From assembly GCA_026706025.1 (NCBI GenBank), contig JAPOZO010000052.1, forward strand, positions 48,337-112,336: a stretch of DNA of 64,000 bases. Direction: 5' to 3'. Both the position numbers and the translations under genes were made by a program. The notes under the pieces were generated by a model. That model saw only the letters and a list, made by a program, of their open reading frames with translations. It was not told the origin of the DNA and did not search any database. How positions within the stretch are numbered: the first letter of the stretch is position 1; every line of letters starts with the position of its first letter. Origin of the DNA: Candidatus Poribacteria bacterium. GTDB lineage: Bacteria; Poribacteria; WGA-4E; WGA-3G. Of this stretch, positions 1 to 64,000 are shown in pieces.

Positions 1-678
1 CCACACGCACGGCAAGCGGAATACGGTGAACACTACATTGATGTAGAACTCTTCGGAGAGCATCCGATTCCAGAAGGACGTGAGGCACATATCCAACTCT
101 GTGCTGAGCTCGGATTTAAACCGCGCGAGGTCGGCACCCTCCCGTATGCGTTAGCAGAATGGACGGAACGACTCGCACTCGCGTTTGCTGAGTATCGTAA
201 ATGGCCCGACAATCCGATGATCCAGAGTAAGTGTTTCGTCTATGCCGGCTTTCTCTCACACTACGCGCAGGATATGTGTCAACCCTTACACTTAACCATT
301 CATTTTGATGGGATTAAGCAACCGGACGGTACACGCCTACATCAGGGTATCCATGAGAAGGTTGATTCAGCAATTGAGCGTTTGGCACTCAAGCCGATGA
401 ATCTCGCGAAGGGACAACAGATTGAAGCTGTTGACGATTTGATGCCAGCGATAATAAAGCAGATCAAAGCTGAACACAGTTTCGTAGACGACGTTTACGA
501 ACTCGCCGAAGACTGGAAAAATTTGAAAAACCCGACACCTGCTCTGGTTGATTTTACAAATGACCGAGCGCGGGAAGCGGTCCGTTGGACAGCTTCGCTC
601 TATTTGACAGCGTGGCAATTATCTGAAAGCATCAGGTTACCTGGTTGGCTCGACCGCGCAAAAAACGATGAGGAATAG
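1..678 (+). CDS. S1/P1-type zinc nuclease, C-terminal part (5' end outside window)
   Basis: Frame 1 is open from position 1. The HYAQDMCQPLH motif matches the S1/P1 nuclease HxxGDxHQPLH zinc-binding signature. Stop at 676-678. Confidence 0.65.
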   Translation, partial: PHARQAEYGEHYIDVELFGEHPIPEGREAHIQLCAELGFKPREVGTLPYALAEWTERLALAFAEYRKWPDNPMIQSKCFVYAGFLSHYAQDMCQPLHLTIHFDGIKQPDGTRLHQGIHEKVDSAIERLALKPMNLAKGQQIEAVDDLMPAIIKQIKAEHSFVDDVYELAEDWKNLKNPTPALVDFTNDRAREAVRWTASLYLTAWQLSESIRLPGWLDRAKNDEE

Positions 679-681
679 TAG

Positions 682-832
682 TCAGTTATCAGTTTTCAGT
701 TATCGGTTATCAGTTAAAGAGGTTTGCTCTGGTATTCCGTCAATCGATAGACTTCTCCAGAAACTTTAACACCCCAAGACCTTCTTAACTGACAACTGAC
801 GACTGGTAGCTGATAACCGACAACTACAACTA
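682..832. repeat. Heptad-flanked palindromic intergenic element (family A copy 1)
   Basis: Left arm TCAGTTATCAGTTTTCAGTTATCGGTTATCAGTT; right arm AACTGACAACTGACGACTGG...GATAACCGACAACTACAACT. Central TTAAAGAGG...CTTCTTAAC. Ends 20 nt before the TTG start of the next gene. Confidence 0.8.
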
Positions 833-851
833 TTAAAAAGGAGAAATAAAC

Positions 852-2240
852 TTGTTACAACAGTGGAAACCTGATCCAACTTTTTATCCATCCCCTAAGA
901 TGGCGATTGAGGCACCTATTGAAGATGTTGCTTATGTCGCTGCGCCGAGAGATGATGACAAGCCCGACGCTATGTGTGTGGTTGACCTCAATCCAGCGTC
1001 CGATACTTATGGCGAGATTGTTCATAAACTGGAGCTCGGTGTTCGCGACGAAATCCACCACTTCGGTTGGAACGCTTGTAGTGCAGCACTCTGCCCCTAC
1101 GCACCACACCCTTATATAGAACGGCGTTACCTCGTTGTGCCAGCACTGCGCGGTTCCCATATCTATATCCTTGACGTGAAAGAGGACCCGAAGGCACCGA
1201 AACTCATTAAAACTTTAGATGCCAATGAAGTTGAATCACGATCAGGATATACCCGTCCGCATACAGTACACTGCGGTCCTGAAGGCATCTACATTAGTGC
1301 TTTGGCTTCAGCCGGTTCAGAAGAAGGTCCTGGCGGGATATTCCTTATGGATCACTATAACTTCAATATCTTGGGGCAGTGGGAAGTAGAACGCGGCTCT
1401 CAATCCCTGTCTTACGATTTCTGGTGGCACTTGGGTTATGATGTCGCTGTCACCAGTGAGTGGGGCACGCCAGCAATGATTGAAAACGGTGTAAGCCTTG
1501 AAGATTTGGGTGCCCGCAAATTCGGACATAAAATCCATATCTGGGATATCCGACATCGCAAGAATATCCAGACCTTAGATTTGGGCGATGACTATCAAAT
1601 GATTCTGGAATTACGTCCCGCGCACGACCCAACGAAGGCGCATGGGTTCGTCAATGCCGTGTTGAATATGACTGACCTCTCCAGTTCTATCTGGACATGG
1701 TATAAAGATGGAGACAATTGGGACATCAAAAAGATTATTGATATTCCGGCACAAGTTCCTGAAAATCCAGATGATTTGCCACCGGCTTTGAAGGATATCG
1801 GGATGATTCCTCCGCTTGTCACTGACCATATCCTCTCGTTAGATGACCGATTCCTATATGTCTCTTGTTGGGGGACCGGAGAGATGCTGCAATACGATGT
1901 ATCTGACCCGCTTAATCCGAAGCACACAGGCACCCTCAAGATAGGCGGTATTACCAAATCGCATCCGCACCCGGCTGCTGGACCTGTCAGTGGCGGTCCG
2001 CAGATGGTTGAATTGAGTCGGGATGGCAAGCGTCTCTACTTCACTAATTCTCTCTACGTTGCATGGGATAATCAGTTCTATCCGGATGGCGCAAATGGAT
2101 GGATGGTGAAGGCGGATGTCAACCCCGATGGTGGTTTTGAATTGGATCCTGACTTCTTCGTCGACTTCGGTGATAGCCGCGCGCATCAGATTCGGTTGCA
2201 AGGTGGCGATAGTTCTTCGGATACTTTTTGTTATCCGTAG
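852..2240 (+). CDS. Selenium-binding protein (SBP56) family / methanethiol oxidase-like
   Basis: Aligns along its full length with eukaryotic SELENBP1 (HHxGWNxCSS, LDDRFLYxSxW, GGPQMxxLSxDGKRLYxTxSLYxAWDxQFYPD). TTG start preceded by AAGGAG. Confidence 0.9.
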   Translation: MLQQWKPDPTFYPSPKMAIEAPIEDVAYVAAPRDDDKPDAMCVVDLNPASDTYGEIVHKLELGVRDEIHHFGWNACSAALCPYAPHPYIERRYLVVPALRGSHIYILDVKEDPKAPKLIKTLDANEVESRSGYTRPHTVHCGPEGIYISALASAGSEEGPGGIFLMDHYNFNILGQWEVERGSQSLSYDFWWHLGYDVAVTSEWGTPAMIENGVSLEDLGARKFGHKIHIWDIRHRKNIQTLDLGDDYQMILELRPAHDPTKAHGFVNAVLNMTDLSSSIWTWYKDGDNWDIKKIIDIPAQVPENPDDLPPALKDIGMIPPLVTDHILSLDDRFLYVSCWGTGEMLQYDVSDPLNPKHTGTLKIGGITKSHPHPAAGPVSGGPQMVELSRDGKRLYFTNSLYVAWDNQFYPDGANGWMVKADVNPDGGFELDPDFFVDFGDSRAHQIRLQGGDSSSDTFCYP

Positions 2241-2248
2241 GCATTTCG

Positions 2249-2315
2249 TAGGGGTTGGGAATGTAATACAAGGAACGGATTTAGTCTATTCCCAGACTAA
2301 ATCCCCCAACCCCTA
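2249..2315. repeat. Nested stem-loop (TAGGGGTTGGG...CCCAACCCCTA enclosing GGATTTAGTCT/AGACTAAATCC)
   Basis: Perfect 11-bp outer and 11-bp inner inverted repeats read directly from the sequence. Shares the CGTAGG/GGTTGGG motif with other intergenic hairpins (family E). Confidence 0.7.
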
Positions 2316-2362
2316 TTACTATAAAAAATATTTGACGTTTTTATATCCAGAAAGGCATTTTT

Positions 2363-3004
2363 ATGGATACCATTTCATGGTGGGGCATGCTTGGTCTCGG
2401 CGCATTTCACGGTATTAATCCAGGGATGGGTTGGCTTTTTGCTGTTGCTTTAGGCATGCAGGAAAAACGGAGAAGCGCCGTTATCGGTGCGCTCTTTCCG
2501 ATGGCACTTGGACACGCGCTATCCATTGCCGTTGTCGTATTCGTTATCGCCTTAGCACAGCGACAGCTGCCGGAGGGTGTGCTTCGCATTGCTTGTGCAA
2601 CTGTGTTGTTTGGTTTTGGCGTGTACAAATTTTTTAGTGCTCGACATCCGAAATGGGTCGGTATGCGTGTTAACTTCAAGGACTTAACGATCTGGTCCTT
2701 TCTGATGGCTTCCGCGCACGGTGCAGGTTTGATGCTGGCACCGCTTTTGTTACGGATGCCTGCTGCTGAGGCTTCAGGGCACATGCACCACGCACCCGCA
2801 AGCATGACGGATAACACAGTGATGTTACTGTCTGCCGTTGGGGTACATACCCTCAGTTTTTTTCTCGTGATGGGGGTTGTGGCGGTTATCGTCTATGAGG
2901 TGGTAGGACTCGCGTTGCTCCGCAAGGCGTGGTTTAATCTGGATCTGCTGTGGTCTATCGCTTTGATGATTGCTGGTATTGTTACCCTTTTCTTGAAGCA
3001 TTAG
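2363..3004 (+). CDS. Polytopic membrane protein, possible HupE/UreJ-like metal transporter
   Basis: About 6 predicted TM segments. Internally repeated FHGxNPG / SAHGAG histidine motifs and a His-rich loop (SGHMHHAP). Family assignment is tentative. Confidence 0.3.
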   Translation: MDTISWWGMLGLGAFHGINPGMGWLFAVALGMQEKRRSAVIGALFPMALGHALSIAVVVFVIALAQRQLPEGVLRIACATVLFGFGVYKFFSARHPKWVGMRVNFKDLTIWSFLMASAHGAGLMLAPLLLRMPAAEASGHMHHAPASMTDNTVMLLSAVGVHTLSFFLVMGVVAVIVYEVVGLALLRKAWFNLDLLWSIALMIAGIVTLFLKH

Positions 3005-3207
3005 AAGAAACTGCGTGTTTTTCGTTTGGGACGTTATATTTAGAGAGGCTCACTCTTCATTTTGCTTTATTTTTTTTCTCAAAAATCACAATTGCGCTGG
3101 TTGAATCTCCAAAAGCTGCAGATGGTATAACAATCTCGCAGAGTCGCCAACCTTCGCTTCCTTCGCGATTAAGCGTCATTTCAAGGGCCGGAATTGATCG
3201 GGAAACA

Positions 3208-3240
3208 AACCCTAACCCTTTCTGTTTGAGGGTTAGGGTT
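3208..3240. terminator. Bidirectional hairpin between convergent genes
   Basis: AACCCTAACCCT-ttctgtttg-AGGGTTAGGGTT perfect 12-bp stem followed by TTGT. Lies between the + gene ending at 3004 and the - gene ending at 3292. Confidence 0.5.
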
Positions 3241-3291
3241 TTGTATTCGTATTTAACCATTCAATGCCTCGCTTTCTTGTTTTGTTAACCG

Positions 3292-3879
3292 TTATATGCC
3301 TTCTTGATTCACCACAAGTTCTGTCCATGCCTGATTAATCGCTGCTTGGACATGGTTAGTTTCCACAAACGGAATTCCTAACTTAAAACATTCCGCTTGG
3401 ATCTCACGACTTTCCTTCTGATACCGGATAATTAGATTCCCTAATTCATAGTCTGAGAGAGATGTTGTCCAATGATCTATTCGGGTATATGTCCGTATTT
3501 CAGTGATTTTTGCCTCAACATTGACATCCACGTAACCCAAAAACACGCACTTAAAGCCTTCTTTATGAAGAACAGAGGCGGTTTTGGGGGATATATGATA
3601 CCCTTCTATGACAAAATTCAAACCTTCATATTTTGTATGTCGTGCCAATGCTTGGGTAAATGTTGAAAGTTTTTCACAAACGATTCGCGGGTTTGACGTA
3701 AAATGCGTGATATCAAGTTGCGGGAACGCGTCGTGCATTGAAGAGACGATTGCGTCCAAAGGGAAAATTGACGCTCCAAGTTTGTCTCGCAACTTTTTTG
3801 AAAGGCTTGACTTTCCAGATTGGGGTACACCACCGATAATAAAACAACACTGGTTTATTGCAGACATACATTCTTCCAT
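3292..3879 (-). CDS. P-loop kinase-like protein (chloramphenicol-phosphotransferase-like/AAA fold)
   Basis: N-terminal Walker A motif IIGGVPQSGKSSL. Small size and overall pattern resemble CPT/zeta-toxin-like kinases. Low GC. Confidence 0.4.
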   Translation of the reverse strand: MEECMSAINQCCFIIGGVPQSGKSSLSKKLRDKLGASIFPLDAIVSSMHDAFPQLDITHFTSNPRIVCEKLSTFTQALARHTKYEGLNFVIEGYHISPKTASVLHKEGFKCVFLGYVDVNVEAKITEIRTYTRIDHWTTSLSDYELGNLIIRYQKESREIQAECFKLGIPFVETNHVQAAINQAWTELVVNQEGI

Positions 3880-3896
3880 GTGGTATAACTGTCTTG

Positions 3897-4283
3897 TTAA
3901 ACCTTGATTTTATACTTTAGATCATTGGCTTCATCGCCTGTTATACCGCGAAAACCCCAGCAATGCGGTGGTTGCTCTTTTATCGTGATTTCAACATCTA
4001 TCGGGGAAATGGACAGTTGACTTTCTATCTCTTTGAAAAGCGTTTTGATAAGGGATTTTTGGGTTTCCACTTGACGACCTGCCATCATATTGATTTCAAT
4101 GACAGTATACGCATCAGTCCGACCGCCGGGATAGTAGAAATCTTCTTTCGCCATAGGCACAAAGCGGTGTGCTCGCTTGTCCTCTGGCATCCCAAGTACA
4201 GATTGCATACAGTCGTGGATTACGTCTGATAATTGTGCCTTTATCGGATTCAACTTTTCTTTGATGCCGTATACGATGATCAT
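3897..4283 (-). CDS. Tautomerase-family protein
   Basis: About 128 aa with the features of the tautomerase_2 family. 4-bp overlap with the downstream gene suggests an operon. Confidence 0.4.
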   Translation of the reverse strand: MIIVYGIKEKLNPIKAQLSDVIHDCMQSVLGMPEDKRAHRFVPMAKEDFYYPGGRTDAYTVIEINMMAGRQVETQKSLIKTLFKEIESQLSISPIDVEITIKEQPPHCWGFRGITGDEANDLKYKIKV

Positions 4284-4840
4284 GATTTTTCCTTAATCTG
4301 CGTAGGGAGCAACGCAACGCCGTATTTTTCTTGCAATGCGCGCAAGTCCGAAAAGTCGGTGTCTTGCAACATATATCCGAAATGTGAACGCACTTGGTAA
4401 TCCACTGATAGACATCGAACTTGCCGTCCACCAATAGAACCTATAGCATTCAGTTCCGGTTCAGTAATAATCCAATCAATTTCTCCTGGACCGTAGACTG
4501 CGCCCCCATTTTCCATCAGTTCAACCACATGAAAGTCAATTTTTCCGTGTAATTGATGCCCCATCACAAAGTTTCGGTCCGAACGGTCATCGGTATGGAT
4601 GTCAACAAAGCAGCGCGCGGAGAGTGCCTCGGTGAGTATTGCTGAATTTTTCCATGAGATGATAATATCCAAATCTTGGTGCTCCCGAGTGCATTCACCT
4701 AAGAGCGCATCAACACCCCAGCCACCGTCAATCCAGACTTTGATATCGAGCTCATTAAACAGATCAAGAAACCAGTGAACTCTGTCAGAGGTCATAGGGG
4801 AGACGTATTCGCTATCAGTGAGTGCGTTGCTCATTTTCAT
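4280..4840 (-). CDS. Aminoglycoside 2''-nucleotidyltransferase (ANT(2'')/AadB)-like nucleotidyltransferase
   Basis: VWIDGGWGVDALLGECTREHQDLDI aligns with the AadB motif LWIGGGWAIDARLGRVTRKHDDIDL. Similar length (186 aa). Confidence 0.6.
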   Translation of the reverse strand: MKMSNALTDSEYVSPMTSDRVHWFLDLFNELDIKVWIDGGWGVDALLGECTREHQDLDIIISWKNSAILTEALSARCFVDIHTDDRSDRNFVMGHQLHGKIDFHVVELMENGGAVYGPGEIDWIITEPELNAIGSIGGRQVRCLSVDYQVRSHFGYMLQDTDFSDLRALQEKYGVALLPTQIKEKS

Positions 4841-4851
4841 ATCGTCCTTAA

Positions 4852-5328
4852 CTAGGTCTTCAGTTGTTTCTCCAATTTAGACACACGTTCATGAAGTTCC
4901 AACACCAAATTTGCCAAGTTATCGAATGTCTTGGGGTAGAAAGCTTCTGGTGGTTCTTTATCAAACAGAAGTTCCATTTTCTCGCAAAAGCTTCGATCTT
5001 TAAGAATAGTTTTGGCCTTCTTTTCAACATTACTACGACTACGAAGGACAGGGTTCAACACCTTGGAAGCTATGAATTCAGCAGCTTTTCGACGATCCTC
5101 ATCTGCAAACTCTTCGTGAAGCCACCAACGAATGTGAGAAATTTTCTCTGGATTCAGTACAGTAGCGGAAGCCCCTGTTGTAACGCTGCTATCTTGGCGG
5201 ATTATGTGATTCGTGATACGATTTCGTAGGTCTTTACCATGCCCTACGTATACTAGTTTTTTGCTCTGATCGTAAATTGCATATATGCCAGGTTTTTTCG
5301 GTATTGAACTTGGAGAAAAGTCTATCAT
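4852..5328 (-). CDS. GIY-YIG nuclease domain protein
   Basis: KPGIYAIYD...LVYVGHGKDLRNRITNH contains the GIY..YVG..R..N signature. Confidence 0.6.
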   Translation of the reverse strand: MIDFSPSSIPKKPGIYAIYDQSKKLVYVGHGKDLRNRITNHIIRQDSSVTTGASATVLNPEKISHIRWWLHEEFADEDRRKAAEFIASKVLNPVLRSRSNVEKKAKTILKDRSFCEKMELLFDKEPPEAFYPKTFDNLANLVLELHERVSKLEKQLKT

Positions 5329-5375
5329 AACTTTGGGATCCTCCAGATTTTTAAGTTTGTTTTTTCAATTTTTTG

Positions 5376-5939
5376 TTAAAGGACCTTCAACGCGGCTTCA
5401 TACTTATCTCTAACGAGGTCTTGGATATCCTCTCGTAACTTCTGCCAGCTCCGTTGGAGTTTTGTTTTAACCCATGTTTTACCTTCATCAATTCCCATTC
5501 CGTGGTGAATGTACGCCAAGTATAAAAGCGAAGGAACGTGTTCAATATGGGACATGGCATCGGCATTGGCAAGACATGCTCCCTCTGGTCTCCGATGTTC
5601 AACTGTTACGCTTGCTCGATGTGTTGCGATAGCATCCTTGACAGCTTCCGTTTTTTCTTCTGGATAGTCGAAACGCTTGAGGAGTTTCTCCGCTTCAATT
5701 GGACCATGAATGTGATGATCAGCGTAAAGCGCTTTGTCCTTGATGCTGGCGTAATCGTGTAGTAATGCAGCGAATTCGACGATTTCTGGGTCAGCATCAA
5801 AGCGTGGGGCGAGCTGTTTTGCGTTTTGAATGACTGGTAAGATGTGATGCGTCCAAATATCGTAACCGAAGATGTTGGTATCAGCAGCACAAGCCTGCTC
5901 AACAATCTCCTCAATTCTATTTCTTATGGTTTCAATCAC
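5376..5939 (-). CDS. HD-domain phosphohydrolase
   Basis: H...HD motif (AALLHDYAS) with downstream conserved His and Asp residues. Confidence 0.55.
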   Translation of the reverse strand: MIETIRNRIEEIVEQACAADTNIFGYDIWTHHILPVIQNAKQLAPRFDADPEIVEFAALLHDYASIKDKALYADHHIHGPIEAEKLLKRFDYPEEKTEAVKDAIATHRASVTVEHRRPEGACLANADAMSHIEHVPSLLYLAYIHHGMGIDEGKTWVKTKLQRSWQKLREDIQDLVRDKYEAALKVL

Positions 5940-6114
5940 AGAGCGTTTCCTTTCTTGACATGAGTTTACAACTCATTTCTTAATGCGAAATTACGCAGTT
6001 CGCACAGCTTGTTTCCAACAATATTAAGCATACCATAAAACTGAAGCCGGGACAACTGAAAGTTGTGTCCGATAAAGATCGCGCGCTTGCTTCTAACCAT
6101 CCCGAAACGAAAAC

Positions 6115-6143
6115 TTGCTTTTTTTTGCTGTCTATGCTATAAT
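6115..6143 (+). promoter_or_regulatory. Sigma70-like promoter (TTGCTT-17-TATAAT)
   Basis: -35 at 6115-6120 and -10 at 6138-6143 with a 17-nt spacer, about 110 nt upstream of the 6252 start. Confidence 0.45.
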
Positions 6144-6251
6144 TTCTTTGCTTTACCTAAAACTTTAATCCGTTTTCTCAATATACGGGCTTGAAAGTAA
6201 CGCCCATCCATTAAAATTATCAAGCTGCACCCAGAAGGAGAACCTTATTTA

Positions 6252-7337
6252 ATGAACCTATATGGAGCAACGTATGACAGAATACAACTGCTTCGCCATG
6301 TCGGAGATATATCGCAAATCGCCCATGCAAAGGTATATCAATTGACGGATGGCAATGAAAAAGGTGTTGACGCAATTGATTTCCGAACCGGTAGCGGCTT
6401 AAATTTCACCGTGCTACCGAGCCGTGGGTTAGATGTCGCTTACGCCGAATATCAGGGGATTCCACTCTGTTGGCGTTCGAGTACAGGCGATGTCAATCCG
6501 GCACATTACGAACCTGATGGACTCGGCTGGTTGCGCAGCTTCTACGGCGGTTTACTGACGACTTGTGGGATGCGACAAGTCGGTGTACCCAATGAAGATG
6601 ACGACGAGGCACTCGGACTTCACGGACGGGTATCGCACATCCCTGCAAAAAACGTTTGGGTTGACAGCCGGTGGGAAGGACAACGCTATATGCTATGGGC
6701 GCAGGGCAAGGTTAAAGAAACCGCCGCTTTGGGCGAAAACCTCTCGCGCACTCGCAGGATCTGGACAGAACTCGGATCGCGTACGTTGCACATTGAAGAT
6801 ATTGTTGAAAATTTGGGATACCAAGATTCACCACACATGTACCTTTTCCATATTAATGTCGGATTTCCGATCCTTACCCAAGACAGTGAACTACTTGCGC
6901 CCTCCTCACAAGTCACACCGCGAGATGAACAAGCTGCCACAAACTTAAATAACTATAACCTCTGCGAACCGCCAACCGTCGATTTTCAAGAGCAGGCTTT
7001 CTACCATGAAATGGAACCAGATGTTGATAACCACATCTATGTCGCATTAGTAAACCGTGGGTTCAATAATGGACAAGGCATCGGTGTATCGGTGCGCTAT
7101 CACAAGACGCAGTTTCCAAATTTTGTTCAGTGGAAAATGTGTGGTGAAGGCACTTATGTCTTCGGTTTGGAACCTTCAAACTGCGGTGTAGAAGGCAGGG
7201 CAAAGGAGCGTGAACGCGGCACGTTACAGTATATTGAACCCGGTGGTCGTAGGCACTATGAAGTCGAAATCGGTGTGCTGACTTCCAATGCAGAGATTGA
7301 TGCCCTCCAAGAAAAAATCGCACAAACGCAAAATTGA
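6252..7337 (+). CDS. Conserved hypothetical protein (possibly aldose-1-epimerase-like/DUF4432-like)
   Basis: 361-aa ORF with a good SD (AGAAGGAG). Fold assignment rests on weak recollection only. Confidence 0.3.
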   Translation: MNLYGATYDRIQLLRHVGDISQIAHAKVYQLTDGNEKGVDAIDFRTGSGLNFTVLPSRGLDVAYAEYQGIPLCWRSSTGDVNPAHYEPDGLGWLRSFYGGLLTTCGMRQVGVPNEDDDEALGLHGRVSHIPAKNVWVDSRWEGQRYMLWAQGKVKETAALGENLSRTRRIWTELGSRTLHIEDIVENLGYQDSPHMYLFHINVGFPILTQDSELLAPSSQVTPRDEQAATNLNNYNLCEPPTVDFQEQAFYHEMEPDVDNHIYVALVNRGFNNGQGIGVSVRYHKTQFPNFVQWKMCGEGTYVFGLEPSNCGVEGRAKERERGTLQYIEPGGRRHYEVEIGVLTSNAEIDALQEKIAQTQN

Positions 7338-7396
7338 TGATACTATTCTCGTAGGAATATAGCGTTAGGCTGCCCTACGACTGAGGAGAAATTAAA

Positions 7397-9490
7397 ATGA
7401 AAAAATGTTTGTCTTTACCTCTTATCGCGTTAGCACTTCTCACAATGTGTATATGCGTCGGCTGTGGCGCGAAAGAAGTACCTCCAGCTACGACTTCAGC
7501 AGCTGCCGAATCGGCACCGGTACAGGAATCGCAAGAAATGGACGAGCTGCCTCAATCTGCGGAAGAGGCATCAGAACATGAGTCTGCCGAAGAAGCATCA
7601 GAACATGAATCCGAAGAAGAAACGTCAGAACACGAAACTGACGCGGAACATGAGCCTGCCGAAGAAGCATCAGAACATGAATCCGAAGAGAAAACGGCAG
7701 AACATGAGACTGACGCGGAAACATCGCATGAAACTGAACCTGAAATGGTGGAGATTCCGAACGGTAGTGTGTTACATCTGATTCCAAAACAAACAATAGG
7801 GCTTATCTATTGTCCGAGTTTGCTGGAGTTGGATTATCGGATTAACACACTGGTGACAGACTTGGTCCCAACAGATGAAACCCCAGAAATTCTTGCCGAA
7901 ATCTTAGCAGATGCCTTTGGAGCTGGGTTTGAAAGTCTCGCTGAGTTAGAGGAAATTGGACTTGATTTGAACCAAGACTTTGCGATCTTCACGACCTCTT
8001 TGAATCCGCCGCAACTTTCTGCGACTGTTCATCTAACAGATCCTGCAGCCATGAAACAGGTCATTGATGCTGAAAGTGCAGGAAGTGCCCCGGTTGAATA
8101 TAACGGTGTAACTTATTGGAACGCAAGCGGTGGCGGCGGTAGTTTCGCTATCTTGGACAATACGCTTGTCTTTTCTCAATCCGCTGAAGTGTGCGAAAGT
8201 GCTATTGATACCTATAAGGGAGCCGAACAATCTGTCGCAGCCAACCCAAGCTACACTTCATTTTTCACCGATATTATGGAGGGCGACGCGCAGATCGCAG
8301 CACATTTCAACCTTGAATCCATTGCTCCGCTGCTGACTGCTCCGATTAAGGAAGAATCAGAATCAATGCGCGACGGTCTTGAAAGCGACCCTGCCGCTAT
8401 GGCGTTTGCTCCGTTCCTTACGTCTATGTTTGATTCAGTCGTAAATGTAATTGAGCAGTTGGAATCTCTAAGCGCGACGCTTGAAGTGAAGGGGACCGAT
8501 GTACAACTTGCCCCGACCTTAAAATTCAAGAACGATAGCGAAATTCAGCGATCCTTGGCAGAGATGATGCCTGACGAATTGGCAGTTCTCAGCGATCTTC
8601 CAAATCTCGCTTTTGTAAATGGCGCCTTTCAAGGGAATACACAATTACTGCTTGACATGAACATGTTATGGCTAAAAATGTTTTCAGCAAGTGCTCCAGA
8701 GCAGCAAGCGAAATTGGAGGCACTCACCGAGCAGATGACAACTTTCTATAAATCTCTCGCCGATGAGTGGGGGTTCACTGTCAATTTTGGCGATAGCATT
8801 ATCCCGGATTATCTGATCGTCTATGAGATGAAGGATAAACAACTGGCGGAAACTTACATGAATGACATGTTTCTTGAACAACTCCGCAACACAATGCAGA
8901 TCATGCAGGAAATGATTGGAAATATGCCACAATTAGGCATGTACGATGGGGCACATGCTGGTCAACCGCTGATGCACAACGACGTTGAAATAAAAAGTTA
9001 TATCTTCCCCAACTTCGGTTCGGTTTTTGGTGAGATGCCACCTGAAGCTGCTGTAATGATACCTCAGGAATGGCACTGGTACTATGCCTTTCACGAAGAT
9101 CAACTGTTTTTTGCTATCGGTGGTTCTGATCTGCTTAAAGCCGCATTGGATAGGAAAGCTGGAATGGGTGAAAGCCTTTCTGAAAATGCAAGTTACCAGA
9201 AACTGACGGGTACGTTGGGGACAGACAATAACCTGCTTTTGGCTCTTTCCCCGATGACTATGGTTAAAGGTCTCATGCCTATTGTTGCGAAAGCCGACCC
9301 GAATGCTGGCGCAGCCATGCAAATGTTCGCAGGCATGTTTATGAATGTGCCTGAGACTTACAGCATCGGTTTTTCTGCTAAAGTCCAAGAGGATGGCGGA
9401 ATCGGCGCAAACCTGCTTCTCACCCTCGGCGACTTCAAGCAGGCCATCCAAATGATTCTGATGATGCAGAATATGCAACAGATGCAATAG
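7397..9490 (+). CDS. Lipoprotein with acidic tandem-repeat region, unknown function
   Basis: Signal peptide with a Cys-rich lipobox region (LTMCICVGC). Repeats of SAEEASEHES/EEETSEHETDAEHEP are encoded by 66-nt tandem units around 7594-7722. SD GAGGAG. Confidence 0.6.
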   Translation: MKKCLSLPLIALALLTMCICVGCGAKEVPPATTSAAAESAPVQESQEMDELPQSAEEASEHESAEEASEHESEEETSEHETDAEHEPAEEASEHESEEKTAEHETDAETSHETEPEMVEIPNGSVLHLIPKQTIGLIYCPSLLELDYRINTLVTDLVPTDETPEILAEILADAFGAGFESLAELEEIGLDLNQDFAIFTTSLNPPQLSATVHLTDPAAMKQVIDAESAGSAPVEYNGVTYWNASGGGGSFAILDNTLVFSQSAEVCESAIDTYKGAEQSVAANPSYTSFFTDIMEGDAQIAAHFNLESIAPLLTAPIKEESESMRDGLESDPAAMAFAPFLTSMFDSVVNVIEQLESLSATLEVKGTDVQLAPTLKFKNDSEIQRSLAEMMPDELAVLSDLPNLAFVNGAFQGNTQLLLDMNMLWLKMFSASAPEQQAKLEALTEQMTTFYKSLADEWGFTVNFGDSIIPDYLIVYEMKDKQLAETYMNDMFLEQLRNTMQIMQEMIGNMPQLGMYDGAHAGQPLMHNDVEIKSYIFPNFGSVFGEMPPEAAVMIPQEWHWYYAFHEDQLFFAIGGSDLLKAALDRKAGMGESLSENASYQKLTGTLGTDNNLLLALSPMTMVKGLMPIVAKADPNAGAAMQMFAGMFMNVPETYSIGFSAKVQEDGGIGANLLLTLGDFKQAIQMILMMQNMQQMQ

Positions 9491-9503
9491 ATGGATTTCT
9501 AAC

Positions 9504-9538
9504 TCGCCCACAACTCGATTGTGGGCGAATTTTTTTAT
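9504..9538 (+). terminator. Rho-independent terminator
   Basis: GCCCACAA-ctcga-TTGTGGGC stem followed by AATTTTTTTAT immediately after the 9490 stop. Confidence 0.75.
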
Positions 9539-10078
9539 CAGGGTGTCAACTTGTGTTTTCTTTTCTATTAAGTCTTCCGAAAATAGCGGCGAATCACAAA
9601 GAGTTTTATTACGACATTTATATATTTTTATTTTATTGTGAAAAAATATGACCTAACATAACTGATGTTTAAACCCTGATGACTATTGACTTTATATCAA
9701 TTTAAAATTTGACAAAAAATGAGATTTTGATAATATATATTTATAACTTTTGTGAAAATATGAAGTTTGTGAACGTTTCACAACGGATATTTTCCAGCGC
9801 GAATTTGCCACAGAATTTTTTAGAACCTATTCGCATCTGGCATCTTATATTGAACTCACGCTATAATAGGACTTACGCAAAATCAGAGAATTATGCCTAT
9901 GGCGCCGCGGTAGGTGGGGTTAGGAATGCAAATCGCAAATGTAAAGCATTCTGACTGCGAAGCAAAATTTGGTCTCCGTGTGTAGAAAACCAAATGTGGG
10001 TGCGTACACCGCAAAACCGCACCTACCAGGGAATTGCGTAAGCCCTAACTTAATTACCGACTTAAGGGGGAAGAACTG

Positions 10079-11386
10079 GTGCATAAACAGATAAGTTTCA
10101 TATTCAGTTTCGGCATCGCATTTTTGATTATCGTTTCTTCATTCACGATGGCGGAAACCGATACAACCGAAGGGACTGCAGCGGCAGTTGAGACCGTAGA
10201 ACCGAAGAAAAGTCCGGTTAAAATCGGCGGGGCACTCCGGATGAACTACATCTATGGCACTTACGTTGATCAAGGGCGGGGCGAAAAAATCGGTGATGTT
10301 GATCTGGAGATATTCCGTCTCAATGCTGATTTGGACTATCAAAATATCATTGGTAGACTTGAATACCGGTGGTATCCCAGATATTATGGGGGAACCCACG
10401 GTTACAGCATGATACATACCGCCTGGTTGGGGTATAATTTGGGTGATTTGGGTACGCTTAAAGCCGGGATTGTTCGGGTACCCTTTGGACCGGGTGCCTA
10501 TGGCGTTTCTACGAGTTGGTTTTTTGACCAACATTTCTATGTTGGACTTGCTGACGATCCAGATTTGGGGATCCTATGGACTGACACCCTTGATAAGTTG
10601 ACGCTTGATGTGGGCTACTTCCTCATGAGCGAACCTCAGCCGCTAAAGTATGGTAGTCTGGCGAGTTCGCGATACGCCTATGACATCGTCAAATGGGAAG
10701 AAAAAGCCGATGCGAAGGGAAACGTTGAATGGGGTGCTGGTGAAAATGGATTTGATGAGCAACATCAATTGAACCTCCGAGCAATCTATGCCCTTGAGGG
10801 TATCGCTGACGTGGGGGCATCGCTGCAATTCGGGATGCTGAAAGGGACAAATGTCGGGGATGATGATAGCGGTAACCACTATGCTGTCTCTGCTCACATG
10901 AAGAATACTGTTGCGGATTTCACGCTCTTTTCGCAATTCTCCTATTACGCACATAATATCACTGATGACACGCCTTGGGGCACCGGGGATTTAATTCCGA
11001 TGGGGGCTTATGACTTCGCGTGGCCCATCGCGTCCGAGGGATTAATACCCGCGCTCTCGCTACGTTATGGTGGGATAGATACCTCAAGCATCTCATGGAT
11101 TGACAGCGTCACGCCTTATGTAGAATGGAGCACTATCCTGAAAACGGTGGAAAACTACAATGCCAGTACTCTCGTGACAATCGGCGCAAGTTGGACAATC
11201 TTTGGGGGACTGTATGTGTATAGCGATGTAGGACTTTCCGATGGCAACTCTTTTGTCGGTAACAAGACAGCCGATGGTAAGAAAGAAGGCTATGGTAATA
11301 TCTACGATGGTGCCGGGGACTTTGGTGCTAACGGAAATAATGCTTGGAATTTGCGACTTAATTTCAACTTCGGTTATTATTTCTAA
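10079..11386 (+). CDS. Putative outer-membrane beta-barrel porin
   Basis: Signal peptide, alternating amphipathic beta-strand pattern, abundant Gly/Tyr/Asp and a C-terminal ...NFGYYF ending in Phe. GTG start with GGGGGAAG SD. Confidence 0.4.
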   Translation: MHKQISFIFSFGIAFLIIVSSFTMAETDTTEGTAAAVETVEPKKSPVKIGGALRMNYIYGTYVDQGRGEKIGDVDLEIFRLNADLDYQNIIGRLEYRWYPRYYGGTHGYSMIHTAWLGYNLGDLGTLKAGIVRVPFGPGAYGVSTSWFFDQHFYVGLADDPDLGILWTDTLDKLTLDVGYFLMSEPQPLKYGSLASSRYAYDIVKWEEKADAKGNVEWGAGENGFDEQHQLNLRAIYALEGIADVGASLQFGMLKGTNVGDDDSGNHYAVSAHMKNTVADFTLFSQFSYYAHNITDDTPWGTGDLIPMGAYDFAWPIASEGLIPALSLRYGGIDTSSISWIDSVTPYVEWSTILKTVENYNASTLVTIGASWTIFGGLYVYSDVGLSDGNSFVGNKTADGKKEGYGNIYDGAGDFGANGNNAWNLRLNFNFGYYF

Positions 11387-11387
11387 G

Positions 11388-11480
11388 TAGTTGTCAGTCG
11401 TCAGTTTTCAGTTTTCAGTTAAGCGGCAGATTGTTCCTGATAATCCCCTTAACTCTCACTGCGAGGCAAACTGACAACTC
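11388..11480. repeat. Family A heptad element copy 2
   Basis: GTCAGTCGTCAGTTTTCAGTTTTCAGTT ... CTTAACTCTCACTGCGAGGCAAACTGACAACTC. Confidence 0.8.
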
Positions 11481-11497
11481 TTTGAAAAAGGAGAACT

Positions 11498-13126
11498 TTG
11501 AAAATGCACGAAGAAGGAAAACAACCGCAACATATGAGGGAAAGGGAATATAGGAAATTATTCGGTTTAGAGATTTACTTAACGCCTGTATTCGTGATTT
11601 CCAGTATCGCTATTGTTGTCTTTATTATCGGGTCTCTTATTTTCCAAGAAGGTGCGACCAAACTCTTTGGGGGTCTTCGGGTTTGGCTCACCACGAACCT
11701 TGATTGGCTGTTCATGATCTCTACCAACCTTGTTTTTCTTTTCTGTCTGGTCGTGGCGTTTTCTCCACTCGGAAAAGTGCGTCTCGGAGGCACAGACGCA
11801 AAACCCGAATACTCTTACCTAACTTGGCTTGCTATGATCTTTGCAGCAGGCGTGGGCATTGGGCTCCTCTTCTTTGGCGTTTCGGAGCCGGTTACGTATT
11901 TTCAGGGTGGTAGTTATTCGCCGCTGGGGACAGAAACGGTTTATGACCCAGGGACGGAATACAATGCCGGAAATGTCCCCGATGCGGGGGATCCCAAGGT
12001 TCAAGCGGCGGCTTCCTTGGGTATAGCGACGACGGTTTTCCACTGGGGACTGCAAGGGTGGGCGATCTACGGTGTTGTTGGACTTGCCCTCGCATTTTTC
12101 GCCTATAACCGGGGTTTACCGCTCCTGATCCGATCTGCTTTTTATCCGATATTCGGTGACCGGATATGGGGGTGGCCTGGACACATCATTGACACGTTCG
12201 CTATATTCGCTGGTATCTTTGGACTAGCGACCTCGCTCGGTTTAGGGGTCCAGCAGGTGACCTCCGGTCTTAACCATCTGTTTGGAATACCAGTGGCCCC
12301 TGTCACCATGGTTCTCCTAATTGTCGTGATCACCTCCATCGCGCTGATCTCAGTGATGACAGGTATTAATGTCGGTATCAAACGTCTCAGTCAATTTAAT
12401 ATAATTCTCGCCTTTTTATTACTGGCGGCTATTATCCTTCTCGGGCCAACGCTCTACATTCTTCGGACGCTTTTTACCGGACTTGGCACCTATGTTATGA
12501 AGATTATTCCGCTCAGCAACTGGATTGGGCGTGAAGATACTGGATTCTTCCACGATTGGACGACGTTCTACTGGGCATGGTGGATCGCGTGGGCACCGTT
12601 CATCGGCACCTTCATTGCTCGGATTTCAAAGGGACGCACAGTTCGTGAGTTTGTCATCTTCGTTCTTCTGCTACCGACGCTGTTATGCTTAATCTGGTTT
12701 AGTGCTTTTGGTGGCACTGCTATCCACCAGTTCCTCGCTGAAGGTTACACGGGTGTAACCGAAAATGTTGAGACATATACTTACGAACTTGCCCTATTCA
12801 AAATGTTTGAAGGACTTCCGTGGACAACGCTGCTCTCCTGCGTCGCTATGACGTTAACAATCATTTTTTTCGTTACGTCGTCGGACTCCGGTTCTCTGAT
12901 TATTGACATCATCGCGGCGGGTGGCAAGGTTGACGCGCCGGTACCGCAACGTGTGTTCTGGTGTACTGTGGAAGGTTTAGTCGCTATCGCACTCTTACTT
13001 GGCGGAGGGCTGAAAGCATTACAAGCCGCTTCGCTCGCGACGGGCTTTCCGTTCGCGATTGTGATTTTAGGTATGGGTATCTGTGTCTGGATCGGGCTTA
13101 GTAAAGAGGCCCGTCAATCTGAATAG
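11498..13126 (+). CDS. BCCT-family (betaine/carnitine/choline) transporter
   Basis: 12-TM protein with the BCCT signature region WGLQGWAIYGVVGLALAFFAYNRGLPLLIRSAFYPIFGDRIWGWPGHIID. Confidence 0.85.
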   Translation: MKMHEEGKQPQHMREREYRKLFGLEIYLTPVFVISSIAIVVFIIGSLIFQEGATKLFGGLRVWLTTNLDWLFMISTNLVFLFCLVVAFSPLGKVRLGGTDAKPEYSYLTWLAMIFAAGVGIGLLFFGVSEPVTYFQGGSYSPLGTETVYDPGTEYNAGNVPDAGDPKVQAAASLGIATTVFHWGLQGWAIYGVVGLALAFFAYNRGLPLLIRSAFYPIFGDRIWGWPGHIIDTFAIFAGIFGLATSLGLGVQQVTSGLNHLFGIPVAPVTMVLLIVVITSIALISVMTGINVGIKRLSQFNIILAFLLLAAIILLGPTLYILRTLFTGLGTYVMKIIPLSNWIGREDTGFFHDWTTFYWAWWIAWAPFIGTFIARISKGRTVREFVIFVLLLPTLLCLIWFSAFGGTAIHQFLAEGYTGVTENVETYTYELALFKMFEGLPWTTLLSCVAMTLTIIFFVTSSDSGSLIIDIIAAGGKVDAPVPQRVFWCTVEGLVAIALLLGGGLKALQAASLATGFPFAIVILGMGICVWIGLSKEARQSE

Positions 13127-13245
13127 CAATCGGCTGTCAGCAATCGGCAGTCGGAAGAATAGTTGTCGGTTCTCGGCGCGCGGTTAAGAGGTTTGCTTGC
13201 GTCAAGCATCTCTTAACCAACCGTCGAAAGCCGAAAGCTGAAAGC
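13127..13245. repeat. Family A-related element copy 3 (GTCAG / CTGAAAG heptad variants around the GGTTAAGAGG...CTCTTAACC core)
   Basis: CAATCGGCTGTCAGCAATCGGCAGTCGG ... GTTAAGAGGTTTGCTTGCGTCAAGCATCTCTTAAC ... CGAAAGCCGAAAGCTGAAAGCC. Abuts the accA start, which has no SD. Confidence 0.65.
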
Positions 13246-13253
13246 CAATAAAT

Positions 13254-14228
13254 ATGAACGCAACAGAACTTGAATTTGAAAAATCGCTCATTGAATTAGA
13301 AAACCATCTCACGCAATTGGAAGCCTTCGCGGAAGACCATCCTGAGTTAGACCTTACAGCAGGGATTGATGCCCTAAAGCAAAATGCAGATGTGCTTACA
13401 AAGCAGACCTTCCAAAAACTAAGCCGCTGGGATAAAGTGAGGTTGGCGCGCCATGCGCAACGTCCACAAGCCTCCTTCTACATCAACGCACTCCTTGATG
13501 AACCTACCGAGATTCACGGCGATAAGTTGTACGGCGACGACCGCGCACTCATAGGTGGTTTCGCATGGTTTGATGGACATCCCCTCGTCTATCTCGCGCA
13601 GCAGAAAGGCACAAACCTTGAAGAGCGTCAAGAGATGAATTTTGGATACACGCATCCAGAAGGTTATCGCAAAGCGAGGCGGTTGATGCAGTTGGCAAAT
13701 AAGTTCAACCGACCCATTATCTGTTTCGTTGATACACCGGGCGCGCATTTCGATCTCCGTTCCGAAGAATACGGACAAGCCATGGCAATCGCTGAAAATC
13801 TCGCTGAGATGATGCAGCTGCGCGTGCCAATCCTCGTCGTTATTATCGGTGAAGGCGGGAGCGGCGGGGCGTTAGCAATTGCTGTCGGAAACCGCGTATT
13901 GATGATGGAGTATGCCGTCTATTGCGTCGCACCCCCTGAAGCCTGTAGCGGTATCGTATGGAAAGACAAAGGCGAGCATGCCCCAGAGGCAACCGAAGGC
14001 TATAAACCTACTGCCCCCGATCTGCTCAAATTAGATGTCATCGACCAGGTCATCCGTGAACCGCTCGGCGGTGCACACAGGGATCCAGAAGCCGCAGCAC
14101 GCAGTGTCAAACGCGCCATACGCAAGCATTTCACAGAATTGATGCAGATGACCCCTCAGCAACTCGTCCAACAAAGATATGAACGGTATCGGCACATCGG
14201 GCTTTACGGCGAAAATTCTGCTGCATAG
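13254..14228 (+). CDS. accA: Acetyl-CoA carboxylase carboxyltransferase alpha subunit
   Basis: Collinear with E. coli AccA (RLARHxxRP, FxxxHGDRxxxDDxAxxGG, IGEGGSGGALA, PLGGAHR). Confidence 0.95.
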   Translation: MNATELEFEKSLIELENHLTQLEAFAEDHPELDLTAGIDALKQNADVLTKQTFQKLSRWDKVRLARHAQRPQASFYINALLDEPTEIHGDKLYGDDRALIGGFAWFDGHPLVYLAQQKGTNLEERQEMNFGYTHPEGYRKARRLMQLANKFNRPIICFVDTPGAHFDLRSEEYGQAMAIAENLAEMMQLRVPILVVIIGEGGSGGALAIAVGNRVLMMEYAVYCVAPPEACSGIVWKDKGEHAPEATEGYKPTAPDLLKLDVIDQVIREPLGGAHRDPEAAARSVKRAIRKHFTELMQMTPQQLVQQRYERYRHIGLYGENSAA

Positions 14229-14243
14229 GTTAATACGCACCAC

Positions 14244-15374
14244 ATGAAAATAAGAACGATTACTACGGGCATTCCATTGCCTTTTTCTCCTTACCAGCTT
14301 CAACGTGCGGCAAAATTTAACACCGCCTGTCAAACCTACTTTGAGGCGAACGGCTATGAAGTCCAAACAACGCGTGTGAGTTGTCAAATCTGGAATGAAA
14401 AAAGAGATATTGATACAATCCTTAGGTTAGAGTCCGATGCACAAGCATTGGGAATTGAATTCCTAAACTTGGGGACAATCCTACCTGAGAAACGCCACAC
14501 GGAAACGCATCTCGCGTGTGTTTCTGATGTAATTGTCGAAAGTGAGATGCTTTTCGCCACCGTCACTCTTACGACACAATCTGGAGGTATGGCATCGGAC
14601 ATCGCTGAAAACACCGCAGACATCATTCGGCAGATCGCGCGTCAAACCGATGCTGGCTACGGAAATCTCCGCTTCGCAGCGTTGATGAACTGCCCACCAA
14701 ATACACCCTTCTTTCCAGCGGCGTACTGGCACGACACTCGGACGAACTTCAGCATCGGATGGCAGGCGATAGATCTTGTACAAAAGGCTTTCACAGATGC
14801 CCCGAATTTAGAAGTTGGTTTGCAGAACCTGAAAACGGTCATGGAGGCAGAAGGACAGAAAATTGTCGCACTCGCACAGACGTTAGCACAGGAGTGGGGC
14901 ATAAAGTTTGTTGGTATAGATGCATCGCTCGCACCGATGGGCGATGAAAGCATCGCTTACGCCATGGAACAACAACTCCCCGGTTATTTTGGCGAGCGTG
15001 GTACATTAACAGTCGCCGCCGGTCTGACCCGTACACTCCAATCCCTCGAACTACCCCTTTGTGGATATTCGGGATTAATGCTCCCTGTCCTTGAAGATGT
15101 CGGCTTGGGCGAGCGAAGTGAAGCAGGCTATTTTAACCTTGACAGTCTCCTCCTCTATTCTACTGTCTGTGGCACTGGATTGGATACCATTCCTATACCC
15201 GGCGATGCTTCGACATCTCAGATTGCCGCGATCCTAAGGGATGTCGCCACGCTCTCCATACAGTTAAGCAAACCGTTATCTGTACGCCTTTTTCCGGTTC
15301 CGGGATGCAACGCAGACTGCATGACAGAATTTGATTCTCCCTATCTAACAAACACCACAGTCATGCAGATTTGA
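14244..15374 (+). CDS. UPF0210/DUF711-family protein
   Basis: N-terminal IRTITTGIP and C-terminal CGTGLDTIPIPGD blocks match conserved motifs of the UPF0210 family. Confidence 0.5.
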   Translation: MKIRTITTGIPLPFSPYQLQRAAKFNTACQTYFEANGYEVQTTRVSCQIWNEKRDIDTILRLESDAQALGIEFLNLGTILPEKRHTETHLACVSDVIVESEMLFATVTLTTQSGGMASDIAENTADIIRQIARQTDAGYGNLRFAALMNCPPNTPFFPAAYWHDTRTNFSIGWQAIDLVQKAFTDAPNLEVGLQNLKTVMEAEGQKIVALAQTLAQEWGIKFVGIDASLAPMGDESIAYAMEQQLPGYFGERGTLTVAAGLTRTLQSLELPLCGYSGLMLPVLEDVGLGERSEAGYFNLDSLLLYSTVCGTGLDTIPIPGDASTSQIAAILRDVATLSIQLSKPLSVRLFPVPGCNADCMTEFDSPYLTNTTVMQI

Positions 15375-15395
15375 ACGGCCCCGCCACAGACTCCA

Positions 15396-15430
15396 CTACT
15401 GACAACTGATGACTGAAAACTGACAACTCC
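15396..15430. repeat. Family A right-arm fragment (CTACTGACAACTGATGACTGAAAACTGACAACTCC)
   Basis: Five consecutive AACTGNC-type heptads. The left arm is absent. Confidence 0.6.
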
Positions 15431-15537
15431 TAAAACTTTTTCCCTTGCCAATTGTCAAATCTTTTGGTAAGATGATGCGAACGAAATTTTGAGAGTATTG
15501 TCTATCTAATTGATATGCACATCGGAGGAAACTCACA

Positions 15538-16266
15538 ATGTATATGCGACATTGGTTACAGAGTCCTTCAAGCCTAACACACGGCAACATCATTAAACGT
15601 GAGATTTTTAGCAAACGTACAGAGGACGCTGCAGACAAAGAGGGCGCGATCCTCAGATATGTTGACAGTTTCTCTCGGTGCTACCTTGAACCGAGGATCG
15701 CTTCTGTGCCTACGGCACTTGATGACAGGCAGCTGATCTTTTACATCGTTGACGGCTCGGGTACATTTGAGGCGGGAGACTTGAAACAGCAAGTTACAGA
15801 GGGAGATGCAATCTTAGTCCCACCCGGACTCAACCATGTCTTAGAAAATTCGGAGCGCACGCCGTTAGAGTTTTTGATGTTGGAGGAGGTACTCTCGGAG
15901 GGCGTGGCGGCACCGCGCAAGGATGCACTGATCCGCAACTACAGGGAACGTCCTTTGGGACAAGGACATTGGACGCATCTCGTACATCCAATTTTCGGGC
16001 CGGACGACGGCTTGGTGACGCTACATTCAGTACTGATGGTACGGATTGAAGCGATGCAAACGCCTGATACGCACGGACACGGTCCTGATATGGACGAGGT
16101 GTGGTATATGCTCGAAGGCAACGGCATCCATGTTGTCAGCAGAAATGTATACCGGCAGATGCCGGGCGATGCTGTCTCTGTGGCTTCGTCTAACCCAGGG
16201 CATAGCCTAATCAACGACACAGATGAACCGCTCAAGACGTTCTATTTCGCACGCTACGACCGCTAA
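15538..16266 (+). CDS. Cupin-domain protein (probable bicupin)
   Basis: Two cupin-like G(x)5HxH...E...G segments. SD GGAGGA 8 nt upstream. Confidence 0.5.
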   Translation: MYMRHWLQSPSSLTHGNIIKREIFSKRTEDAADKEGAILRYVDSFSRCYLEPRIASVPTALDDRQLIFYIVDGSGTFEAGDLKQQVTEGDAILVPPGLNHVLENSERTPLEFLMLEEVLSEGVAAPRKDALIRNYRERPLGQGHWTHLVHPIFGPDDGLVTLHSVLMVRIEAMQTPDTHGHGPDMDEVWYMLEGNGIHVVSRNVYRQMPGDAVSVASSNPGHSLINDTDEPLKTFYFARYDR

Positions 16267-16277
16267 AGGGAATAACT

Positions 16278-17735
16278 ATGGCTGACAAACCACACGTTCT
16301 GCTCATCTCAACCGATCATTGGCCCAACTCACTTTTAGGGGTCAGCGGACATCCCGCTATCCAAACACCGACGCTTGATTCGATCGCACGAGCCGGTATC
16401 CGCTTCACGCGCGGATACAGCGAATGCCCGGTTTGCGTCCCCGCACGAAAAACGTTGATGACCGGTGCCACAACAAGGACCCACAAAGACCGCGTTTTCA
16501 ACGATCAAAAGGGAATAGACGGACTTCCGACAATCGCGCAGACGTTTCGCAACGCAGGATATCAGGCTTATGCTGTTGGTAAGCTGCACGTCTATCCGCA
16601 ACGAGACCGCATCGGATTTGATGATGTACTGTTGGGTGAGGAAGGTAGATTACAATACGGCGCGATTGACGACTATGAACTCTTCCTCGGCGACAGAGGG
16701 TATGCCGGTCAGCAGTTCGCACATGGGATGTGCAACAACGATTACCTCAACAGACCTTGGCATCTCCCGGAAGATTGCCACGTTACAAACTGGAGCACGC
16801 AGCAGATGGTCCGGATGATTAAACGCCGGGATCCAACGCGACCCGGATTCTGGTACCTCTCCTATTGCCACCCGCACCCGCCTTTGGCACCGCTCCAGTG
16901 TTATATGGATATGTATCGCGATATCGACGTGGATATGCCCTATTATGGCGAATGGTCAAAGCAGAGCGAGGAACTCCCCTTACCGATAAAAGGACGGCAG
17001 AAACAGGACGAACACTTTAATGAAGACTTGGTCCGTTCGGCACGTCAAGCCTTTTACGCGCTTTGTACGCACATTGACCATCAGTTACGGGTCGTTATCG
17101 GCACACTACGGGAAGAAGGCTTGTTGAACAACACGATTCTGCTGTTCACATCCGATCACGGTGATATGCTCGGAAATCATGGGATGTGGGCAAAACGGCT
17201 CTATTATGAAGACTCTGCCAACGTCCCGATGCTCCTTGTCGGCACCGCAGGCGATGAACGCGTAGGGCATCACAGAGTTGATGACCGACTCGTCGGATGG
17301 CAAGATGTGATGCCGACGCTCCTTCACCTCGCTGGAATCGAGATTCCAGATACAGTAGATGGGATACCAATGGTCGGTGACGAAAAACGGGAGTGGTTGT
17401 ACGGCGAATGTGGCGAAGGTGGAAGTGCGACTCGAATGATTCATGACGGACGCTTCAAGCTCATCTACTACGCTACCGGCAACTACCGACAACTCTTCGA
17501 TCTGGAAGAGGATCCACGAGAGTTAAACGACCTCGCTAATTCACCAGTACACGCCGAAATCCTTGAGCGATTAACGGATATCTTGATCGGTGAACTCTAC
17601 GGTAGCGATGAAAAATGGATTGAAGATGGCAAACTTGTCGGTCTGCCTGACCGTGAATATCGTCCTTCTGCGAACCGAGCCTTATCGGGCCAACGCGGAC
17701 TTCACTGGCCCCCACAGCCATCTGTAGGGCGTTAG
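16278..17735 (+). CDS. Sulfatase (Cys-type, CxPxR)
   Basis: SECPVCVPARKTLMTG carries the CxPxR formylglycine motif. SDHGDMLGNHGMWAKR matches the sulfatase signature II. Confidence 0.85.
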   Translation: MADKPHVLLISTDHWPNSLLGVSGHPAIQTPTLDSIARAGIRFTRGYSECPVCVPARKTLMTGATTRTHKDRVFNDQKGIDGLPTIAQTFRNAGYQAYAVGKLHVYPQRDRIGFDDVLLGEEGRLQYGAIDDYELFLGDRGYAGQQFAHGMCNNDYLNRPWHLPEDCHVTNWSTQQMVRMIKRRDPTRPGFWYLSYCHPHPPLAPLQCYMDMYRDIDVDMPYYGEWSKQSEELPLPIKGRQKQDEHFNEDLVRSARQAFYALCTHIDHQLRVVIGTLREEGLLNNTILLFTSDHGDMLGNHGMWAKRLYYEDSANVPMLLVGTAGDERVGHHRVDDRLVGWQDVMPTLLHLAGIEIPDTVDGIPMVGDEKREWLYGECGEGGSATRMIHDGRFKLIYYATGNYRQLFDLEEDPRELNDLANSPVHAEILERLTDILIGELYGSDEKWIEDGKLVGLPDREYRPSANRALSGQRGLHWPPQPSVGR

Positions 17736-17753
17736 GTAAAACTTATGAAAGTC

Positions 17754-17782
17754 TTGACAAAATTTCAGGAATCAATTATATT
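17754..17782 (+). promoter_or_regulatory. Strong sigma70-like promoter (TTGACA-17-TATATT)
   Basis: Consensus -35 at 17754-17759 and -10 at 17777-17782 with exact 17-nt spacing, about 80 nt upstream of the STAS gene. Confidence 0.6.
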
Positions 17783-17863
17783 ATTTAGTGGAATCTCTTC
17801 GTTAGGGCATAACTCGCAAGCCCATATTTGTTAATTATGCGATTAAGCATGAAAGGAAAATAG

Positions 17864-18217
17864 ATGTTAGCAGAAATACGTCAAAGAGAAGGGGTCATCG
17901 TTATTCGACCCACCGGACGCATGATCGGTGCAGCAAATGCTGAAATTCGAGAGCAGATTAATGAGGAACTGGAGGAGCATTTTGATTCTCCGAAGGTTAT
18001 CTTTAATCTTGAGAATGTCACCCGTATGGACAGTAGTGGGCTTGGCACGCTCGTCTCTGTGAATGTGACTGTCTCCCGTAAAGGCGGACGGACAGCACTT
18101 GTCAACGCCGGTGCACATATCCGCAACCTTCTTATCCTCGGCCGCTTAATGACTGTCTTTGAAACTTACAACAGCGAAGAAGAGGGAATCCTCGCGCTAA
18201 CTTCTGAAGAGAGTTAA
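17864..18217 (+). CDS. STAS-domain anti-sigma-factor antagonist (SpoIIAA-like)
   Basis: 117 aa with VTRMDSSGLGTLVSV, the conserved Ser/phospho-acceptor region of the STAS fold. Confidence 0.75.
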   Translation: MLAEIRQREGVIVIRPTGRMIGAANAEIREQINEELEEHFDSPKVIFNLENVTRMDSSGLGTLVSVNVTVSRKGGRTALVNAGAHIRNLLILGRLMTVFETYNSEEEGILALTSEES

Positions 18218-18351
18218 TGGGCGCGACAGAGCCATTTAGTTCCCTATTTACGCGACTGTAGTTAAGACTGAATGGCTCCGATAATACGGAGCCATATCTT
18301 GCACACCTACGCGAATTTTTCAGAGAAACCAAGATACGGAAAAGGAAATTT

Positions 18352-19518
18352 ATGGCAAATCAGAATCTTCCAACGTTTACTGTCAACGCCGGTTTCCATG
18401 ATCGAGATGGATGCCCGGTCAGTGTTAACGTTGACCATCCCGGTGTGAGCCAACTTCACGATCATTCTGTCACCTTGACAGATGTCGAATCCGGTGGCAC
18501 TATCTCAGCGCAATGCTACGCCGACGAGGACGGTATTACAACCTTAAACTGGATACTCAATGGACTCGCCGCTGGTGAATCGCGGACCTATACCCTTTCA
18601 GAGGGAAGCGTTGCTGGCGAATCGGGTGTCCAACTAAATGAAGAAGCCGCAACTATTGCCGTCACACTCAATGACCGCCCCTTTACAACGTTCCGTTATG
18701 CGACTTCTAACAACAAGGGGCAATTCCGCCCCTACTTCTTCCCTGTCTTCGGCCCCGATGGACGCGAGGTAACGCGCGGTGAAACAAGCGAGATATCGAA
18801 AGATCACGTGCATCACCGTTCACTCTACGTCGCCTATGGCGAAGTTAATGACGTTGATTTGTGGGGTGAAGGAAGCAATTCTGGAAGAGTCGTGCATCAA
18901 GGCTTTACACAAAAGCAAGGCGGTGCTGTCGTCGGCAGGATTTATACACATAACAATTGGGAGACACAGTCCGGTGATGTCTTGATGACGGATAAGCAGA
19001 ACTTCCGAATCTATAACCTTCCTGAGGATGCTGCGCTTATTGACTTGGATCTCAGTTTCATCGCTTCGGCGGGAGACGTTCATTTCGGAGATACCAAAGA
19101 AGGCGGTATTATGTCGATTCGAGTGCATCCGTCGATGAACGCTTCTGATGGCGGAAAGATTGAGAACGCTTTTGGCGGGATTAATGAGGCGGAAACTTGG
19201 GGAAAACGGGCGAACTGGTGTGATTATTCTGGCGTTGTTGACGGAACACCTGTCGGGATTGCTGTGTTTGATCATATTGTCAACCCGCGTTATCCGACAT
19301 ATTGGCATGTGCGTAACTACGGGTTAATGGGAAGCAATATCTTCGGTGGCGGCACCTTTGAAGGAGACCCTGCTAAAGATGGCTCCTACACGCTCAAACA
19401 GAGTGAAGAGATGCACTTCCGGTTCCGCGTCCTGATTCATGCAGGTGATGCAACTGTTGGAAAGGCTGGACAGAAATATCACGATTTCATCAACCCACCC
19501 GCTGTTGAGGTTTCCTGA
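18352..19518 (+). CDS. PmoA-family (DUF6807) protein
   Basis: Matches the family typically paired with Gfo/Idh/MocA oxidoreductases in PVC bacteria. The partner gene is immediately downstream. Confidence 0.55.
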   Translation: MANQNLPTFTVNAGFHDRDGCPVSVNVDHPGVSQLHDHSVTLTDVESGGTISAQCYADEDGITTLNWILNGLAAGESRTYTLSEGSVAGESGVQLNEEAATIAVTLNDRPFTTFRYATSNNKGQFRPYFFPVFGPDGREVTRGETSEISKDHVHHRSLYVAYGEVNDVDLWGEGSNSGRVVHQGFTQKQGGAVVGRIYTHNNWETQSGDVLMTDKQNFRIYNLPEDAALIDLDLSFIASAGDVHFGDTKEGGIMSIRVHPSMNASDGGKIENAFGGINEAETWGKRANWCDYSGVVDGTPVGIAVFDHIVNPRYPTYWHVRNYGLMGSNIFGGGTFEGDPAKDGSYTLKQSEEMHFRFRVLIHAGDATVGKAGQKYHDFINPPAVEVS

Positions 19519-19618
19519 CCGCGAAATTTATACCAAGATGGCTGTCGGCGGTCCGAAAGAAAACTCCGGCGGTTTTCGATAACCAGTCCACTGATAGCCA
19601 ATACACGGAGATTCATAT

Positions 19619-20686
19619 ATGCCGATCCCAACGATTCATGTGGGATGTACCCATTTCGCGCACGGTCGTTTACAAGCACAAGTCAATTCACACGGGTTAG
19701 AGCCCGTCGCGTGTGTGGACATCAACCTTGAAGCCGCACGCGATGGCGTATCATCAATAAACGATGCCCCTGAAGGCTTAACAGAACGTATCTACACCAC
19801 CATCACCGAAGCAAAAGAGAAGCACGATGCACAGGCTTGCCTTATCTATGCCTCAACAACTGTTCACGCCAAGTTAATCGTCGAAAGCCTGAACCTCGGT
19901 ATGCATACGCTCTGTGTCAAACCCATCGCAACAACACAGGCAGAATTCTACGACATTATTCAGGCACATAAAGCGAATCCAGGTTTAATGCTCGTTCAAG
20001 GGCAGAACAAACGTTGGAACCCCGCCGCCGCGAAGATGCGTGAATGGCTCCGCGAAGATGGTGGTATCGGTGAAATGTTAGCCGGTGAGTGCCGATTCTG
20101 GATCCGACAAAATCTGTACACTGGCCCTGATTCCCGGCAACCTGACGCTTATGTAGACGGACTCTTTTTTCATGCAGGCTGCAGCCATCAACTTGACCAA
20201 CTTGTTGCCGCAAAAGGTCTACCGAAATATGTCACCGCACATGTCCACAACCGCCGTGATCCTGAACTTGGGCAAATTGAGGCTTGGGGAACAGCAGGTG
20301 GAAACGCACTCATGGAATACGCAAACGGCGCGCCTTTCTCTTATGCTGGCACACGTGCAGGGCATGCCGGTCCCTTCGGTTGGAGCGGCAGCTGGAGCTT
20401 TCACGGCGAAGAAGGTGACCTCCGACGAGACGGAGGGCATCTGCAACTTTTCCAACTCGGCAAAAACGTCGAAGATTTAACGCTCCAAGATTTACACGCC
20501 GGTTTGATAGAAGATGATCGGCTTCAATTTGATGCTTTTGCGCAGGCGATTGTCAACGGCACGGATCGAGACTGGATGCAGGAGACAACCCTCGGCACAT
20601 GGATACTGATGGAAGCATTCAATGAGTCGGCGCGAACGCATGAACGCGTTGATGTTGAAGCGTTCGCTAAGAAGATGCTTGCTTGA
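19619..20686 (+). CDS. Gfo/Idh/MocA-family NAD(P)-dependent oxidoreductase
   Basis: Rossmann N-terminus and CVKPIATTQAE...LMLVQGQNKRWNP...IGEM conserved blocks. Confidence 0.75.
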   Translation: MPIPTIHVGCTHFAHGRLQAQVNSHGLEPVACVDINLEAARDGVSSINDAPEGLTERIYTTITEAKEKHDAQACLIYASTTVHAKLIVESLNLGMHTLCVKPIATTQAEFYDIIQAHKANPGLMLVQGQNKRWNPAAAKMREWLREDGGIGEMLAGECRFWIRQNLYTGPDSRQPDAYVDGLFFHAGCSHQLDQLVAAKGLPKYVTAHVHNRRDPELGQIEAWGTAGGNALMEYANGAPFSYAGTRAGHAGPFGWSGSWSFHGEEGDLRRDGGHLQLFQLGKNVEDLTLQDLHAGLIEDDRLQFDAFAQAIVNGTDRDWMQETTLGTWILMEAFNESARTHERVDVEAFAKKMLA

Positions 20687-20687
20687 T

Positions 20688-20790
20688 TAGTTATCAGTTG
20701 TCAGTTGTCGGTTGGTTATTCGGAACTATTAGTGAAAAGGTTTTACCTTATCCAACCACCTCTTAACCGACTACCGATCGCCATTTTGAA
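20688..20790. repeat. Family A heptad element copy 5
   Basis: TTAGTTATCAGTTGTCAGTTGTCGGTTGG ... GTGAAAAGGTTTTACC ... CCTCTTAACCGACTACCGATCG. Confidence 0.7.
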
Positions 20791-20804
20791 AATGGAGGCT
20801 TTTT

Positions 20805-22433
20805 ATGCAATCTCCACACGGTTCAGCGTTTCGTCCATCTGTGATGGGTAGGAACGGAATGGTTACTTCTGGACATGTACTTGCTTCGCAGGCAGGTATT
20901 CAGACAATGATGGCAGGCGGCAACGCCGTTGATGCTGCCATCGCAACCGCTGTAGCTCTCGGTATGGTTGAACCTGCTGGCTCTGGACTCGGAGGCGATG
21001 GGTTTATCCTCATCTATTGGGCGGATACCGGGAAGGTCGAAGCGGTAAATGGAACTGGACCTGCACCGCGTGCCGCGACACGGGAAACCTATCTCAAAGA
21101 TGGTGGAATCCCGATGAAAGGCATACGAAGTGTTTCGGTGCCGGGAATCGTTGACGCATGGCTCCTCGCACACGAACGCTACGGCACACTCAAATTAGAA
21201 GATGTTTTCGCGCCAGCAATCTCACTCTGCGAAGATGGATTTCCCGTCAGTCACAGACTTGCGGGCGGACTTAAAGGCGAGAACGCTCGTTTCGCCGCCG
21301 AACCTGACAGTCGCGCTATTTTTACAAACGATGGTGAACCCATCCCCGCCGGCCAGTTCATCGCCAACCCTAATCTCGGTGCTACACTCCGAAAGATTGC
21401 AAAACATGGCAGAGATATATTCTACAAGGGTGAAATCGCCAAAACTATCGGCGAATTCAGCCGTGCCTACGATGGACTCTTAACGGCTGAAGACCTCGCT
21501 GATTACCACGCACACTGGGCTGAACCGATACATGTCAACTACCGTGGATACGAAGTCTATGAGATGCCTCCAAATTCGAGTGGGCATATCTTGCTCCAAG
21601 AATTGAACATGGTTGAACTATTTGATTTGCAAAATTTGGGATGCAATACCGCTGAAAGCGTGCATTTGATGGTTGAAGCGAAAAAACTCGCTTTTGCTGA
21701 TCGCGAAAAATATATGGCGGACCCAGAATGGGTGGATGTTCCGATAGAAGGCATGTTATCGAAAGCCTACGCTGCCGAACAAGCCGAACGCATTGACTTG
21801 GAGAAAGCCGCTTTCGATGTGCCAGCCGGTGGGCCAGAGGCACATGAGGATACGACCTGTTTCTGCACCGCTGATCGCGCAGGAAACCTCGTCTGTATTT
21901 TGCAAAGCATCCAATCAGGTTTCGGTTCCGGTCTGGTTGCTGGGGACACAGGCGTTCTTTTGAACAATCGCATGACCTATTGGCATTTGGAAGAAGGGCA
22001 CCCGAACTGCTTGATACCGGGTAAACGCGTCCGTCATACGATGAACCCTGTCATTGTTACTAAAGACGGTCAGCCGTTCTTAGCGTGCGGGACACCAGGC
22101 GCGGATACACAGGTCCAGACAAACTTACAACTCGTTACCCATGTCCTCGATTTCGGAATGACTCCGCAAGAGGCGGTCTCTGCGCCGCGTTGGCGCAGTT
22201 TACAAAACCCGATGGAATCCACTATTCCGCACACTTGTTCTAATGACCTTCAGTTAGAAACCCGGTTCTCTTCAGATACCAAGGATGGATTAACAGAGAG
22301 GGGACACGAACTCCAAATCGTTGGGGATTGGGGCGGTCCCGGAAGTGCACAGATGATAATAGTTCATCCCGAATCTGGCGCGCTTATTGGAGGCTCTGAC
22401 CCAAGAACTGATGGGTACGCCGTTACTTTTTAG
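20805..22433 (+). CDS. ggt: Gamma-glutamyltranspeptidase
   Basis: GGT signature: N-terminal GGNAVDAAIA...GGDGF and catalytic Thr in TTCFCTADRAGNLV. 542 aa. Confidence 0.9.
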   Translation: MQSPHGSAFRPSVMGRNGMVTSGHVLASQAGIQTMMAGGNAVDAAIATAVALGMVEPAGSGLGGDGFILIYWADTGKVEAVNGTGPAPRAATRETYLKDGGIPMKGIRSVSVPGIVDAWLLAHERYGTLKLEDVFAPAISLCEDGFPVSHRLAGGLKGENARFAAEPDSRAIFTNDGEPIPAGQFIANPNLGATLRKIAKHGRDIFYKGEIAKTIGEFSRAYDGLLTAEDLADYHAHWAEPIHVNYRGYEVYEMPPNSSGHILLQELNMVELFDLQNLGCNTAESVHLMVEAKKLAFADREKYMADPEWVDVPIEGMLSKAYAAEQAERIDLEKAAFDVPAGGPEAHEDTTCFCTADRAGNLVCILQSIQSGFGSGLVAGDTGVLLNNRMTYWHLEEGHPNCLIPGKRVRHTMNPVIVTKDGQPFLACGTPGADTQVQTNLQLVTHVLDFGMTPQEAVSAPRWRSLQNPMESTIPHTCSNDLQLETRFSSDTKDGLTERGHELQIVGDWGGPGSAQMIIVHPESGALIGGSDPRTDGYAVTF

Positions 22434-22662
22434 TCTCTAATTTTTATACCAGAAAAGTGAAAAGAATGCCAACTCGCTCTCACATTTTGCTGTTATCATT
22501 TTCTTACCCTAAGTTGCTATGTTCTACAGTTTCCTACACGGCAATTTAGACTGTTTAGATTTAAACATTAAGAGCAAAAACCTTTAGAGTGACGATCTGG
22601 GTTCGGGATGTTAAACGAAACGGACATCGCTAACTTAATCGATACCTAATAGGAGGATTATC

Positions 22663-23511
22663 GTGAATAGCAGCATTATAGGGATCGTTGTACGTGCGAT
22701 CCTTTTAACAACCTTTTGTCTCGTAACATCACTGGTGTGGGCAGCTGATACTGTTCTCTTTGAAGAAGATTTTGAAGATGTAACCCTCGAAGCAAGTATA
22801 ATGGAACAGGTCAAAGATAAAAAAGTTTGGTCAGGGACACCGCCTGAGGGTTGGGAAATTACAAACGAAAACCCCAAAGACCTCGGAATGCCTGAGTGGA
22901 GGACCTGGGCGATTGTTGACCTTGAGTGGTGGACAGCAACGGCGGAAGACCAGCGGCGTAGCGAGTTCACAGGGGTACACAATGACGGCAAAGGCATCGG
23001 TAACGGAGCCGTTTCTGATCCTGATGAATGGGATGATTGGGAAGGAAATGGCGACCCTGACGCGTTGAGTCGTTGGAATGGCCACTTAATTACGCCACCG
23101 ATTAAAATCAAGGGCGCAGCAGCAAAGTCGCTCGTTTTAACGTTGGATTCGAGTTGGCGACCTGAAGATACGCAAAACGGTGAAATAACAGTAAGTTTTG
23201 ACGGTGGTAAGGAAGAACGCATCTTATTCTTCAAGAGTGTCGGTATTGACGCAGGCGCGCATACACTTGTTACAATTCCTACGCTCGACCTGGATGAGGA
23301 AGATATAAAGGATGGAGAACAGATAAACGAAACGTTAGAAATCCCGATTGATAATCCGGCAAATGCCACTGAGATGATCATTAGTTTCGGTGTCATTGAT
23401 GCACAGAATGATTGGTGGTGGGCAATAGATAATATAAAACTCATCAGCACAGCATTTTCTGTTGAGCCAAAACATAAATTAGCAGTTAGGTGGGCAGAAC
23501 TAAAATCCTAA
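22663..23511 (+). CDS. Secreted protein of unknown function with conserved C-terminal KLAVRWAELKS tail
   Basis: Signal peptide, LFEEDFED motif after the cleavage site, Trp-rich. C-terminus ...VEPKHKLAVRWAELKS is shared with three other exoproteins in the window. Confidence 0.6.
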   Translation: MNSSIIGIVVRAILLTTFCLVTSLVWAADTVLFEEDFEDVTLEASIMEQVKDKKVWSGTPPEGWEITNENPKDLGMPEWRTWAIVDLEWWTATAEDQRRSEFTGVHNDGKGIGNGAVSDPDEWDDWEGNGDPDALSRWNGHLITPPIKIKGAAAKSLVLTLDSSWRPEDTQNGEITVSFDGGKEERILFFKSVGIDAGAHTLVTIPTLDLDEEDIKDGEQINETLEIPIDNPANATEMIISFGVIDAQNDWWWAIDNIKLISTAFSVEPKHKLAVRWAELKS

Positions 23512-23583
23512 CAACACACCACCTTCGTCGCGTTGTGAGCGACTCGACATCGTTTACTGTTCGGCGAGGATAGCCGTAAAGAA

Positions 23584-23617
23584 GGGCTGTACTCACCTAA
23601 AGTGTAGCCCTTTTTTC
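23584..23617 (+). terminator. Rho-independent terminator
   Basis: GGGCTGTAC-tcacctaaa-GTGTAGCCC followed by TTTTTTC. Confidence 0.65.
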
Positions 23618-23646
23618 TATCTTGTTGGCTTTTAGGAGAAAAATTA

Positions 23647-24699
23647 ATGAAAATTTTAGTCACAGGCGGTACAGGTCGTATTGGGTCCAATCTTGTGAAA
23701 AAATTACTGGAAAAAGGACACGATATCCGCAGCTTTGTTTATCCGGGTGATGTCAATCGTGTCGGAAGATGGGACGGCGCGGAACGCGTTGAGACTGTCC
23801 TTGGCGATCTGCGCGAATATGAGGATGTGAAAAAAGCCGTTGAAGGTGTAGATGCCATCTATCATATCGCTGCTGCCTTCGGTGGCCCCTTCAATAACCG
23901 TGAATACTTGGCAATCAACGGCATGGGGACACTCAACATTTTAGAGTGTATCCGCGAATTCAATCCGAACATTCACCGTCTCGTTTATGCGTGTACCGAA
24001 GCGATTTATTGGGAACTCACCGAAAAAGGCAGATTTTTCAATGAACCCATCACAGAGGACATGGTTGCGAAGTACCATCACATGCCCTATTTCCTTACCA
24101 AATGGATCGGCGAGGAATTGTGCATGACTTATCACCACCAATACGGTGTGCCTTCCACGGTTTTCCGCTTCACAACCGTCATTGAACCGAGCGAATTCCT
24201 CAATGAGGACGGGTTACCAAAGCAATTCGTTTTTAGTCCGATCTATAATAGATATAAGAATTATAAAGGCGATGATCCAACTGAATTAGAGACCGCAGAG
24301 ACCGTCAAACGTCTCTGGGATGGACAAGAGAAGTTCATACTCAAACGCAACCGTGATGGACACCCCTTCAAGGAACATTTCACCGATGTCCGCGATATCG
24401 TGCAAGGGTTGGTCTTAGGAATTGAGAAAGATGCTGCTGTCGGTGAAGAATTCACGCTCGGTGGAAACGGCGTTTTCAAACACGAAGAGGTTATGCCATA
24501 CCTATCTGAACGCTACCAGATGGATTTTGTTGATGTGAAACTCGCACAATCCCTCTATTTTGAATTTGATTTAAGCAAAATCAAAACGCTGTTGGACTTC
24601 AAACCCCAGCACGACTTGGCAAGTATCCTTGATGCCGCAGAAGCGATGCGCCGCGGTGAAGATGTCGGTATTATTCCGACAGGTGTCCGGTGGAGTTAA
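23647..24699 (+). CDS. NAD-dependent epimerase/dehydratase family protein
   Basis: N-terminal VTGGTGRIGSNLV Rossmann motif. SDR-extended architecture. Confidence 0.8.
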   Translation: MKILVTGGTGRIGSNLVKKLLEKGHDIRSFVYPGDVNRVGRWDGAERVETVLGDLREYEDVKKAVEGVDAIYHIAAAFGGPFNNREYLAINGMGTLNILECIREFNPNIHRLVYACTEAIYWELTEKGRFFNEPITEDMVAKYHHMPYFLTKWIGEELCMTYHHQYGVPSTVFRFTTVIEPSEFLNEDGLPKQFVFSPIYNRYKNYKGDDPTELETAETVKRLWDGQEKFILKRNRDGHPFKEHFTDVRDIVQGLVLGIEKDAAVGEEFTLGGNGVFKHEEVMPYLSERYQMDFVDVKLAQSLYFEFDLSKIKTLLDFKPQHDLASILDAAEAMRRGEDVGIIPTGVRWS

Positions 24700-24800
24700 T
24701 ATCAATCTTTCTTCGCTTTTTCTTGACAATACCGCCAAAAATGGGTTAGACTCTTAAGAAACACATTTGTCCCAAATTGTGTCCTTGGAGGTTATCTACC

Positions 24801-26453
24801 GTGAAAAAATCCTTTGGAATTACTGCGCGTTACGCAATCGTTCTGGTCGCTTTTGCTTTCTTGACATTGAATTGCACCAAAGTTACGGTTGCCCCGACAC
24901 GGCAAGTCTCATCAAGCACAAAACACCTCGACCGGCACATCAACACTGTGCTTAAAAGAAAAGATATTCAACCCTCAGAAATGTCAGCGGACACGGAGTT
25001 TTTGCGTCGTGTTCATCTCGACCTAACAGGTAAAATTCCCACCCCCGAAGAAGTCTTGAATTTTCTCAAGGACGGCTCTCCTAACAAACGCCAAAAAAAG
25101 ATTGATCAATTGTTAGGCAGCGAGCCTTATATTGATTATTGGACTCGGTTGTGGGTAAACTGGTTAATCGGCAGGCGCGGTGATGGAGATGATCAGCGCA
25201 TCGGATTAACAGCTTGGGTACAGGACGCTTTGACGAAAAATATGCCCTACAATCAGTTCGTTCAAGAGCTCATCGCTGCGGACGGCGAGTTAAAGGACAA
25301 CGGTGCCGGAAACTATATCATGCGTTATGAGCGATCCCCGGTTGTGCTAACTTCGCATAGTTCGCGACTCTTTTTAGGGCTACCTATGCAGTGTGCTGAA
25401 TGCCACGATCATAAGACAGAAGCTTGGAGCCAAGCGGATTACTACGGTATTGCCGCCTTTTTTACTGGTATTGAGAGTGAACAGAAAGGATACATCCAGA
25501 CAATGGATATGGCGGGTAATGAGAGGCGGATGGAAAATTTTCTGATTACCAACAAACCGAGGAAGTCTATGTGGGTGGAGAGAATGGACGCAGAAGTCTC
25601 ACCGCGCTTCCTTGGCGGCACAGAATACACAGGTTCACTCACTAAAAGGCGTGCGGCACTCGCACAATGGATGACCGATAAATCAAACCCCTATTTCAGC
25701 CGGGCAATCGTAAACCGCATCTGGAAACACTTCATGGGACGCGCCTTTGTTGAACCTATTGATGGATTCGGCGAAGAGAATCTACCCACCAACCCGGAAT
25801 TGTTGAATTGGCTCGCAGAGGACCTTGTCATTTACGATTACGACCTGCGACACTTGATGCGGACAATCCTTAATTCAGAAGCTTACCAGCGTACATCACA
25901 AACGAATAAGAGTAATAAAGATGACGAACTTTATTATTCACACGCGTACTTGAAACCGCTAAGTGCTGAGCAGTTTTTCTATTCGCTCCTGCAGGCGACT
26001 GGCTATGAAAGGCTTCAGGAGGTGAAAATGAAAGGCGCGAACAGGCAGGGAGGTGAGGACCGCAGGGGGATGCTACGCGAGCTTGAACGGAGGAAACGCG
26101 ATCATCTCGAAAGGTTCCTGTTCCTACTTGATAACGGCGAAATGGAAGAGATCGAAGCGTTCAATGGAACCGTGCCACAGGCACTTATGATGATCAATGG
26201 AAACATGGTGAATGATAGCGCGACTCACGGAGAACGCGGCAGCTTTGTCAATTATGTCATGGAAAAATGGCGCCAACCCGCCGATCGACTGGAATATATC
26301 TATCTTAACATTCTCTCTCGGTTACCAACTGCTAAAGAGAAAACCTTTTTTCAACGTTATATGGAACGCAGCCTCTATCGAAATAAAGACTTGGCTTACG
26401 AAGACCTTTATTGGGTCTTGTTAAATTCAGCTGAATTTTCGCTTAATCATTAG
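24801..26453 (+). CDS. DUF1549/DUF1553 (PSD1-like) domain protein
   Basis: FLRRVHLDLTGKIPTPEE (DUF1549) and QCAECHDHKTEAWSQADYYG (DUF1553) motifs. GTG start at 24801 with GGAGG SD. The ATG at 24777 given in the ORF track is probably too far upstream. Confidence 0.7.
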   Translation: MKKSFGITARYAIVLVAFAFLTLNCTKVTVAPTRQVSSSTKHLDRHINTVLKRKDIQPSEMSADTEFLRRVHLDLTGKIPTPEEVLNFLKDGSPNKRQKKIDQLLGSEPYIDYWTRLWVNWLIGRRGDGDDQRIGLTAWVQDALTKNMPYNQFVQELIAADGELKDNGAGNYIMRYERSPVVLTSHSSRLFLGLPMQCAECHDHKTEAWSQADYYGIAAFFTGIESEQKGYIQTMDMAGNERRMENFLITNKPRKSMWVERMDAEVSPRFLGGTEYTGSLTKRRAALAQWMTDKSNPYFSRAIVNRIWKHFMGRAFVEPIDGFGEENLPTNPELLNWLAEDLVIYDYDLRHLMRTILNSEAYQRTSQTNKSNKDDELYYSHAYLKPLSAEQFFYSLLQATGYERLQEVKMKGANRQGGEDRRGMLRELERRKRDHLERFLFLLDNGEMEEIEAFNGTVPQALMMINGNMVNDSATHGERGSFVNYVMEKWRQPADRLEYIYLNILSRLPTAKEKTFFQRYMERSLYRNKDLAYEDLYWVLLNSAEFSLNH

Positions 26454-26556
26454 TTCGCACAACCTAACGGTTTCCTATCCTACGGAAGAAGATACAATAT
26501 CTGCACAGCCTAACAGGCTATGCTACTCCAAACAGAAGTAAAAGGAGGATTTTATT

Positions 26557-27279
26557 ATGAACAGACGTAATCTGTTCATCGCTATCTGCGGTATTACCCT
26601 CGGCATCGCCGCGATTGCGATGTCGCAAACCTATTTTGAAGATAATTTTGATGACCCAAAGGAATCTGAGAAGAAATGGGTCGCTCTCTTTGGCGATTGG
26701 GAATTCAAGGCTGATGAATACCATCAACTCCAAAATTCACCCAACTGCATGAGTGTCGTCGCTGACGAATTCTGGGACGACGAGTGGAATGATTACACTT
26801 TTGAGGTGAGAGGGAGTAAAATCAGTGGTGCTGAAGGCTTCCTGATTATGTTCCGGTGCCAAGGCTTGATGCAGCCTCGTGGTCAAGCACTCGAAGATCA
26901 TCCGCCGCGCATGGAGAAACTCAAACCTTCATTAGAGTACTGGTGGAACCTCGGCGGCTGGGGAAACACACGCTCACAGGTTGAATCTTGGGGTGGCAAA
27001 GGCGGTGCCAATAGCAATCACACTATCGACGAAAAAGAGTGGTATAGCATCAAGATCGTCAATGAACCGGGTAGTTACACGCTCTTCCTCAACGACGAAG
27101 AAGTCGCGAAGGTGGACGATGACACCGAGAATGGTGTCGGGAGAGTCGGGCTTGCAACCTGGAGCACCGTTGCGAAGTATGACGATGTTTTGGTTTATGG
27201 ACCGGATGGTCCCTCGTTACCAGTTGACGCGAAAAGCAAACTTGCAACAACTTGGGCACATCTGAAATCCGCAAAATAG
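26557..27279 (+). CDS. DUF1080-like (LamG/jellyroll, 3-keto-disaccharide-hydrolase-like) secreted protein, paralog 1
   Basis: Signal peptide, YFEDNFDD motif, jellyroll strand pattern (WxxxxGxW ... DYTFEVRGSKISGAEGFLIMFR ... VGLATWSTxxKYDDVLVYG). C-terminal KLATTWAHLKSAK. Confidence 0.6.
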   Translation: MNRRNLFIAICGITLGIAAIAMSQTYFEDNFDDPKESEKKWVALFGDWEFKADEYHQLQNSPNCMSVVADEFWDDEWNDYTFEVRGSKISGAEGFLIMFRCQGLMQPRGQALEDHPPRMEKLKPSLEYWWNLGGWGNTRSQVESWGGKGGANSNHTIDEKEWYSIKIVNEPGSYTLFLNDEEVAKVDDDTENGVGRVGLATWSTVAKYDDVLVYGPDGPSLPVDAKSKLATTWAHLKSAK

Positions 27280-27296
27280 AGAAGGAGGATGCTATT

Positions 27297-28016
27297 ATGA
27301 ACAGACGCAACTTGTTCATTGCTATTTGTACAATTACGCTCAGTATCGCCGCGCTTGCGATGTCCCAAACCTATTTTGAGGATAATTTTGATGATCCAAA
27401 GGAATCTGAAAAGAAATGGGTCGCTCTCTTCGGAGAATGGGAATTCAAGGATGATGAATACCATCAACTTCAAAACGAACCCAACTCCATGAGCGTCGTC
27501 GCCGACGAATTTTGGGATGACAAATGGAATGATTACACTTTTGAAGTGAGAGGGAGTAAAATCAGTGGTGCCGAAGGCTTCCTGATTATGTTCCGGTGTC
27601 AAGGCTTGATGCAAGACCGCGGCCGAACGCTCGAAGACCATCCGCCACGCATGGCGAAACTCGAACCTTCACTGCAGTATTGGTGGAATCTTGGGGGTTG
27701 GGGCAACTCACGCTCACAGGTTGAATCTTGGGGTGGCAAAGGCGGTGCCAATAGCAATCACACCATCGAAGACGATGAATGGTATGATATCAAGATTATC
27801 AATACACCCGATAGTTACACGCTCATCATCAACGACGAAGAAGTCGCGAAAATGGACGATAACACCGAAGATGGTGTGGGTAGAATCGGGCTTGCAACGT
27901 GGAGCACCGTTGTGAAGTATGACGAGGTTTTGGTTTATGGACCGGATGGGCTCACGCCGGTTGATCCAAAAAGTAAGCTCGCAACGGCTTGGGCACATCT
28001 GAAATCCGTGAAGTAG
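27297..28016 (+). CDS. DUF1080-like secreted protein, paralog 2 (tandem duplicate)
   Basis: About 88% amino-acid identity to the upstream gene, with an identical RBS context (AAGGAGGATnnTATTATG). C-terminal KLATAWAHLKSVK. The ORF-track start at 27252 is an artefact of the upstream overlap. Confidence 0.6.
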   Translation: MNRRNLFIAICTITLSIAALAMSQTYFEDNFDDPKESEKKWVALFGEWEFKDDEYHQLQNEPNSMSVVADEFWDDKWNDYTFEVRGSKISGAEGFLIMFRCQGLMQDRGRTLEDHPPRMAKLEPSLQYWWNLGGWGNSRSQVESWGGKGGANSNHTIEDDEWYDIKIINTPDSYTLIINDEEVAKMDDNTEDGVGRIGLATWSTVVKYDEVLVYGPDGLTPVDPKSKLATAWAHLKSVK

Positions 28017-28089
28017 ATTTTAAATACTACTCATAACCTATAGCGCGAGGTCTCGCTGCCTCGCGCTACCTTTATGCAAAAAATTTCAA

Positions 28090-29259
28090 ATGCAAAATTA
28101 TTTTTCTCCCCCACGCATTGAATTTGGCGACGGTGCCATTCAAAATTTAGGCGAACATGTCAAGGCGTTTAATGGCAAAAAACCTCTTGTAGTAACCGAT
28201 GCCGGTATTATTAACGCTGGTATTCTTGAGAAAGCGATAGAGGCACTGGACGCAACCGGTTTGACGCATGCCATTTATTCAGATATTGAACCGAATCCCA
28301 CAGATATCAGCATCACACACGGTGTGGAAGTCTACAAAGCCGAAGCCTGTGATGTCGTCATCGCTGTCGGTGGTGGTAGTGTCATGGATGCTGCCAAAGC
28401 CGTCCGCCTCTTGACGACCCATGAACCGCCTTTAGAACCGTACTACGCTGATGTTGGCGGACTTGAACGGATTCGCGGTGATATGCCGCCACTGATATGT
28501 GTCCCGACAACGGCTGGGACCGGTAGTGAAGTTTCACAAGGCGCGATCATTACGGATACATCGTTCAATACAACCGATCGCTGGCGCAAGCGGGCAATTG
28601 TTACGCCGTTCAATATGTCGAACATAGCACTCCTGGATCCGGGGATAACACTCGGCATGCCACCGGCACTCACTGCTGCCACGGGTATGGACGCTATTAC
28701 ACATGGTATTGAGGCGTATGTTGCGACGAAGTACCACCCGATTGCTGAAGGGGTCGCATTGCAAGCACTCAAAATGTTGAGTGCAAATATCCAAAAAGTC
28801 TATCACGATGGTGGAGATGTAACGGCGCGAGGCGAAATGCTCTTGGGGTCATGCATGGCGGCGTTTTCATTCCAGAAAGGTCTCGGTGCTGTCCATTCTC
28901 TGGCGCACCAACTCTCCACGGATGCCCCAATCCCACACGGTGTAGCGAACGCGATACTTCTCCCACCTGTTATGGAATTTAACTTTTCCCACGCAACGGA
29001 GAAATACGCCGAGATCGCGCGTGCTTTGGGCATAGATACCAGCGGCATGGATAGCAGTGAAGCGGGGAATGCTGCTATTGATAAGATTCGGGCATTCAAT
29101 ATAGAATTAAAGATGCCGGTGGGTCTCGGAGCTGCTGGTTTAGATAAAGAGAAAATTCCAAAACTCGGCGCAGATGCAATGCTCGATCACTGTCACAAAT
29201 TCAACCCGCGAGTCTGTACAGAAGAAGATATGGTTGCGTTATTTGAGGCAGCGTTTTAA
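28090..29259 (+). CDS. Iron-containing alcohol dehydrogenase
   Basis: Fe-ADH signatures GGGSVMDAAKA and the His cluster ...HSLAHQL... Confidence 0.85.
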   Translation: MQNYFSPPRIEFGDGAIQNLGEHVKAFNGKKPLVVTDAGIINAGILEKAIEALDATGLTHAIYSDIEPNPTDISITHGVEVYKAEACDVVIAVGGGSVMDAAKAVRLLTTHEPPLEPYYADVGGLERIRGDMPPLICVPTTAGTGSEVSQGAIITDTSFNTTDRWRKRAIVTPFNMSNIALLDPGITLGMPPALTAATGMDAITHGIEAYVATKYHPIAEGVALQALKMLSANIQKVYHDGGDVTARGEMLLGSCMAAFSFQKGLGAVHSLAHQLSTDAPIPHGVANAILLPPVMEFNFSHATEKYAEIARALGIDTSGMDSSEAGNAAIDKIRAFNIELKMPVGLGAAGLDKEKIPKLGADAMLDHCHKFNPRVCTEEDMVALFEAAF

Positions 29260-31448
29260 GGAAAATCAATCGGCACAATCCACGCCTGTGTTAGTGCCGG
29301 TTTATACGCATTATCGCGCAGATAATCTGACGTTTGCCACAAGCAGAGATGCTCGCCATCTGGTGTCCAGACGACGGATGTCAATTTCATTTCCGTTCGG
29401 GCAATAGCAGCCTTCTTACGGCTTTCAAGGTCATAAACCCAAACTTTCCAGCGGATGCCTTCGCAGTCTTCTCGTTCCAGATATGCTAACTGTTTGCCTG
29501 TCGGTGACCAAGCAGGCGACGTGTGTTTCAATATCTGGGTCTGCGTCAATGCCGGTGCCGACGCTGATATGTGCAACTGCTTATCAATTCGCTGACCGGG
29601 ACGATTGCTGCCGGATAGAACATAAGCCAACTGTGTCCCATCTGCCGACCAATTCAGGCGATGCACCTGTTGATGCTGTGTTTGAATCTCTTTTAAGCGT
29701 TCACCCTCTATATCTTGGATACGGATACCCACATATTTTGAGTTGTTCACACCAAAAGCGACACGTGTGCCATCAGGTGCCCAAGATGGAGCGGGAAGAT
29801 AGGTGTAGGTGCGTTGTCGGCGTTCAATCGGCACACGCGCAATCGCACGTAAACCGCTGCCATCGCTATTGATACGGTAGATAACATCCATCTCCTTTTC
29901 GCGTCTTCTAAAGACCAGACGATTTGAGGTCGGCGCCCAAGCGGGACCTTCGCCACGAACTAACTGTTTAATCCGTCCGAACTGCCAATCCATTGTATAG
30001 ATACGGCGTTCCCCCTCTTCGTCAACCTCAAATGCCAAGAGTCTGTTGTCCAATGACCAAGAGACATGCGGATTATAGAATTGCCCAGTCAGAAGTTTTC
30101 GTGCCTGTTCCCCTTTCCGATCCATAATCCACAATTCGTTCGCATGCCAATATCTACTGCCGACATCATTCCTTCTTAGGAATGCAATAAGTTCTCCATC
30201 CGGGCTCCAGCGAGGAAACTCCGCACCTTCAACCAATTCCATCCTACGCGGCGGGGCAGTTGGTAGACCCCGCTTACGACTAAAAGTTGTGTTGAACATG
30301 ATACCGTCAGTCTCTTCAAATTCTCCAAAAGCAAACTTATCCATCCAGCCCCGGACACCGTTCGGAAGTTCAACCTCATACCAACCCTCCGAAGTTTGCA
30401 CGATCGGCAAACGCACCCCGTCGTTGAGGTTTAACAACACAGAGGTGCCTTCTTTATTCGCGTAAACCGGTGCCGTGTCATGCACCACAACCCCCATCTC
30501 ACGATTCCTGTTGGCGAGGTTTGCAACCTCACTTGCGTTGGTAAACGCATAGACGCTACCATCACCGGATGCAGCATAGAGGATACCGTCAGAGATAGCA
30601 GGTGCAGCTTCCACAAAACCTCCGAGCTGATACGTCCAAGTCTGTGTCTTTGATGCCATGTCAAAGGCGTGAAGTTGCCCGTCGCGTGCGCCAATATAGA
30701 CGGTACCATTTGCTGTTACGGGATAACTTTCACTTCCTGCTGTCTCACCTCGCCATAACTTCGCATTGTGTTCCGGGGAGACCGGACGGAACACGCCATT
30801 TGCACATCCGTATTCAATACCACCGATCTGGATTGTCTTATCACGCCTTGCTTCAAGCGTCCCTGTCCTGGCATTCAGCACATAGATTGTTGACCGGAAC
30901 GCGCCAACATAAACCCTGTTATCCGTCACAATCGGGGGCGCATCCATCCAATTTTTCGATTTGAATTCCCATAGTTTTTTACCTGTTTTTGCATCCAAGG
31001 CATAGACTTTGTTATTCCGCGCACTGAAGTAGACCCGATCTCCGAGCACCGCGGCAGAATAGCGGATAGCATCTCCCGCATCGAACACCCATTTAATACC
31101 CCACTGCTTCGCATCCAGTGCATACAACTTGCCATCGGTCGAGCCGATATATAGAATTCCATTTGCAATCACTGGGGAGGCATAGAGGGGACCCCCCGTC
31201 TTGAATTTCCACAGCAATTTCAGTGGCGGTGCGAGGCTTTTATCAGGGCTAATCCCAGAGAAGCCTAAATCGTACATGAATGTATGCCAATCTTCAGCAC
31301 GCGGCGGCGTGACGGGTTCCGTCACTTCAGAGGACATCGGTTGCTGCCCCGCGGGTTGTTGTGACTGCTTATTTTCCTGTGAATCACATCCCCATACAAG
31401 CACGAGTAGGAGTAGGACTAAGACTTGTTTTGTATTCCAGAAACGCAC
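29256..31448 (-). CDS. Multidomain lipoprotein: PQQ-like beta-propeller + SH3-like + TolB/PD40-like beta-propeller
   Basis: Lipobox LVWGC. Repeated xLYALDAKTGKxLWxF PQQ-type blades. SH3-like GWYEVELPNGVRGWM. C-terminal SPDG/APDG PD40 repeats. Confidence 0.6.
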   Translation of the reverse strand: MRFWNTKQVLVLLLLVLVWGCDSQENKQSQQPAGQQPMSSEVTEPVTPPRAEDWHTFMYDLGFSGISPDKSLAPPLKLLWKFKTGGPLYASPVIANGILYIGSTDGKLYALDAKQWGIKWVFDAGDAIRYSAAVLGDRVYFSARNNKVYALDAKTGKKLWEFKSKNWMDAPPIVTDNRVYVGAFRSTIYVLNARTGTLEARRDKTIQIGGIEYGCANGVFRPVSPEHNAKLWRGETAGSESYPVTANGTVYIGARDGQLHAFDMASKTQTWTYQLGGFVEAAPAISDGILYAASGDGSVYAFTNASEVANLANRNREMGVVVHDTAPVYANKEGTSVLLNLNDGVRLPIVQTSEGWYEVELPNGVRGWMDKFAFGEFEETDGIMFNTTFSRKRGLPTAPPRRMELVEGAEFPRWSPDGELIAFLRRNDVGSRYWHANELWIMDRKGEQARKLLTGQFYNPHVSWSLDNRLLAFEVDEEGERRIYTMDWQFGRIKQLVRGEGPAWAPTSNRLVFRRREKEMDVIYRINSDGSGLRAIARVPIERRQRTYTYLPAPSWAPDGTRVAFGVNNSKYVGIRIQDIEGERLKEIQTQHQQVHRLNWSADGTQLAYVLSGSNRPGQRIDKQLHISASAPALTQTQILKHTSPAWSPTGKQLAYLEREDCEGIRWKVWVYDLESRKKAAIARTEMKLTSVVWTPDGEHLCLWQTSDYLRDNAYKPALTQAWIVPIDFP

Positions 31449-31757
31449 ATTGACCCTTTCGTTAAGAGTTTGGTCGGAAAATTGAGGCTATAGGAGAATC
31501 GTAGTTCGAGACTGTTAAAACATTTTATTATTTATTAGATTACCATATTATTGAGTAGCATGCAACTGAAATACTTTCTTGTGGGATTCTCACTGCAAAG
31601 CACTCTCGGTCGCGATAGCTCGGCGGGGTTTGATGGCGTTTATGGTGTTCGTTTTTTGAAGGAATTAAAATAAGAGGCAACAAACACAATAGTATTAAGC
31701 AGAACGGCACTGATTTTACGAGGACAACCTTCGGAAATCTGCCCAATTTACGAAAAA

Positions 31758-31786
31758 TTTGAATTTGTGGCAAATCTGTGTTAAAA
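31758..31786 (+). promoter_or_regulatory. Sigma70-like promoter for glyA (TTGAAT-17-TAAAAT)
   Basis: -35 at 31758-31763 and -10 at 31781-31786, 57 nt upstream of the start. Confidence 0.45.
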
Positions 31787-31842
31787 TTTATGTTCTAAAC
31801 CTTTACAATACAACACCAATTTAATCGCAAGCGGTACCCAAA

Positions 31843-33096
31843 ATGAATAAATTATTAGGTGAAGTTGACCCACAGATCGTTGAGATCGCCGCCAAAGACC
31901 TAACACGCCAACAAGATTCCCTCATGTTAATCCCCTCGGAGAACTATGCCAGCCGTGCCGTTATGGAAGCTCAAAGCAGCATTCTCGCTAACAAATATGC
32001 TGAGGGCTATCCGGGTGAGCGTTACTATAACGGATGCCGGTATATGGACGATGTTGAATCCCTCGCGATTGAACGCGCGAAGGCTCTTTTCGGGGTTGAG
32101 CACGTCAACGTCCAACCGCACGCCGGTAGCCAAGCGAATATGGCAGCCTACCATGCGCTGCTTGAACCCGGTGATACGATTCTCGGCATGTCGCTCAGTC
32201 AAGGTGGGCATCTCACGCACGGTGCTAACGTCAACTTTTCAGGAAATCTTTACAATATAGCTGCTTATGGTGTAGATGCTGAGACCGAGCGTATTGACAT
32301 GGAAGAAATCGCGCGGCTCGCAGAACAGCATCGTCCCAAACTCATCGTTGTTGGCGCGACAGCCTATCCCCGGCACTTTGACTTTGCGGCGTGGCGACAG
32401 GTTGCCGATGCCGTAGGCGCGTATCTCCTTGCAGATATAGCACATATTGCAGGACTCATCGCAGGCGGCGTTCATCCAGATCCCGTTCCTTATGCCGATG
32501 TGATTACGACAACAACACACAAAACCTTACGCGGGCCTCGCGGGGCAATGATTATGTGTAAAGCCGAGTATGCAGACAAGATTGACCGTGCTGTATTTCC
32601 CGGTTTACAAGGCGGTCCCTTCCTCCATACGATTGCTGCCAGAGCCGTTGCATTCAAAGAGGCAAGCGAACCCGACTTTAAAATATATCAAGCGCAGATT
32701 GTTAAAAATGCCAAGGCACTTGCCGCGCGGTTAATCGAAAACGGGTTCCGACTGGTGAGCGGCGGAACTGACAATCATCTCATGCTGATGGATCTCACCA
32801 CGAAATATGAGAAATTGAGTGGACGACAAGCCGCCGATCACTTAGAAGATGCTGGGATTATTGTAAACAAAAATACAATTCCGTTCGACAAAAGGAAACC
32901 GAGAACGACAAGCGGTTTACGTATCGGTACTCCGATGATTACAACGCGCGGCATGAAAGAGGATGATATGGTTCAAGTCGCCGATTTTATTACAGAGACG
33001 CTTGAGAACAGGCAGAAAGCCGCCATCAAACGCCAGGTGCGGGCGAAAGTCAAGGAACTCTGCACACAATTCCCGATTTATGAATATTTAGAGTAG
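31843..33096 (+). CDS. glyA: Serine hydroxymethyltransferase
   Basis: Full-length match, including the PLP-binding region [13 protein letters not shown]. Confidence 0.95.
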
Positions 33097-33254
33097 TTAT
33101 CGGTTGTCAGTTTTCAGAGGAATAGTTGTCAGTCATCAGACCGCTTCGCTTTCAGTTTTCAGTCAAGAGGGTCCGCGTAGCAGCTACAATGAACTGGACT
33201 GCCATAGGTGATTAACTGACGACTCTCACTGCGAGGCAAACTGAAAACTAACAA
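33095..33254. repeat. Family A heptad element copy 6 (largest; intercistronic glyA-folC)
   Basis: TAGTTATCGGTTGTCAGTTTTCAG ... TAGTTGTCAGTCATCAG ... TTTCAGTTTTCAGTCAAGAGG ... TTAACTGACGACTCTCACTGCGAGGCAAACTGAAAACTAACAACT. Runs to within 2 nt of the folC ATG, which has no SD. Confidence 0.85.
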
Positions 33255-33256
33255 CT

Positions 33257-34627
33257 ATGAATTACGAAGCGGCACTCGCCTATATTGAAGCGTTTATTGA
33301 CTATGAAAGAAGCCCTGATTTTTCACGACAGGCGCGGCTCTACAATCTTAACCGAATTTCTCTGTTGCTGAAACGACTCGGCAATCCACACGATAAATTG
33401 CGGGTTATCCACATTGCGGGTAGCAAAGGGAAAGGTTCTACCGCCGCACTCGTTGCCTCTGCTCTTACACACGCTGGCTATAAAACCGGTTTGTTTACAT
33501 CGCCGCATCTCATTACGCCCCGAGAACGATGCCGTATTGATGGGGAGCCAATTTCAGAGGCAGACGTTGGTTTCTATATTGATAGGATGAAACCTACGAT
33601 CGAAACCGTTTCCGCTTCCGAATTCGGACGTGTCTCGTTTTTTGAAATATACACCGCGCTCGCTTTTACCTATTTTGCCGACAAAGCGACTGATTTCGCT
33701 GTTATTGAAGTCGGCTTAGGTGGGAGACTTGATGCAACTAACGTTGTTAAACCCGTCGCGACTGTTATCACGCCGATTGGTTTAGAGCATACGGCAATAT
33801 TAGGGGAAACATACAGCGAGATAGCAGCTGAGAAAGCGGAGATCATCAAAGACGGATGTCCGCTCGCACTCGCGCCACAACATCCGGAAGCGCGGGCGGT
33901 GTTTGAAAAAGTTGCAAATGAACGGAACGCATTGATTGTTGAAACTAAAATCCATGACGCAGCTTCCCAACTCGTCGAGAATGTCGATGGTTTACCTGTC
34001 GCACAACGATTTGATGTGGAAACAGATTTTGAAAGTTATTCACAACTCACAATACCGCTACTTGGGCACCATCAGTTTGTGAATGCAACAACTGCTATCG
34101 CAGCGATTGAATGCCTGAAACAGAAAGGATATACAATTCCGAAAAATAGTATTTATGCCGGATTCAAGAATGTGCAATGGCACGGACGCATCCAACGGAT
34201 TATGTCTGCCCCACTTGTCGTATTGGATGGTGCGCATTCCGCTGTCTCAATGGAGGCACTCTGCTTGACGCTCCGTGAGAGTTTTCGTTACACTCGGGCG
34301 ATTTTTATCGTTAGTTTAATGAAAGATAAAAACCTTAAAGCAATTGGGGATATTGTCTCTAAAACCGCAGACACCGTGATTGCGACGCAAGTTTCTGAGA
34401 ATCCGCGTGTGATGGCGGCTGAAGCAATACAGGCTGTATGGTCTGGTACGTGTCAGAAAATTACAATATGCCCAAAGCCAGAAAAAGCAATCGCCAGGGC
34501 GTTAGCATCCGCATCGCCGACGGACCTGATCTGCATTACGGGTTCACTCTACCTTGTCGGTCAGGCACTTAAAATATTTAAATCAAATTTTTCAGCGAAA
34601 GATCGTATTGGAATTCCTCTTTCTTAG
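33257..34627 (+). CDS. folC: Folylpolyglutamate synthase/dihydrofolate synthase
   Basis: Mur-ligase P-loop IHIAGSKGKGST plus a Mur ligase C-terminal domain. Confidence 0.85.
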   Translation: MNYEAALAYIEAFIDYERSPDFSRQARLYNLNRISLLLKRLGNPHDKLRVIHIAGSKGKGSTAALVASALTHAGYKTGLFTSPHLITPRERCRIDGEPISEADVGFYIDRMKPTIETVSASEFGRVSFFEIYTALAFTYFADKATDFAVIEVGLGGRLDATNVVKPVATVITPIGLEHTAILGETYSEIAAEKAEIIKDGCPLALAPQHPEARAVFEKVANERNALIVETKIHDAASQLVENVDGLPVAQRFDVETDFESYSQLTIPLLGHHQFVNATTAIAAIECLKQKGYTIPKNSIYAGFKNVQWHGRIQRIMSAPLVVLDGAHSAVSMEALCLTLRESFRYTRAIFIVSLMKDKNLKAIGDIVSKTADTVIATQVSENPRVMAAEAIQAVWSGTCQKITICPKPEKAIARALASASPTDLICITGSLYLVGQALKIFKSNFSAKDRIGIPLS

Positions 34628-34641
34628 CGAAAGATCGTAAG

Positions 34642-34775
34642 TCCGTAATGAAGCAGATCGCTTATGGGGTTTTTGCTTGGGGCTTCTTCAAGTACGCCGC
34701 AAAATGGAGGGCGGCTCTACGGAAAGGAACTCCAATGCTCAAACCCACTTTATTGAACCGCAAGGAAAATTAAAA
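34642..34775 (+). promoter_or_regulatory. Conserved leader motif (family C) upstream of hppA
   Basis: Blocks CCGTAATGAAGCAGATCGCTTATGGG / GTACGCCGCAAAATGGAGGGCGG / CAAACCCACTTTATTGAACCGCAAGGAAAATTAAAAA, near-identical to 42328-42442. Confidence 0.55.
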
Positions 34776-34795
34776 AAGAAAAAGAGAGGTTTTAA

Positions 34796-37153
34796 ATGCG
34801 TGATATCACTTGCAAAAGATGGTGGCTAAATTGGAAGTCATTTCTAATAGTCCTACCGCTTCTAAATTTAGCCACCGAAGCTTTTGCCCAAACAACTCCT
34901 CGTCCAGATGTACCGCCAGCATGGTGGATTGCCCCTATTGGTGCCCTCATCGCTTTGGGATTTGCTTACCACTTTTACCGTGCCGTGATGAAGCAAGACG
35001 AGGGCAATGAAACAATGCGAGACATAGCGCAATCCGTGCGCGAGGGCGCGATGGCATATCTCAGGCAACAATACAAAGTGGTAGGTATCGTCTTTGTTGT
35101 CCTTTGTCTGATCTTCATCTTCATGGCTTTCGTCCTCAAAGCCCAAAATGAAGTTATTCCCTTCGCTTTCCTCACAGGGGGTTTTTTCTCAGGCCTCTGC
35201 GGTTTCCTCGGCATGAAAACCGCGACCAACGCCTCTGCCCGCACCACAAGCGCGGCTATGCAAGGACTCAACGCCGGTTTGAAGGTCTCGTTCCGTGCCG
35301 GGGCGGTCATGGGATTGATAGTCGTCGGATTCGCACTGCTTGATATTACCGGATGGTTCCTCATTCTCTACTACCTCTTCCCCAAGATATTACCCGGATT
35401 CTTAGAAGTGAACCCGCTGCCCCAGATTACTGTGATTATGCTCAGTTTCGGTATGGGTGCTTCAACACAAGCCCTCTTCGCCCGCGTTGGTGGCGGTATC
35501 TATACAAAAGCAGCGGATGTCGGGGCAGACCTCGTCGGAAAAGTTGAAGCCGGAATTCCAGAGGATGACCCGCGCAATCCGGCTGTTATCGCAGATAATG
35601 TTGGGGACAACGTCGGTGATGTTGCAGGCATGGGGGCGGATCTCTACGAATCTTATGCGGGTTCAATTCTCGCGACCGCTGCCCTCGGTGTCGCTGCGGT
35701 TGCTGCGAAAGATCACGATAACCTTGTGGACCAGCTTAAATATCTCTCAGCACCGATGATTATCGCTGGCATCGGCGTGATCCTCTCTATTTTGGGTATC
35801 TACATGGTCCGAACAAAAGAGGGTGCGACCATGAAACAGTTGATGGGTTCCCTTAACTTCGGGATTAACGGTAGTGCTTTCGGCATCGCCATCTTGTCGC
35901 TCCCTGTGCTTATCTACCTCGATCTCCCGAACAAGTGGCAGGTGTGGGGCGCAATCATCGCTGGGCTTGTAGCAGGCTTGATTATCGGCAAAGTCACCGA
36001 AATCTTTACCTCTCACGATTACAAACCGACACGTGCAATCGCTAAGCAGGCGCAAACCGGCCCCGCAACTGTAATTATTGAAGGTATTGCTGTCGGTATG
36101 GAATCAACGGCGATTCCAGTCATAACGATTGTTGCTGCGGTCGCTGTCAGCTACTATCTTCCGGGTGGCGCAACCGAACCGCTGATGGGACTTTACGGTG
36201 TCGGTATCGCTGCTGTCGGTATGCTGGCGACGCTCGGTATAACCCTTGCCACAGATGCTTACGGACCCATCGCAGACAACGCCGGTGGGAACGCTGAAAT
36301 GGCAAAACTCGATGAAAGTGTCCGAGAACGCACGGATCAATTAGACGCGCTCGGGAATACGACCGCCGCAACCGGTAAGGGGTTTGCAATCGGTTCAGCC
36401 GCGCTAACAGCACTCGCACTCCTTGCCGCCTATTTGGAAGAAATCCGGTACGGTTTGATTCACCTGGCAGGTAAGGACACCCTGGATATCGAAGGCGAGG
36501 GCACGGTTGAGACGTTGAAGGTTAGCGTCAGCCAATTTATGGATTACTACGATGTCACGCTGATGAACCCGCAAGTGCTCATCGGATTGTTCATCGGGGC
36601 AGTGATGGCGTTTTATTTTTGTGCATTGACGATGAAAGCCGTCGGACGTGCCGCCGGTGCTATGGTGGCAGAAGTCCGTCGCCAGTTTCGTGAAAAACCG
36701 GGCATTATGAAAGGCGAAGAGAAACCGGATTACGCACGGTGTGTTGAAATCTCTACCGTTGGCGCGCAACGGGAGATGATTTTCCCGTCGCTTATCGCTA
36801 TCGTTGTGCCTGTGCTTGTCGGCTTGATTTTTGATGTCGGTGGCGTGTTAGGATTGCTGGCGGGCGGCTTAGCAACCGGTTTCGTCCTCGCAATTATGAT
36901 GGCAAATGCCGGAGGCGCGTGGGACAACGCCAAAAAGTTTATTGAAGAGGGTAGACACAAGGACGAATATGGTGAAAAAGGCTCCGACGAGCACAAAGCG
37001 ACTATTGTCGGTGATACCGTCGGAGACCCCTTCAAAGATACTTCCGGGCCCTCGCTTAACATCCTAATTAAGTTGATGTCTATGGTGTCTGTCGTGTTTG
37101 CCGGACTCATAGCGAAATACGGTGGTGTGCTTAGCAGTTGGCTCGGTATATAG
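34796..37153 (+). CDS. hppA: Membrane-bound proton-translocating pyrophosphatase
   Basis: Signature GGIYTKAADVGADLVGKVE and DNVGDNVGDVAGMGADL motifs. About 16 TM helices. Confidence 0.9.
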   Translation: MRDITCKRWWLNWKSFLIVLPLLNLATEAFAQTTPRPDVPPAWWIAPIGALIALGFAYHFYRAVMKQDEGNETMRDIAQSVREGAMAYLRQQYKVVGIVFVVLCLIFIFMAFVLKAQNEVIPFAFLTGGFFSGLCGFLGMKTATNASARTTSAAMQGLNAGLKVSFRAGAVMGLIVVGFALLDITGWFLILYYLFPKILPGFLEVNPLPQITVIMLSFGMGASTQALFARVGGGIYTKAADVGADLVGKVEAGIPEDDPRNPAVIADNVGDNVGDVAGMGADLYESYAGSILATAALGVAAVAAKDHDNLVDQLKYLSAPMIIAGIGVILSILGIYMVRTKEGATMKQLMGSLNFGINGSAFGIAILSLPVLIYLDLPNKWQVWGAIIAGLVAGLIIGKVTEIFTSHDYKPTRAIAKQAQTGPATVIIEGIAVGMESTAIPVITIVAAVAVSYYLPGGATEPLMGLYGVGIAAVGMLATLGITLATDAYGPIADNAGGNAEMAKLDESVRERTDQLDALGNTTAATGKGFAIGSAALTALALLAAYLEEIRYGLIHLAGKDTLDIEGEGTVETLKVSVSQFMDYYDVTLMNPQVLIGLFIGAVMAFYFCALTMKAVGRAAGAMVAEVRRQFREKPGIMKGEEKPDYARCVEISTVGAQREMIFPSLIAIVVPVLVGLIFDVGGVLGLLAGGLATGFVLAIMMANAGGAWDNAKKFIEEGRHKDEYGEKGSDEHKATIVGDTVGDPFKDTSGPSLNILIKLMSMVSVVFAGLIAKYGGVLSSWLGI

Positions 37154-37197
37154 CCGCGCAACTATTAAGGACTTGGTGCATCAAAATGGACGTAAAC

Positions 37198-37713
37198 ATG
37201 AAACCAAAAAACGTCATTGTATATACCTTGAGTATATTTGTCTTCTGCATAGGGTGTCAGCAGTTAAATGACCAGATGAAGACGGGCTCCGATGATGCCG
37301 TATCTGTTTCTGTAGATGACGTTAATCCAGACGAAATATTCTATACAGGGACTGTTTTCGTTGGTGATGCAGGAGATAGGTTCGGAACCGACGCATATAC
37401 CTTAAATTCTGCTACTATCACAGGTGATACGCTAAATATCAGTGTATCCTACAGTGGTGGGTGCCAAGAACATCAATTGACACTTGTTGTTTCGGATGCA
37501 TTCCTTGAATCGTTCCCGGTTCAACTCCATGTTTCCCTTGCACACAATGCTAACGAGGATGCATGCGAAGCATGGCTAACTGATAACTATCACTTCGATC
37601 TTACGCCTATCAAAACCATGTATCAGGAAGCTTACCAACAGGAAGCAGGCACGATCGTTTTACGCCTCAAAGACGCGCCAGACGGAGAACTTATTTACGA
37701 ATTTACCATGTAG
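37198..37713 (+). CDS. Small lipoprotein, unknown function
   Basis: [22 protein letters not shown] signal with lipobox. The earlier ATG at 37138 overlaps the hppA end and is less likely to be the start. Confidence 0.45.
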
Positions 37714-37801
37714 TTGCTATTTTTATTTTCGGCGTTGTAGGGAAACGGATTCCCTTGTCGCCACCTTCCGCTTGTTGCTAATTTGTAGGAGAATAAAAGA
37801 A

Positions 37802-39481
37802 ATGTCCAATAAATTGAAACCCCGAAGTTATGCGATTACCGATGGACCTGACCGCGCCGCCGCTCGGACAATGCTCATGTTCGGCGATGGCGGGCTTTCA
37901 CCTGAAGACCTTGACAAACCGATTATCGGGGTTGCCAATACGTGGATCGAGATCGGTCCTTGTAACTTCCACCTAAGAAGACTTGCCGCTAAAGTTAAAG
38001 AAGGCATCCGCGCCGCAGGTGGCACACCGCTTGAATTCAATACCGTTAGCATCTCTGATGGCATCACCATGGGCACCGAAGGTATGAAAACCTCGCTGAT
38101 TAGCCGAGAGATCATCGCTGATTCGATCGAGTTGGTCTCCATCGGCAACATGTTTGATGCTGTCGTCGCACTCTGTGGCTGCGATAAGACCGTTCCGGGT
38201 ACCGTCATGGCACTGGCGCGGTTAGACATCCCATCTCTTACGCTTTACGGCGGTTCGATTATGCCGGGCAACTTTCAAGGACGCGATGTCACGATCCAAG
38301 ATGTATTTGAAGCGGTCGGACAGCACGCTGAAGGCACAATAACCGTTGAAGAACTTGACGACCTGATTAGCAAAGGGTGTCCCGGTCCCGGGGCATGCGG
38401 CGGACAGTTTACTGCCAATACCATGGCAACAGCCGTTGAAATGTTAGGCATCGCGCCGATGGGAAGTGGGAGTGTCCCCGCTGTCGTAGAAGAAAAGGAC
38501 AACGAGGCATACAAAGCCGGACAACTCGTCATGGACATGCTCGCCGCTGACCGACGACCGAGTCAAATTATTACCCGTAAGTCGCTTGAGAATGCAATTA
38601 CTTCTGTCGCCGCGACCGGTGGTTCTACCAACGGCGTTCTACATCTCCTTGCTATCGCACACGAAGCGCAGGTCCCGATAACAATTGAAGATTTCCACAC
38701 CATTAGTCAAAGAACGCCCGTATTAGCAGACCTTAAACCGGGCGGGCAGTTTGTCGCCAACGATCTCTATGAAGCCGGGGGCATCCCGTTCTTAGCAAAA
38801 CGCATGGCAGAGGCAGGTCTACTCCATACCGACGAACTCACTGTCACAGGTCAAACCATCGGTCAGGAGGCAGGCGCAGCCACTGAAACCGACGGACAAC
38901 AGGTCGTCAGATCCGTGGATGCCCCGCTCAAACCGACCGGTGGCTTTGCCATTTTGAGAGGTAATCTCGCACCAGATGGGTGTGTTATCAAGTTAGCCGG
39001 ACAAGACAAAACCCTTCACCGTGGTCCCGCACGTATCTTTGAACGTGAAGAGGATACCTTCGCTGCCATTAAAGGCGGAGAGATCAAACCCGGTGATGTT
39101 GTCGTTATCCGTTATGAAGGACCCACCGGTGGTCCTGGCATGCGTGAGATGTTAGGCGTAACTGCAGCACTCGTTGGTGCCGGTTTGAGTGAAGATGTCG
39201 CACTTTTAACCGACGGTAGATTCTCCGGCGCGACGCACGGTTTCATGATCTGCCATGTCGCTCCTGAAGCAGCGAAAGGCGGTCCCATTGCCATCCTCCA
39301 AGAAAGCGACGAAATCGTCATTGACGCAAAGGAAAGACGACTCGACGTTCAACTCTCCGACGCTGAAATCCAAGCACGCTTTGAGGAATGGACACCCCCT
39401 GAACCGCGTTATGCCCGTGGGGTCATGGCGAAATATGCGAACTCTGTATCTTCTGCCTCCGAAGGTGCTGTGACTGGATAA
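37802..39481 (+). CDS. ilvD: Dihydroxy-acid dehydratase
   Basis: IlvD/EDD family (CDKxxP, SGGxxGxxHL-type motifs CGCDKTVPG). Start taken at MSNKLKPRS with AGGAG SD. Confidence 0.9.
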
Positions 39482-39505
39482 AGCCCTTTTCCATTTCTAC
39501 TTGTA

Positions 39506-39537
39506 GGGCAGGCCCGAGTGCCTGCCTCTTTTCTTTT
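39506..39537 (+). terminator. Rho-independent terminator
   Basis: GGCAGG-cccgagtg-CCTGCC stem followed by TCTTTTCTTTT. Confidence 0.7.
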
Positions 39538-39642
39538 AGTCAGGTATGTACAGTTAACCTTGTCTTCTCTGACAATTGAATGCTTCTGATCGAATTGGAA
39601 AAAACCTTGTAAAACCCCTCCTAATTTGTTAGACTATATCCC

Positions 39643-40041
39643 ATGAATAAACAAAAACCAATCATCCTCAACGAAGCAGAACTCGACTGGGAAACTTGGG
39701 ACGATCCGGAACTCGCTGCCAGAAGTCCAGTCCGATGGAAAATCCTTATATCGGGTGAACGCGGGCCCAGCAGTCAACTCTCTACTGGCATAGCAGAGAT
39801 GACACCGGGGACCCTGCTGCCGCTCCATCACCATGCTCCTGCAGAGACATACTATGTCATCAGCGGTCACGGGTATGTCACGGTGGACGATCGTGAGGCA
39901 TCACTTGGGCCCGGGGCATCAGTCTTTATACCCGCTAATGCAAAGCACTCACTCCGTTGTACCGGGACTGAGAATTTAGTTTTCTTGTTCACCTTCGCAG
40001 CGGACCGGTTCGATGAAATCGTCTACCATTTCGATGCGTAG
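39643..40041 (+). CDS. Cupin-domain protein
   Basis: PLHHHAPAETYYVISGHG matches the cupin motif 1 and ASVFIPANAKHSL the motif 2. Confidence 0.6.
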   Translation: MNKQKPIILNEAELDWETWDDPELAARSPVRWKILISGERGPSSQLSTGIAEMTPGTLLPLHHHAPAETYYVISGHGYVTVDDREASLGPGASVFIPANAKHSLRCTGTENLVFLFTFAADRFDEIVYHFDA

Positions 40042-40089
40042 TGCTCACTTGCCGGCGGTTTGGAAACGCCACTAAGGTAAATTATTGAA

Positions 40090-41079
40090 ATGTCAACGTT
40101 AAAAACAACAGACGCTACACCTATCACTTCCAATGCGGATGCCAGTCTAATAGACATCGGCGATGGTGTTGTTCAACTTGAACTGCATGGAAAACTGAAC
40201 ATCATAACGGATGGAATGCTGGAGATGTTCGATGCCGCGTTGGACGAGGTGGAAACCAATTACGCAGGCATGATTATCGCCACAGAGGCGAAGCATTTTT
40301 CGGTCGGACTCAACCTAATTCTCCTGCTGGAGCGTGCGAAGAACCAAGACTGGGACGCGATTTCGGGAACACTCCGCAAACTGCAAACCGTCTGCACCAG
40401 ACTCCGGACGGCATCAAAGCCGGTTGTAGCCGCAACAGCGGGTATGGCACTCGGTGGTGGCTGTGAGATCGCTTTCGGTGCGGATGCCGTACAAGCTTTC
40501 ACTGAAAGTTCGCTTGGTCTCGTTGAACTCCGTGTCGGACTTATTCCGGCTGGCGGTGGCACTAAGGAGATGGCACTTCGATGCTTAGAGGGGCAAACGC
40601 TGCCCGCCCCGATTCAGGACCTGTTCCCGTCCGTTAATAAGGCTTTTGATATAATCCGCGAATCTACCGTTTCACAAAACGCTGCAGATGCGGTCGAACT
40701 CGGTTATCTCCGTCACAGGGATGCTATCTCATCAAACCAAGAGACACACCTTGACGATGCTAAGCTACTCGTTCTCTCAATGCACGAAGCCGGGTATTCT
40801 CCCCCTGAGCCGCAACAAATATTTGTCCTTGGTGAAGAAGGGATTGCTCGGCTCAACCTGCAAACACACCTACTTCGACAAGCGGACACTATCGACGATT
40901 ATACGCAGCACCTCGCCAATCAATTGGCTTATGTACTCTGTGGAGGTGAACTGTCAACCCCTCAGTTTGTCTCCGAACAATATCTGCTCGATTTGGAGCA
41001 TGAGGTGTTCCTCAGTCTTTGTGGAGAACAAGAAACGCACGCAAGGATAGAAGCAACGCTCCAGAGAGGTAAGAAGTAA
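40090..41079 (+). CDS. Enoyl-CoA hydratase/isomerase (crotonase) family protein
   Basis: Crotonase fold with oxyanion-hole segment ATAGMALGGGCEIAF. Translationally coupled to the downstream thiolase. Confidence 0.6.
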   Translation: MSTLKTTDATPITSNADASLIDIGDGVVQLELHGKLNIITDGMLEMFDAALDEVETNYAGMIIATEAKHFSVGLNLILLLERAKNQDWDAISGTLRKLQTVCTRLRTASKPVVAATAGMALGGGCEIAFGADAVQAFTESSLGLVELRVGLIPAGGGTKEMALRCLEGQTLPAPIQDLFPSVNKAFDIIRESTVSQNAADAVELGYLRHRDAISSNQETHLDDAKLLVLSMHEAGYSPPEPQQIFVLGEEGIARLNLQTHLLRQADTIDDYTQHLANQLAYVLCGGELSTPQFVSEQYLLDLEHEVFLSLCGEQETHARIEATLQRGKK

Positions 41080-42266
41080 TGCAAACGACACCGAGCGTAG
41101 TTATCGTATCCGCTGTGCGCACAGCCGTAGGAAGGGCCGGAAGGGGCAGACTGAAAAACACGCGTCCAGACGAACTCGCCGCTGCGGCGCTCCGTGGTGC
41201 GGTGGAAAGACTTCCGCAGCTTGCACTTGATACCGTAGACGATGTTATCATCGGTTGCGCTACACATGAGGGCCCCCAGAGTTACAATGTTGCGCGTATT
41301 GCCAGTTTACGAGCAGGATTTCCGGTCTCCGTCCCTGCCATTACGATCAACCGTTTCTGCGCCTCCGGTTTAGAAACGATAGCGATGGGTGCCGAGCAGA
41401 TTCTATCTGGACGGGCGGAGGTAGTCATTGCTGGCGGTGTCGAGAGCATGAGTCGAGTCCCGTTCGGTGTCGACCTCTCCCCGAACCCAGTGCTCATAGC
41501 ACACGCACCCGATACCTATCTCAGCATGGGATTGACTGCCGAAAACTTGACGCGGAAATATGGTATATCTCGCGCCGCGCAAGATGCCTATGCATATCAG
41601 AGCCATCGCAAGGCAATCGCAGCAATTGATGCAGGTAAATTTCGCAAAGAAATCGTGCCGTTGACGATAGAAGAGATGCACTTCAATTCAGAAGACGCGC
41701 CTGAAACCGTTAGCACTGTCTTTGATACAGATGAAGGACCGCGCCGTGATACTTCACCAGAGGCACTGGGATCTCTCAAACCTGTTTTTCACGTAGACGG
41801 GACAGTGACGGCTGGCAACGCTTCGCAAATGAGCGACGCTGCCGCCGCTGTCGTCCTGATGTCCGAAACGCGAGCAAAAGCAGAGGGTTACGACCCATTG
41901 GCACATTTTGTCAGTTACGCCACAGCCGGTGTGCCACCTGAAATTATGGGCATCGGACCGGTGCCTGCAATTCCTAAAGCACTCGCGTCCGCAGGGTTAA
42001 CTTTAGCCGATATAGATGTCATAGAACTCAACGAAGCGTTTGCCGTGCAAGCCCTTGCTGTCCTTCAAGAGGCGCAGTTACCAACCAACAAGGTGAACGT
42101 CAACGGTGGTGCAGTTGCCCTCGGACATCCGCTCGGTTGTACAGGCACAAAACTCACTGTGAGCCTGCTTAATGAGATGCGTAGGCAAAATCACGAATAC
42201 GGTATGGTAACGATGTGTGTTGGTGGGGGCATGGGTGCCGCCGGTATTTTTTTAAACCCGACGTAG
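41079..42266 (+). CDS. Acetyl-CoA C-acyltransferase (thiolase)
   Basis: Thiolase signatures: N-terminal active-site Cys region NRFCASGLE and C-terminal GHPLGCTG...CVGGGMG. Its ATG shares a nucleotide with the upstream TAA. Confidence 0.9.
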
Positions 42267-42327
42267 GAAAAAGGAGGCGGCGTCCCTCCGCTTCCGCCAC
42301 ACCTACGAAGTTTTAATGCGCGCATAG

Positions 42328-42442
42328 CCCGTAATGAAGCAGATCGCTTATGGGCGAGTACGCCGCAAAATGGAGGGCGGATAGAGGGAGAAGAACGTCA
42401 AAGGTCAAACCCACTTCAACGAACCGCAAGGAAAATTAAAAA
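42328..42442 (+). promoter_or_regulatory. Conserved leader motif (family C) upstream of the lactonase gene
   Basis: Same three blocks as 34642-34775, ending 1 nt before the ATG. Confidence 0.55.
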
Positions 42443-42443
42443 T

Positions 42444-43460
42444 ATGCAAACGCACGTCTATCTCTCCATAGCTGGAGAAAACAGAATCGCCATTTATACA
42501 TTCGACGTATCTAATGGTGACATCGAACTTCAGGAAAATATCAACGTCACGGGTTCTCCAGGTCCCTTAGCACTTTCACCGTGCGGTCATTACCTATATG
42601 CCGGGCTGCGGTCGAGTCGTGAAATCGCCAGTTTCCGCATTGATGAAGAGACGAAACACCTCTCACATTTGCGGACAATCCAACTCGACGCGGACACGTG
42701 TTATATCGCAACAGATAAAACTGGGAGTTTCTTGCTCTCCGCCTATTACGGTGCTGGCAAGGTTACCGTGCATGCCATCGGTGAGGACAAAACCGTCCAA
42801 GGTGAAACACTTCAGACGGTCGAAACCGATATACACGCCCACTGCGTCGAGACCGATGCCTCGAACCGATACGCTTTCGTACCGCACACTGTCCCGCGGA
42901 ACGCTATTTATCAGTTTCATTTCGATGAAAAGACAGGCACGCTCACACAGAATATTGTAGGGAATCTCAATCCGGGTGCACCGATCGGCCCCCGTCACTT
43001 CTGTTTCCATCCGAGTAAACCGATCCTCTATTTCTCAAACGAAAATGGGTCGAGTGTTTCGGCGTACACACTTCAAGAAGGCGGAGACCACCCCGGAATC
43101 TTAGTAGACCTCCAAGAAGACCTCTCTACGCTTCCAGCAGATTTTGAGGCGGACAACACCTGCGCGCAAATTCACATTGATCCACAAGGGCGATTTCTCT
43201 ATGTCTCCAATCGCGGACATGATAGCATCGCTGGGTTTAGTGTTAACGAAGAGAATGGGAAGCTCACTGCTATTGGACAGCAGTTAACTGAACCGATACC
43301 CCGTGTCTTCAACATTGATGGGACCGGCAATTTCCTTTTTGCCGGGGGGCAAGGCTCTGGCAGACTTGCGACCTATCGTATCAATCGGCAGAGTGGTGAA
43401 TTATCGCCGCTGGCTACCTATGAGGTTGGTGAAAGCCCAATGTGGGTGCTTTTTATCTAA
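42444..43460 (+). CDS. Lactonase, 7-bladed beta-propeller family (6-phosphogluconolactonase-like)
   Basis: Repeated blade pattern and length are typical of the PF10282 family. Confidence 0.55.
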   Translation: MQTHVYLSIAGENRIAIYTFDVSNGDIELQENINVTGSPGPLALSPCGHYLYAGLRSSREIASFRIDEETKHLSHLRTIQLDADTCYIATDKTGSFLLSAYYGAGKVTVHAIGEDKTVQGETLQTVETDIHAHCVETDASNRYAFVPHTVPRNAIYQFHFDEKTGTLTQNIVGNLNPGAPIGPRHFCFHPSKPILYFSNENGSSVSAYTLQEGGDHPGILVDLQEDLSTLPADFEADNTCAQIHIDPQGRFLYVSNRGHDSIAGFSVNEENGKLTAIGQQLTEPIPRVFNIDGTGNFLFAGGQGSGRLATYRINRQSGELSPLATYEVGESPMWVLFI

Positions 43461-43469
43461 AGGAAAAAA

Positions 43470-44087
43470 ATGGCACAGCGCGGGATTTTCATTACTTTTG
43501 AAGGCGTAGAAGGCGCAGGCAAGACCACACAAGTACGACGGTTGGCGACCGCCCTCGGTCCAGACGTTGTTGTCACCCGTGAACCCGGCGGCACGCCTGT
43601 CTCAGAGCGGATCCGAGATGTCTTTCTGACATCTGATAGAATAACAACGATGACAGAGTTGTTGTTGATCGCTGCCGCACGCGCACAACACGTAGATGAA
43701 CGCATACGTCCTGCATTGGCTTCAAATCAAATTGTTATCTGTGACAGATTTATTGATGCTACCGTAGCGTATCAAGGGTATCGTGGCGGTATCGATCTTG
43801 AGATTATCCATCAGTTAAATCATGTTGCTACGGGTGGCTTGATCCCAGATATTACCTTTATGCTTGACCTATCGCCGGAGATCGGTTTGCAACGTCAGCA
43901 ACAAGATGAGACGTACCGCGACCGTTTAGATAAAGAACCGTTAGAATTCCATCGTAGAGTCCGAGAAGGGTATCTGGCCACCGCAAAATCGGAGCCGCAT
44001 CGTGTCAAATTGATAGATGCGACACAGTCTCCTGATGCTGTCCATGCCCAAATCTTAACTGAATATCAAAAGTTCCTATCAAAGTAA
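43470..44087 (+). CDS. tmk: Thymidylate kinase
   Basis: FITFEGVEGAGKTTQ P-loop and DRF/LID region. Confidence 0.9.
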   Translation: MAQRGIFITFEGVEGAGKTTQVRRLATALGPDVVVTREPGGTPVSERIRDVFLTSDRITTMTELLLIAAARAQHVDERIRPALASNQIVICDRFIDATVAYQGYRGGIDLEIIHQLNHVATGGLIPDITFMLDLSPEIGLQRQQQDETYRDRLDKEPLEFHRRVREGYLATAKSEPHRVKLIDATQSPDAVHAQILTEYQKFLSK

Positions 44088-44106
44088 AACGACACTTAGA
44101 AGGAAA

Positions 44107-45063
44107 ATGCCAAATCCGATCATTGGACATCAACAGATTACCGAACAACTCCAGCATACTGTGGCATCGGATCGTATTGCTGGGGCATATCTTTTCGTCG
44201 GACCGACAGGTGTCGGAAAAGAGATGGTCGCACGTTATTTCGCGCAGATGATCTTCTGTCAGCAAGACACACAGCCTCCCACAATATGTGGCGCGTGTCT
44301 CGCTTGTCGGAAGGTGGATTCTGGAAATCATCCGGATCTACAGTTTATTCGACCTGACGGCAGTCTACTGAAAATTGGACAAATTCGGGAGTTGCAAAAA
44401 CAAATTATCTACGAGCCTCTTGAAGCGAGTCGGAAGGTCTACATCTTGACGGATGTCGAGCGGATGAACGCGGAGGCAGAGAACTGTTTACTCAAGACGC
44501 TTGAGGCACCCCCCGCATCCTCCGTTTTAATCCTACTCACATCAAATATACGAGCGTTACTGCCAACCACACGTTCCCGATGCCAGATTCTACAATTCCA
44601 CCCAATGCCGACACAGGAATTAGCCGCGATCTTGGTGGAAAGATTTTCAGTAGCACCCGAGCAAGCAACAACACTCGCTATTACTGCGGATGGTGCGATT
44701 GGAAAGGCACTCACGCGACTTGAAAAAGGCGACGTATTCACAGAAGAAGTCCCCGAAATCCTCAAGACAACAGATCGATTAGCGGCTTTCAGACTCGCCG
44801 AGCACTTCAAAGATAATCCTGAAACTTTAGGCGAGTTAGTCACATGGTATCGCGACCTGCTCTTTTTACAACAAGGCGCGCCCAGCGACCTCATAACACA
44901 CATCCACTCCCTTGAGGAACTCCAACGCATTGTCCCGCGATATTCCCGCTTACGCATACAACAAGCCATCCAAACGGTCTTTGACACCAAGTCCCTCATC
45001 GAAAACACAAACACAAATGCTACCTTGGCTTTAGAGGTAATGTGTTTGAAGTTACTCAGATAA
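44107..45063 (+). CDS. holB: DNA polymerase III delta-prime subunit
   Basis: AAA+ P-loop FVGPTGVGK and the zinc module CGACLACRKVDSGNHPD. Confidence 0.8.
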   Translation: MPNPIIGHQQITEQLQHTVASDRIAGAYLFVGPTGVGKEMVARYFAQMIFCQQDTQPPTICGACLACRKVDSGNHPDLQFIRPDGSLLKIGQIRELQKQIIYEPLEASRKVYILTDVERMNAEAENCLLKTLEAPPASSVLILLTSNIRALLPTTRSRCQILQFHPMPTQELAAILVERFSVAPEQATTLAITADGAIGKALTRLEKGDVFTEEVPEILKTTDRLAAFRLAEHFKDNPETLGELVTWYRDLLFLQQGAPSDLITHIHSLEELQRIVPRYSRLRIQQAIQTVFDTKSLIENTNTNATLALEVMCLKLLR

Positions 45064-45215
45064 GTGTTACCTTTCCTTTGATGACGAACCACCGACTGCT
45101 GACTGCCGATAGGAACCGATAGCCAAGAAACTGAGATTGACAAATGGGTTTCTTGGTGGTATAATTTTTAGCAATGAGTCAATGCTACCTGAACTGGAAT
45201 CTGAAAAGGAATACG

Positions 45216-47111
45216 ATGAGCACATTTTACGTCACCACCCCAATCTACTATCCTAACAGCGAACCACATGCGGGAAACGCCTATACCACTATCGCTGCCG
45301 ATGTTTTAGCACGCTATCACCGTCTCAAAGGCAATGAAGTTTGCTTTCTTACTGGCGTTGATGAACATGCTGCGAATGTGTATAACGCTGCGAAAAAGGA
45401 AGGGCTCTCGCCACAAGCCTATTGCGATAAGATCGCGCCAACGTTCGTTAAACTGTGGGAACGCCTGAACATCTCGCATGACATCTTTTTTCGTACAACC
45501 AGCGATTTGCACAAGCGTGGCGCGCAAAAATTCCTTAATGTGCTCTATGACAACGGTGATGTTTATAAGGGAAAATACGAAGGGTATTACTGTCTCTCAT
45601 GCGAAGAGTTCTTTTCAGAGAAAGAACTCACAGACGAAAAAATCTGTCCTGTTCATAAACTGCCACTGCAATGGTTAGAAGAGGAGAATTATTTTTTTCG
45701 ACTCTCCAAATATCAAGATCGTTTACTGGCACATATCCATGAGCATCCGGATTTCGTCTATCCCGCGGCGCGTCGTAACGAGTTATTAAACTTTCTGGAA
45801 TCTGGATTACAAGATGTGAGTATCTCCCGGGCTTCCCTATCTTGGGGGATTCCGTTCCCGTTCGATCCGGAACATATTATCTACATTTGGATAGAGGCTT
45901 TGAGTAATTACATTACCGCACTCGGCTACGAAACCGATAATGAGCAGTACCGCACTTTTTGGCCCGCCGATGTTCACATGATGGGAAAAGACATCACCCG
46001 TTTTCACGCCCTACTCTGGCCCGCAATGCTAATGGCTGCGAACTTGCCACTTCCCAAACATATCGTCGGGCACGGCTGGCTGACAAAGGACGGCGAGGCA
46101 CTGAGCAAAACACGGGGTATCTTCATTGATATGGATGGCGATATCGAAACTTATGGCGTTGATGCGTTCCGTTATTACCTCCTGCGCGAATTTAGTTTCG
46201 GAAACGATGGCGACTATCGTCCTGCCCGTTTGCATGCACGCTACAACGCCGATCTCGCAAATGATCTCGGCAATCTCCTCAATCGCGTTCTCGGTTTAGT
46301 CAACAAGAACTTTGAGGGAATTCCCGCACCGACAACACCGGGCGAATTTGACGACGAAGTCAGAGAGATGGCACAAACGACGGTAGATAAATTAGATACA
46401 CATATAAACGCGTTCGCGTTTGACGCTGCCTTGGAAACTGTCTGGGAATTTGTCAGGCGCATCAACCGCTATGTCCAACAGACGCAGGTTTGGACGCTCG
46501 CGAAACCGGAGACGAAACCGAGAATGGGCACCATCCTTTACAATAGTTTGGAAGCACTACGGTTTATCTCTGTGCTAATTTCTCCTTTTATTCCTGAAAC
46601 CGCTGAAAAGATCCAGAAACAGATCGGTTTGTCAGAATTCGATACCACCGCAGAATGGGGACATTTACCGGTAGATATCACTGTCAGTAGAGGTGAGCCT
46701 ATCTTCCCGCGCGTCGATACGAAACAGCAGAAACAGGCACAGCCTGAAAAAGCAGCGAAACCGAAGCAGAAAAAAGAAAAGAAAACAACCGACTTAGTCT
46801 CCTTTGCCGATTTCCAAAAGTTGGATCTGCGGGTCGCGCGTATTCTCACTGCTGAACCCATTGAAGGTGCCGACCGACTTCTCAAATTGCAAGTAGACCT
46901 CGGTACTGAAAAACGGCAAGTCGTTGCGGGAATTGCCGAACACTATACGCCTGAAACCCTCGTAGGCAAACAGGTAATAATCGTCGCAAATCTGGAGCCC
47001 GCCACTATCCGTAACGTCGAATCACACGGCATGATTCTCGCAGGCAGCGGGGACGCTGTAGTTCTCGCAACTCTTGAAACAGAAATGCCGCTCGGTACGC
47101 AAGTAAGGTAA
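45216..47111 (+). CDS. metG: Methionyl-tRNA synthetase with C-terminal tRNA-binding (EMAP-like) domain
   Basis: HAGNAYT (HIGH), KMSKS-like region, Zn knuckle CLSCEEF...CPVH, C-terminal OB-fold. Start taken at MSTFYVTT with AAAAGGA SD. Confidence 0.95.
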   Translation: MSTFYVTTPIYYPNSEPHAGNAYTTIAADVLARYHRLKGNEVCFLTGVDEHAANVYNAAKKEGLSPQAYCDKIAPTFVKLWERLNISHDIFFRTTSDLHKRGAQKFLNVLYDNGDVYKGKYEGYYCLSCEEFFSEKELTDEKICPVHKLPLQWLEEENYFFRLSKYQDRLLAHIHEHPDFVYPAARRNELLNFLESGLQDVSISRASLSWGIPFPFDPEHIIYIWIEALSNYITALGYETDNEQYRTFWPADVHMMGKDITRFHALLWPAMLMAANLPLPKHIVGHGWLTKDGEALSKTRGIFIDMDGDIETYGVDAFRYYLLREFSFGNDGDYRPARLHARYNADLANDLGNLLNRVLGLVNKNFEGIPAPTTPGEFDDEVREMAQTTVDKLDTHINAFAFDAALETVWEFVRRINRYVQQTQVWTLAKPETKPRMGTILYNSLEALRFISVLISPFIPETAEKIQKQIGLSEFDTTAEWGHLPVDITVSRGEPIFPRVDTKQQKQAQPEKAAKPKQKKEKKTTDLVSFADFQKLDLRVARILTAEPIEGADRLLKLQVDLGTEKRQVVAGIAEHYTPETLVGKQVIIVANLEPATIRNVESHGMILAGSGDAVVLATLETEMPLGTQVR

Positions 47112-47285
47112 TAACACACGCCGTATACCGTGATGACTATCGGTGTGTGAACGCCGTCTGAATCAGGATTTATCCGAATATAATCCTGATGGAATCCGTC
47201 CTAAAATTGTCGCGAAAACAAACCTCTTTAGCCCCGTTGGGGCGGCATGTTTATAGCAGTAGGCACGCGCCCTGTGCCGTGACAG

Positions 47286-50200
47286 ATGGAAAATATAGAA
47301 AACACCCTTAAAACCCGCATTGAAAATGATAAGGCACATACCTTTGTCGTCATTGTGCCGACCGATTCCGCACGTTTGCATCGCCAACGCGAATTGGTCA
47401 GTTATCACCCAAACCGCGCAGTTGCCAATTTACGCGTGCATACCAGTGTGGATTTCATCCAAAGATTATACAATCAAGCTGGGTCACCAAAACAACATAT
47501 CTTATCAGGGATCCAACACCTTTGGCTTCACGAAATAGTAGATCCTGACGCTGACAATACCGATACCTACCAATATGATGCCTTTCGTCCAATCCAAAAT
47601 ACTGCCATTCCCGATAGTACACTCTCTCTCATCTTGGACACGATAAATCACCTTAGGGATCAAGGAGAGACTGAACCGAACTTTGTAGAAAATGATCTAA
47701 CCAAGGTAGACCTCGCTCGCATTTATAGCGATCATGAGGCGAAACTTGGAAACCGATGGATAGATGAGAAGGGAAAACACTACTACCTGGCGAACAATTT
47801 CAAAGAAGAGTTCATCAAGAGGGCATTCCCTGGTGCTAACCTTGTTGTTGTTGAAGGTTTCACTTTGATTTCAAAAGCCGATATTAAACTCTTGAGACAC
47901 ATCGCCGAAATATCTGATACAAAGATGTGGTTTCGCACCGACTGTGTTGAAGACAATAAAGCCCTTTATAAAAGCATTATCGACCTCGTTTCACAATTTA
48001 AAGACACGGATGCTTACATTGATACCGACTATGAACGGGATCCCGACCAACATCAACATTTCGCTGAGAATCTGTTCAAAACGGATGTTACCTTGGACCA
48101 GAAAATTGATTTAACAGATAAGATTAAGGTTTTAGAACCAACTGATCGATCCGAAGAGGTGGAACAGATTGCTCATCTAATTCAGAAACAGGTCTTAAGT
48201 GCTGACTGTAAACTGAGTGAGATTTGTGTTGTATGCTACAATATAGGTAATTACCAACACCGAATTGCGGAAGTTTTTCCCACTTATGGCATCCCCTATT
48301 CATTCGTTGAAAGTGTTCCGTTGATGAGGTCAGAGGTTGTCAAAGAAATCTTTTCTCATATTTCACCGCGGCAAGTTCCTCTCGGCAACACCTATGTCTC
48401 TGAGGTTAAATCTAAATTATATATAGAAGCTTTTCATCCCGACGAATTTAAGAATTACATTGACAACTTTCTCGAATCTACGGAAGTCATTTCCAAGATT
48501 TTAAACCCGATGCTGCTGAAAGATGGAAAAATTGTTGGAGGTGAGGTGAACGCATTACAGCAGTTTAAAAAAATAATTAAGGGGTTTTGTGACGTGTTAA
48601 AATCTGAGGAAGATAGGTTATACAAATTTGAAGATTATATTAATAAACTCAGATATATTGCGAAGCATACACACTATCAAAATGGAGCACCGGCAAGCCA
48701 AGAAACCGTTAAGATTTTCCCACTTAGTGAACTCACAAGTTTAGCATATAATAATGAACTCAGAAGTTTAGAATTTGACACCGTCTTTTTAGGTGATTTT
48801 GTAGAGGGTCGGTTTCCAGAAAATTATCGTCCAGACCCGTTGTTACCAGAAACACCTTATCGCAACGAAGAGGAGCAACTCCACGATAATCGGCTCTTGT
48901 TTTATCGGGTACTCAAGTCTTTTCGCGAACGACTCTATATCCTTATACCACAACGTGAGCGCGAAGCAGAACTGATTCCTTCTCCTTTTCTTGGACAATT
49001 AAAAGCAATCGCCGATGTTGAAACTATTAAAGTCGACAATCCTGAACGAGGCAGCATCCCAGGTTTTCTCAGTACATACGGCAACCATGTATGGACAACA
49101 GAGACACTTTCCGATGGAAAATTTCCCGCCAACCTTATGAACATGCGTTCTTTAATAAAGCATGTTGTTAAGGTTGAAAAGAGCCGTGAAAAAACGCACA
49201 AACATCTTGTCTATGAAGGCGTATTAACTCCTGAAACCCTTTCTCCTGAAAGCCGTGCTGGTTTAGAAGAACGGCGGCAACGGACCTATTCTGTTACAGA
49301 ATTAGAAACTTACGCCAAGTGTCCATTTCAGTATTTTGCAGCTGAAATCTTAGAACTCGGTAGTCCAGATGAGGAAGACACTGAAGGCTTATCCAGCCGT
49401 GAAAAAGGTGAGTTGGTTCACGATATTCTTGTAAGATTCTATGACGATCGCCGAGAACAACCCGCTGTTAGCCAATGTGATGAAACAAGTTTTGAAGCGG
49501 CAAAACAACAATTATCTAACATCATAGATGAGATGATAAGTGATACTGACTCGGAAGATCTCTTTCGGAGAGTAGATAAAACACATTTAAAAGTTATGCT
49601 GAATCAATGGCTTACAGTAGAGCGGGGATATGATGTAACTACCATCCCGCGCTACTTTGAAGTCAGCGTTGGTCGTAGGAAAGGGATAATCGATTCAGTC
49701 CTCAGTCGTCCCAAACCTATCTGTATCAGCAATGTAAGTCTCAATGCAAAAATTGATCGCATTGATATAGGCAACGGTGTTTTTAATGTTATTGACTATA
49801 AAACTGGAAGAACATTTGGAGCAAAGGATATTCTTGAGGGGCGGGCTCTCCAATTGCCCATCTATCTTGAAATTGCGAGGCGACTGCTCGGAGACGGATA
49901 CGAAACGGCAGCAGGTTTATATCATAAAGTCAAATTGAACGATTGCAAAATAGAACTTGGTATTGGGAAAGAATCTTGTAGAGGTGAGACGTACATTCTG
50001 GCGCGAAAAACGCAGCAAATGCTGTCAGATGAGACCTTTGATAGCATGATCGCACGTGTAAGTGGTTATCTTGAGCAGTACATTAGTGGAATGAGCAATG
50101 GCAATTTTCCGCTCATTACACGCGTCAAAACGTTTGTAAGGACGAAAAAAGAAGTTGAGGAAGATCGCCTTATAGAGACTGAGGAATACGGTTTTGTAGA

Positions 50201-50324
50201 GACTGAAGCAGATGGTAACAAACCTCTTACCCCTCGCAACAAAACGGCACCCTGTAGTTATTGTGCCTATAAGCGTATCTGCCGTGTCGGCGCGTTCGCT
50301 GAATCAAGCGAATCAGAAGAGTAA
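47286..50324 (+). CDS. AddB/RexB-like inactivated-helicase/PD-(D/E)XK nuclease protein (no AddA partner in window)
   Basis: Degenerate N-terminal P-loop region and a UvrD-C-like DTVFLGDFVEGRFP segment. C-terminal RecB nuclease motifs (GxIDRID, VIDYKTGR) and an AddB-type 4-Cys pattern (YAKCPFQYF ... CSYCAYKRIC). Confidence 0.65.
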   Translation: MENIENTLKTRIENDKAHTFVVIVPTDSARLHRQRELVSYHPNRAVANLRVHTSVDFIQRLYNQAGSPKQHILSGIQHLWLHEIVDPDADNTDTYQYDAFRPIQNTAIPDSTLSLILDTINHLRDQGETEPNFVENDLTKVDLARIYSDHEAKLGNRWIDEKGKHYYLANNFKEEFIKRAFPGANLVVVEGFTLISKADIKLLRHIAEISDTKMWFRTDCVEDNKALYKSIIDLVSQFKDTDAYIDTDYERDPDQHQHFAENLFKTDVTLDQKIDLTDKIKVLEPTDRSEEVEQIAHLIQKQVLSADCKLSEICVVCYNIGNYQHRIAEVFPTYGIPYSFVESVPLMRSEVVKEIFSHISPRQVPLGNTYVSEVKSKLYIEAFHPDEFKNYIDNFLESTEVISKILNPMLLKDGKIVGGEVNALQQFKKIIKGFCDVLKSEEDRLYKFEDYINKLRYIAKHTHYQNGAPASQETVKIFPLSELTSLAYNNELRSLEFDTVFLGDFVEGRFPENYRPDPLLPETPYRNEEEQLHDNRLLFYRVLKSFRERLYILIPQREREAELIPSPFLGQLKAIADVETIKVDNPERGSIPGFLSTYGNHVWTTETLSDGKFPANLMNMRSLIKHVVKVEKSREKTHKHLVYEGVLTPETLSPESRAGLEERRQRTYSVTELETYAKCPFQYFAAEILELGSPDEEDTEGLSSREKGELVHDILVRFYDDRREQPAVSQCDETSFEAAKQQLSNIIDEMISDTDSEDLFRRVDKTHLKVMLNQWLTVERGYDVTTIPRYFEVSVGRRKGIIDSVLSRPKPICISNVSLNAKIDRIDIGNGVFNVIDYKTGRTFGAKDILEGRALQLPIYLEIARRLLGDGYETAAGLYHKVKLNDCKIELGIGKESCRGETYILARKTQQMLSDETFDSMIARVSGYLEQYISGMSNGNFPLITRVKTFVRTKKEVEEDRLIETEEYGFVETEADGNKPLTPRNKTAPCSYCAYKRICRVGAFAESSESEE

Positions 50325-50380
50325 CCTTCTTGTTTCTACGCTTCGCTGCCGGAATTGAAACTCCACCCTTCAGAAAAAAC

Positions 50381-50409
50381 TTGCACACTTCTAACAAATC
50401 TGCTATACT
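50381..50409 (+). promoter_or_regulatory. Sigma70-like promoter for SOD gene (TTGCAC-17-TATACT)
   Basis: -35 at 50381-50386 and -10 at 50404-50409. Confidence 0.5.
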
Positions 50410-50501
50410 CTTTGTGATTTTTTAAGTACATTGTTTGCACGCCTCTTAGCGCGCAACTTGCAAACGCATGTAAAAAAAATAAAACAGGAGGCTATTTTTA
50501 A

Positions 50502-51107
50502 ATGGCACACACATTACCAGCGCTCCCGTATGCGCACGATGCTTTGGAACCTCATATTGACGCACAAACCATGGAAATCCATCACGGCAAACACCATCAA
50601 GGCTACGTCAACAACCTTAACGCTGCCTTAGAAGGACTCGGTGATCTCGCCGATATGGATATTCACGAATTACTCAGTAATATTGACCAGGTTCCAGAAG
50701 ACAAGCGTCAGGCTGTCATCAACAACGGCGGTGGACACGCCAATCATTCACTTTTCTGGTCCATTATGAGCCCCAACGGTGGCGAACCCGGCGGCGAAAT
50801 CGCAGCAGCGATAAGTGGTGCTTTCGGGTCGCTTGAAGCGGCGAAAGAGCAGTTTGTGACTGCCGCGACTACACGTTTTGGCTCCGGTTGGGCATGGCTT
50901 GTGCTTGGTGATAGCGGCTTGGAAATCTACTCCACCGCAAATCAGGACAGCCCAATTATGGACGGACATACCCCGCTCCTCGGCATTGATGTCTGGGAAC
51001 ACGCATACTATCTGAAATATCAGAATCTGCGTCCAGCTTACGTTGAAGCGTGGACAAACGTCATCAATTGGACACGGGTTAACGAACTCTACGTGGCGAA
51101 TGCCTAA
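50502..51107 (+). CDS. sodA: Fe/Mn superoxide dismutase
   Basis: LPYAxDALEPHI, [15 protein letters not shown] signatures. Fe versus Mn type cannot be decided from sequence alone. Confidence 0.9.
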
Positions 51108-51223
51108 CTTGCCATAACAACTTTTGGGTGTCGTAGGGGTAGGCGCGAGCAGCGTTCAAACCTACCCTCTACTTCCCAAAGGACCTGCTATCTGTCGGAA
51201 TGGTCTACCAGATCAATTTTTCT

Positions 51224-51251
51224 TGACATCTCTCTTGAAATGTGTTATACT
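51224..51251 (+). promoter_or_regulatory. Sigma70-like promoter with extended -10 (TTGACA-16-TGtTATACT) driving the ilvB leader
   Basis: Consensus -35 at 51224-51229; TG-extended -10 at 51243-51251. Confidence 0.55.
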
Positions 51252-51339
51252 TAAAATACAAAAGATAATTCTTTTTAGCATACCCGTGAAACTTCATAAA
51301 ATGGTGTGCGTAATTAACATCTAAATAGTTACCCAAAAA

Positions 51340-51601
51340 GCGTTGAAGGGGAGGAGTAAGTCGCCCGGGCTTGCAAGAGATGGAGACTCATCGGCTGAAA
51401 GGTCTCCTCAAGTTACCACGACTGAAGGTCGCCCTGGAGCTGCTAATCTGAACACATATCAGTAGGATTAGTCGGTCCGATGCCCGTTATCGTATCCCAA
51501 AGAGTGCTCTTTCTCATAAGAGAAAGGGAATTGGAGTGGTACCACGGTAAGGTCAGTATTATGTCCTTCTCGTCTCCATGTTTGGAACGAGAAGGTTTTT
51601 T
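51340..51601 (+). promoter_or_regulatory. T-box riboswitch leader with intrinsic terminator, upstream of ilvB
   Basis: Stem I region with an AGAGA motif (51376-51380). T-box sequence AATTGGAGTGGTACCACGG (51529-51547) matches the consensus AATTAGGGTGGTACCGCGG at 15 of 19 positions. Terminator CCTTCTCGT...ACGAGAAGG + TTTTTT at 51565-51601, 55 nt before the ilvB ATG. Confidence 0.6.
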
Positions 51602-51654
51602 AATTTTAACGACTCCCGTAGGGACAATCCCTACTACTTATAAGGAAAATTGGC

Positions 51655-53331
51655 ATGGAACTTTCAGGAGCACAAATCCTGGTTGATGGTCTCAAGCGGG
51701 AAGGTGTCGAATATATCTTCGGTGTCAACGGTGGCGCAGCGATGCCGATTTTTGATGCCTTGTACGGCGAGACCGAAATCAAATTGATTCCGATGCGGCA
51801 TGAACAAGGGGCTTCCCACGCCGCTGATGGCTACGCACGCGCCACCGGGAAGGTCGGTGTTGCACTCGCAACCTCCGGTCCCGGCGCTACCAATCTCGTC
51901 ACCGGTATCGCTACTGCCTATATGGACTCCATTCCGATGGTCGCGATTACTGGTCAGGTTTTCACGCACTATATCGGCAGTGATGCTTTCCAAGAATGCG
52001 ATGTTATCGGCGTGACACGCCCGATCTGTAAGCACAGTTACCTCATTACAAGCAGTGACGAAATCGCAGATGTTGTCGCTGAAGCGTTTCACATCGCGAA
52101 AACAGGGAAACCGGGTCCTGTTATTATTGACATCGCCAAAGATGCGCAGATACATGAAGCCCTGTTTCAGTATCCAGAAACGGTTGACATCCGTAGCTAC
52201 AAACCTCAAGTTCATGGCGATCCGGTACAAATTGCCAAGGCGGCGGCACTGATAAAAGAAGCCAAACGCCCTATGCTTTATGCCGGCGGCGGTGTAGTCC
52301 TTGCGAATGCCAGCGAAGAACTACGGCAGCTGACCTTGAATACACAGATCCCGATTACCGTTACCTTGATGGGACTTGGCGCGTTCCCTGAGACGCATCC
52401 GTTAGCAATGGAGATGCCCGGCATGCACGGCTCCTGTTGCGCAAATTATGCCTTCACCGATTCAGACTTGGTTATCGCTATTGGTGCGAGATTTGACGAC
52501 CGCGTTACCGGGGATCTCAGTAAATTCGCACCTAACGCCAAGAAGATCCACATTGATATAGACGCGTCTTGTATTGGGAAAAACGTCCCTGTTGATGTCC
52601 CGATCGTTGGCGATGCGAAAAGCGTCCTGACGGAACTCAACAAACAGGTCGGTACAGCGGATATCGACCCGTGGCGCGCCCAGATTCAGGAGTGGAAGCA
52701 GAAATACCCATTTGAATACGATCAAAAATCGGATATAGTCATGCCGCAATTTGTTATTGAAAAAATATATGAGCATTACAGTGATGCCATCGTTGTTGCG
52801 GATGTCGGACAACACCAGATGTGGGCAGCGCAGTACTTCAAATTCACTGAACCTCGACAGTGGCTTAATTCTGGAGGGCTTGGCACGATGGGCTTTAGCC
52901 TACCCGCCGCAATCGGTGCGCAGCTCGGATGTCCAGACAAAACCGTCGTCAATATCAACGGGGACGGGTCCTATATCATGACGATCCAAGAACTGGTCCC
53001 AGCGGTTACCATGAAGCTGCCGCTTAAGGTCTTCATCATTAACAATATGTACCTCGGAATGGTACGCCAGTGGCAGGAATTGTTCCACGGCAAACGTTAT
53101 TCCGCTGTTGATTACCACGACAACCCTGATTTCGCCTTGCTCGCACAAGCGTTCGGTGCCACGGGCTTGCGGGTCGAACACCCTGAAGATGTCGAACCCG
53201 CATTACAGAAGGCAAAAGGGATTACCGACGGTCCTGTGGTCATTGACTTTATTGTTGATGAAGAAGAGAACGTGTTCCCGATGGTGCCAGCCGGTAAAGG
53301 GCTTGGAGATGTTATTCGCGGGTTATCTTAA
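51655..53331 (+). CDS. ilvB: Acetolactate synthase large subunit
   Basis: ThDP-enzyme blocks, including GDG(S/A)...NN region IINNMYLGMVRQWQ. Confidence 0.9.
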   Translation: MELSGAQILVDGLKREGVEYIFGVNGGAAMPIFDALYGETEIKLIPMRHEQGASHAADGYARATGKVGVALATSGPGATNLVTGIATAYMDSIPMVAITGQVFTHYIGSDAFQECDVIGVTRPICKHSYLITSSDEIADVVAEAFHIAKTGKPGPVIIDIAKDAQIHEALFQYPETVDIRSYKPQVHGDPVQIAKAAALIKEAKRPMLYAGGGVVLANASEELRQLTLNTQIPITVTLMGLGAFPETHPLAMEMPGMHGSCCANYAFTDSDLVIAIGARFDDRVTGDLSKFAPNAKKIHIDIDASCIGKNVPVDVPIVGDAKSVLTELNKQVGTADIDPWRAQIQEWKQKYPFEYDQKSDIVMPQFVIEKIYEHYSDAIVVADVGQHQMWAAQYFKFTEPRQWLNSGGLGTMGFSLPAAIGAQLGCPDKTVVNINGDGSYIMTIQELVPAVTMKLPLKVFIINNMYLGMVRQWQELFHGKRYSAVDYHDNPDFALLAQAFGATGLRVEHPEDVEPALQKAKGITDGPVVIDFIVDEEENVFPMVPAGKGLGDVIRGLS

Positions 53332-53340
53332 CGATTTTAA

Positions 53341-53500
53341 GGGTTGTCAGTTTTAAGAGTTATCAGTTTTCAGTTAAGACCCTGTGTCGAGAACATTTTC
53401 TGTCGCTGTCACAAGATACCTCTTTAACTGACGACTGATAACTATTCCCTCTGATAACTGACGACTGAAAGGGTTGCGTAGCAACCCGCACTGAAAACTA
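53341..53500. repeat. Family A heptad element copy 8 (intercistronic ilvB-ilvN)
   Basis: GGTTGTCAGTTTTAAGAGTTATCAGTTTTCAGTTAAGACC ... CTCTTTAACTGACGACTGATAACT ... CTGATAACTGACGACTGAAAG ... CACTGAAAACT. Ends 8 nt before the ilvN ATG. Confidence 0.85.
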
Positions 53501-53507
53501 TAAAAAA

Positions 53508-54008
53508 ATGAATTCAGAAGAACGACATATCTTTTCCGTTTTAGTCGAAAACCGATTCGGAGTCCTTGCACGCGTTGCGGGGCTCTTTAGCGGGCGCGGC
53601 TTTAATATCGACAGTCTCAACGTCGCTGAGACACATGACAAAAGCATCTCGCATATAACTCTTGTCACACACGGTGACGCGCAAATTATGGAACAGATCT
53701 ACCAGCATCTAAACAGACTCATCGACGTTATTGAGGTGACCGACCTTTCCGCTGCTGGAACGCATGTTGAGCGAGAACTTGTTCTTATTAAAATTGCTAC
53801 CGATGATCCTCAAAAACGCACCGAGATTCTACAAGTCGCGGAGGTTTTTCGTGGGCGGGTCATAGATATGAAGCCTGCCTCCCTTGTGCTTGAAATTACC
53901 GGTGATGAAGGTAAATTGAAAGCGGCAATTGATATTTTCAATACGTACGGTATCCTTGAGCTGACACGCACCGGCAAAATAGCGATGTTACGCGGCTCCG
54001 AGAAATAG
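53508..54008 (+). CDS. ilvN: Acetolactate synthase small (regulatory) subunit
   Basis: ACT-domain N-terminus LVENRFGVLARVAGLFSGRGFNIDSL typical of IlvH/IlvN. Confidence 0.85.
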   Translation: MNSEERHIFSVLVENRFGVLARVAGLFSGRGFNIDSLNVAETHDKSISHITLVTHGDAQIMEQIYQHLNRLIDVIEVTDLSAAGTHVERELVLIKIATDDPQKRTEILQVAEVFRGRVIDMKPASLVLEITGDEGKLKAAIDIFNTYGILELTRTGKIAMLRGSEK

Positions 54009-54011
54009 GAT

Positions 54012-54140
54012 ATGGTTGTCGGTACGTTCCGCTGCGCTCCACTTTCAGCTATAGGTTATCAGTTGAATGTGTGGCGGGTGAAAAGGTTTAACCTGCTACA
54101 AACGAGTTACTGACAACTGGCAACTGACAACTGATAACTT
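54012..54140. repeat. Family A heptad element copy 9 (intercistronic ilvN-ilvC)
   Basis: GGTTGTCGGT ... CAGCTATAGGTTATCAGTTG ... GTGAAAAGGTTTAACC ... GTTACTGACAACTGGCAACTGACAACTGATAACTT. Confidence 0.8.
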
Positions 54141-54157
54141 AAAAAGGAATAGACTTT

Positions 54158-55150
54158 ATGGCAACGATTTATTACGATAGTGATGCTAATTTTGACTTAC
54201 TGAAAGAGCGTACCGTCGCTGTTGTTGGCTATGGTGCGCAAGGACGTGCACAGTCGCTAAATCTCAAAGACAGCGGTGCAAACGTGATCGTCGCATTATA
54301 CGAAGGCAGCCGTTCAAAAGCCCGTGCAGAAGCGGAAGGTCTGACTGTCAAGAACGTTGAAGAAGCCGCAGCAATGGCAGACATCGTCCAAGTTCTCATA
54401 CCTGACGAACGCCACGCCGCTGTCTATCGCGACCAGATTGCCCCTAACATGGAAGCAGGCAATATGCTCCTCGTCTCACACGGGTTTAGCGTCCACTTTG
54501 GGCAGATTGTACCTGCCAGCGACATTGATGTCGCAATGATTGCGCCTAAGGGCCCCGGTTCCCTCGTTCGTGAAGTGTTTGAAGGCGGTGGTGGTGTGCC
54601 GTGCCTTATCGCCATCCATCAAGACACCACAGGTCTCGCGCGCGATGTCGCACTCGCTTATGCAAGAGGTATCGGCGGCACACGTGCTGGGGTCATTGAA
54701 ACGACGTTCCGCGAGGAGACCGAAACCGATCTCTTCGGTGAGCAAGCCGTGTTGTGTGGCGGAACCGCTGCCCTCATCAAAGCCGCCTTTGATACACTCG
54801 TTGAAGCCGGTTATCAACCGGAAATGGCTTATTTTGAATGCCTCCACGAGTTGAAATTGATTGTTGACCTGATCTATACGGGTGGGTTGAGCAAGATGCG
54901 GAACGATGTCAGCAACACCGCCGAATACGGTGATCTAACACGCGGTCCTCAACTCATTGACGATAGTGTCCGGGACAAGATGCGCCAAATCTTGAAAGAC
55001 GTTCAAGGCGGTGTCTTTGCACGTGAATGGGTTTTGGAAAATGAGGCGAACCAACCCGTGTTAGGCGCGCTCCGCCGACAAGAGGCGGAACTTGAGATCG
55101 AAGAAGTCGGAAAAAATCTCCGTAGCATGATGAGTTGGCTTGATGAATAG
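54158..55150 (+). CDS. ilvC: Ketol-acid reductoisomerase
   Basis: [21 protein letters not shown] Rossmann motif and the KARI C-terminal knotted domain. Confidence 0.95.
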
Positions 55151-55238
55151 CCGCTCCTTTCGGTAATTGTGGTAGGTGCGGTTTTGCGGTGTACCATAGG
55201 TGTCAATTTAGTAGATTTTCAGTGGTTTTCTCTTGAAG

Positions 55239-55490
55239 TCCCGTAGGTTGGGTTGAACGGCGTTGAGAAGTGGACTGTTGACAGGTCAAACACCCCTGAA
55301 AGTCAATATCCGACCACATCTATTCGTGAACGTAGTGAAACCCAACTTTACGCTGTCAGCCCCGCGGAACCTTCAAATCAAAAGCGTTGGGTTTCACTCG
55401 GTCTCTGATGGGTGTGGTGTATCTGGAACAAGTTGTGTTTTCTATGATTTTCGGGTTTTTAGTGGCATCCGTTCAACCCAACCTACGGGA
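55239..55490. mobile_element. MITE-like 252-bp element with 22-bp perfect terminal inverted repeats and a nested 13-bp inverted repeat
   Basis: Terminal inverted repeats TCCCGTAGGTTGGGTTGAACGG (55239-55260) and CCGTTCAACCCAACCTACGGGA (55469-55490). Inner repeats AGTGAAACCCAAC (55334-55346) and GTTGGGTTTCACT (55386-55398). No transposase gene and no clear target-site duplication. Confidence 0.5.
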
Positions 55491-55520
55491 CGATACTTGG
55501 GTATTTCTGCGGATTTCTTC

Positions 55521-55553
55521 GCGTACACCGCAGAATTGCCCTACTACAAACGG
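55521..55553. repeat. GCGTACACCGCAGAATTGCCCTACTACAAAC repeat module (second copy at 63287-63317)
   Basis: 29 of 31 nt identical between the two copies. The GCGTACACCGCA submodule also occurs at 10003-10014 and as GGTAGGTGCGGTTTTGCGGTGTAC at 55171-55194. Confidence 0.7.
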
Positions 55554-55640
55554 TCAGGTTCGTAGTAGTGCGATTCATCGCACGTTCCGACATTACCGAA
55601 TTAATAAATTAATCCTCATCCAACCGCACCGCAATAGTAA

Positions 55641-56087
55641 ATGGATTCATCCGGCAACGCAAACGTCCACTCAGACCCTTTTTTAATTCGGGAGTGCCAC
55701 CTTGAAGAAGCAGAAGCACTTCTTGCATTATGGCAGGCTGCTGGAACATCTCCGAGCGTCACAGATACCACTACAGATATCCAAAGTGTGATAGAAGGTC
55801 CCGCATCGGTGTTAGTAGCAGAGGTCAATAAACGACTTGTCGGTTCCTTAATCGCCACTTTTGATGGGTGGAGAGGGAACATGTATCGCATAGCGGTTCA
55901 TCCTGACTATCGACGGCGTGGTATTGGGCGAGCATTGGTTGCGGAAGGCGAAAAACGTTTAGCAAAACTCGGTGTCAAACGCATCACAGCACTCGTGGAA
56001 GAGAAGTATCCGTGGGCTGTCGCGTTCTGGTCAAGTGTCGGGTATGAGATAGAACCTGGAATCGTGAGGTTTTTCCGCAATCCTTAG
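55641..56087 (+). CDS. GNAT-family N-acetyltransferase
   Basis: Acetyl-CoA-binding motif A: RRRGIGRALVAEGEKRLAKLGVKRI. Confidence 0.75.
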   Translation: MDSSGNANVHSDPFLIRECHLEEAEALLALWQAAGTSPSVTDTTTDIQSVIEGPASVLVAEVNKRLVGSLIATFDGWRGNMYRIAVHPDYRRRGIGRALVAEGEKRLAKLGVKRITALVEEKYPWAVAFWSSVGYEIEPGIVRFFRNP

Positions 56088-56116
56088 ATGAGGATAAGCA
56101 TACGAGGAGATCAACC

Positions 56117-57235
56117 GTGAAATTCAGAGGATATCTGTTAGACGATACCGTCAAAAGCGTTTATGGACTCGCAGTCGCTGATATAAACGGCGACGGTCAA
56201 CTCGACATCATCGCTGGCTCCACAGGCGAACCCATCATCGCTTGGTACGAGGCACCGCACTGGAAAAGACACCTCGTAACCGATCAGGGCAGCGGACACA
56301 TCACTATTGCGCCTTATGATCTCACAGGCAATAGCACCCCTGACCTCATCGTTGGGAGCGGTTTTTTTCGTGGTGTAAACGCTGCGGGTGGTTATCTCCA
56401 TTGGCTTGAAGCACCGACACAAGACGGACAGAACTGGAGTAGTCACCACATTGCCGATGTCCCTTTCATCCACCGCATCGCACTCGCAAATTTATCAGGA
56501 GACGCGGCGAAGGTAACGCCTTTTCTGATTGTCGCCTCAATCCGCGGTGAAGACGGCAAACCCGGCGAATGGCACAGTCCCGGCTCTCTCTGGTGCTATG
56601 AACTCTCTGATACCCCGCGAGATGCAGCCTCTTGGCACGCCCACCTCCTTGACGATTCCCTCCATATCAATCACGGTTTGAGCATCAACGATGTTGACCA
56701 AGACGGACGCGATGACGTGCTGATTAGCTGCACAGAAGGCTTAATCTGGTATGAACCGCCTATTGATCCGATGACGGATGACTGGGGCAAATGGATTATC
56801 AGTGACCGTGAGTGTAGTGATACCTATGCTGCAGACATTGATGGCGACGGTGTCAACGAGATTTTAGCGATTGAGCCGTGGCACGGGAACAATCTCGTCT
56901 GGTATAAAGCCACTGGCGACCTACGGACCGATCCGTGGGAGCGTCACCTCATTGACGACACACTCAACCGCGGGCACTCCCTCGCCGCTGTTGACGTTGA
57001 TGACGACGGTGTGCTTGAAATTATCTGTGGCTACAACGGCGAAGGCACGAGCCTGCACCTCTACCGCCCAGAGAATCTGGCGCATAACCACTGGCGTAAA
57101 GAGACCATTGACGATGGCGGTTTAGGTGTCGGACAGATGCACGTCTTGGACATGAACCAAAACGGCAGATTAGACATCGTAGCGAGCGGGCTCAGCACCG
57201 GCAACGTCAAGTGGTATGAAAACCTATTCAGTTAA
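56117..57235 (+). CDS. FG-GAP/VCBS-repeat (integrin-alpha-like beta-propeller) protein
   Basis: Five DxDxDG-type Ca-binding-like repeats (DINGDGQLDI, DVDQDGRDDV, DIDGDGVNEI, DVDDDGVLEI, DMNQNGRLDI). Confidence 0.55.
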   Translation: MKFRGYLLDDTVKSVYGLAVADINGDGQLDIIAGSTGEPIIAWYEAPHWKRHLVTDQGSGHITIAPYDLTGNSTPDLIVGSGFFRGVNAAGGYLHWLEAPTQDGQNWSSHHIADVPFIHRIALANLSGDAAKVTPFLIVASIRGEDGKPGEWHSPGSLWCYELSDTPRDAASWHAHLLDDSLHINHGLSINDVDQDGRDDVLISCTEGLIWYEPPIDPMTDDWGKWIISDRECSDTYAADIDGDGVNEILAIEPWHGNNLVWYKATGDLRTDPWERHLIDDTLNRGHSLAAVDVDDDGVLEIICGYNGEGTSLHLYRPENLAHNHWRKETIDDGGLGVGQMHVLDMNQNGRLDIVASGLSTGNVKWYENLFS

Positions 57236-57275
57236 GAAATTCTCTGTCCCAAAGGGTAGTGAGTTTTCTGGGATT

Positions 57276-57620
57276 TTATGATTCTGAATCGGGCTGCAAC
57301 ACAGCAGAAAGAGTATCTGTAACCCATTGATCAAGATTCTTACCACTTGCTTCGGCCGCCATAGCGATGCCTATATGAACTTCGGGCGGAATGGACAAAG
57401 TCACGTTCCCAGAATAGGGTTTCTGCGGTGGCCTCCCTGATTCTTCGCACATTTCAAGGTAATCCTCCACTGCTTCTTCAAAAGCAGTTCGTAATTCGGC
57501 AACGGAATCGCCGTGAAACCCGACAATATCCCTAATTCCAGCGATTTCGCCAACAAGACAACTGTCCTCAGCACTATATCTAATTTCGGCTATATAGCCT
57601 TTGTATACCATTGTATTCAC
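57276..57620 (-). CDS. hicB: HicB-family antitoxin
   Basis: N-terminal HicB fold (YKGYIAEIRYSAEDSCLVGEIAGIRDIVGFHGDSVAELRTAFEEAVEDYLE) plus a C-terminal RHH-like segment. Overlaps the upstream gene by 4 nt. Confidence 0.7.
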   Translation of the reverse strand: MNTMVYKGYIAEIRYSAEDSCLVGEIAGIRDIVGFHGDSVAELRTAFEEAVEDYLEMCEESGRPPQKPYSGNVTLSIPPEVHIGIAMAAEASGKNLDQWVTDTLSAVLQPDSES

Positions 57621-57934
57621 GGTGTTATTCCTACCTCCTCAAGAAAACGTCGTGCGTTTTGCACTTGGTAAACTTTTGCCTCCTTCTGGCCATGCGGTCG
57701 ATGAAACGTAACGGCAACATTATTCAATTCAAACCGTACTCGCGATCCCCGTCCTTCAGTAAATTTGGCACCAAGGGCCACAAAAAGGGATTCAATACGT
57801 CGCCACCTCAATGTAGCCGGGACCGGCCTCCTGAAAATAGCGTTCAAAGTGTTCTGATGTCGTTTATTCATTTTTGTAAGAAATAATTTTCCATCTCCGT
57901 CCTCGATACATCCGGAGATCAGTTCTACCGGCAC
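57617..57934 (-). CDS. hicA: HicA-family mRNA-interferase toxin (with N-terminal extension)
   Basis: GAKFTEGRGSRVRF...VTFHRPHGQKEAK pattern, resembling HicA GSHxxF...HxPHxxK. Located immediately upstream of hicB. Confidence 0.5.
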   Translation of the reverse strand: MPVELISGCIEDGDGKLFLTKMNKRHQNTLNAIFRRPVPATLRWRRIESLFVALGAKFTEGRGSRVRFELNNVAVTFHRPHGQKEAKVYQVQNARRFLEEVGITP

Positions 57935-57936
57935 AA

Positions 57937-59073
57937 TTACCTATCCTCAATCGCTTCAACGTTCGCGCGGGGCAGCGTTGTTTGTTCGCCGTTTTCGAGT
58001 TCAACGCGCAGTACCCGTACCTGCGCCTCTGTCTCCAAATTCTGGAGTTCTACCGGCAGCTCCGTGACGCGTCCGAGTTTGCCGAAATACGGTTCCCGGA
58101 TGATCCGCACCGAGCTGCCAACTTCCAGAATCCCTTCAGTCGCACCATCGTCCGTATTGGCGGCTGCATCTGCAGTCTCTGGTGCGAACGGAATCACAAT
58201 CTCCGGGCGGACAACCCCAGCACGAATCTGCGTCGCACCGTTGATAGACGTTTTCATACCTTCCCGCGCTTTCAGGAGCGTAAACGTCTGCTCCGCCATA
58301 GCGATGCCTCCGAACCCTTCCGTAATAACGAGCGTAATCCCGATCTCCTCAGAACCGGTAATCGCTACACCGAGTTCATAGCCGAGAAGTTCTCGCAGGT
58401 CCGCGTCATCAATACCACCAGCAATAATGCCCTTTACACGCTGTTGAACCGCTTGCTGAATTGTCTCCGTTGTAACCAGCGAACCACCAACTAAAATGTT
58501 ATCTTTATGTTCTGGCAGTATCTGTTCAGCGGTCAATGCATCGCTCGGCGATTGAGAGACAACGACTAAGTTCCCCACCGTTTCACCACCGATCCCAAAG
58601 ATGCCTTGGATATAGGTGCCGTAAGTTTCGACTGTGACACCTTCGTTCGGAACGGTCTCCGTTACCGTGCCATCTGTATAGGCTTTGACCTCCACAGGGA
58701 TAGGTGGTTCGCGAAGGATAACCTGTCCGGTAACATCCGAAACCGCTTCAATCGTACCGCCAATCGGTGAACGCGCTTGCGATTTGAAAAGTCCGAAAAG
58801 CCCTTTGGTTGTAGCGATAATCTCGTCTTCTGAGACGGCTTCGCCTACAGATTTGAGCATGTATTCCGCAATCTCTTCCGGTGGAATACTGAGTAAGTTA
58901 GCAATATTCAATAGTTGAACGTTGCCCGGCAGGTCTGCCTTTGCGACGACATCCTCTGCCTTAACTGTTGTACCGGCTTGCACGAGGACCTCGCCTTCAA
59001 GCGGGAGCCGGCGTTCTTTTTGAATTGTCACCCCCTCGGTCACCTTAAGACCGGGGGTATATGCATGCGCCAT
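57937..59073 (-). CDS. Conserved hypothetical protein
   Basis: 378-aa ORF rich in Gly/Val/Thr. N-terminal beta-barrel-like region. No confident family assignment from sequence alone. Confidence 0.3.
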   Translation of the reverse strand: MAHAYTPGLKVTEGVTIQKERRLPLEGEVLVQAGTTVKAEDVVAKADLPGNVQLLNIANLLSIPPEEIAEYMLKSVGEAVSEDEIIATTKGLFGLFKSQARSPIGGTIEAVSDVTGQVILREPPIPVEVKAYTDGTVTETVPNEGVTVETYGTYIQGIFGIGGETVGNLVVVSQSPSDALTAEQILPEHKDNILVGGSLVTTETIQQAVQQRVKGIIAGGIDDADLRELLGYELGVAITGSEEIGITLVITEGFGGIAMAEQTFTLLKAREGMKTSINGATQIRAGVVRPEIVIPFAPETADAAANTDDGATEGILEVGSSVRIIREPYFGKLGRVTELPVELQNLETEAQVRVLRVELENGEQTTLPRANVEAIEDR

Positions 59074-59116
59074 TAATTAGCCCCAATTTCAAAATATAAT
59101 CCGTAATATGATTTTT

Positions 59117-59240
59117 AGGTTATAAGTTTTCAGTTTCCAGTCTTCGGTCTTCAGTTACAAACGGTTACCCGTAAATGAACACGCTCTTAACTGATAAATC
59201 TCACTGCGATGCAAACTGATGACTGATAACTTCTCTAACT
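59117..59240. repeat. Family A heptad element copy 10
   Basis: GGTTATAAGTTTTCAGTTTCCAGTCTTCGGTCTTCAGTTAC ... CTCTTAACTGATAAATCTCACTGCGATGCAAACTGATGACTGATAACTTCTCTAACTGAA. Confidence 0.8.
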
Positions 59241-59458
59241 GAATGCCCAGAGCCATTCAATTCTCCATTTTCCGAGCGAATCTTCACCGCCAGGCCCGGT
59301 AGGTGCGGTTTCCGAACCGCACCGGATCTTGGAAAAAAGACGTGAAACCCCATAATTTCTTAAAATTGAATGGCTCTGCTGAATGCCTAATATATTATAC
59401 CATTTTAGTTGAGTTTGTGGTAGAATGAAATCAGAATTTTGATAAGAGGCAACTAACA

Positions 59459-60307
59459 ATGGCAACCCAAAGTGTAACTTACAAGACTGATAAAATCATG
59501 CCGACGTGGGAACAACTCGCTGAGATGGGGCGCGATCTCCAATTTCACCCAAGCATCACCGAGCAGCCGAAGGTGCTGACTCAGGAACAGGTGACTGATT
59601 TCAACAACGTCGGCTATATCAAAGGCATTCCAATTTTCGATGCAACCGAAATCGGTGAACACCGCCAATACTTTGACACGCTATTGGCGAACGTCCTTTC
59701 AGAAGGCGGAAGTAGTTATTCGATTATCTCTGCGCACATGAAGTATGGAAAGGTCTATGATCTGCTCACGCACCCAAAGATCGTTGCCTCTGTAAAAGAT
59801 TTGATTGGCGAAGATGTTATCGGTTGGGGCGCGCACTACTTCTGCAAAATGCCGCACGACTCGAAGACCGTCGGTTGGCATCAGGATGCCGGTTACTGGC
59901 CCCTCACACCCTCCAAAACCGTTACCGTCTGGCTCGCAATTGACGATGCATCGGTTGAAAACGGGGCGATGCGGTTCATCGCTGGTTCGCATCACCTCGG
60001 ACATTTAACCGCTCGGCACAGCGAACCCGACGAAAACAGTGTCCTGGGTCAAATCGTTGAAAACGCAGAAGAGCTCGGCGAATCGGTAGATGTTGAACTC
60101 AAAGCAGGCGAAATTTCTATCCACACCGACCTGCTGTTGCACGGCTCGAACGCCAATCCTTCACCGAAACGGCGGTGTGGTCTCACACTCCGCTACTGTA
60201 CCTCCGATGTCCGGGCATCTTTTCGCTGGGATCGGGAAGGTGTTGTGGTGAGCGGCAAAGATAGAAACCGGTATTGGAGCAACCCACCACGTCCTGCTGT
60301 CGATTAA
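59459..60307 (+). CDS. Phytanoyl-CoA dioxygenase (PhyH)-family 2OG/Fe(II) oxygenase
   Basis: HQDAGYW ... metal-binding HxD...H pattern and length are typical of PhyH-family proteins. Confidence 0.65.
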   Translation: MATQSVTYKTDKIMPTWEQLAEMGRDLQFHPSITEQPKVLTQEQVTDFNNVGYIKGIPIFDATEIGEHRQYFDTLLANVLSEGGSSYSIISAHMKYGKVYDLLTHPKIVASVKDLIGEDVIGWGAHYFCKMPHDSKTVGWHQDAGYWPLTPSKTVTVWLAIDDASVENGAMRFIAGSHHLGHLTARHSEPDENSVLGQIVENAEELGESVDVELKAGEISIHTDLLLHGSNANPSPKRRCGLTLRYCTSDVRASFRWDREGVVVSGKDRNRYWSNPPRPAVD

Positions 60308-60497
60308 TCCAAGATAACAGACGAGTAGTCTGTCCAGTCTAAAATTGGGAATAATCCCGCTCGTAGTAGGGCAATTCATTGCCCGTTCCTAAGCATCGGA
60401 CGTGCGATAAATCGCACTACTACGAACTAATCCACCTACAATTCAAAGATAGACAGACTACGAGGTAGACGAAATCGTAATATTTTAATTGCCAACA

Positions 60498-61274
60498 TCA
60501 ATCCTGGATCTTGAGTGCGCCCCAAGTTACCGCCAGTTTTTCAGTAGGTTCAACCGCCAACGCCAGTGTATGCAATCTCCTTACGTCGGCATCACTTAAC
60601 GCCCCTTCAAAAATGGCAACTTCGTCAATGGCACCGGCGTACCAGATACCGCCCAAGTGCTGTGTGTAGGCGATTGTCGGCTTTTGCGCCGCACCGTAAG
60701 CGATGCTGATCGGGTCAGGTGCCTCGGTCGTTTTTTTCAACTCACCGTCCAGATAAATTCGGACGGACTTTTTGTTCTCAACAACCCCAACGACATGATG
60801 CCACTCGCCATCAGCTGGGAACGGCACATAAGCGGAGGGCCAATGCTTTGCCGCGTTCGCTGTGTCCGCTCGAATCCAGATGCCAACATTATTGTTATCA
60901 AGCAGTTGAATACCGTAGTTGTATTTGTCATAGATCGGATTTCGTGTGCCAAGGGTCGGCTTAATAATCGCCGCCATCGTCACAGAAGGGAAGAAGATGT
61001 CTTCACCCATTCGGACCAAATCAACAGCACCGTCAAAATCAAGGGCTTCACTGCGAAATCCATCGATTGGGTTGGGTTTGCCGGTAATGGTTCCGGTGTT
61101 CTTCCCGAAAACATCCTCAACATCTTTCCCTTGAACGGTGCCTTTGTCAAAGGTCCAAAGTGCCGCAAGCCCCATTTTGACCCTTGGATCCTCGGCTTCT
61201 GCAGGTTGAATCACTGTGATAGAAATTACGAAACCGACGAAAAGCAGAACAGAGACAGATAATTTCGTTTTCAT
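60498..61274 (-). CDS. LamG-like jellyroll (Laminin_G_3) secreted protein with conserved C-terminal KLAVTWGALK tail
   Basis: Signal peptide. Classic LamG_3 block GLAALWTFDKGTVQGKDVEDVFGKNTGTITG...ALDFDG. C-terminus ...VEPTEKLAVTWGALKIQD. Confidence 0.7.
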   Translation of the reverse strand: MKTKLSVSVLLFVGFVISITVIQPAEAEDPRVKMGLAALWTFDKGTVQGKDVEDVFGKNTGTITGKPNPIDGFRSEALDFDGAVDLVRMGEDIFFPSVTMAAIIKPTLGTRNPIYDKYNYGIQLLDNNNVGIWIRADTANAAKHWPSAYVPFPADGEWHHVVGVVENKKSVRIYLDGELKKTTEAPDPISIAYGAAQKPTIAYTQHLGGIWYAGAIDEVAIFEGALSDADVRRLHTLALAVEPTEKLAVTWGALKIQD

Positions 61275-61716
61275 GAATCATCCCTCCTTAGATTCTGATG
61301 CCTTTTAGACAAGTTAATGTAGCACAAACTTCCCAGTTTGTGTGCTATGGGCGCAAACTGGAAAGTTTTGCGGCGTATTCGCCCAGATGCGACGTGCATC
61401 GCGCTACAACATGCTTATCAAACTCACGTTAAAGTACGTACTTAAAATCCAATACCTTCGCCCAAATAGGGCAAATCTCCTAAAGTTATGGAAAACCAAA
61501 CTATAACTTAGAAAAGATACTAACCCACGTATAAAATTGTATCACTGTTCACCGTTTAAATCCACGCAAAAAATTTAAAGCCACGCAACGCATTGCGCGA
61601 CTACAAACGGCACTACTAACAGTGTTGGGTTTCGCTTACGCTCTACCCAACCTACGATAAATTGTATGTGTTGAATTGTTAGGTTTTGCTACACGCTAAT
61701 CAACCTACAGAATCGG

Positions 61717-63246
61717 TTATTTCACATCGCTCCGCAAAAACGCTAAGACAGCCGCCATAAACAGGAGCAGCGAGAGTAAAATTAACAACGTCAGATCCAA
61801 CAGTGCCGATTTGAAAGTGATGCCCAAGGTTAGCTTTTCTGAAAATTTGGGGATGCTACTAAAGGCGACAGGTTTTTGGGACAATCCTTCCTTGACAAGA
61901 TAGACGTGATAACTTTCTTTATCCCCATTGTCCTCAGATTTGATAAAATTAACGAACTGTTGTCTGTAGCGGCGCGCGTGTTGGATAAATCTTTTATGTC
62001 TGGCGAACCCTGTGCCAGAGAGAGATTCTACGGCATATTTGTAGATAGCCGCTGGGGAGAGTCGCGTAATTTGTTGCGTGAACGCAACCTGTGCGAACTG
62101 TTTATTTAGATGTTCATCCTCAATCCTGTTCTTTGCATCAGCGTGTTCGTTTAGATAGTCAGCCCACAGCTTTAACACCTCAATTTTAGGAGGTTGATCG
62201 GAAGGCGAACCTGTTCGGTAAAGTTTGTCACCCTCTTTATGCCGAGTATCAATTTCTTCTGCTGTTGCTTTCTTTGTTCGAGATATTTCGCTTTTGGAGG
62301 GAACCTGCTTGAAACCGCTTGCCAAAACTCCCATTGTGTTTGGAATAAGCACCACAAAGACGATCCAAATTAACAACAACGTCAGCAAGCTGCTTGACGA
62401 ATTAGAAAATTGACTTGAGATAAACAATCCAAGCCATAAAAATATTGAGAGGTAGAGAGCCGAAATACCAACGATAATTCCAACTCTTCCCCACTCGCCT
62501 CCATCAAGTGACACCAAGTCTGAGGCGTTGACAATCAGTAAATTTAACAATATTCCTATAATTAGCGGGACCATGATGCTAAGAAACGCACCGATAAACT
62601 TTGCCAGAAGCACGGTTGCACGGGGTACAGAATTAGCCATGAGCAAGCTTAACGTTCCTGTTTCACGCTCGCCAGAGACAGCGTCGTAAGTGAACAGAAT
62701 CGCCATAAAACTCATAACCAATCCGATAATGAACGTCCAATCTAATTCCGTGAAATTGGGTAGCGAATCGTTTTTGCGGGATATGTCCTGTGGATACTGA
62801 AGCCACCAGTTCGCTGACCAAGAGTAGTTGAAGTTAAAATCAGGCGTTGTCATACCGATACCATAGCCACCACTATAGGCACCTTCAACTCGCTTTGGTA
62901 GGTTCGCATCTTCACCGGTAGCGATGAAGGTTAATGGACTCACGGATTTGTATAGATCGCCTGGCCCCTTTACTGCAAGTTCACCTAAATTACGACTTTT
63001 CTTCTTCAGCGACTCAGCGGCTTTGTGCGTATCTTCGGAATATTCCGCGATCCTTCGCGGATATTGACTGCTCACAAATACCACGGCATTCAGCACCATC
63101 AGCACCATCACCAGAATCAGCGTGAGTGCAAACCGAAAACGCGTCAAATTATCAAGGATTTCCCGTTTTGCTATGTGCCAGATCATGTTGTCCTTTTTTC
63201 TGCTATCATTTGAAAGACGGGCAATAATGCACGTCGCAACCCCCAA
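61717..63246 (-). CDS. ABC-2-type transporter permease-like membrane protein (NosY/DUF3526-like)
   Basis: N-terminal MIWHIAKREILDNL and 6 TM helices, a long soluble insert and a final TM ending FLRSDVK. The true start is probably the internal MIWHIAK. Confidence 0.5.
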   Translation of the reverse strand: MGVATCIIARLSNDSRKKDNMIWHIAKREILDNLTRFRFALTLILVMVLMVLNAVVFVSSQYPRRIAEYSEDTHKAAESLKKKSRNLGELAVKGPGDLYKSVSPLTFIATGEDANLPKRVEGAYSGGYGIGMTTPDFNFNYSWSANWWLQYPQDISRKNDSLPNFTELDWTFIIGLVMSFMAILFTYDAVSGERETGTLSLLMANSVPRATVLLAKFIGAFLSIMVPLIIGILLNLLIVNASDLVSLDGGEWGRVGIIVGISALYLSIFLWLGLFISSQFSNSSSSLLTLLLIWIVFVVLIPNTMGVLASGFKQVPSKSEISRTKKATAEEIDTRHKEGDKLYRTGSPSDQPPKIEVLKLWADYLNEHADAKNRIEDEHLNKQFAQVAFTQQITRLSPAAIYKYAVESLSGTGFARHKRFIQHARRYRQQFVNFIKSEDNGDKESYHVYLVKEGLSQKPVAFSSIPKFSEKLTLGITFKSALLDLTLLILLSLLLFMAAVLAFLRSDVK

Positions 63247-63333
63247 CCCCCCATATCCCCCCTTATCAGGGGGGCAGGGGGTAGGCGAGTACGCCGCAGA
63301 ATTGCCCTACTACAAACAATTCAGAGTTATCCA

Positions 63334-64000
63334 CTATATAACGTCGTAGCGCAGGAATGAGATAAATGCTCCCATGAAGAATAGGACGTTTAATACCACG
63401 AGTATCATAATGTCCAATGTTGCGCGTTGCAGACTATTACCAATGCCTTCGCTCCGTTCCTTAAACCTTGGGATTTTGCTCAAATCAAAAGGTTCCTCGA
63501 ATTCAGTTGTAAACCATCTACGTGAAGAAAATATTTTTTCGTCTCTTAGATAGTCGACCCATTCACGACGATATTGTCGCGTCTGTTCCATAAATCGCCA
63601 GAAACTTCTGAGATCTGTTTCTGCCAGAATTGCAGCAGCATTATAATAAACCGCTGCCGGAGATATACGGGATATGTTTAGTGCTAATAGAGACTGTCGG
63701 TTTGGATTTTTGTCGAGATATGCTTTGCGTACTTGCCATATCCGATCGGCGTATTGTGCACGGAGGTTTTCCTTGAATTCGTAACACTCTTGGGCAAGAG
63801 GCAAGCCTTTTTCATTCCGAAAACCGCTCGCACTGACTGTCTCTCCACTGTCGTAATCATTGACACCTGATCGGGAACCCATACCACTGGGATTGGCGAG
63901 ATTAAGAGAATTCTCAACGCCTCGTTTCTGTAAATAATCTTTGACTTCGGCTTCATATTGCTTCCACAAGTCGCCTGCCTGCCCTTTATACGACTCCTCT
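63334..64000 (-). CDS. Paralogous ABC-2-type permease-like protein, C-terminal part (5' end beyond window)
   Basis: The frame is open to the window edge. Aligns with the C-terminal 220 aa of the downstream paralog, including the final TM ending FLRYDVI. Confidence 0.5.
   Translation of the reverse strand, partial: EESYKGQAGDLWKQYEAEVKDYLQKRGVENSLNLANPSGMGSRSGVNDYDSGETVSASGFRNEKGLPLAQECYEFKENLRAQYADRIWQVRKAYLDKNPNRQSLLALNISRISPAAVYYNAAAILAETDLRSFWRFMEQTRQYRREWVDYLRDEKIFSSRRWFTTEFEEPFDLSKIPRFKERSEGIGNSLQRATLDIMILVVLNVLFFMGAFISFLRYDVI

Follow-up and report, generated by a model that had tools for sequence, protein, structure and literature searches.

A mobile, mosaic leader cassette upstream of unrelated genes in Poribacteria

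The REP and BIME elements of enterobacteria are small palindromic modules which are combined in varied orders, lie between genes and vary between strains; they are present in high copy number, mostly at the 3' ends of genes or between convergent genes. REP/REPIN units are recognized by a GT(A/G)G head and an imperfect palindrome of about 20–35 nt, and occur in hundreds of copies, mostly 3' of genes, along with an associated RAYT (Y1 transposase). The Correia-type MITEs of Neisseria, small non-coding mobile elements with terminal inverted repeats and a TA target duplication, are located upstream of genes, and can change expression as well as mRNA processing. The binding sites of CsrA, which controls a number of bacterial leaders, do not need invariant blocks of 20–26 nt. 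Putative mobile promoters are an operational class, defined by Matus-Garcia, Nijveen & van Passel in 2012 and implying no mechanism, of highly similar stretches of 50 to more than 100 nt that precede non-homologous genes, have differing upstream genes, and form copy sets which differ between close relatives (PMC3488235). In an example from Treponema, conservation covers positions of about –5 to –120 relative to the start codon (PMC3488235).

The 64,000-nt stretch of DNA analyzed here (the window) contains two sequences, both on the plus strand, which we consider to be copies of a mobile, mosaic, Poribacteria-specific leader cassette, subject to gain and loss and conserved at the sites that retain it; this interpretation appears well supported by the data described below. 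Copy A (34640–34776) lies between a folC-like gene (33257–34627) and the H+-pyrophosphatase gene hppA (34796–37153), and copy B (42326–42442), which has an orthologous copy in locus L022, precedes the ATG of a lactonase gene at 42444. In Pfam terms, a Mur_ligase-type folC-like gene and H_PPase flank copy A, and Thiolase and Lactonase flank copy B; the downstream genes (H_PPase and Lactonase) are non-homologous to each other, as are the upstream genes (Mur_ligase and Thiolase). An earlier note on this DNA had described shared blocks in the same order before both genes, and three blocks of 26, 23 and 22 nt were indeed found to be identical in the two copies: block 1, CCGTAATGAAGCAGATCGCTTATGGG, at 34643–34668 and 42329–42354; block 2, GTACGCCGCAAAATGGAGGGCGG, at 34692–34714 and 42358–42380; and the 3' block, GAACCGCAAGGAAAATTAAAAA, at 34755–34776 and 42421–42442. 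Within the window, each block has exactly these two occurrences, and no match to any of the three arose in 100 dinucleotide shuffles. From block 2 to the end, copies A and B share 85% identity over 86 nt, and a further 29 nt are 97% identical. The 23-nt insertion noticed in the hppA copy is likewise present; it is GU-rich (GTTTTTGCTTGGGGCTTCTTCAA, 34669–34691), and copy B has CGA in its place. That both copies run into the ribosome-binding site and ATG is correct for copy B, which ends 1 nt before the ATG, but not for copy A, which ends 19 nt before it. The AAGGA of copy B is the sole Shine-Dalgarno sequence of the lactonase gene; the pyrophosphatase gene (ATG 34796) retains its own GAGAGG site at 34784–34789, which is also found in relatives without the cassette. 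A submotif thought to recur at 55521 and 63287 was located as an exact GTACGCCGCA at 63289, but the site near 55523 reads GTACACCGCA.

The cassette starts with a short helix, P0 (GCCC:GGGC), and a conserved loop (GUAAUGAA...AAUGGA). In most copies, a repeat module is nested in the P0 loop, comprising a hairpin GAAGC-AGAUC-GCUUA, UGGG, the CGA linker or GU-rich insert, and GUACGCCGCAAAA. Then follow a variable hairpin, P3, which is enclosed by GCGG:CCGC, and, directly 3' of P3, CCGCAAGGAAAAUUAAAAA, a Shine-Dalgarno sequence in an A-rich spacer abutting the start codon. In copy A, the first bases of block 1, CC, and GT at 34641–34642 constitute the 5' arm of P0, and the remainder of the block contains the small hairpin AAGC-AGATC-GCTT. 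The GU-rich insert module at 34669–34691, which replaces CGA, comprises 1 to about 4 units in other copies and is also seen in non-leader repeats. Block 2 consists of a GTACGCCGCAAAA core common to other repeat families, followed by TGGAGGGCGG; its GGGC is the 3' arm of P0 and its GCGG the 5' arm of helix P2'. P3 spans 34720–34755 (arms 34720–34729 and 34746–34755; enclosed by GCGG 34711–34714 and CCGC 34758–34761), and CCGCAAGGAAAATTAAAAA at 34758–34776 provides the Shine-Dalgarno-like AAGGA (34762–34766) and the A-rich spacer. The P3 region of copy B extends from 42386 to 42421 (arms 42386–42395 and 42412–42421; enclosed by GCGG 42377–42380 and CCGC 42424–42427), and a C-to-G change at its base weakens the hairpin relative to that of L022. 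The corresponding 3' part (42424–42442) contains AAGGA at 42428–42432, the start codon being located 16 nt after the first A of AAGG. Immediately 5' of copy A, the sequence 34588–34639 (plus strand), between the end of folC in the relatives and block 1, is specific to this copy; it contains a 20-nt direct repeat (34588–34607 and 34620–34639; TTTTTCAGCGAAAGATCGTA and TTTCTTAGCGAAAGATCGTA), present on this one side only, and the folC-like reading frame continues through it, about 13 codons beyond its stop in L026.

Block 2 was used to scan one genome per species, and block 1 to scan JGI metagenomes. The block-2 scan yielded 23 loci in 19 genomes, all 23 of 23 matches belonging to Poribacteria, with one or two exact matches per genome, complete chromosomes included; the block-1 scan added 7 further loci. 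Altogether, 33 full copies from at least 19 Poribacteria genomes were collected, and within the public data scanned the element was seen only in sponge-associated Poribacteria; viral contigs searched for it gave no match. Pyrophosphatase homologues at 88–92% identity belong to organisms named Candidatus Poribacteria (NCBI), and together with the block-2 matches this assigns the window to a poribacterium; its lactonase protein is encoded on the ENA scaffold ROBB21-1 scaffold_84 (179 kb). The order of the parts is constant in all copies found by the two scans, and the distance from TGGAG to the cassette end is 70–73 nt in every copy. A reading frame on the same strand follows in 32 of 32 full copies with readable sequence, L016 being too close to the locus end, and the upstream gene, 0–453 nt distant, is co-directional in 27 of 30 cases. 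According to the automatic start call, the start codon is located 15–16 nt after the first A of AAGG in 18 of the 33 copies; in several further copies, as read by eye, the frame appears open back to that position via non-ATG codons (GTC, ATT). The downstream genes represent at least 19 unrelated Pfam families, including thiE, gamma-glutamyltranspeptidase, YmdB, zinc alcohol dehydrogenase, alpha/beta hydrolase and sulfotransferase, besides HAD, ProC, aldose epimerase, FGE-sulfatase and E1-beta. A second copy is found at a distance of up to 8 kb in the window and in L008, L013, L015, L017, L036 and L040. The L002 locus, a Logan contig (SRR10996931), ends within the cassette, 26 nt 5' of the lactonase ATG, which a repeat-caused assembly break would explain. 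The possibility raised at the outset that the blocks are dispersed over non-leader positions, with no strand or position bias, does not hold for the full cassette, because every readable full copy is placed and oriented as a leader.

The cassette is also a mosaic: block 1, the GTACRCCGCARAA core and the GU-rich insert recur as sub-blocks in other intergenic repeats, three of which are not leader-oriented. Of 11 intergenic occurrences of the 11-mer core outside the cassette, 8 are oriented as leaders and 3 are not. In short forms of the cassette (L017:7564, L015:1964, L036:2854 and L040:12367), GCCCGUAA(U/C)GAA is joined directly to (A/G)UGGAGGGCGG; since these forms lack the segment GCAGAUCGCUUAUGGG-CGA-GUACGCCGCAA, this segment is a module nested in the P0 loop. 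The nested module, with hairpin variants such as GAUGCAnnUCGCAUC, is also found on quite different downstream hairpins, namely in L017:1042, L023:6800, L020:2186, L010:1628 and a partial relative in the window, copy C. The latter, on the minus strand at 61366–61400, consists of the hairpin GATGCACGTCGCATC, TGGGCGAA and TACGCCGCAAAA, followed by a different hairpin module, and is located 103 nt upstream of a Laminin_G_3 gene (60498–61274, minus strand). Other variants are solitary 3' halves, and GU-rich inserts inside non-leader repeats. Extra matches to CCGCAAGG in the loci turned out to be ordinary coding sequence.

Several other small repeats were observed in the same genomes. The GU-rich module, with units like TTGCTTGGGTRTTTCTGCGKA, is present in the window at 34669–34691 and 55500–55522 and in L011, L013, L014, L030 and L036; it invariably follows (A)TGG(A)GGG, its unit number ranges from 1 to about 4, and its behavior is that of a small expanding repeat. 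A palindrome of C and G runs, CCCCCCTTATCAGGGGGG, precedes the GTACGCCGCAGAA core in the window (63240–63288) and in L004:4630–4673 and is a recurring module. REP-doublet-like palindromes with GTAGTAG heads (GGGCAATTCATTGCCC, GTGCGATTCATCGCAC) occur at 55533–55585 and 60357–60427, one of them directly after a GTACACCGCAGAA core. Another repeat associated with leaders, ACTCTCACTGCGAGGCAAACTGAnAACT, is found at 11452–11479, 33222–33249 and 59197–59224, and in L008:1–22; it lies just 5' of the gene starts at 11498 and 33257, and in L008 it is fused to a 3'-half cassette copy. A 7-nt unit (CAGTTnT, or AACTGnC when read on the opposite strand) forms short tandem arrays in intergenic spacers at gene ends (676–723, 787–818, 11386–11423, 15395–15437, 20679–20714, 33092–33167, 53335–53378, 54094–54153 and 59113–59159). 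Besides, a 300-nt direct repeat of 88% identity (26542–26841 and 27282–27581) marks two adjacent paralogous genes, and 72-nt repeats (7547–7717), by eye seemingly rich in acidic codons, lie inside a 697-aa reading frame (7397–9490).

Pyrophosphatase orthologues were compared together with their flanks. In L026, L028, L037, L038 and L039, the hppA proteins of which are 92–97% identical, the folC-hppA spacer measures 29–38 nt and is free of the cassette; nothing but the native A-rich sequence and GAGAGG is found in these empty spacers. In L027 (hppA 94%), the site keeps only the 3' part of the cassette, AAACCTACTTCATTGAACCGCAAGGAAATTTTTAAAAA, and in L029 and L040 it is occupied by other small repeats. 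L026 and L027 also have no cassette at the lactonase site. Conversely, the window has an empty site between lactonase and tmk (TAAAGGAAAAAAATG), where L026, L027 and L039 have a relative of about 105 nt, made of the 3' half and ending with CCGCAAGGAAGAATAAAAAAATG. The junction at the tmk site falls inside AAGGA...AAAAATG; in both alignable pairs of filled and empty sites, the 3' junction is situated in the Shine-Dalgarno/A-rich stretch. Variation also affects the modules, as L011 and L031, with upstream flanks that are 97% identical, differ by presence (L011) and absence (L031) of the GU-rich insert. The leader shared by unrelated genes is no chance similarity; it is strand-specific and conserved in at least 19 Poribacteria genomes. 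It does not mark a regulon stably, being polymorphic for insertion/deletion between close relatives.

Some further small elements were seen at or near these sites. At 55238–55491, the window contains a MITE-like element whose terminal inverted repeat, GTCCCGTAGGTTGGGTTGAACGG, is perfect over 23 nt, and a related one with GTAGGTTGGGT.GAACG ends fills the folC-hppA spacer of L029 (L029:9860–9960). Between the pyrophosphatase gene and the next gene of L040, two short-form leaders (GCCUGAAACGAAGUGGAAGGCGG...CCGCAAGGAAAATTTAAAAA) are arranged in tandem (L040:12367–12558); the window has no spacer at this position. L037, a relative with a 97% identical pyrophosphatase, carries an IS200/IS605 pair (Y1_Tnp and OrfB_IS605/TnpB; 885–2546, minus strand), which could in principle mobilize hairpin-bearing small repeats.

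Such turnover invites the explanation that the cassette is selfish small mobile DNA of the MITE, REP or PATE kind, without host function, and that it lies in leaders only because it inserts there preferentially or because harmless insertions survive. Orthologous sites are indeed polymorphic for presence of the cassette, a property of MITEs; the mosaic, nested build with modules common to several repeat families, the entry of other small repeats into the same spacers (L029, L040), the local clustering of copies, and the IS200/IS605 genes (Y1 transposase and OrfB) of the close relative L037 also agree with this idea. However, no terminal inverted repeats join the ends of copy A or copy B, and comparison of filled with empty sites revealed no target-site duplication at folC-hppA or lactonase-tmk. 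The copy number, with 1–2 exact block-2 matches per complete genome, is low, and the cassette adheres strictly to its orientation and distance relative to the start codon. The pattern of conservation argues against selfish DNA as well: orthologous copies (L004/L025, L009/L035) are 94–97% identical, as compared to 49–61% for their upstream flanks and 61% for third codon positions, far above what flanks and synonymous sites retain. Retained copies are under purifying selection. In paralogous copies, the blocks are identical and the middle part (P3) is divergent, indicating that the constraint is specific to the blocks and not simply due to recent copying. We consequently regard a purely selfish element as quite improbable.

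Is the cassette active as RNA or as DNA? Folds of the whole element were no more stable than those of shuffled sequences (z of –0.7 and –0.1), and RNAalifold on a plain MAFFT alignment found invariant pairs only, missing P3 because gaps were misplaced in that alignment. A hand-anchored, ungapped seed was then converted to a covariance model, which served to align 42 matches found in 359 kb. In this alignment, 64.5% of the P3 cells are paired, as compared to 29–43% with slid partners, and 48 cells show double changes versus 21 ± 3.7 in shuffles, none of 500 shuffles reaching the observed value; since the alignment was fitted to the model and several sequences are orthologous, the number of events is smaller than that of cells. 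Pair 19–90 of P3, for instance, is GC in 21, AU in 10 and GU in 7 sequences. The seven basal P3 pairs include 33 G.U as compared to 15 A.C combinations, an excess which mildly favors the cassette strand acting as RNA. P3 is weak in about half of the copies, both window copies among them. The enclosing GCGG:CCGC pairs are almost invariant, rare departures being unpaired cells, and P1, P2 and P2' never vary and thus carry no covariation information. P0 is formed by the tetranucleotides immediately 5' of G[UA]AA[UC]GAA and 3' of [AG]UGGA; of 35 copies, 29 have it intact. Its covariation rests on few events, namely two independent compensatory changes, GCUC:GAGC in the long form L033 and GCCU:AGGC in short forms (those of L040 and, as read by eye, the one upstream of the L027 lactonase gene), along with U.G intermediates. 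Compensatory substitutions, as expected of a structured cis-acting RNA, were thus found in two helices, P3 and P0, and suggest that the cassette acts as RNA. That blocks 1 and 2 are transcribed is suggested by the covariation of one of these helices, P0.

Other proposed structures fared less well. The CGCC...GGCG stem suggested in the earlier note shows no covariation, and cannot form in the short variants, which lack that segment. The loop of block 1, AGAUC, might pair with GAUNU 3' of block 2, but N varies without compensation, and this pairing was dismissed; only in copy A can the GU-rich insert pair with the P3 loop. An upstream frame opening at the ATG of block 1 or block 2 was likewise discarded, since by eye it stops at differing places (in copy B, for example, right after block 2), and the inserts shift or stop it.

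With respect to known RNA classes, comparison with Rfam, as previously advised, identified no family at gathering score in the two window copies; in the window plus 144 kb of loci with 18 copies, the cassette had no match at gathering score, and only chance-level matches at E ≤ 10. Elsewhere in the window, a T-box leader (RF00230, 113.7 bits; 51334–51580, plus strand) was detected upstream of a gene for an acetolactate-synthase-type TPP enzyme (51655–53331), followed downstream by ketol-acid reductoisomerase (54158–55150), so that a poribacterial operon for branched-chain amino acids carries a T-box. A literature search on Poribacteria RNA motifs, REP elements and CsrA likewise returned nothing relevant. 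The element is undescribed in Rfam and in the literature searched, the closest published concept being the putative mobile promoter class (PMC3488235).

A ligand-sensing riboswitch or a self-cleaving ribozyme in the 5' untranslated region would combine invariant loop and junction nucleotides, covarying stems and an insert of variable length, all of which the cassette has, and alternative pairings that exclude one another can be drawn (GCCC with either GGG run; GGGCGG with CGCC, GCCC or CCGC). Moreover, AAAAUGGAGGGCGG presumably resembles the 3' part of the twister ribozyme. However, no Rfam family, including the ribozyme families held by Rfam, matched even at E ≤ 10, and an expression platform is missing in that no predicted helix covers AAGGA and there is no terminator; the search for intrinsic terminators or attenuators in the cassette was negative. 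The association with genes is also unstable between close relatives. The resemblance to twister was dismissed, as no model matched and the required P2 pairing cannot be drawn. The earlier reading of the sequence as regulatory RNA thus holds insofar as the cassette is a leader with two covarying helices and no match in Rfam, but nothing points to a ligand-sensing riboswitch, because the downstream genes share no function. Sensing of a ligand or self-cleavage is, to our judgment, very unlikely.

The main rival is a mobile promoter cassette acting on DNA, in which blocks 1 and 2 or the nested GTACGCCGCAAAAT module would be the promoter and operator and transcription would start near GGAGGGCGG; the mRNA would then begin with the P2'/P3 hairpin as a 5'-terminal stabilizer, followed by the Shine-Dalgarno sequence. 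Invariant upstream blocks combined with a covarying downstream hairpin fit this model, and CAAAAT/CAGAAT in the core resembles a –10 hexamer in 4 of 6 positions. It would also account for the core outside the cassette being mostly leader-oriented and 74–250 nt from same-strand starts (8 of 11), and for the occurrence of variants with the 3' half only inside apparent operons, such as lactonase-tmk; the copies moreover qualify as putative mobile promoters in the operational sense (PMC3488235). That about 50 nt are invariant could just as well be due to recognition at the DNA level. However, the scan revealed no sigma-70-like –35/–10 pair: no sigma-70 consensus was found in or upstream of the cassette, with the proviso that poribacterial promoter types may differ, and upstream sequences were not enriched in it (3 loci with at least 8 of 12 positions, versus 7.3 ± 2.2 in shuffles). 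In short-linker copies, the junction of blocks 1 and 2 can be read as a sigma-54-like GG-N10-GC, a pattern that was discarded since the insert destroys it in long copies. Generally, inserts of 3 to about 100 nt alter the spacing of blocks 1 and 2, so that the two cannot make up a single promoter of fixed geometry; short forms without the core still possess P0, P3 and the Shine-Dalgarno sequence; the P0 covariation in the long form L033 implies that block 1 is transcribed; and about 50 invariant positions exceed the usual need of a promoter. Overall, a DNA promoter cassette appears rather unlikely.

Our preferred explanation is that the cassette, of about 120–190 nt, functions at the mRNA level as a portable 5' untranslated region with a Shine-Dalgarno sequence, and that its invariant parts are read by a shared factor; we assign this reading a probability of roughly 45%. 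Spread would proceed by recombination through microhomology of the Shine-Dalgarno/A-rich stretch rather than by a transposase. The downstream gene would thereby receive a ribosome-binding site, which the adjacent hairpin may insulate from upstream sequence. Because copy A is located upstream of a native ribosome-binding site, supplying such a site cannot be the whole role of the cassette. The invariant loop and blocks might form the recognition site of a hypothetical, shared trans-acting factor, for example an RNA-binding protein contacting the GGA of the loop and that of the Shine-Dalgarno sequence, and genes acquiring the cassette would join one post-transcriptional control circuit. A bolder version, which we consider doubtful, is a mobile riboregulator, that is, a structured 5'-UTR module read by a dedicated RNA-binding protein or small ligand, which is recombined before new genes and rewires regulon membership as species diverge.

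Poribacteria are uncultivated sponge symbionts in which the control of gene expression is almost unexplored, and the cassette provides a compact, conserved sequence tag, readily found by computer, for metabolic genes, the set of which changes from species to species. Should it be a regulatory leader, it would show how bacteria can move a ready-made ribosome-binding and control module between genes, and could serve as bait for its reader. On the practical side, the cassette breaks short-read assemblies, and it can mislead the calling of start codons.

Compared with the known systems, the cassette resembles REP/BIME elements in its mosaic, modular build, and the window does contain GTAGTAG-headed palindromes similar to REP doublets; in contrast to these elements, however, it is of low copy number, strand-locked, strictly 5' of genes and terminated by a ribosome-binding site. 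Its length of 120–190 nt, the 1–2 exact block-2 matches per complete genome and its invariable position 5' of a gene set it apart from REP/REPIN units. With Correia-type MITEs it has in common that a small non-coding element lands upstream of genes, but it is devoid of terminal inverted repeats and target duplication. Like CsrA/RsmA-controlled leaders, it has a GGA in a hairpin loop (AAUGGA in P0) and another in the Shine-Dalgarno sequence (AAGGA), about 55 nt apart and, as judged from the sequence, within what we take to be bridging distance; this is a resemblance only. The cis-regulatory leaders and riboswitches of Rfam similarly reside in 5' untranslated regions and combine conserved loops with covarying stems, but the cassette matches none of their models, precedes an incoherent set of genes, and changes its associations rapidly. 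Putative mobile promoters come closest, as the pair of copies A and B has both the high similarity and the non-homologous neighbors of this class and the extent of the cassette is much like that of the Treponema example; beyond these traits, the poribacterial cassette adds evidence of RNA helices, nested modules, conservation in numerous species of one phylum, and a Shine-Dalgarno sequence at a fixed distance from the start codon.

Follow-up and report, generated by a model that had tools for sequence, protein, structure and literature searches.

The locus studied here raises the question of how the branched-chain amino acid genes ilvBNC are controlled in Candidatus Poribacteria, and which tRNA their leader would sense. 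An earlier note, made from the letters alone, had proposed a T-box riboswitch with a terminator/antiterminator switch in front of these genes. We followed this up in the window, by which we mean the whole 64-kb stretch of DNA that was analysed, and in related loci (labelled L001 and so on); the promoter, the leader elements and the genes ilvB, ilvN and ilvC lie on the forward (+) strand. We are highly confident that the leader is a canonical full-length transcriptional T-box in which uncharged tRNA-Val would switch ilvBNC on. The mechanism and the family are textbook, and the host phylum is the sole unusual point.

The T-box leader upstream of ilvB

We found that the T-box family RF00230 matches positions 51334-51580 at 113.7 bits (E 2.2e-24), covering model positions 1-219 of 219 and exceeding the curated gathering score of 93 bits, and that it is the only Rfam family at threshold in the whole 64-kb window. 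This is the covariance scan by which the T-box call was to be checked, and the call stands. Downstream, ilvB (acetolactate synthase large subunit, 51655-53331; TIGR00118, 794 bits, cut-off 538), ilvN (acetolactate synthase small subunit, 53508-54008; NF008864, 208 bits, cut-off 119) and ilvC (ketol-acid reductoisomerase, 54158-55150; NF004017, 533 bits, cut-off 336) are followed by a GNAT acetyltransferase and then an FG-GAP protein, with no leu genes after ilvC in the window. A Mn/Fe superoxide dismutase gene (sodA) lies upstream of the T-box.

The Rfam alignment lays out the anatomy of the RNA from 5' to 3'. Stem I (51340-51440) comprises a basal K-turn (UGAA 51344-47 with GGA 51436-38), a specifier loop with the S-turn strand AGUA at 51355-58 and the 3' side GAAGGUCG at 51424-31, the latter including GAA at 51424-26, an AG bulge, and a distal loop, GGCUGAAAG, at 51388-51400. 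The AG bulge is the AGAGA motif (51376-80) that had already been noticed in the Stem I region, and all of these motifs (UGAA/GGA, AGUA, GAA, AGAGA and the distal loop) align to the RF00230 consensus. Stem II (51442-51472) carries a GAA/AGUA S-turn and is followed by the Stem IIA/B region (51473-51496), for which the alignment predicts a pseudoknot: IIA would pair CGG (51473-75) with CCG (51484-86) and IIB GAUGC (51479-83) with GUAUC (51492-96), and the F-box CCGUUA occupies 51484-89. Stem III (51507-51528) precedes the T-box sequence and antiterminator (51529-51578), which were placed by alignment and folding. The T-box sequence AATTGGAGTGGTACCACGG at 51529-47 agrees with the Rfam consensus AAaUaGGGUGGUACCGCGa at 15/19 positions, as originally counted, and 15/19 is likewise the count for the antiterminator-forming T-box sequence written as AAUUGGAGUGGUACCACGG.

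Within the antiterminator, UGGAG (51532-36) pairs with CUCCA (51574-78) and ACGG (51544-47) with UCGU (51570-73), leaving a 7-nt bulge, UGGUACC (51537-43), that is invariant in all relatives. Folded alone, the antiterminator reaches -14.1 kcal/mol, and its minimum-energy fold leaves exactly UGGUACC unpaired. The intrinsic terminator (51565-51601) consists of CCTTCTCGT (51565-73), a 13-nt interval (N13), ACGAGAAGG (51587-95) and T6, which gives U6 in the RNA, at 51596-51601; TCCA/TGGA pairing within the N13 adds to the stem, which thereby reaches 13 bp with a single bulged C and is capped by a UGUU loop. The hairpin has a folding energy of -19.0 kcal/mol (z -5.6; 0/200 shuffles as stable), and a simple terminator scan missed it only because that scan allows loops of at most 8 nt. 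The ilvB ATG (51655) follows 54 nt after its end, so the factor-independent terminator described before ilvB is indeed present, at 54 nt instead of 55. The antiterminator 3' strand (51569-51578) overlaps the terminator 5' strand (51565-51578), and the minimum-energy structure of the 77-nt region that includes the terminator is the terminator itself. Since both helices use 51569-51578, only one of them can form at a time, at -14.1 kcal/mol for the antiterminator versus -19.0 kcal/mol for the terminator, and the switch is 'off' by default. An equivalent hairpin followed by U5-7 is found in all 10 leaders compared, at -18.7 to -44 kcal/mol. The Rfam match, the helix overlap and the scores of ilvB, ilvN and ilvC above their NCBIfam cut-offs thus uphold a T-box switch over ilvBNC.

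Upstream of the leader we identified a sigma-70-type promoter (51223-51251) with a -35 element TTGACA at 51223-28, a 17-nt spacer, TG at 51243-44 and TATACT at 51246-51. In a promoter scan, TTGACA-17-TGtTATACT matches at 11/12 positions and has the TG extension. The promoter elements are those of the earlier note, whose element coordinates are correct to within 1 nt, but its 16-nt spacer had been counted up to the TG. TTGACA-17/18-TATACT also precedes the T-box in L001, L084, L087, L088, L089 and L090 (7/10 leaders with the window), and the promoter region of L083 is rearranged. We infer a transcription start at about 51258, by analogy with the established T-box mechanism. The promoter-like sequence TTAGCA-16-TAAAAT further downstream (51275-51302) is degraded in L001, which makes it an improbable main promoter.

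Between this start and Stem I lies a 5' leader extension (51258-51339) with predicted small hairpins, for example GCAUACC...GGUGUGC at 51278-51309, and a folding energy of -16.1 kcal/mol (z -3.5). The distance from the end of the -10 hexamer to the Rfam match is 83 nt in the window, 88 nt in L001 and 15-34 nt in L087-L090. The extension is partly kept in L001, where its hairpin is preserved through five transitions, and in L083, where it stands in a different register. Given this register, the insertion of about 500 nt that splits the extension in L084, and its absence from L087-L090, we rejected it as a part of the riboswitch. On the aligned leaders, it is a lineage-specific extension whose predicted hairpins are not consistently conserved. 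The roughly 340-nt leader that the earlier note drew is driven from this promoter, but some 80 nt of it (51258-51339) lie outside the riboswitch. Just 3' of sodA, at 51121-51182, a further hairpin, GTAGGGGTAGG...CCTACCCTCTAC, without a U-tract (-32.5 kcal/mol for 51100-51200), has a core conserved in L001 and L083 and may mark the end of the sodA transcript or act as an insulator before the ilv promoter.

The leader also contains an ATG-initiated ORF of 68 codons (51480-51686) that crosses the terminator. This could speak for ribosome-mediated attenuation instead of tRNA-dependent antitermination, and Corynebacterium is known to control ilvBNC by leader-peptide attenuation (PMC10272879, PMC11857589). 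However, relatives cut the ORF to 3-47 aa and its Val, Leu and Ile codons form no run, so it does not resemble the conserved short ORF of a leader-peptide attenuator, which is rich in codons for the regulating amino acid and overlaps alternative hairpins; the judgement that it is incidental was correct. Sequestration of the ribosome-binding site would be another way of replacing antitermination, and translational T-boxes exist in Actinobacteria. Against this, about 40 nt separate the terminator from the downstream ilvB ribosome-binding site (AAGGAAAA, 51642-49), which is unpaired with it, every relative has a U-tract terminator, and Stem I is full length, unlike in the actinobacterial translational type. 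We therefore give attenuation through this ORF or ribosome-binding-site sequestration a negligible probability, and retain tRNA-dependent antitermination.

Conservation among related loci

The window IlvB shares 96% identity with the protein of L001, a MAG that carries the label Candidatus Poribacteria bacterium and was the sole Poribacteria genome returned when genome contigs were scanned with IlvB. The next-best genomes reach at most 56% identity and are taxonomically mixed, and these matches are therefore uninformative on horizontal transfer. The exact IlvB protein occurs on an ENA metagenome scaffold, and public data hold many IlvB proteins at 77-98% identity, several of them NCBI-labelled as Poribacteria. 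The T-box had been read as a clue to a Firmicutes-like lineage; this was misleading, as the host is Candidatus Poribacteria.

We compared ten leaders, namely the window, L001 and eight further loci with IlvB 77-94% identical. A T-box with a full-model match lies upstream of ilvB in 10/10 of these Poribacteria-type loci, at 75.8-113.7 bits (75.8-110.9 bits for the eight and L001), with the order ilvB-ilvN-ilvC in all eight further loci and sodA upstream in most of them. Throughout the Poribacteria clade, down to about 60% IlvB identity, the order sodA / T-box / ilvBNC is conserved. Scanning metagenomes with the clade T-box core returned 30 loci, most of them again in the ilvB arrangement and often with sodA; their specifiers are GUC in 23 and AUC in 2 (L095, L096). 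Beyond the ten loci, the element precedes ilvB in about 25 more metagenome contigs. One metagenome match, L093, was discarded as a chance match in GC-rich coding DNA.

The ten-leader alignment contains 64 consensus pairs, of which 95.6% of cells pair. Changes on both sides affect 24/64 pairs, compared with 9.2 +/- 2.0 in column shuffles (0/500 reach 24) and with 2-9 pairs in a control with slid partners. Stem I helices 1-5 are 91-100% paired, each with 2-3 pairs changed on both sides, and the corresponding counts are 6/8 pairs in Stem II, 4/7 in Stem III and 1/5 in Stem IIB (helix 7), which is 96% paired. Covariation across these leaders supports every stem.

Where relatives have insertions (9-60 nt), these lie in the Stem II, Stem III or terminator loop, and the Stem III loop varies in size in L001, L084, L085 and L087; the riboswitch seems to tolerate loop insertions. 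L001 (about 3760-3785) and L084 share a Stem II loop insertion of about 23-30 nt (GTAGGAGCGATCTCCGAATCGCG) that is absent from the window, and L084 has an additional 33-nt insertion in the Stem III loop. A second regulator in the long T-box-ilvB gaps of L085, L088 and L090 was considered and rejected, since the terminator-loop (L085, L090) and downstream sequences look like unrelated insertions. Additionally, L094 (about 2590-2680) and the identical L105 contain the 3' half of a T-box alone (T-box sequence, antiterminator, terminator and U8) in front of a 153-aa ORF without an NCBIfam match. These two loci have no Rfam match and no recognisable Stem I, and they may represent a decayed or recombined T-box remnant.

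The operon spacers of the window differ from those of its relatives: ilvB-ilvN and ilvN-ilvC are separated by 177 nt and 149 nt, whereas in relatives the genes overlap or lie 21-125 nt apart. Heptamer-like repeats, AACTGAC / AACTGAT, form inverted arms at 53343-53473 and 54052-54141 (e.g. AACTGACGACTGATAACT) and may constitute a small repeat family in the operon spacers. The spacer between ilvC and the GNAT gene is 490 nt long and contains, at 55238-55491, 208 nt bounded by perfect terminal inverted repeats of 23 nt (GTCCCGTAGGTTGGGTTGAACGG / CCGTTCAACCCAACCTACGGGAC), which looks like a MITE-type insertion; the same spacing in L083 is just 57 nt.

The specifier codon and the amino acid probably sensed

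By the usual rule, one counts from the 3' end of the specifier loop, takes bases 2-4 as the T-box codon and expects a purine after it (the '+0' frame of TBDB; PMC7778990). Applied to GAAGGUCG at 51424-31, this rule gives the codon GUC (Val) at 51428-51430 and then G51431, a reading in line with the Rfam alignment and the relatives. The purine is G here and not the commoner A. GUC-G is kept in 33/35 related leaders with a readable specifier loop and AUC (Ile) is present in 2/35, while the base preceding the codon varies among relatives between G, C and U (GAA-N-GUC-G). The model positions that hold GUC in the window hold CUC in the ilvB T-boxes of Paenibacillus, Armatimonadota and Limnochordales, AUC in those of Atribacteria, and GUC in those of Bacillus benzoevorans.

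Further support comes from a T-box directly upstream of valS in L099 (10967-11241 of SDBU01007907.1), which scores 103 bits and has an identical GAAG-GUC-G loop; in Stem I it hardly differs from L111, an ilvB T-box of the same metagenome, and the nearest named relative of the L099 ValS is from Poribacteria. A GUC T-box in front of valS constitutes independent support for the valine reading, and by its sequence the element is probably a paralogue of the ilvB T-box. No valS T-box was found in three loci of related lineages (L121-L123), two of which have intergenic gaps that are too short; L121 is labelled Poribacteria and belongs to the same study series as the window. With one locus having the element and three being without it, we rejected a valS T-box as general in the clade; the valS copy is thus lineage-specific, and the support from valS comes from a single lineage.

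Two other readings of the specifier were weighed against valine. The specifier had been sought near CTGAAAGGTCTCCTC (51395-51409), a stretch that contains CUC, and a leucine reading could also appeal to the CUC of the B. subtilis and Paenibacillus ilvB T-boxes. This stretch, however, is aligned to the Stem I distal loop and the 3' strand of the distal helix, outside the specifier loop, and therefore is not the specifier; CUC in that role is excluded by GUC at 51428-51430. Glycine could be read from GGU at 51427-29, but L086-L090 and many of the metagenome copies have C or U in place of the first G, with GUC-G constant, and we rejected this codon as well. The UGGU of the T-box bulge implies a discriminator base A73, which fits tRNA-Val, tRNA-Ile and tRNA-Leu and does not suit bacterial tRNA-Gly, which has U73. 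Moreover, the same specifier loop precedes valS, which counts against leucine and glycine alike, and taken together we hold either of them to be very improbable.

The second reading is a dual or relaxed specificity, in which the leader would sense both tRNA-Val and tRNA-Ile, or different ones by lineage, and report general branched-chain starvation. The ilvBNC operon is shared by the pathways to Val, Leu and Ile, UGGU suits A73 of all three tRNAs, and in L095 and L096 (IlvB 79% identical) AUC stands in a T-box that is otherwise intact at 104 bits. Alternative specifier frames have also been discussed (PMC7778990). In the window, however, the canonical frame holds GUC only, as do 33/35 of the readable leaders, and to read GUC the tRNA-Ile anticodon GAU would have to accept a G·U mismatch in the first codon position, whereas T-boxes generally demand Watson-Crick codon pairing (PMC7778990). 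Dual Val/Ile sensing is unsupported for the window copy, and we judge the whole reading to be very improbable. The window and 10 related loci contained no tRNA gene, and hence no tRNA-Val(GAC) gene with A73.

Across the clade, specificity appears evolutionarily labile, because two relatives carry AUC in place of GUC. These are L095 (6439-6695) and L096 from metagenome JYMV01, which have an orthologous sodA / T-box / ilvB arrangement with AUC and an unchanged UGGU, and they look like a natural one-base specificity switch, one transition away from GUC. L100, a third contig of the same metagenome, retains GUC.

Returning to valine, tRNA binding and the direction of regulation can be drawn from the established T-box mechanism. 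Transcription from the promoter at 51223-51251 would begin at about 51258, and by default the nascent leader would fold the terminator (51565-51601), stopping RNA polymerase before ilvB. Under valine shortage, tRNA-Val (anticodon GAC) in its uncharged form would dock on Stem I, its anticodon pairing with the specifier GUC at 51428-30 and its elbow stacking on the platform of the AG bulge and distal loop. The free 3' end, A73-C-C-A, would then pair with UGGU (51537-40) in the T-box bulge and stabilise the weaker antiterminator (51532-51578), consuming the terminator 5' strand, so that ilvB, ilvN and ilvC would be transcribed. Charged tRNA-Val would not make the acceptor-end contact, and termination would win. 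A valine specifier fits ilvBNC, and it fits valS in L099.

Known systems, distribution and meaning

The closest textbook parallel is the ilv-leu operon (ilvBNC-leuABCD) of Bacillus subtilis, which also has an RF00230 transcriptional T-box before ilvB, with the complete set of Stems I, II, IIA/B and III and with an antiterminator that competes with the terminator. It differs in having leuABCD, whereas the operon here ends at ilvC, and in its Bacillota host as opposed to Poribacteria; inputs from CodY, TnrA or CcpA are not expected in the Poribacteria host. Its specifier, CUC (tRNA-Leu), contrasts with the GUC (Val) of the window and was reportedly described by Marta et al. in 1996. The reading of tRNA-Leu through CUC is also given in PMC12452182. 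Bacillus benzoevorans (L065) is nearer in codon, with GUC at the same model positions before ilvB, but its host is a Firmicute, it has two tandem copies (3042-3652), both GUC, and it shows A after the codon in place of G and an S-turn GCA/GA in place of GAA. The tandem Val T-boxes of this species stand against a single Leu T-box in the related B. subtilis operon. T-box leaders of valS belong to the same family and sense the same amino-acid class, and that of L099 shares the GGAGUGGUACC core, although the target is a tRNA ligase and not a biosynthetic operon. The commonest Val specifier in TBDB is GUA (0.61), whereas the Poribacteria clade uses GUC. In Corynebacterium, the same operon has a leader with a terminator, but control there is ribosome-mediated, through a leader peptide/uORF (PMC10272879, PMC11857589), and involves neither a T-box nor a tRNA-binding RNA; this mechanism does not apply to the window.

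In Bacillales and Clostridia, ilvB is a classical target of T-box control (PMC2494555). In surveys, more than 95% of full-length transcriptional T-boxes are found in Firmicutes, with horizontal transfer proposed for the rest, and the surveyed hosts are Firmicutes, Actinobacteria, Chloroflexi, Deinococcus-Thermus and a few delta-proteobacteria (PMC2494555; bioRxiv 10.1101/2020.06.17.157016). In the indexed literature we found no report of a T-box in Poribacteria, and automated Rfam-based annotation of MAGs may already flag such elements. What is new is an ilvBNC T-box specific for valine that is conserved across a clade of Poribacteria, and with it full-length transcriptional T-boxes are documented in one more phylum. 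The finding matters for annotation and evolution, and it carries the caution that a T-box is an unreliable marker of Firmicutes.

A broader interpretation would be that T-box sensing is a vertically kept system of the whole phylum Poribacteria, outside the Firmicutes/Actinobacteria/Chloroflexi/Deinococcus-Thermus group, the presumed place of origin of T-boxes, fixed at sodA-ilvBNC to about 60% IlvB identity, with its specifier changed from GUC to AUC in some lineages and with a duplicate placed at valS in another. We regard this as a serious yet still somewhat doubtful possibility. If phylum-wide vertical inheritance were true, T-boxes would either be of older origin than assumed or have been acquired horizontally in ancient times and then stably inherited, and a near-consensus T-box from a non-Terrabacterial lineage would become available for mechanistic comparison. 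Poribacteria are an uncultured phylum, known almost solely from metagenomes. By sequence, tRNA-Val charging can be assigned as the probable signal for their branched-chain synthesis, which offers a testable handle on their physiology, and the Val-to-Ile specifier switch and the valS paralogue illustrate cleanly, on a small scale, the evolution of T-box specificity and targets.

Outside the classical Firmicutes, ilvB T-boxes are also present in Armatimonadota (L009, L012), Limnochordales (L011) and Atribacteria (L061). They differ from the Poribacteria copies in reading CUC (Leu) or AUC (Ile) and in scoring 47-85 bits, below the gathering score, compared with 76-114 bits. Those at L009 3684-3932 and L012 3667-3943 (Armatimonadota, CUC) and at L061 3139-3548 (Atribacteria, AUC) score 54-85 bits, and since this is below the gathering score of 93, default annotation would miss them.

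Follow-up and report, generated by a model that had tools for sequence, protein, structure and literature searches.

Palindromic heptad-repeat elements in the ilvBNC spacers of a Candidatus Poribacteria contig as probable tolerated dispersed repeats

Each spacer of the ilvBNC operon in a contig of Candidatus Poribacteria, which is a sponge symbiont, is almost filled by a single copy of a palindromic repeat with NRACTGA arms, which is non-coding, dispersed, and specific to the clade. This repeat would be selfish or near-neutral DNA that is tolerated in operon spacers, a reading to which we assign a probability of about 0.6. Judged by its sequence, the element is a form of the published TAACTGA-type repeats; the kind was already known, and the phylum and the inverted-pair architecture are new. 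The TAACTGA repeats were described in 2015 from a handful of uncultivable lineages, with no mechanism given; the present contig extends their range to a further phylum, one of sponge symbionts. The whole stretch of DNA that was analyzed, 64,000 nucleotides long, is called the window below.

The operon is preceded by a promoter and a T-box leader:

51223..51251, + strand: sigma-70-type promoter (TTGACA, 17-nt spacer, TATACT, with TG), 5′ of the ilv leader
51334..51580, + strand: RF00230 T-box leader that controls ilvBNC (113.7 bits against a gathering score of 93)
51655..53331, + strand: ilvB, acetolactate synthase large subunit (Pfam)
53508..54008, + strand: ilvN, acetolactate synthase small subunit (Pfam)
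54158..55150, + strand: ilvC, ketol-acid reductoisomerase (Pfam)

An earlier reading of the letters without database searches (the sequence-only reading) had taken the three genes as collinear and almost certainly co-transcribed, with each gap almost filled by one family A element. This was borne out: ilvB, ilvN, and ilvC all lie on the + strand with Pfam support, and the gaps of 176 nt (ilvB-ilvN, 53332–53507) and 149 nt (ilvN-ilvC, 54009–54157) contain one element each and little else. A promoter scan found no promoter-like site in the two ilv spacers or in any of the seven gap-filling elements of the window, and a terminator scan found no terminator-like site (GC-rich stem plus U tract) in either ilv spacer. 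Together with the promoter and T-box 5′ of ilvB, this supports co-transcription of ilvBNC with the elements included, which would almost certainly place them as intercistronic parts of a T-box-controlled mRNA. The T-box was the sole Rfam match in the whole window. At E-values up to 1, the region 53300–54200 gave zero Rfam matches, and the elements belong to no curated family. The tRNA scan found no tRNA gene.

The element is built as (NTCAGTT)n, a short palindromic core, and (NAACTGA)n. Its overall length was 90–160 nt, the inverted arms measured 14–35 nt, and the outer ends read (A/G)GTT...AACT. The two ilv copies and their surroundings were composed as follows:

53343..53376, + strand: ilvB-ilvN element, left arm, reverse-type heptads GTTGTCA GTTTTAA (GA) GTTATCA GTTTTCA GTTA
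53373..53432, + strand: ilvB-ilvN element, core, inner palindrome GTTAAGACC ... CCTCTTTAAC with a variable loop between
53426..53470, + strand: ilvB-ilvN element, right arm (heptads 53426–53443 and 53451–53470), AACTGAC GACTGAT AACT / ATTCCCT / CTGATAACTGACGACTGAAA
53471..53487, + strand: small GC hairpin GGGTTGC-GTA-GCAACCC, nested in the forward heptads of ilvB-ilvN
53490..53507, + strand: last forward heptad remnant ACTGAAAACTAT (53490–53501) and A-run, directly before the ilvN ATG, with no Shine-Dalgarno sequence (SD)
54014..54065, + strand: ilvN-ilvC element, left arm, GGTTGTCGG (54014–54022), 20-nt insert TACGTTCCGCTGCGCTCCAC (54023–54042), and TTTCAGCTATAGGTTATCAGTTG (54043–54065)
54066..54105, + strand: ilvN-ilvC element, core, 3′ part CTGCTACAAACGAGTTACTGA
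54106..54140, + strand: ilvN-ilvC element, right arm, forward heptads ACTGACA ACTGGCA ACTGACA ACTGATA ACTT
54144..54148, + strand: SD-like AAGGA, 9 nt before the ilvC ATG, kept in species with and without the element

The right arm of the ilvB-ilvN copy contained stop codons in 3/3 + frames, and at the place of its small hairpin other species carried GCCTGC-GCA-GCAGGC or GGTTTTTC-GGA-GAAAAACC. Its heptad core ends at 53499, i.e., 8 nt before the ilvN ATG, in agreement with the sequence-only reading, which had also noted that this start has no SD. The core 3′ part CTGCTACAAACGAGTTACTGA of the ilvN-ilvC copy was common to orthologous elements of several species, including L002–L004, L006, L024, L032, and L080, and the heptad copy number of the right arm varied among species. 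Two further candidates in these elements were dropped. The string CTGACA-N17-GATAAC in the right arm was rejected as a promoter because it fails the scan criteria. A mini-ORF driven by the SD-like core AAGAGG and ending in the right arm fitted the ilvB-ilvN copy by eye, and it was abandoned because the copies at 682 and 11389 do not fit.

An inner palindrome of the form CAGTTA(C)AAGAGG - loop - CCTCTT(G)TAACTGA was found family-wide. Unlinked copies had this palindrome (GTTAAGAGG..CCTCTTAAC) and an identical arm order in common, and the cores were otherwise unlike. In the window, the in-phase pattern ACYGANNACYGA was observed 24 times against 0.45 expected and exact TAACTGA 22 times against 7.8 expected; nine TAACTGA units were in phase. 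The modal in-phase unit of the Poribacteria set was also TAACTGA (57), followed by CAACTGA (39), TAACCGA (28), AAACTGA (27), and CAACCGA (26). Arrays were 2–6 units long, and those with at least three in-phase units were all intergenic (43/43) in 1.5 Mb of Poribacteria DNA, 86% of which was coding by crude longest-ORF gene calls. The nested insert CTCACTGCGANGCA was present in five copies against 0.08 expected.

The arms were ordered reverse-then-forward in 24 to 0 cases in Poribacteria and in 22 to 0 metagenome loci of unrelated organisms (p = 5e-7), and the strict arm-order rule therefore holds in unrelated bacteria. Heptad arrays in the metagenome scan spanned GC contents of 33–67% and included a Roseiflexaceae contig, which suggests a much wider range than the published one. 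Many different heptads were seen in other genomes. It is very unlikely that the arrays are merely local simple-sequence repeats, comparable to the long simple sequence repeats of Mrazek (2007), which arose in place by polymerase slippage with no mobility and no common origin. Copy number does differ among orthologues, the variety of heptads elsewhere would suit such an origin, and among long simple repeats, heptanucleotides form the most frequent class in many bacteria (Mrazek, 2007, as relayed by a citing paper). However, a purely local origin is opposed by the inner palindrome and arm order common to unlinked copies, by the 22 to 0 arm order in unrelated organisms, and by the tie of arrays to a single gene family, PF05635 (10/10, see below).

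The window contained seven gap-filling elements in co-directional gaps. The family copies outside the ilv operon were:

682..831, + strand: family copy occupying the gap 5′ of the SBP56 gene; SD 3′ of the right arm; z = -6.4
11389..11480, + strand: family copy before the BCCT gene; nested insert CTCACTGCGAGGCA at 11455–11468
13125..13246, + strand: variant copy between BCCT and accA; arms GCAATCG / GCAGTCG and GAAAGCC / GAAAGCT; core GGTTAAGAGG..CTCTTAACC; z = -5.3
15398..15428, + strand: lone forward array; promoter-like site then at 15445
20689..20782, + strand: family copy before the gamma-glutamyltranspeptidase gene
33097..33256, + strand: family copy occupying the glyA-folC gap up to the folC ATG; a nested insert lies at 33225–33238
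59118..59242, + strand: family copy in a divergent gap; its orthologue in species L010 has the 36-nt core inverted

The right arms of the seven gap-filling copies end 0–23 nt before the start codon, and the reverse arm of each adjoins the upstream stop. For two of these copies, the same arrangement as at ilvN had been proposed. In the glyA-folC gap, the element does adjoin an SD-less folC start (33257), but the distance to the ATG is 0 nt and not 2 nt. The accA start (13254) behind the BCCT-accA element is likewise SD-less, but the heptads there are of the variant type.

The view that the elements abut start codons lacking an SD failed as a rule. With the SD defined as a 4-nt SD core at -18..-4, four of the seven genes directly behind gap-filling elements had one (SBP56, BCCT, GGT, and ilvC, the last with AAGGA) and three had none (ilvN, folC, and accA). 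Since an SD was present in 28/55 window genes overall and absent from 27/55, SD-less starts were not enriched behind the elements. The comparison with orthologous operons in relatives without the element, which had been suggested as a check, was run. The SD-less, A-rich ilvN start context also occurred in alleles without the hairpin element and in alleles with unrelated repeat families, and the AAGGA before ilvC was kept either way. At the sequence level, the SD-less ilvN start is independent of the hairpin element.

These start regions also bear on a translation element in the sense of MacGregor. Start-adjacent forward heptads, bound by ribosomal protein S1, by a Csp-like protein, or by some other RNA binder, would replace or modulate the SD; the reverse arm would mask them until the upstream ribosome opens the stem. 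The forward arms face the downstream start in 7/7 gap-filling copies, heptads precede the SD-less starts of ilvN, folC, and accA, and the predicted stop-stem-start geometry would suit structure-mediated coupling. The same arrangement is found in BOGUAY (132/170 sets) and behind the PF05635 cassettes. In addition, the forward heptad remnant ACYGAAAACTATAAAAA-ATG was kept in all type-1 ilvN alleles, whether the hairpin element was present or the rest of it was deleted, which leaves room for a translation role. However, 4/7 genes behind elements keep a normal SD 3′ of the arm with no enrichment of SD-less starts, and other ilvN alleles have unrelated A-rich leaders. Lone forward arrays were also seen before promoters and in convergent gaps, and only 48/74 lone arrays in a broad metagenome sample faced a start. 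We therefore consider this function unlikely.

Long hairpins are predicted for both ilv elements (z = -5.5 and -2.4). The sense strand was not more stable than the antisense strand (5/18; Wilcoxon p = 0.36), and the arm complementarity of 75–77% was about that expected for two heptad arrays with a common 5-nt core. The predicted long-range helix opens 2–12 nt past the stop in 6/7 gaps (33 nt for BCCT-accA) and closes 0–41 nt before the start. The sequence-only reading had suggested mRNA stabilizers or partial terminators, and a REP/BIME-like functional hairpin could act as either of these or as a processing site, setting the ilvB:ilvN:ilvC ratio. This role would fit an intercistronic site in a T-box-controlled operon, the stable predicted hairpins, and a stem that opens a few nt past the upstream stop, as a 3′ exonuclease barrier would. 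The retention of the orthologous ilvN-ilvC element in at least six species, with diverged-core relatives in five more, points the same way. However, the spacers have no terminator-like features such as a GC stem plus U tract, the sense strand has no fold advantage, and the complementarity is only that of heptad arrays. The arms also vary in copy number independently, a family copy occurs in a divergent promoter region (59118–59242), and many close relatives lack the element or carry a replacement. We hold such a function to be improbable for these elements.

The turnover of the element was followed over 80 Poribacteria species on a tree from a gapless concatenation of ilvB and ilvC; many of the compared copies are orthologous and hence not independent. 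Spacer lengths ranged from 14 to 1681 nt for ilvB-ilvN and from 4 to 7014 nt for ilvN-ilvC, and in nine species the latter was just 4–19 nt. The element was patchy on the tree. It was missing from both spacers in many close relatives, and it was missing or replaced in many whose enzymes were 92–99% identical. In L004, the closest relative with both gaps scored (distance 0.054), the ilvB-ilvN gap held a different repeat family. The orthologous ilvN-ilvC element was kept in at least six species (W, L002, L003, L004, L006, and L080), and related copies with diverged cores were found in five further species. Since close relatives lack the element or have another sequence in its place, it is dispensable. 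Its absence in relatives and the 4–19 nt ilvN-ilvC gap of nine species indicate that it is not needed for operon polarity or for ilvN/ilvC translation; the proposal that it shapes operon polarity or downstream translation is not supported. The 80-species comparison describes dispensable elements with fast turnover at fixed operon sites, of which SD lack is not the hallmark.

The "empty" alleles differed in their end points (AAGGGTTG, an GGTCGTCA remnant, or CGA). In the ilvB-ilvN gap, the 8-bp repeat AAGGGTTG flanked a 131-nt difference from the 45-nt allele of L041; the ilvN-ilvC gap showed no flanking repeat against L010, and no consistent target-site duplication was found across alleles. 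Heptad number varied between orthologues, the left and right arms changing copy number independently. The changes seen were slippage in heptad number, deletion at microhomologies, small inserts nested within the element, and the inversion of a core in place in one case. The inversion, found by core search, concerned the 59118–59242 element, whose 36-nt core in L010 was the exact reverse complement of that in L004; W, L007, and L008 had the core in the L004 orientation with few substitutions. An invertible switch, in which the core flips between the inverted arms and alters flanking gene expression, would explain this exact reversal, but it was a single case, between species and not within a population, with no recombinase gene nearby and with cores lacking a promoter-like site. 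Such a switch is most improbable. We infer mobility solely from the dispersal of the common core, because no consistent target-site duplication and no mobilizing gene were found; the look for a transposase, another mobilizing gene, or an autonomous partner was unsystematic and covered the 64 kb window and 1.5 Mb of Poribacteria fragments. A search of the literature on Poribacteria repeats returned nothing relevant.

Here, the selfish or near-neutral repeat tolerated in operon spacers remains our preferred reading. Such an element would survive only where the harm is small, because it is barred from genes, brings no transcription signals, and has arms that pair. It cannot sit in genes, since its forward arms hold stops in three frames. 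Pairing of the two arms is predicted to bring the upstream stop and the downstream start region close together in the folded RNA, with the initiation region left intact. Any effect on the operon would be secondary and modest. The likeliest would be a long double-stranded stem cut by an RNase III-type enzyme, by analogy with 23S intervening sequences and Correia elements; alternatively, the stem may act as an exonuclease barrier. As a counterpoint, the near-constant filling of short co-directional gaps, with forward arms facing starts, could reflect function and not tolerance. For annotation, the reading cautions against taking the long operon spacers of these genomes for regulatory regions, since they are inserted repeats.

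Outside Poribacteria, all independently sampled PF05635 genes (23S-IVS, four-helix bundle; 10/10) were bracketed by heptad arrays and located in operon spacers, such as gatA/gatB, dprA/topA, mutase subunits, and FtsX with its ABC partner. These cassettes have inverted period-7 arrays, the reverse type first and the forward type last, with the forward array abutting the next start, and like the window copies they occupy short spacers between co-directional genes. In L086 and L189, the PF05635 genes were flanked by the same ACTGA heptads as the Poribacteria element. Searches by tblastn and with the family HMM, at E-values up to 10, found no PF05635 match in the window, nor in the 1.5 Mb of Poribacteria loci. 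Clustering of small ORFs adjoining the arrays yielded only spurious translations of reverse arrays (LSVVSCQ...). In architecture, the Poribacteria element matches an ORF-less version of the heptad-flanked PF05635 cassettes.

Tentatively, a widespread cassette class with inverted heptad ends (NRACTGA / NNGCTGA) can be proposed, whose gene-bearing members would encode PF05635, Avd-like proteins and to which family A would belong as the form without a gene, although we regard this as somewhat doubtful. As far as the searchable literature shows, the class is apparently undescribed, and nothing relevant was found that links PF05635 to heptamers. If this were true, the relation of PF05635 to the heptads would parallel that of RAYT to REP, and a single phenomenon would comprise the TAACTGA repeats, the Poribacteria hairpin elements, and those rRNA intervening sequences that bear an ORF. 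The unit would be able to live in transcripts (operon spacers, rRNA) because its arms pair into a processable stem, and the forward arm would give stops in each frame together with a site at which translation of the next gene could restart independently of an SD. The PF05635 link joins two unknowns, the nature of the heptamer arrays and the role of the very abundant four-helix-bundle/23S-IVS proteins.

The analogy with REP/BIME drawn by the sequence-only reading stood for the placement and the mosaic build, which also resemble those of MITEs, but not for the arms, which are tandem heptads with no 20–40 nt alternating palindromic unit. Like REP/BIME and REPIN-RAYT, the element is extragenic, palindromic, and mosaic, often lies between co-directional operon genes, where it is presumably transcribed, and, as with REP/BIME, has many copies per genome. 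By the same logic in both systems, a rare gene that is always repeat-flanked would mark the partner, RAYT with REP and PF05635 with the heptad arrays. However, no RAYT or IS200-like gene was seen in the unsystematic look, and PF05635 is a small four-helix bundle for which no catalytic activity is known.

The Correia elements of Neisseria are MITEs; they are transcribed together with adjoining genes and cleaved by RNase III, and their copies are near-identical along their length with a TA target duplication. The Poribacteria element resembles them as a 100–160 nt hairpin former with terminal inverted repeats, an intergenic location that includes operons, and presence/absence polymorphism, whereas its cores differ between copies and no consistent target duplication was found. 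The intervening sequences of 23S rRNA are excised by RNase III. Those with a PF05635 ORF are likewise inserts bounded by inverted repeats that form a long stem within a transcript, but the window copies are ORF-less and lie in mRNA spacers instead of rRNA. In 2008, Elhai reportedly described cyanobacterial heptamer arrays (STRR) that are intergenic and host nested small dispersed repeats of 14–27 nt. The Poribacteria arrays are similarly tandem intergenic heptamers with tiny nested inserts (cf. CTCACTGCGANGCA and GTTTTTGCTTGGGYGTTTCT), although the phylum and the sequences are different; we know of no description of the inverted-pair build with a conserved inner palindrome in cyanobacterial STRR.

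The TAACTGA repeats, which the sequence-only reading had not recognized in family A, are known as intergenic heptamer direct repeats from Beggiatoaceae, some Cyanobacteria, a few Bacteroidetes, and Thiocystis, often just 5′ of start codons without a ribosome binding site (RBS) and inside operons (MacGregor, 2015, PMC4679880). In BOGUAY, 132/170 repeat sets face an RBS-less start and 1/170 is inverted, the downstream gene lacks an RBS in about 90%, and related heptamers are rarely repeated (MacGregor, 2015, PMC4679880). The Poribacteria arrays agree with these in the modal heptamer TAACTGA, the tandem, overwhelmingly intergenic arrangement within operons, and the stops given by the forward reading. 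They also agree in that some downstream genes are RBS-less. Right arms are oriented forward toward a downstream start, which can be 0–8 nt off, but every element also has a reverse arm at the upstream stop, and lone forward arrays lie before promoters and in convergent gaps as well. They differ from BOGUAY in their degenerate units (CAACTGA, TAACCGA, CGACTGA, and others) and in an SD that is missing in just 3/7, and from the MacGregor repeats in general in that the Poribacteria arrays are inverted pairs around a palindromic core.

The closest relatives of the window's IlvN, among 185,579 species genomes, were 80 Candidatus Poribacteria genomes (85–99% identity), and a residue-for-residue match was found on an ENA sponge-metagenome scaffold. 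The ilvBNC operon and its upstream control region comprise the following features.

51223-51251, + strand: sigma-70-type promoter (TTGACA, 17-nt spacer, TATACT), from a promoter scan
51334-51580, + strand: T-box leader (RF00230, 113.7 bits)
51655-53331, + strand: ilvB
53508-54008, + strand: ilvN
54158-55150, + strand: ilvC

The T-box leader, which controls ilvBNC, has a terminator-like hairpin and a U-run at ~51560-51605. Since scans of both ilv spacers found neither a promoter-like nor a terminator-like site, the best reading is that ilvB, ilvN, and ilvC are co-transcribed. In distant Poribacteria (loci L055, L059, L070, L061, L044, L045, L065-L068, and L072-L078), the ilvN-ilvC gap holds 1.1–7 kb of extra DNA including genes, so conservation of the ilvBNC arrangement does not extend across the phylum.

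The ilvB-ilvN spacer is 176 nt and the ilvN-ilvC spacer 149 nt, and one element takes up nearly all of each, as the sequence-only reading had stated. Both copies follow the plan (NTCAGTT)n, core, (NAACTGA)n. The ilvB-ilvN copy is a composite of a main hairpin (53343-53470) and a nested 17-nt GC hairpin (53471-53487), and its 3′ end is a final forward heptad remnant plus an A-run adjoining the ilvN ATG. In the ilvN-ilvC copy, a 20-nt insert interrupts the left arm, and AAGGA, a usable Shine-Dalgarno (SD) sequence, lies 3′ of the element. Nine family members are present in the 64 kb, seven of which fill co-directional gaps. For the in-phase pattern ACYGANNACYGA, the window has 24 occurrences vs. 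0.45 expected, and the modal in-phase heptamer is TAACTGA. Across 1.5 Mb of Poribacteria sequence, the 43 arrays with three or more in-phase units were all intergenic, with genes called as longest ORFs in the array censuses. The generalization that starts facing an element lack an SD failed: an SD precedes 4/7 genes that follow a gap-filling element, vs. 28/55 genes overall.

The three genes were located and the spacers extracted at all 80 Poribacteria loci. Spacer length ranged from 14 to 1681 nt (ilvB-ilvN) and from 4 to 7014 nt (ilvN-ilvC). The heptad element occurred only in a subset, limited to a sub-clade with IlvB at least ~94% identical to that of the window, and its distribution on the ilvB+ilvC tree was patchy. 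In L004 (distance 0.054), the nearest of the relatives scored for both gaps, the ilvB-ilvN spacer holds an unrelated repeat family. The end points of "empty" ilvB-ilvN alleles were not uniform: L041 is identical to the window except for the loss of 131 nt between two AAGGGTTG copies, L034 retains one left heptad, and the junction in L014 is at CGA. Such alleles resemble the outcome of microhomology deletion more than that of exact excision. The ilvN-ilvC spacer of L010 is 19 nt (GATAT followed by AAAGGAATAGACTT); at the junction of these two parts the window has an additional 130 nt, with no duplication. Among orthologous copies the heptad number varies, and the left and right arms vary independently. 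The gene-proximal sequence persists: all type-1 ilvN alleles end in AC[TC]GAAAACTATAAAAA-ATG with or without the hairpin; the other ilvN alleles have unrelated A-rich leaders, and the ilvC SD is kept across spacer alleles. The comparison thus shows that the element is dispensable and that it does not produce the SD-less ilvN start.

The RNA fold of the whole gap was more stable than shuffles in four of the seven gap-filling copies (z = -6.4, -5.3, -5.0, and -3.3), with no clear excess in three. The predicted long-range helix starts 2–12 nt past the stop codon in six of the seven gaps (33 nt in BCCT-accA) and ends 0–41 nt short of the start codon. The sense strand had no advantage over the antisense in fold stability (5/18 copies; p = 0.36), a test that is weak because the copies are partly orthologous. 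Arm complementarity is only 75–77%, and with the same weakness, neither fold stability nor the arms pointed to selection acting on RNA pairing. No Rfam family matched the heptad elements. The sequence-only reading had proposed that the elements shape operon polarity or downstream translation; an involvement in mRNA processing, mRNA stability or SD-independent initiation is possible, though ilvBNC does not require it. On the best-supported reading, the heptad element is a dispersed repeat of the TAACTGA type that forms hairpins and is selfish or near-neutral. It would be tolerated in operon spacers because it brings no transcription signals, is unable to enter ORFs, and leaves the initiation region untouched, while the paired arms would hold the stop near the start in the folded RNA.

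Rearrangements were also observed within the elements. In the element at 59118-59242, the 36-nt core TTACAAGAGGTTATCCGTAAATGAACACGCTCTTAA of L010 (18827-18891) is the exact reverse complement of the L004 core (14480-14567), and the window, L007, and L008 have the L004 orientation with a few substitutions. The core has been inverted in place between the heptad arms. The nested insert CTCACTGCGANGCA has five copies in the window vs. 0.08 expected, located as follows.

11455-11468: CTCACTGCGA(G/T)GCA, nested in a right heptad arm
33225-33238: the same
59200-59213: the same
9951: CTCACTGCGA(G/T)GCA with one mismatch
31589: CTCACTGCGA(G/T)GCA with one mismatch

Elsewhere in Poribacteria this insert occurs in both orientations, also within a different repeat family. 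Small hairpins occupy one constant forward-arm site, ACTGAA-AG[stem]GNA[stem']G- (window copy 53471-53487; same site in L002, L003, L010, L012, L014, L016, L018, L027, and L034). Their stems vary by species (GGGTTGC/GCAACCC, GCCTGC/GCAGGC, GGTTTTTC/GAAAAACC), and they represent either one hairpin with covarying stems or a family of tiny palindromic insertions.

Other repeats were also found. A second family of ~150 nt, ending in GAACCGCAAGGAAAATTAAAAA (window 34755-34772 and 42421-42438), is also present in many ilvB-ilvN and ilvN-ilvC spacers of L004-L066 and tandemly duplicated in L007, L008, L015, L047, and L051. In many species it directly adjoins the ilvN or ilvC ATG and is therefore the source of the AAGGA and A-rich initiation region. 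A ~24-nt insert, GGTGTTTTTGCTTGGGYGTTTCTKC, lies in both orientations within different repeat elements, in the window (34628-34795) and in spacers of L029, L066, L062, L008, L007, L038, L016, and L040, with local amplification in L007. GC-rich REP-like hairpin repeats (e.g., GGTAGGTGCGGTTT..CCGCACCTACC, CCCGTAGG..) lie at operon ends and occupy the ilvB-ilvN spacer in L006, L017, L028, L053, and L058; their window positions are as follows.

51134-51175: GC-rich REP-like hairpin repeat
51613-51635: the same
55180-55200: the same
55240-55270: the same
55480-55500: the same
59300-59320: the same

One metagenome scan with the single pattern ACTGAYAACTGAYAACT gave at least 120 loci, and GC content among the matches listed was 33–67%. 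Inverted pairs were common among these listed matches, with the reverse array preceding the forward one in 22/22 (opposite order 0; p = 5e-7); the Poribacteria pairs showed the same order (24 vs. 0). At two of these metagenome loci, one from a Roseiflexaceae bacterium, the arms enclose as their "core" a ~120-aa ORF of Pfam PF05635 (23S rRNA-intervening-sequence/four-helix-bundle protein). PF05635 genes bracketed by inverted heptad arrays are as follows.

L086, 2176-2556
L189, 296-649
L202-L218

As the first two, L086 and L189, had been found via the repeats and thus carried a selection bias, ten homologs were chosen blind to repeats, by protein similarity and size of the containing sequence only. 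Period-7 arrays bracketed all ten (12/12 with the first two). Period-7 identity was 0.61–1.0 in the upstream flanks, 0.68–1.0 in nine downstream flanks (the L206 downstream array begins outside the scored window), and 0.32–0.54 within the genes. Upstream arrays were mostly of the form (NTCAGCN)n, and downstream arrays mostly (NNGCTGA)n. All 12 genes lie in short spacers, nearly all of them (nine of the ten chosen blind) between co-directional neighbors, such as gatA-gatB, dprA-topA, methylmalonyl-CoA mutase and its B12 subunit, and FtsX and its ABC partner. In most of the ten, the ORF stop codon is within the forward array, which ends a few nt 5′ of the next ATG, usually with no SD. The BCCT-accA copy of the window shares GCAATCG/GCAGTCG and AAGCTGA heptads with some of these cassettes. 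No PF05635 gene was found in the window or the 1.5-Mb Poribacteria sample, and a literature search found no paper connecting PF05635 with heptad arrays. The window's heptad family (family A) is thus built like a PF05635 cassette, with a short palindrome in place of the ORF; such a cassette is a candidate origin for it.

The window unit TAACTGA is the published heptamer of a Beggiatoaceae genome, BOGUAY (MacGregor, 2015; PMC4679880), in which 169 direct-repeat sets and one inverted set were described. There, 132 of the 170 sets point at a start codon without a ribosome-binding site, often 1 nt off, some TAACTGA sets lie within ribosomal-protein operons, stops close the forward reading frames of the repeats, and a translational role was proposed. 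Lone arrays among the listed metagenome matches faced starts in 48 cases and stops in 26, so the bias is less strong than that of BOGUAY. A Nostoc preprint describes different heptamers close to starts, with unclear effects, and a literature search for Poribacteria repeats found nothing. The kind of repeat is therefore known; what is new here is Poribacteria as the phylum and a new architecture of the TAACTGA repeat.

Follow-up and report, generated by a model that had tools for sequence, protein, structure and literature searches.

The spacer between ilvC and a GNAT acetyltransferase gene in the window (the whole 64,000-nucleotide stretch of Candidatus Poribacteria DNA that was analysed) harbours one copy of a probably mobile repeat that is dispersed among sponge-symbiont Poribacteria, does not encode a protein and is of a known kind, in an unusual, enlarged form. 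The element is an inverted dimer of two GTAG-tagged REP-like units of ~102 nt and is very probably a REPIN that, by analogy with published systems, would be mobilized in trans by a RAYT (REP-associated tyrosine transposase) through single-stranded DNA. What is new here is the enlarged loop of fixed length within each unit, together with a system that is common to two phyla. An earlier note, made from the sequence of the window, had described the locus as a MITE-like element with terminal inverted repeats (TIRs) or, equally, as a structured small-RNA gene. The palindrome that it reported is real, while its 'TIRs' proved to be the outer arms of two inverted GTAG REP-like units.

The element is delimited by a perfect inverted repeat of 23 nt, one base longer than the 22 originally claimed, with 100% complementary arms at 55238-55260 (GTCCCGTAGGTTGGGTTGAACGG) and 55469-55491. 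In a scan of the window for inverted repeats (seed of at least 11, arms within 600 nt) it was the longest and the sole perfect one among four. The nested 13-nt inverted repeat described previously was also found and is perfect (AGTGAAACCCAAC at 55334-55346 and GTTGGGTTTCACT at 55386-55398), and domain matches agree with the placement of the element between ilvC (54158-55150; KARI_N/KARI_C) and the GNAT acetyltransferase gene (55641-56087). These two genes are co-directional, ilvC being part of an ilvB-ilvN-ilvC cluster with a T-box leader upstream of ilvB, and the element starts 88 nt downstream of ilvC. Folding, which the earlier note had proposed as a check, gave a result far better than shuffled sequence: as RNA, the 254-nt element has z = -5.9 on the plus strand and -5.3 on the minus strand, with energies of -108 and -95.5 kcal/mol, respectively, the better fold of the plus strand implying G.U pairs, and as single-stranded DNA it has z = -6.9 and -4.9. 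The features of the element and of its surroundings are collected in Table 1.

Table 1. Features of the element in the ilvC-GNAT spacer, related sequences of the window and the conserved blocks of the family.
Feature	Coordinates	Strand	Description
Whole element	55238..55491	.	Two inverted long-loop GTAG REP units forming a dimer, tags outward
Arm extension, 5 nt (GTCCC / GGGAC)	inside 55238..55491		Part of REPIN-like element
Unit 1, 104 nt, sequence cluster 7	55243..55346	+	GTAG GTTGGGTT GA AC GG - interior - GTAGTGA AACCCAAC
Unit 2, 101 nt, sequence cluster 3	55386..55486	-	Architecture of unit 1, read on the minus strand
Block A, GTAG tag and 5' arm of unit-1 stem (GTAGGTTGGGTTGAACGG)	55243..55260	+	Conserved in all copies
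Block B, 3' arm of unit-1 stem (TAGTGAAACCCAAC)	55333..55346	+	Covaries with block A
Central spacer between units, 39 nt (family: 19-44 nt)	55347..55385	.	
Block C, reverse complement of a B block (GTTGGGTTTCACTC)	55386..55399	+	
Block D, reverse complement of an A block (CCGTTCAACCCAACCTAC)	55469..55486	+	
Outer palindrome motif, left copy (CCATAGGTGTCAATTTAG)	55194..55211	+	Right copy missing here
Degenerate GTAG-tagged REP-like piece (GTAGGTGCGGTTTTGCGGTGTAC)	55172..55194	+	Other stem type
Short REP, 32 nt, GTAG GTTGGGTA GA GC gtaa GC GA AACCCAAC	61624..61655	-	Element's own family
Family block A			GTAGGTTGGGTTGAACGG
Family block B			GAGTGAAACCCAAC
Family block C			GTTGGGTTTCRCT
Family block D			CCGYTCAACCCAACCTAC

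The earlier proposal of a dispersed, palindromic and probably mobile, non-autonomous family was borne out by a scan of one genome per species, in which a 19-nt arm was found in at least 120 stretches, and by full-length relatives at non-orthologous loci. Among the matches listed, almost all belong to Candidatus Poribacteria MAGs, the others to a few cyanobacteria and to one MAG labelled Pseudomonadota. The arm was absent from a collection of viral contigs, and a viral origin was rejected on this ground. Full-length relatives with 67-83% identity occur in many Poribacteria genomes, one of which holds two, and the 38 inverted arm pairs recovered span 222-264 nt. When these 38 copies were aligned, four conserved blocks emerged, separated by spacers that are variable in sequence and near-constant in length. 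The blocks in the order A then B also occur alone, from which it follows that the basic module is the ~102-nt unit. A search for units tolerating at most one mismatch across the 14-nt GTAG-plus-arm pattern recovered 144, with a length of 101.4 +/- 1.7 nt (range 96-111), that are arranged as 36 dimers and 55 monomers, the rest being partial or clustered. Each consists of GTAG + GTTGGGTT + GA + AC ... GT + GA + AACCCAAC around an interior of ~70 nt that is fixed in length and free in sequence; the GTAG precedes the stem in 144 of 144 units. The tags of the 36 dimers point outward. Blocks A and B lie ~90 nt apart in monomers and only ~20-30 nt apart in 13 short forms. Copy number per genome is given by a rough density alone, about 14-31 units per Mb, the lower value (~14) referring to DNA away from the seeded matches and the upper one (31) to the window.

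The stem of the unit comprises 8 bp, a tandem GA opposite GA (present in 142/144 units) and 2 further bp. The first pair after the tandem GA, A15/B-11, is A-T in 109 units, G-C in 21 and a G-T wobble in one, with 13 non-pairs; the following pair shows G-C and T-A swaps, and one locus (L128) carries a compensated variant of the stem, GTCGGGTT/AACCCGAC. Compensatory changes thus preserve the stem, and most of this covariation may go back to a small number of events. A second type of dimer has blocks C and D altered jointly and blocks A and B unchanged, which favours pairing within the unit and not solely between the outer arms. The apical loop has ~74 nt, and an 8-bp stem around a loop of about 86 nt makes a weak single-stranded DNA hairpin.

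The interiors of the units, in turn, show no structure beyond that of interior-shuffled controls (mean z = -0.2), which rules out a compact interior fold. Left and right interiors of the same dimer are no more complementary to each other than to the interiors of other copies; in most copies the conserved blocks alone pair, and a long-hairpin model for all dimers was rejected. The window copy is an exception, ranking 2 of 36 in interior pairing, and is striking precisely because its interiors pair, unlike those of most dimers. In around 90% of pairwise comparisons the interiors resemble each other no more than shuffled sequences do, despite a standard deviation in length of ~1.7 nt, and no positionally conserved interior motif was found across the units. 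A coding role as a general property was also rejected: one strand has frames open through 55, 61 and 30 of the 144 units, the opposite strand has hardly any, and an ORF of 45-57 aa with a ribosome-binding site is confined to a single subgroup of near-identical monomers. Since no frame is kept open across the family and neither of the two overlapping ORFs in the element (55263-55565 and 55387-55686) has a Pfam match, these ORFs are spurious, as had been supposed.

The tag-plus-hairpin layout suggested REPs, and the fetched loci (~1 Mb) were therefore searched with E. coli RayT. In Poribacteria PCPOR1 the tblastn search had its one strong match, which is 46% identical across 158 aa (E = 9e-41), and the corresponding ORF (locus L029, 3157-3696) contains the HUH and Tyr motifs. 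The family assignment is supported by the NCBIfam equivalog NF047646 (REP-associated tyrosine transposases), with scores of 199-208 bits, 199 for the L029 protein, where the cut-off is 80; among solved structures, TnpA-REP (4ER8) is the closest. A full dimer lies 74 nt from the L029 gene, and farther upstream there are one monomer and one partial unit; at four further Poribacteria loci the RAYT gene is bracketed by long units or dimers at 11-30 nt. Units thus flank the gene within 11-74 nt in 5/5 of the Poribacteria loci examined (L029, L127, L128, L129 and L130/L131), on both sides at four of these loci and as arrays of ~8-10 copies at two. This tight and recurrent association was seen in related genomes; the 64-kb window contains no RAYT gene, and a RAYT is assumed for its own genome by comparison with those relatives.

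Homologues of the RAYT share 71-94% identity within Poribacteria and 64-70% with those of filamentous cyanobacteria. In Halotia branconii, the RAYT of the latter band is bracketed by GTAG GTTGGGTT GA AC aaa GT GA AACCCAAC, in which the tag, stem, tandem GA and closing pairs equal those of the Poribacteria unit, while the loop has 3 nt versus ~74. Block A of the window is identical to the 5' half of this short cyanobacterial REP, which is 31 nt long; Nostoc, Calothrix, Cyanosarcina and Halotia carry the short form GTAGGTTGGGTTGAACggaGTGAAACCCAAC, and short forms of 31-32 nt of the unit sequence were found in the window (61624-61655) and in cyanobacteria. The other non-Poribacteria matches listed contain the short REP as inverted doublets (REPINs) of ~70-100 nt, and long-loop units are, among the matches listed, exclusive to Poribacteria.

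The genomic distribution of the units is that of a dispersed extragenic repeat. Although ORFs of at least 150 aa make up 75% of the bases of the loci, 136/144 units lie outside them. At the syntenic locus of two relatives, one on a 4.8-Mb contig (L002) and the other on a short contig (L003), IlvC is identical, the gene order is the same and the element is absent, the ilvC-GNAT spacer being 149 and 89 nt long, respectively, versus 490 nt in the window. Both spacers hold short hairpins of the form GTAG GTTCGGTT ... AACCGAAC; the difference does not amount to a clean insertion, and because the spacer has diverged and contains other REP-like pieces, no junctions can be delimited. The closest copies of the element (80-83% identity) lie in loci without ilvC or GNAT, and neither gene occurs at any locus with a full-length relative. 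The earlier note had held that a single-copy occurrence with conserved synteny would argue for a locus-specific regulatory structure; neither applies, the family having at least 120 arms and the syntenic relatives being devoid of the element, a presence/absence difference of the sort that the note proposed to look for. The two halves of a dimer are inherited together and diverge in parallel, pairing as clusters 3+7 in 18 dimers and 5+8 in 13, with four other pairings found once each. Near-identical monomers occur on different contigs within one MAG, and clusters 5 and 8 include many monomers, some being near-identical in one MAG; some monomer lineages seem to have multiplied.

A classical MITE would derive by deletion from an insertion sequence and be moved by a DDE transposase that generates target-site duplications. 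In its support, the terminal inverted repeats of 23 nt are perfect, and about 38 copies, dispersed and extragenic, have a defined length of ~240-250 nt. However, the target-site duplications that the earlier note suggested seeking were not found at the junctions of the 38 dimers or the 55 monomers, the flanks of which show no direct duplication. Half-elements with one 'TIR' are common, each with an inverted partner block 86 nt away, and the ends are identical to those of the canonical cyanobacterial GTAG REP. In ~1 Mb of loci no insertion sequence was seen that has these ends and encodes a DDE transposase, and the only transposase gene enclosed by arm pairs is the RAYT, an HUH/Y1 enzyme that is itself flanked by units. 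A MITE is consequently an extremely improbable identity for this element. A structured RNA, whether a small-RNA gene or a stabilizer or terminator in the 3'-UTR of ilvC with repeats kept for an RNA function, is very unlikely. It would suit the very stable fold, better on the plus strand, the position 88 nt downstream of ilvC within a co-directional gene pair and the effects on mRNA stability and termination reported for REPs of other bacteria (PMC3733652). Nevertheless, no Rfam model matches at its gathering score, nor at E = 1 (the best permissive score is 14.9 bits versus 45), and 54900-55900 contains no promoter-like or terminator-like site. Across the family, one strand folds better in 20 and the other in 17 of 37 copies (p = 0.86, mean MFE difference 0.0), in a test that is weak because a palindromic element leaves the orientation between subfamilies ambiguous. 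The interiors are unstructured, the monomers in co-directional spacers are sense in 16 cases and antisense in 15, convergent gene pairs are not enriched among the spacers that hold units, and close relatives with the same genes lack the element.

A host-domesticated architectural element of the DNA is a further alternative, in which the ~102 bp would serve duplex wrapping or phasing, and for which an origin as a REPIN would be compatible. A precedent exists in the BIMEs of E. coli, which bind IHF, gyrase or Pol I. The near-constant length (s.d. 1.7 nt) of units of which ~90% of the interior pairs are shuffle-like is in keeping with such a role, as are the consistent composition of the interiors, in which the GTAG strand is rich in A (35%) and poor in G (17%), and a modest ~9-nt periodicity of A (z = 6.7 versus 3.0 in control DNA). 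The AA/TT signal at 10.5-11 nt (z of 12-14), on the other hand, fell to the control level of ordinary intergenic DNA once related copies were removed, and helical phasing or curvature was rejected; furthermore, neither a positionally conserved interior motif nor a candidate binding protein was identified, and the strand-specific composition suits a constraint on single strands better than one on a duplex. An architectural role is hence improbable. The chance that the element is an integron attC-like site is close to nil, even though GTTGGGT fits GTTRRRY and ACCCAAC fits RYYYAAC, the centre (AAACCCAAC - 39 nt - GTTGGGTTT; 55338-55394) has the order and size of an attC and the adjacent gene encodes a GNAT, a common cassette type. 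The order of blocks in the unit refutes this reading, as GTTRRRY comes first and RYYYAAC last in the basic unit, which stands alone 55 times; there are also no cassette arrays and no integrase at the spacer, the associated enzyme is a RAYT and relatives devoid of the element have the GNAT gene in synteny. The REPIN reading itself has to accommodate units that, with 96-111 nt and pairing at 12 positions per end, are 2.5-5 times larger than the REP size range of 20-40 bp and non-palindromic beyond this 12-position stem, with interiors that fold like shuffles, and a stable long hairpin that is not general in the family.

With the REPIN identity retained as the very probable one, a mechanism may be outlined with steps borrowed from published REP-RAYT systems and from the E. 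coli enzyme. In single-stranded DNA, such as the lagging-strand template, the stems would fold and the GTAG tag plus stem would be recognized by the RAYT, an HUH/Y1 enzyme presumably encoded elsewhere in the genome by a single-copy, unit-flanked gene. Cutting and rejoining of the strand by the RAYT could then allow the doublet to be copied or moved to extragenic sites without target-site duplication. Mobilization by a RAYT has been demonstrated only in part for any REPIN. In the ilvC-GNAT spacer, one copy would have landed or been retained, the site of the relatives holding other short REPs. For this locus the element is most likely an ordinary passenger, any effect on the expression of ilvC or of the GNAT gene being conjectural.

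The known systems closest to the element are the REPINs, which likewise consist of two inverted REPs and a spacer with a predicted long hairpin, are extragenic and without coding capacity, number from tens to hundreds, and are found on the flanks of a single RAYT gene. REP doublets are the replicated unit, and the spacers of REPINs are constrained by length more than by sequence (PMC3116915). In the family described here the intervening sequence is likewise kept in length and not in sequence, and the doublet may be its replicating unit; RAYTs are single-copy genes, the flanking 16-mers of which are abundant genome-wide (PMC5581495). The differences lie in size, with a REP of ~102 nt versus ~20-25 and a doublet of ~240-250 nt versus roughly 90-130, in a Poribacteria unit that is mostly an unpaired A-rich loop, with long interiors unpaired in most copies, and in monomers that are as common as dimer halves. 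The GTAG superfamily, which includes the cyanobacterial GTAG-12, -15 and -16, is also close in anatomy: it is characterized (PMC3733652) by an unpaired 5' GTAG next to a stem of 6-13 bp, by favoured GTAG-outward dimers, termed 'HH' (the arrangement of the window element), by repeat-flanked RAYT genes ('REPtrons') and, in Anabaena GTAG-15, by some dimers nested inside longer palindromes. According to the same source, REPs measure 20-40 bp and most families have loops of 2-4 nt, the maximum being about 27 nt, in contrast to the fixed ~74 nt found here. Poribacteria are not among the phyla treated in the sections of PMC3733652 drawn on here, and a literature search found no paper tying Poribacteria to RAYTs, REPINs or MITEs.

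The REP/BIME system of E. coli resembles the present one in its enzyme, TnpA-REP (RayT, b0228; 4ER8), which is 46% identical and has the HUH motif and the catalytic Tyr, in a substrate composed of GTAG and an imperfect hairpin with an internal mismatch, and in clusters of alternating orientation (PMC3479197; PMC8266576). Its stem has another sequence and its REP is ~35 nt long. The linkers of E. coli BIMEs are conserved sequence motifs, whereas the long interior of the Poribacteria element is free in sequence. Bacterial MITEs such as Correia/NEMIS, ERIC and Nezha are likewise small extragenic repeats that are dispersed, encode no protein, have inverted ends and could form hairpins, but they have target-site duplications and originate from, or are mobilized by, DDE-type insertion sequences; the Poribacteria element has no duplication and its partner is a Y1/HUH RAYT.

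The module apparently recognized by the RAYT (GTAG tag, 8-bp stem, tandem G.A and 2-bp clamp) tolerates a 25-fold larger loop, the length of which is fixed without conservation of sequence, and the same module occurs with a close RAYT in two unrelated phyla that have sponge and marine habitats in common. The rules for a mobilizable REP are known mainly from proteobacteria, and the family amounts to a natural experiment on how RAYTs read their substrates, as well as a test case for horizontal transfer of REP-RAYT systems. We tentatively raise the possibility, which we regard as rather doubtful, that these 'long-loop REPs' are a distinct structural class of REP/REPIN, in which a canonical 31-nt REP common to cyanobacteria has gained an apical insert of ~74 nt, constant in length to about 2 nt, free in sequence and A-rich and G-poor on the tagged strand, and that the REP-RAYT system crossed phyla. 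If so, the class would point to an undescribed length-measuring constraint in RAYT processing or in a host function, and the near-identical REPs and 64-70% identical RAYTs of the two phyla would reflect a crossing between cyanobacteria and Poribacteria. REPINs and RAYTs are regarded as long-lived, vertically inherited 'replicators' of bacterial genomes, and such a crossing would contradict a view of inheritance as only vertical. In Poribacteria the family also explains spurious small ORFs, short-read contig breaks and variable spacers.

Other hairpins of the window had been grouped with the element in a family E on account of a recurring motif. The grouping holds at the level of the GTAG superfamily only. 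All of those listed carry the GTAG, which ranks first among the 4-mer tags next to perfect 7-bp hairpins of the window (16 versus a mean of 4.9); the stem of the element, in contrast, recurs only in the short REP at 61624-61655. The sole recurrence of the 12-mer CCGTAGGTTGGG carries one mismatch and lies at 61646-61657 (three matches in the window versus 0.13 expected), and the hairpins at 2248-2312 and 51133-51167 have the tag in common with the element and different stems. The degenerate REP-like piece that precedes the element belongs to outer inverted repeats at 55159-55194 and 55523-55600, and a perfect short REP with its stem type lies at 59299-59322. The outer palindrome motif, of which the window retains the left copy, surrounds about a quarter of the dimers of the family, and two independent short-read contigs terminate within it.

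The entire 490-nt spacer between ilvC and the GNAT gene in the window is a cluster of REP-like sequences. Its REPIN-like dimer, two inverted GTAG-tagged units with the tags facing outward, is enclosed by further imperfect inverted repeats (55159-55194 and 55523-55600), one of 22 nt with 77% complementary positions and one of 13 nt with 92%. Among the perfect 7-bp hairpins of the window, GTAG is the most frequent 4-mer tag (16 against a mean of 4.9), and this excess suggests that the genome harbours several REP families.

A second repeat family, an outer palindrome of the form CCATAGGTGTCAATTT(T)AG ... CTAAATTGACACCTATGG, encloses approximately one quarter of the dimers. Two independent short-read contigs, L004 and L005, which are identical to the window past ilvC, both terminate exactly within this motif, as would be expected for the boundary of a multi-copy repeat.

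With its T-box leader, ilvB belongs to an amino-acid biosynthesis operon of a Poribacteria genome under predicted T-box control. In L002, a relative with an identical IlvC, a methyltransferase/restriction-like gene takes the place of the HicB/HicA pair, and the neighbourhood therefore differs among close relatives.

Compensated stem variants of the REP of the dimer are found in relatives, both in the ilvC-GNAT spacer and beside a gene for a REP-associated tyrosine transposase (RAYT), and may represent co-diverged REP-RAYT pairs. The tandem arrays upstream of two other Poribacteria RAYT genes consist of single units with a period of about 185 nt or of whole dimers with a period of about 300 nt, in eight copies, and gene callers have placed many small ORFs (74-92 aa) on them. 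The short cyanobacterial doublets join two different REP variants, GTTGAGGAACGAAACC + GTTGAACGGAGTGAAACC, and thus resemble the dimers of Poribacteria in their heterotypic pairing, the latter displaying a fixed pairing of unit types.

Features of the window and of related loci
Feature	Locus and position	Strand	Remarks
T-box leader	window 51334-51580	+	Rfam RF00230, 113.7 bits; upstream of ilvB
HicB/HicA antitoxin-toxin pair	window 57276-57934	-	downstream of FG-GAP gene; window-type locus (L001)
Degenerate GTAG GTGCGGTT piece	window 55172-55194		part of imperfect inverted repeats around dimer
Outer palindrome, left half	window 55194-55211		sole half present in window
Outer palindrome, other examples	L021, L042, L090, L115, L012, L049, L086		dimer flanks
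GTAG-tagged hairpins	window 2248-2312, 17262-17314, 51133-51167, 61319-61342		stems unlike that of dimer
GTAG-tagged hairpin	window 28044-28069	-	stem unlike that of dimer
GTAG GTGCGGTT tccg AACCGCAC hairpin	window 59299-59322		stem differs from that of dimer
GTAG GGCAGGC ccgagt GCCTGCC hairpin	window 39503-39526		stem differs from that of dimer
Stem variant GTTCGGTT/AACCGAAC	L002 11046-11082; L003 1321-1347		in ilvC-GNAT spacer
Stem variant GTCGGGTT/AACCCGAC	L128 2872-2972 and 3566-3666		either side of RAYT gene
Tandem arrays	L129 1168-2962; L130 664-2934		directly upstream of RAYT genes
Heterotypic cyanobacterial doublets	L016 905-983; L089 148-213; L082 4354-4449		
Near-identical monomer subgroup	L031 ~712; L053 ~2176; L059 ~6796; L077 ~7039; L034 ~6394		

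One near-identical subgroup of monomers (lone units) is the only one in which a ribosome-binding site and an ATG lie just beyond block B, the 3' stem arm. The corresponding ORF runs from outside block B into the unit (45-57 aa, MVVGRTITVGFHS...PFNPTY...) and may be either spurious or a small gene; the flanks of this subgroup are also conserved, and the repeat thus reaches past the unit.

On the GTAG strand, the unit interiors contain 35% A and 17% G across the family, and the non-redundant interiors display an A periodicity of about 9-9.5 nt (z = 6.7, compared with 3.0 in control intergenic DNA).
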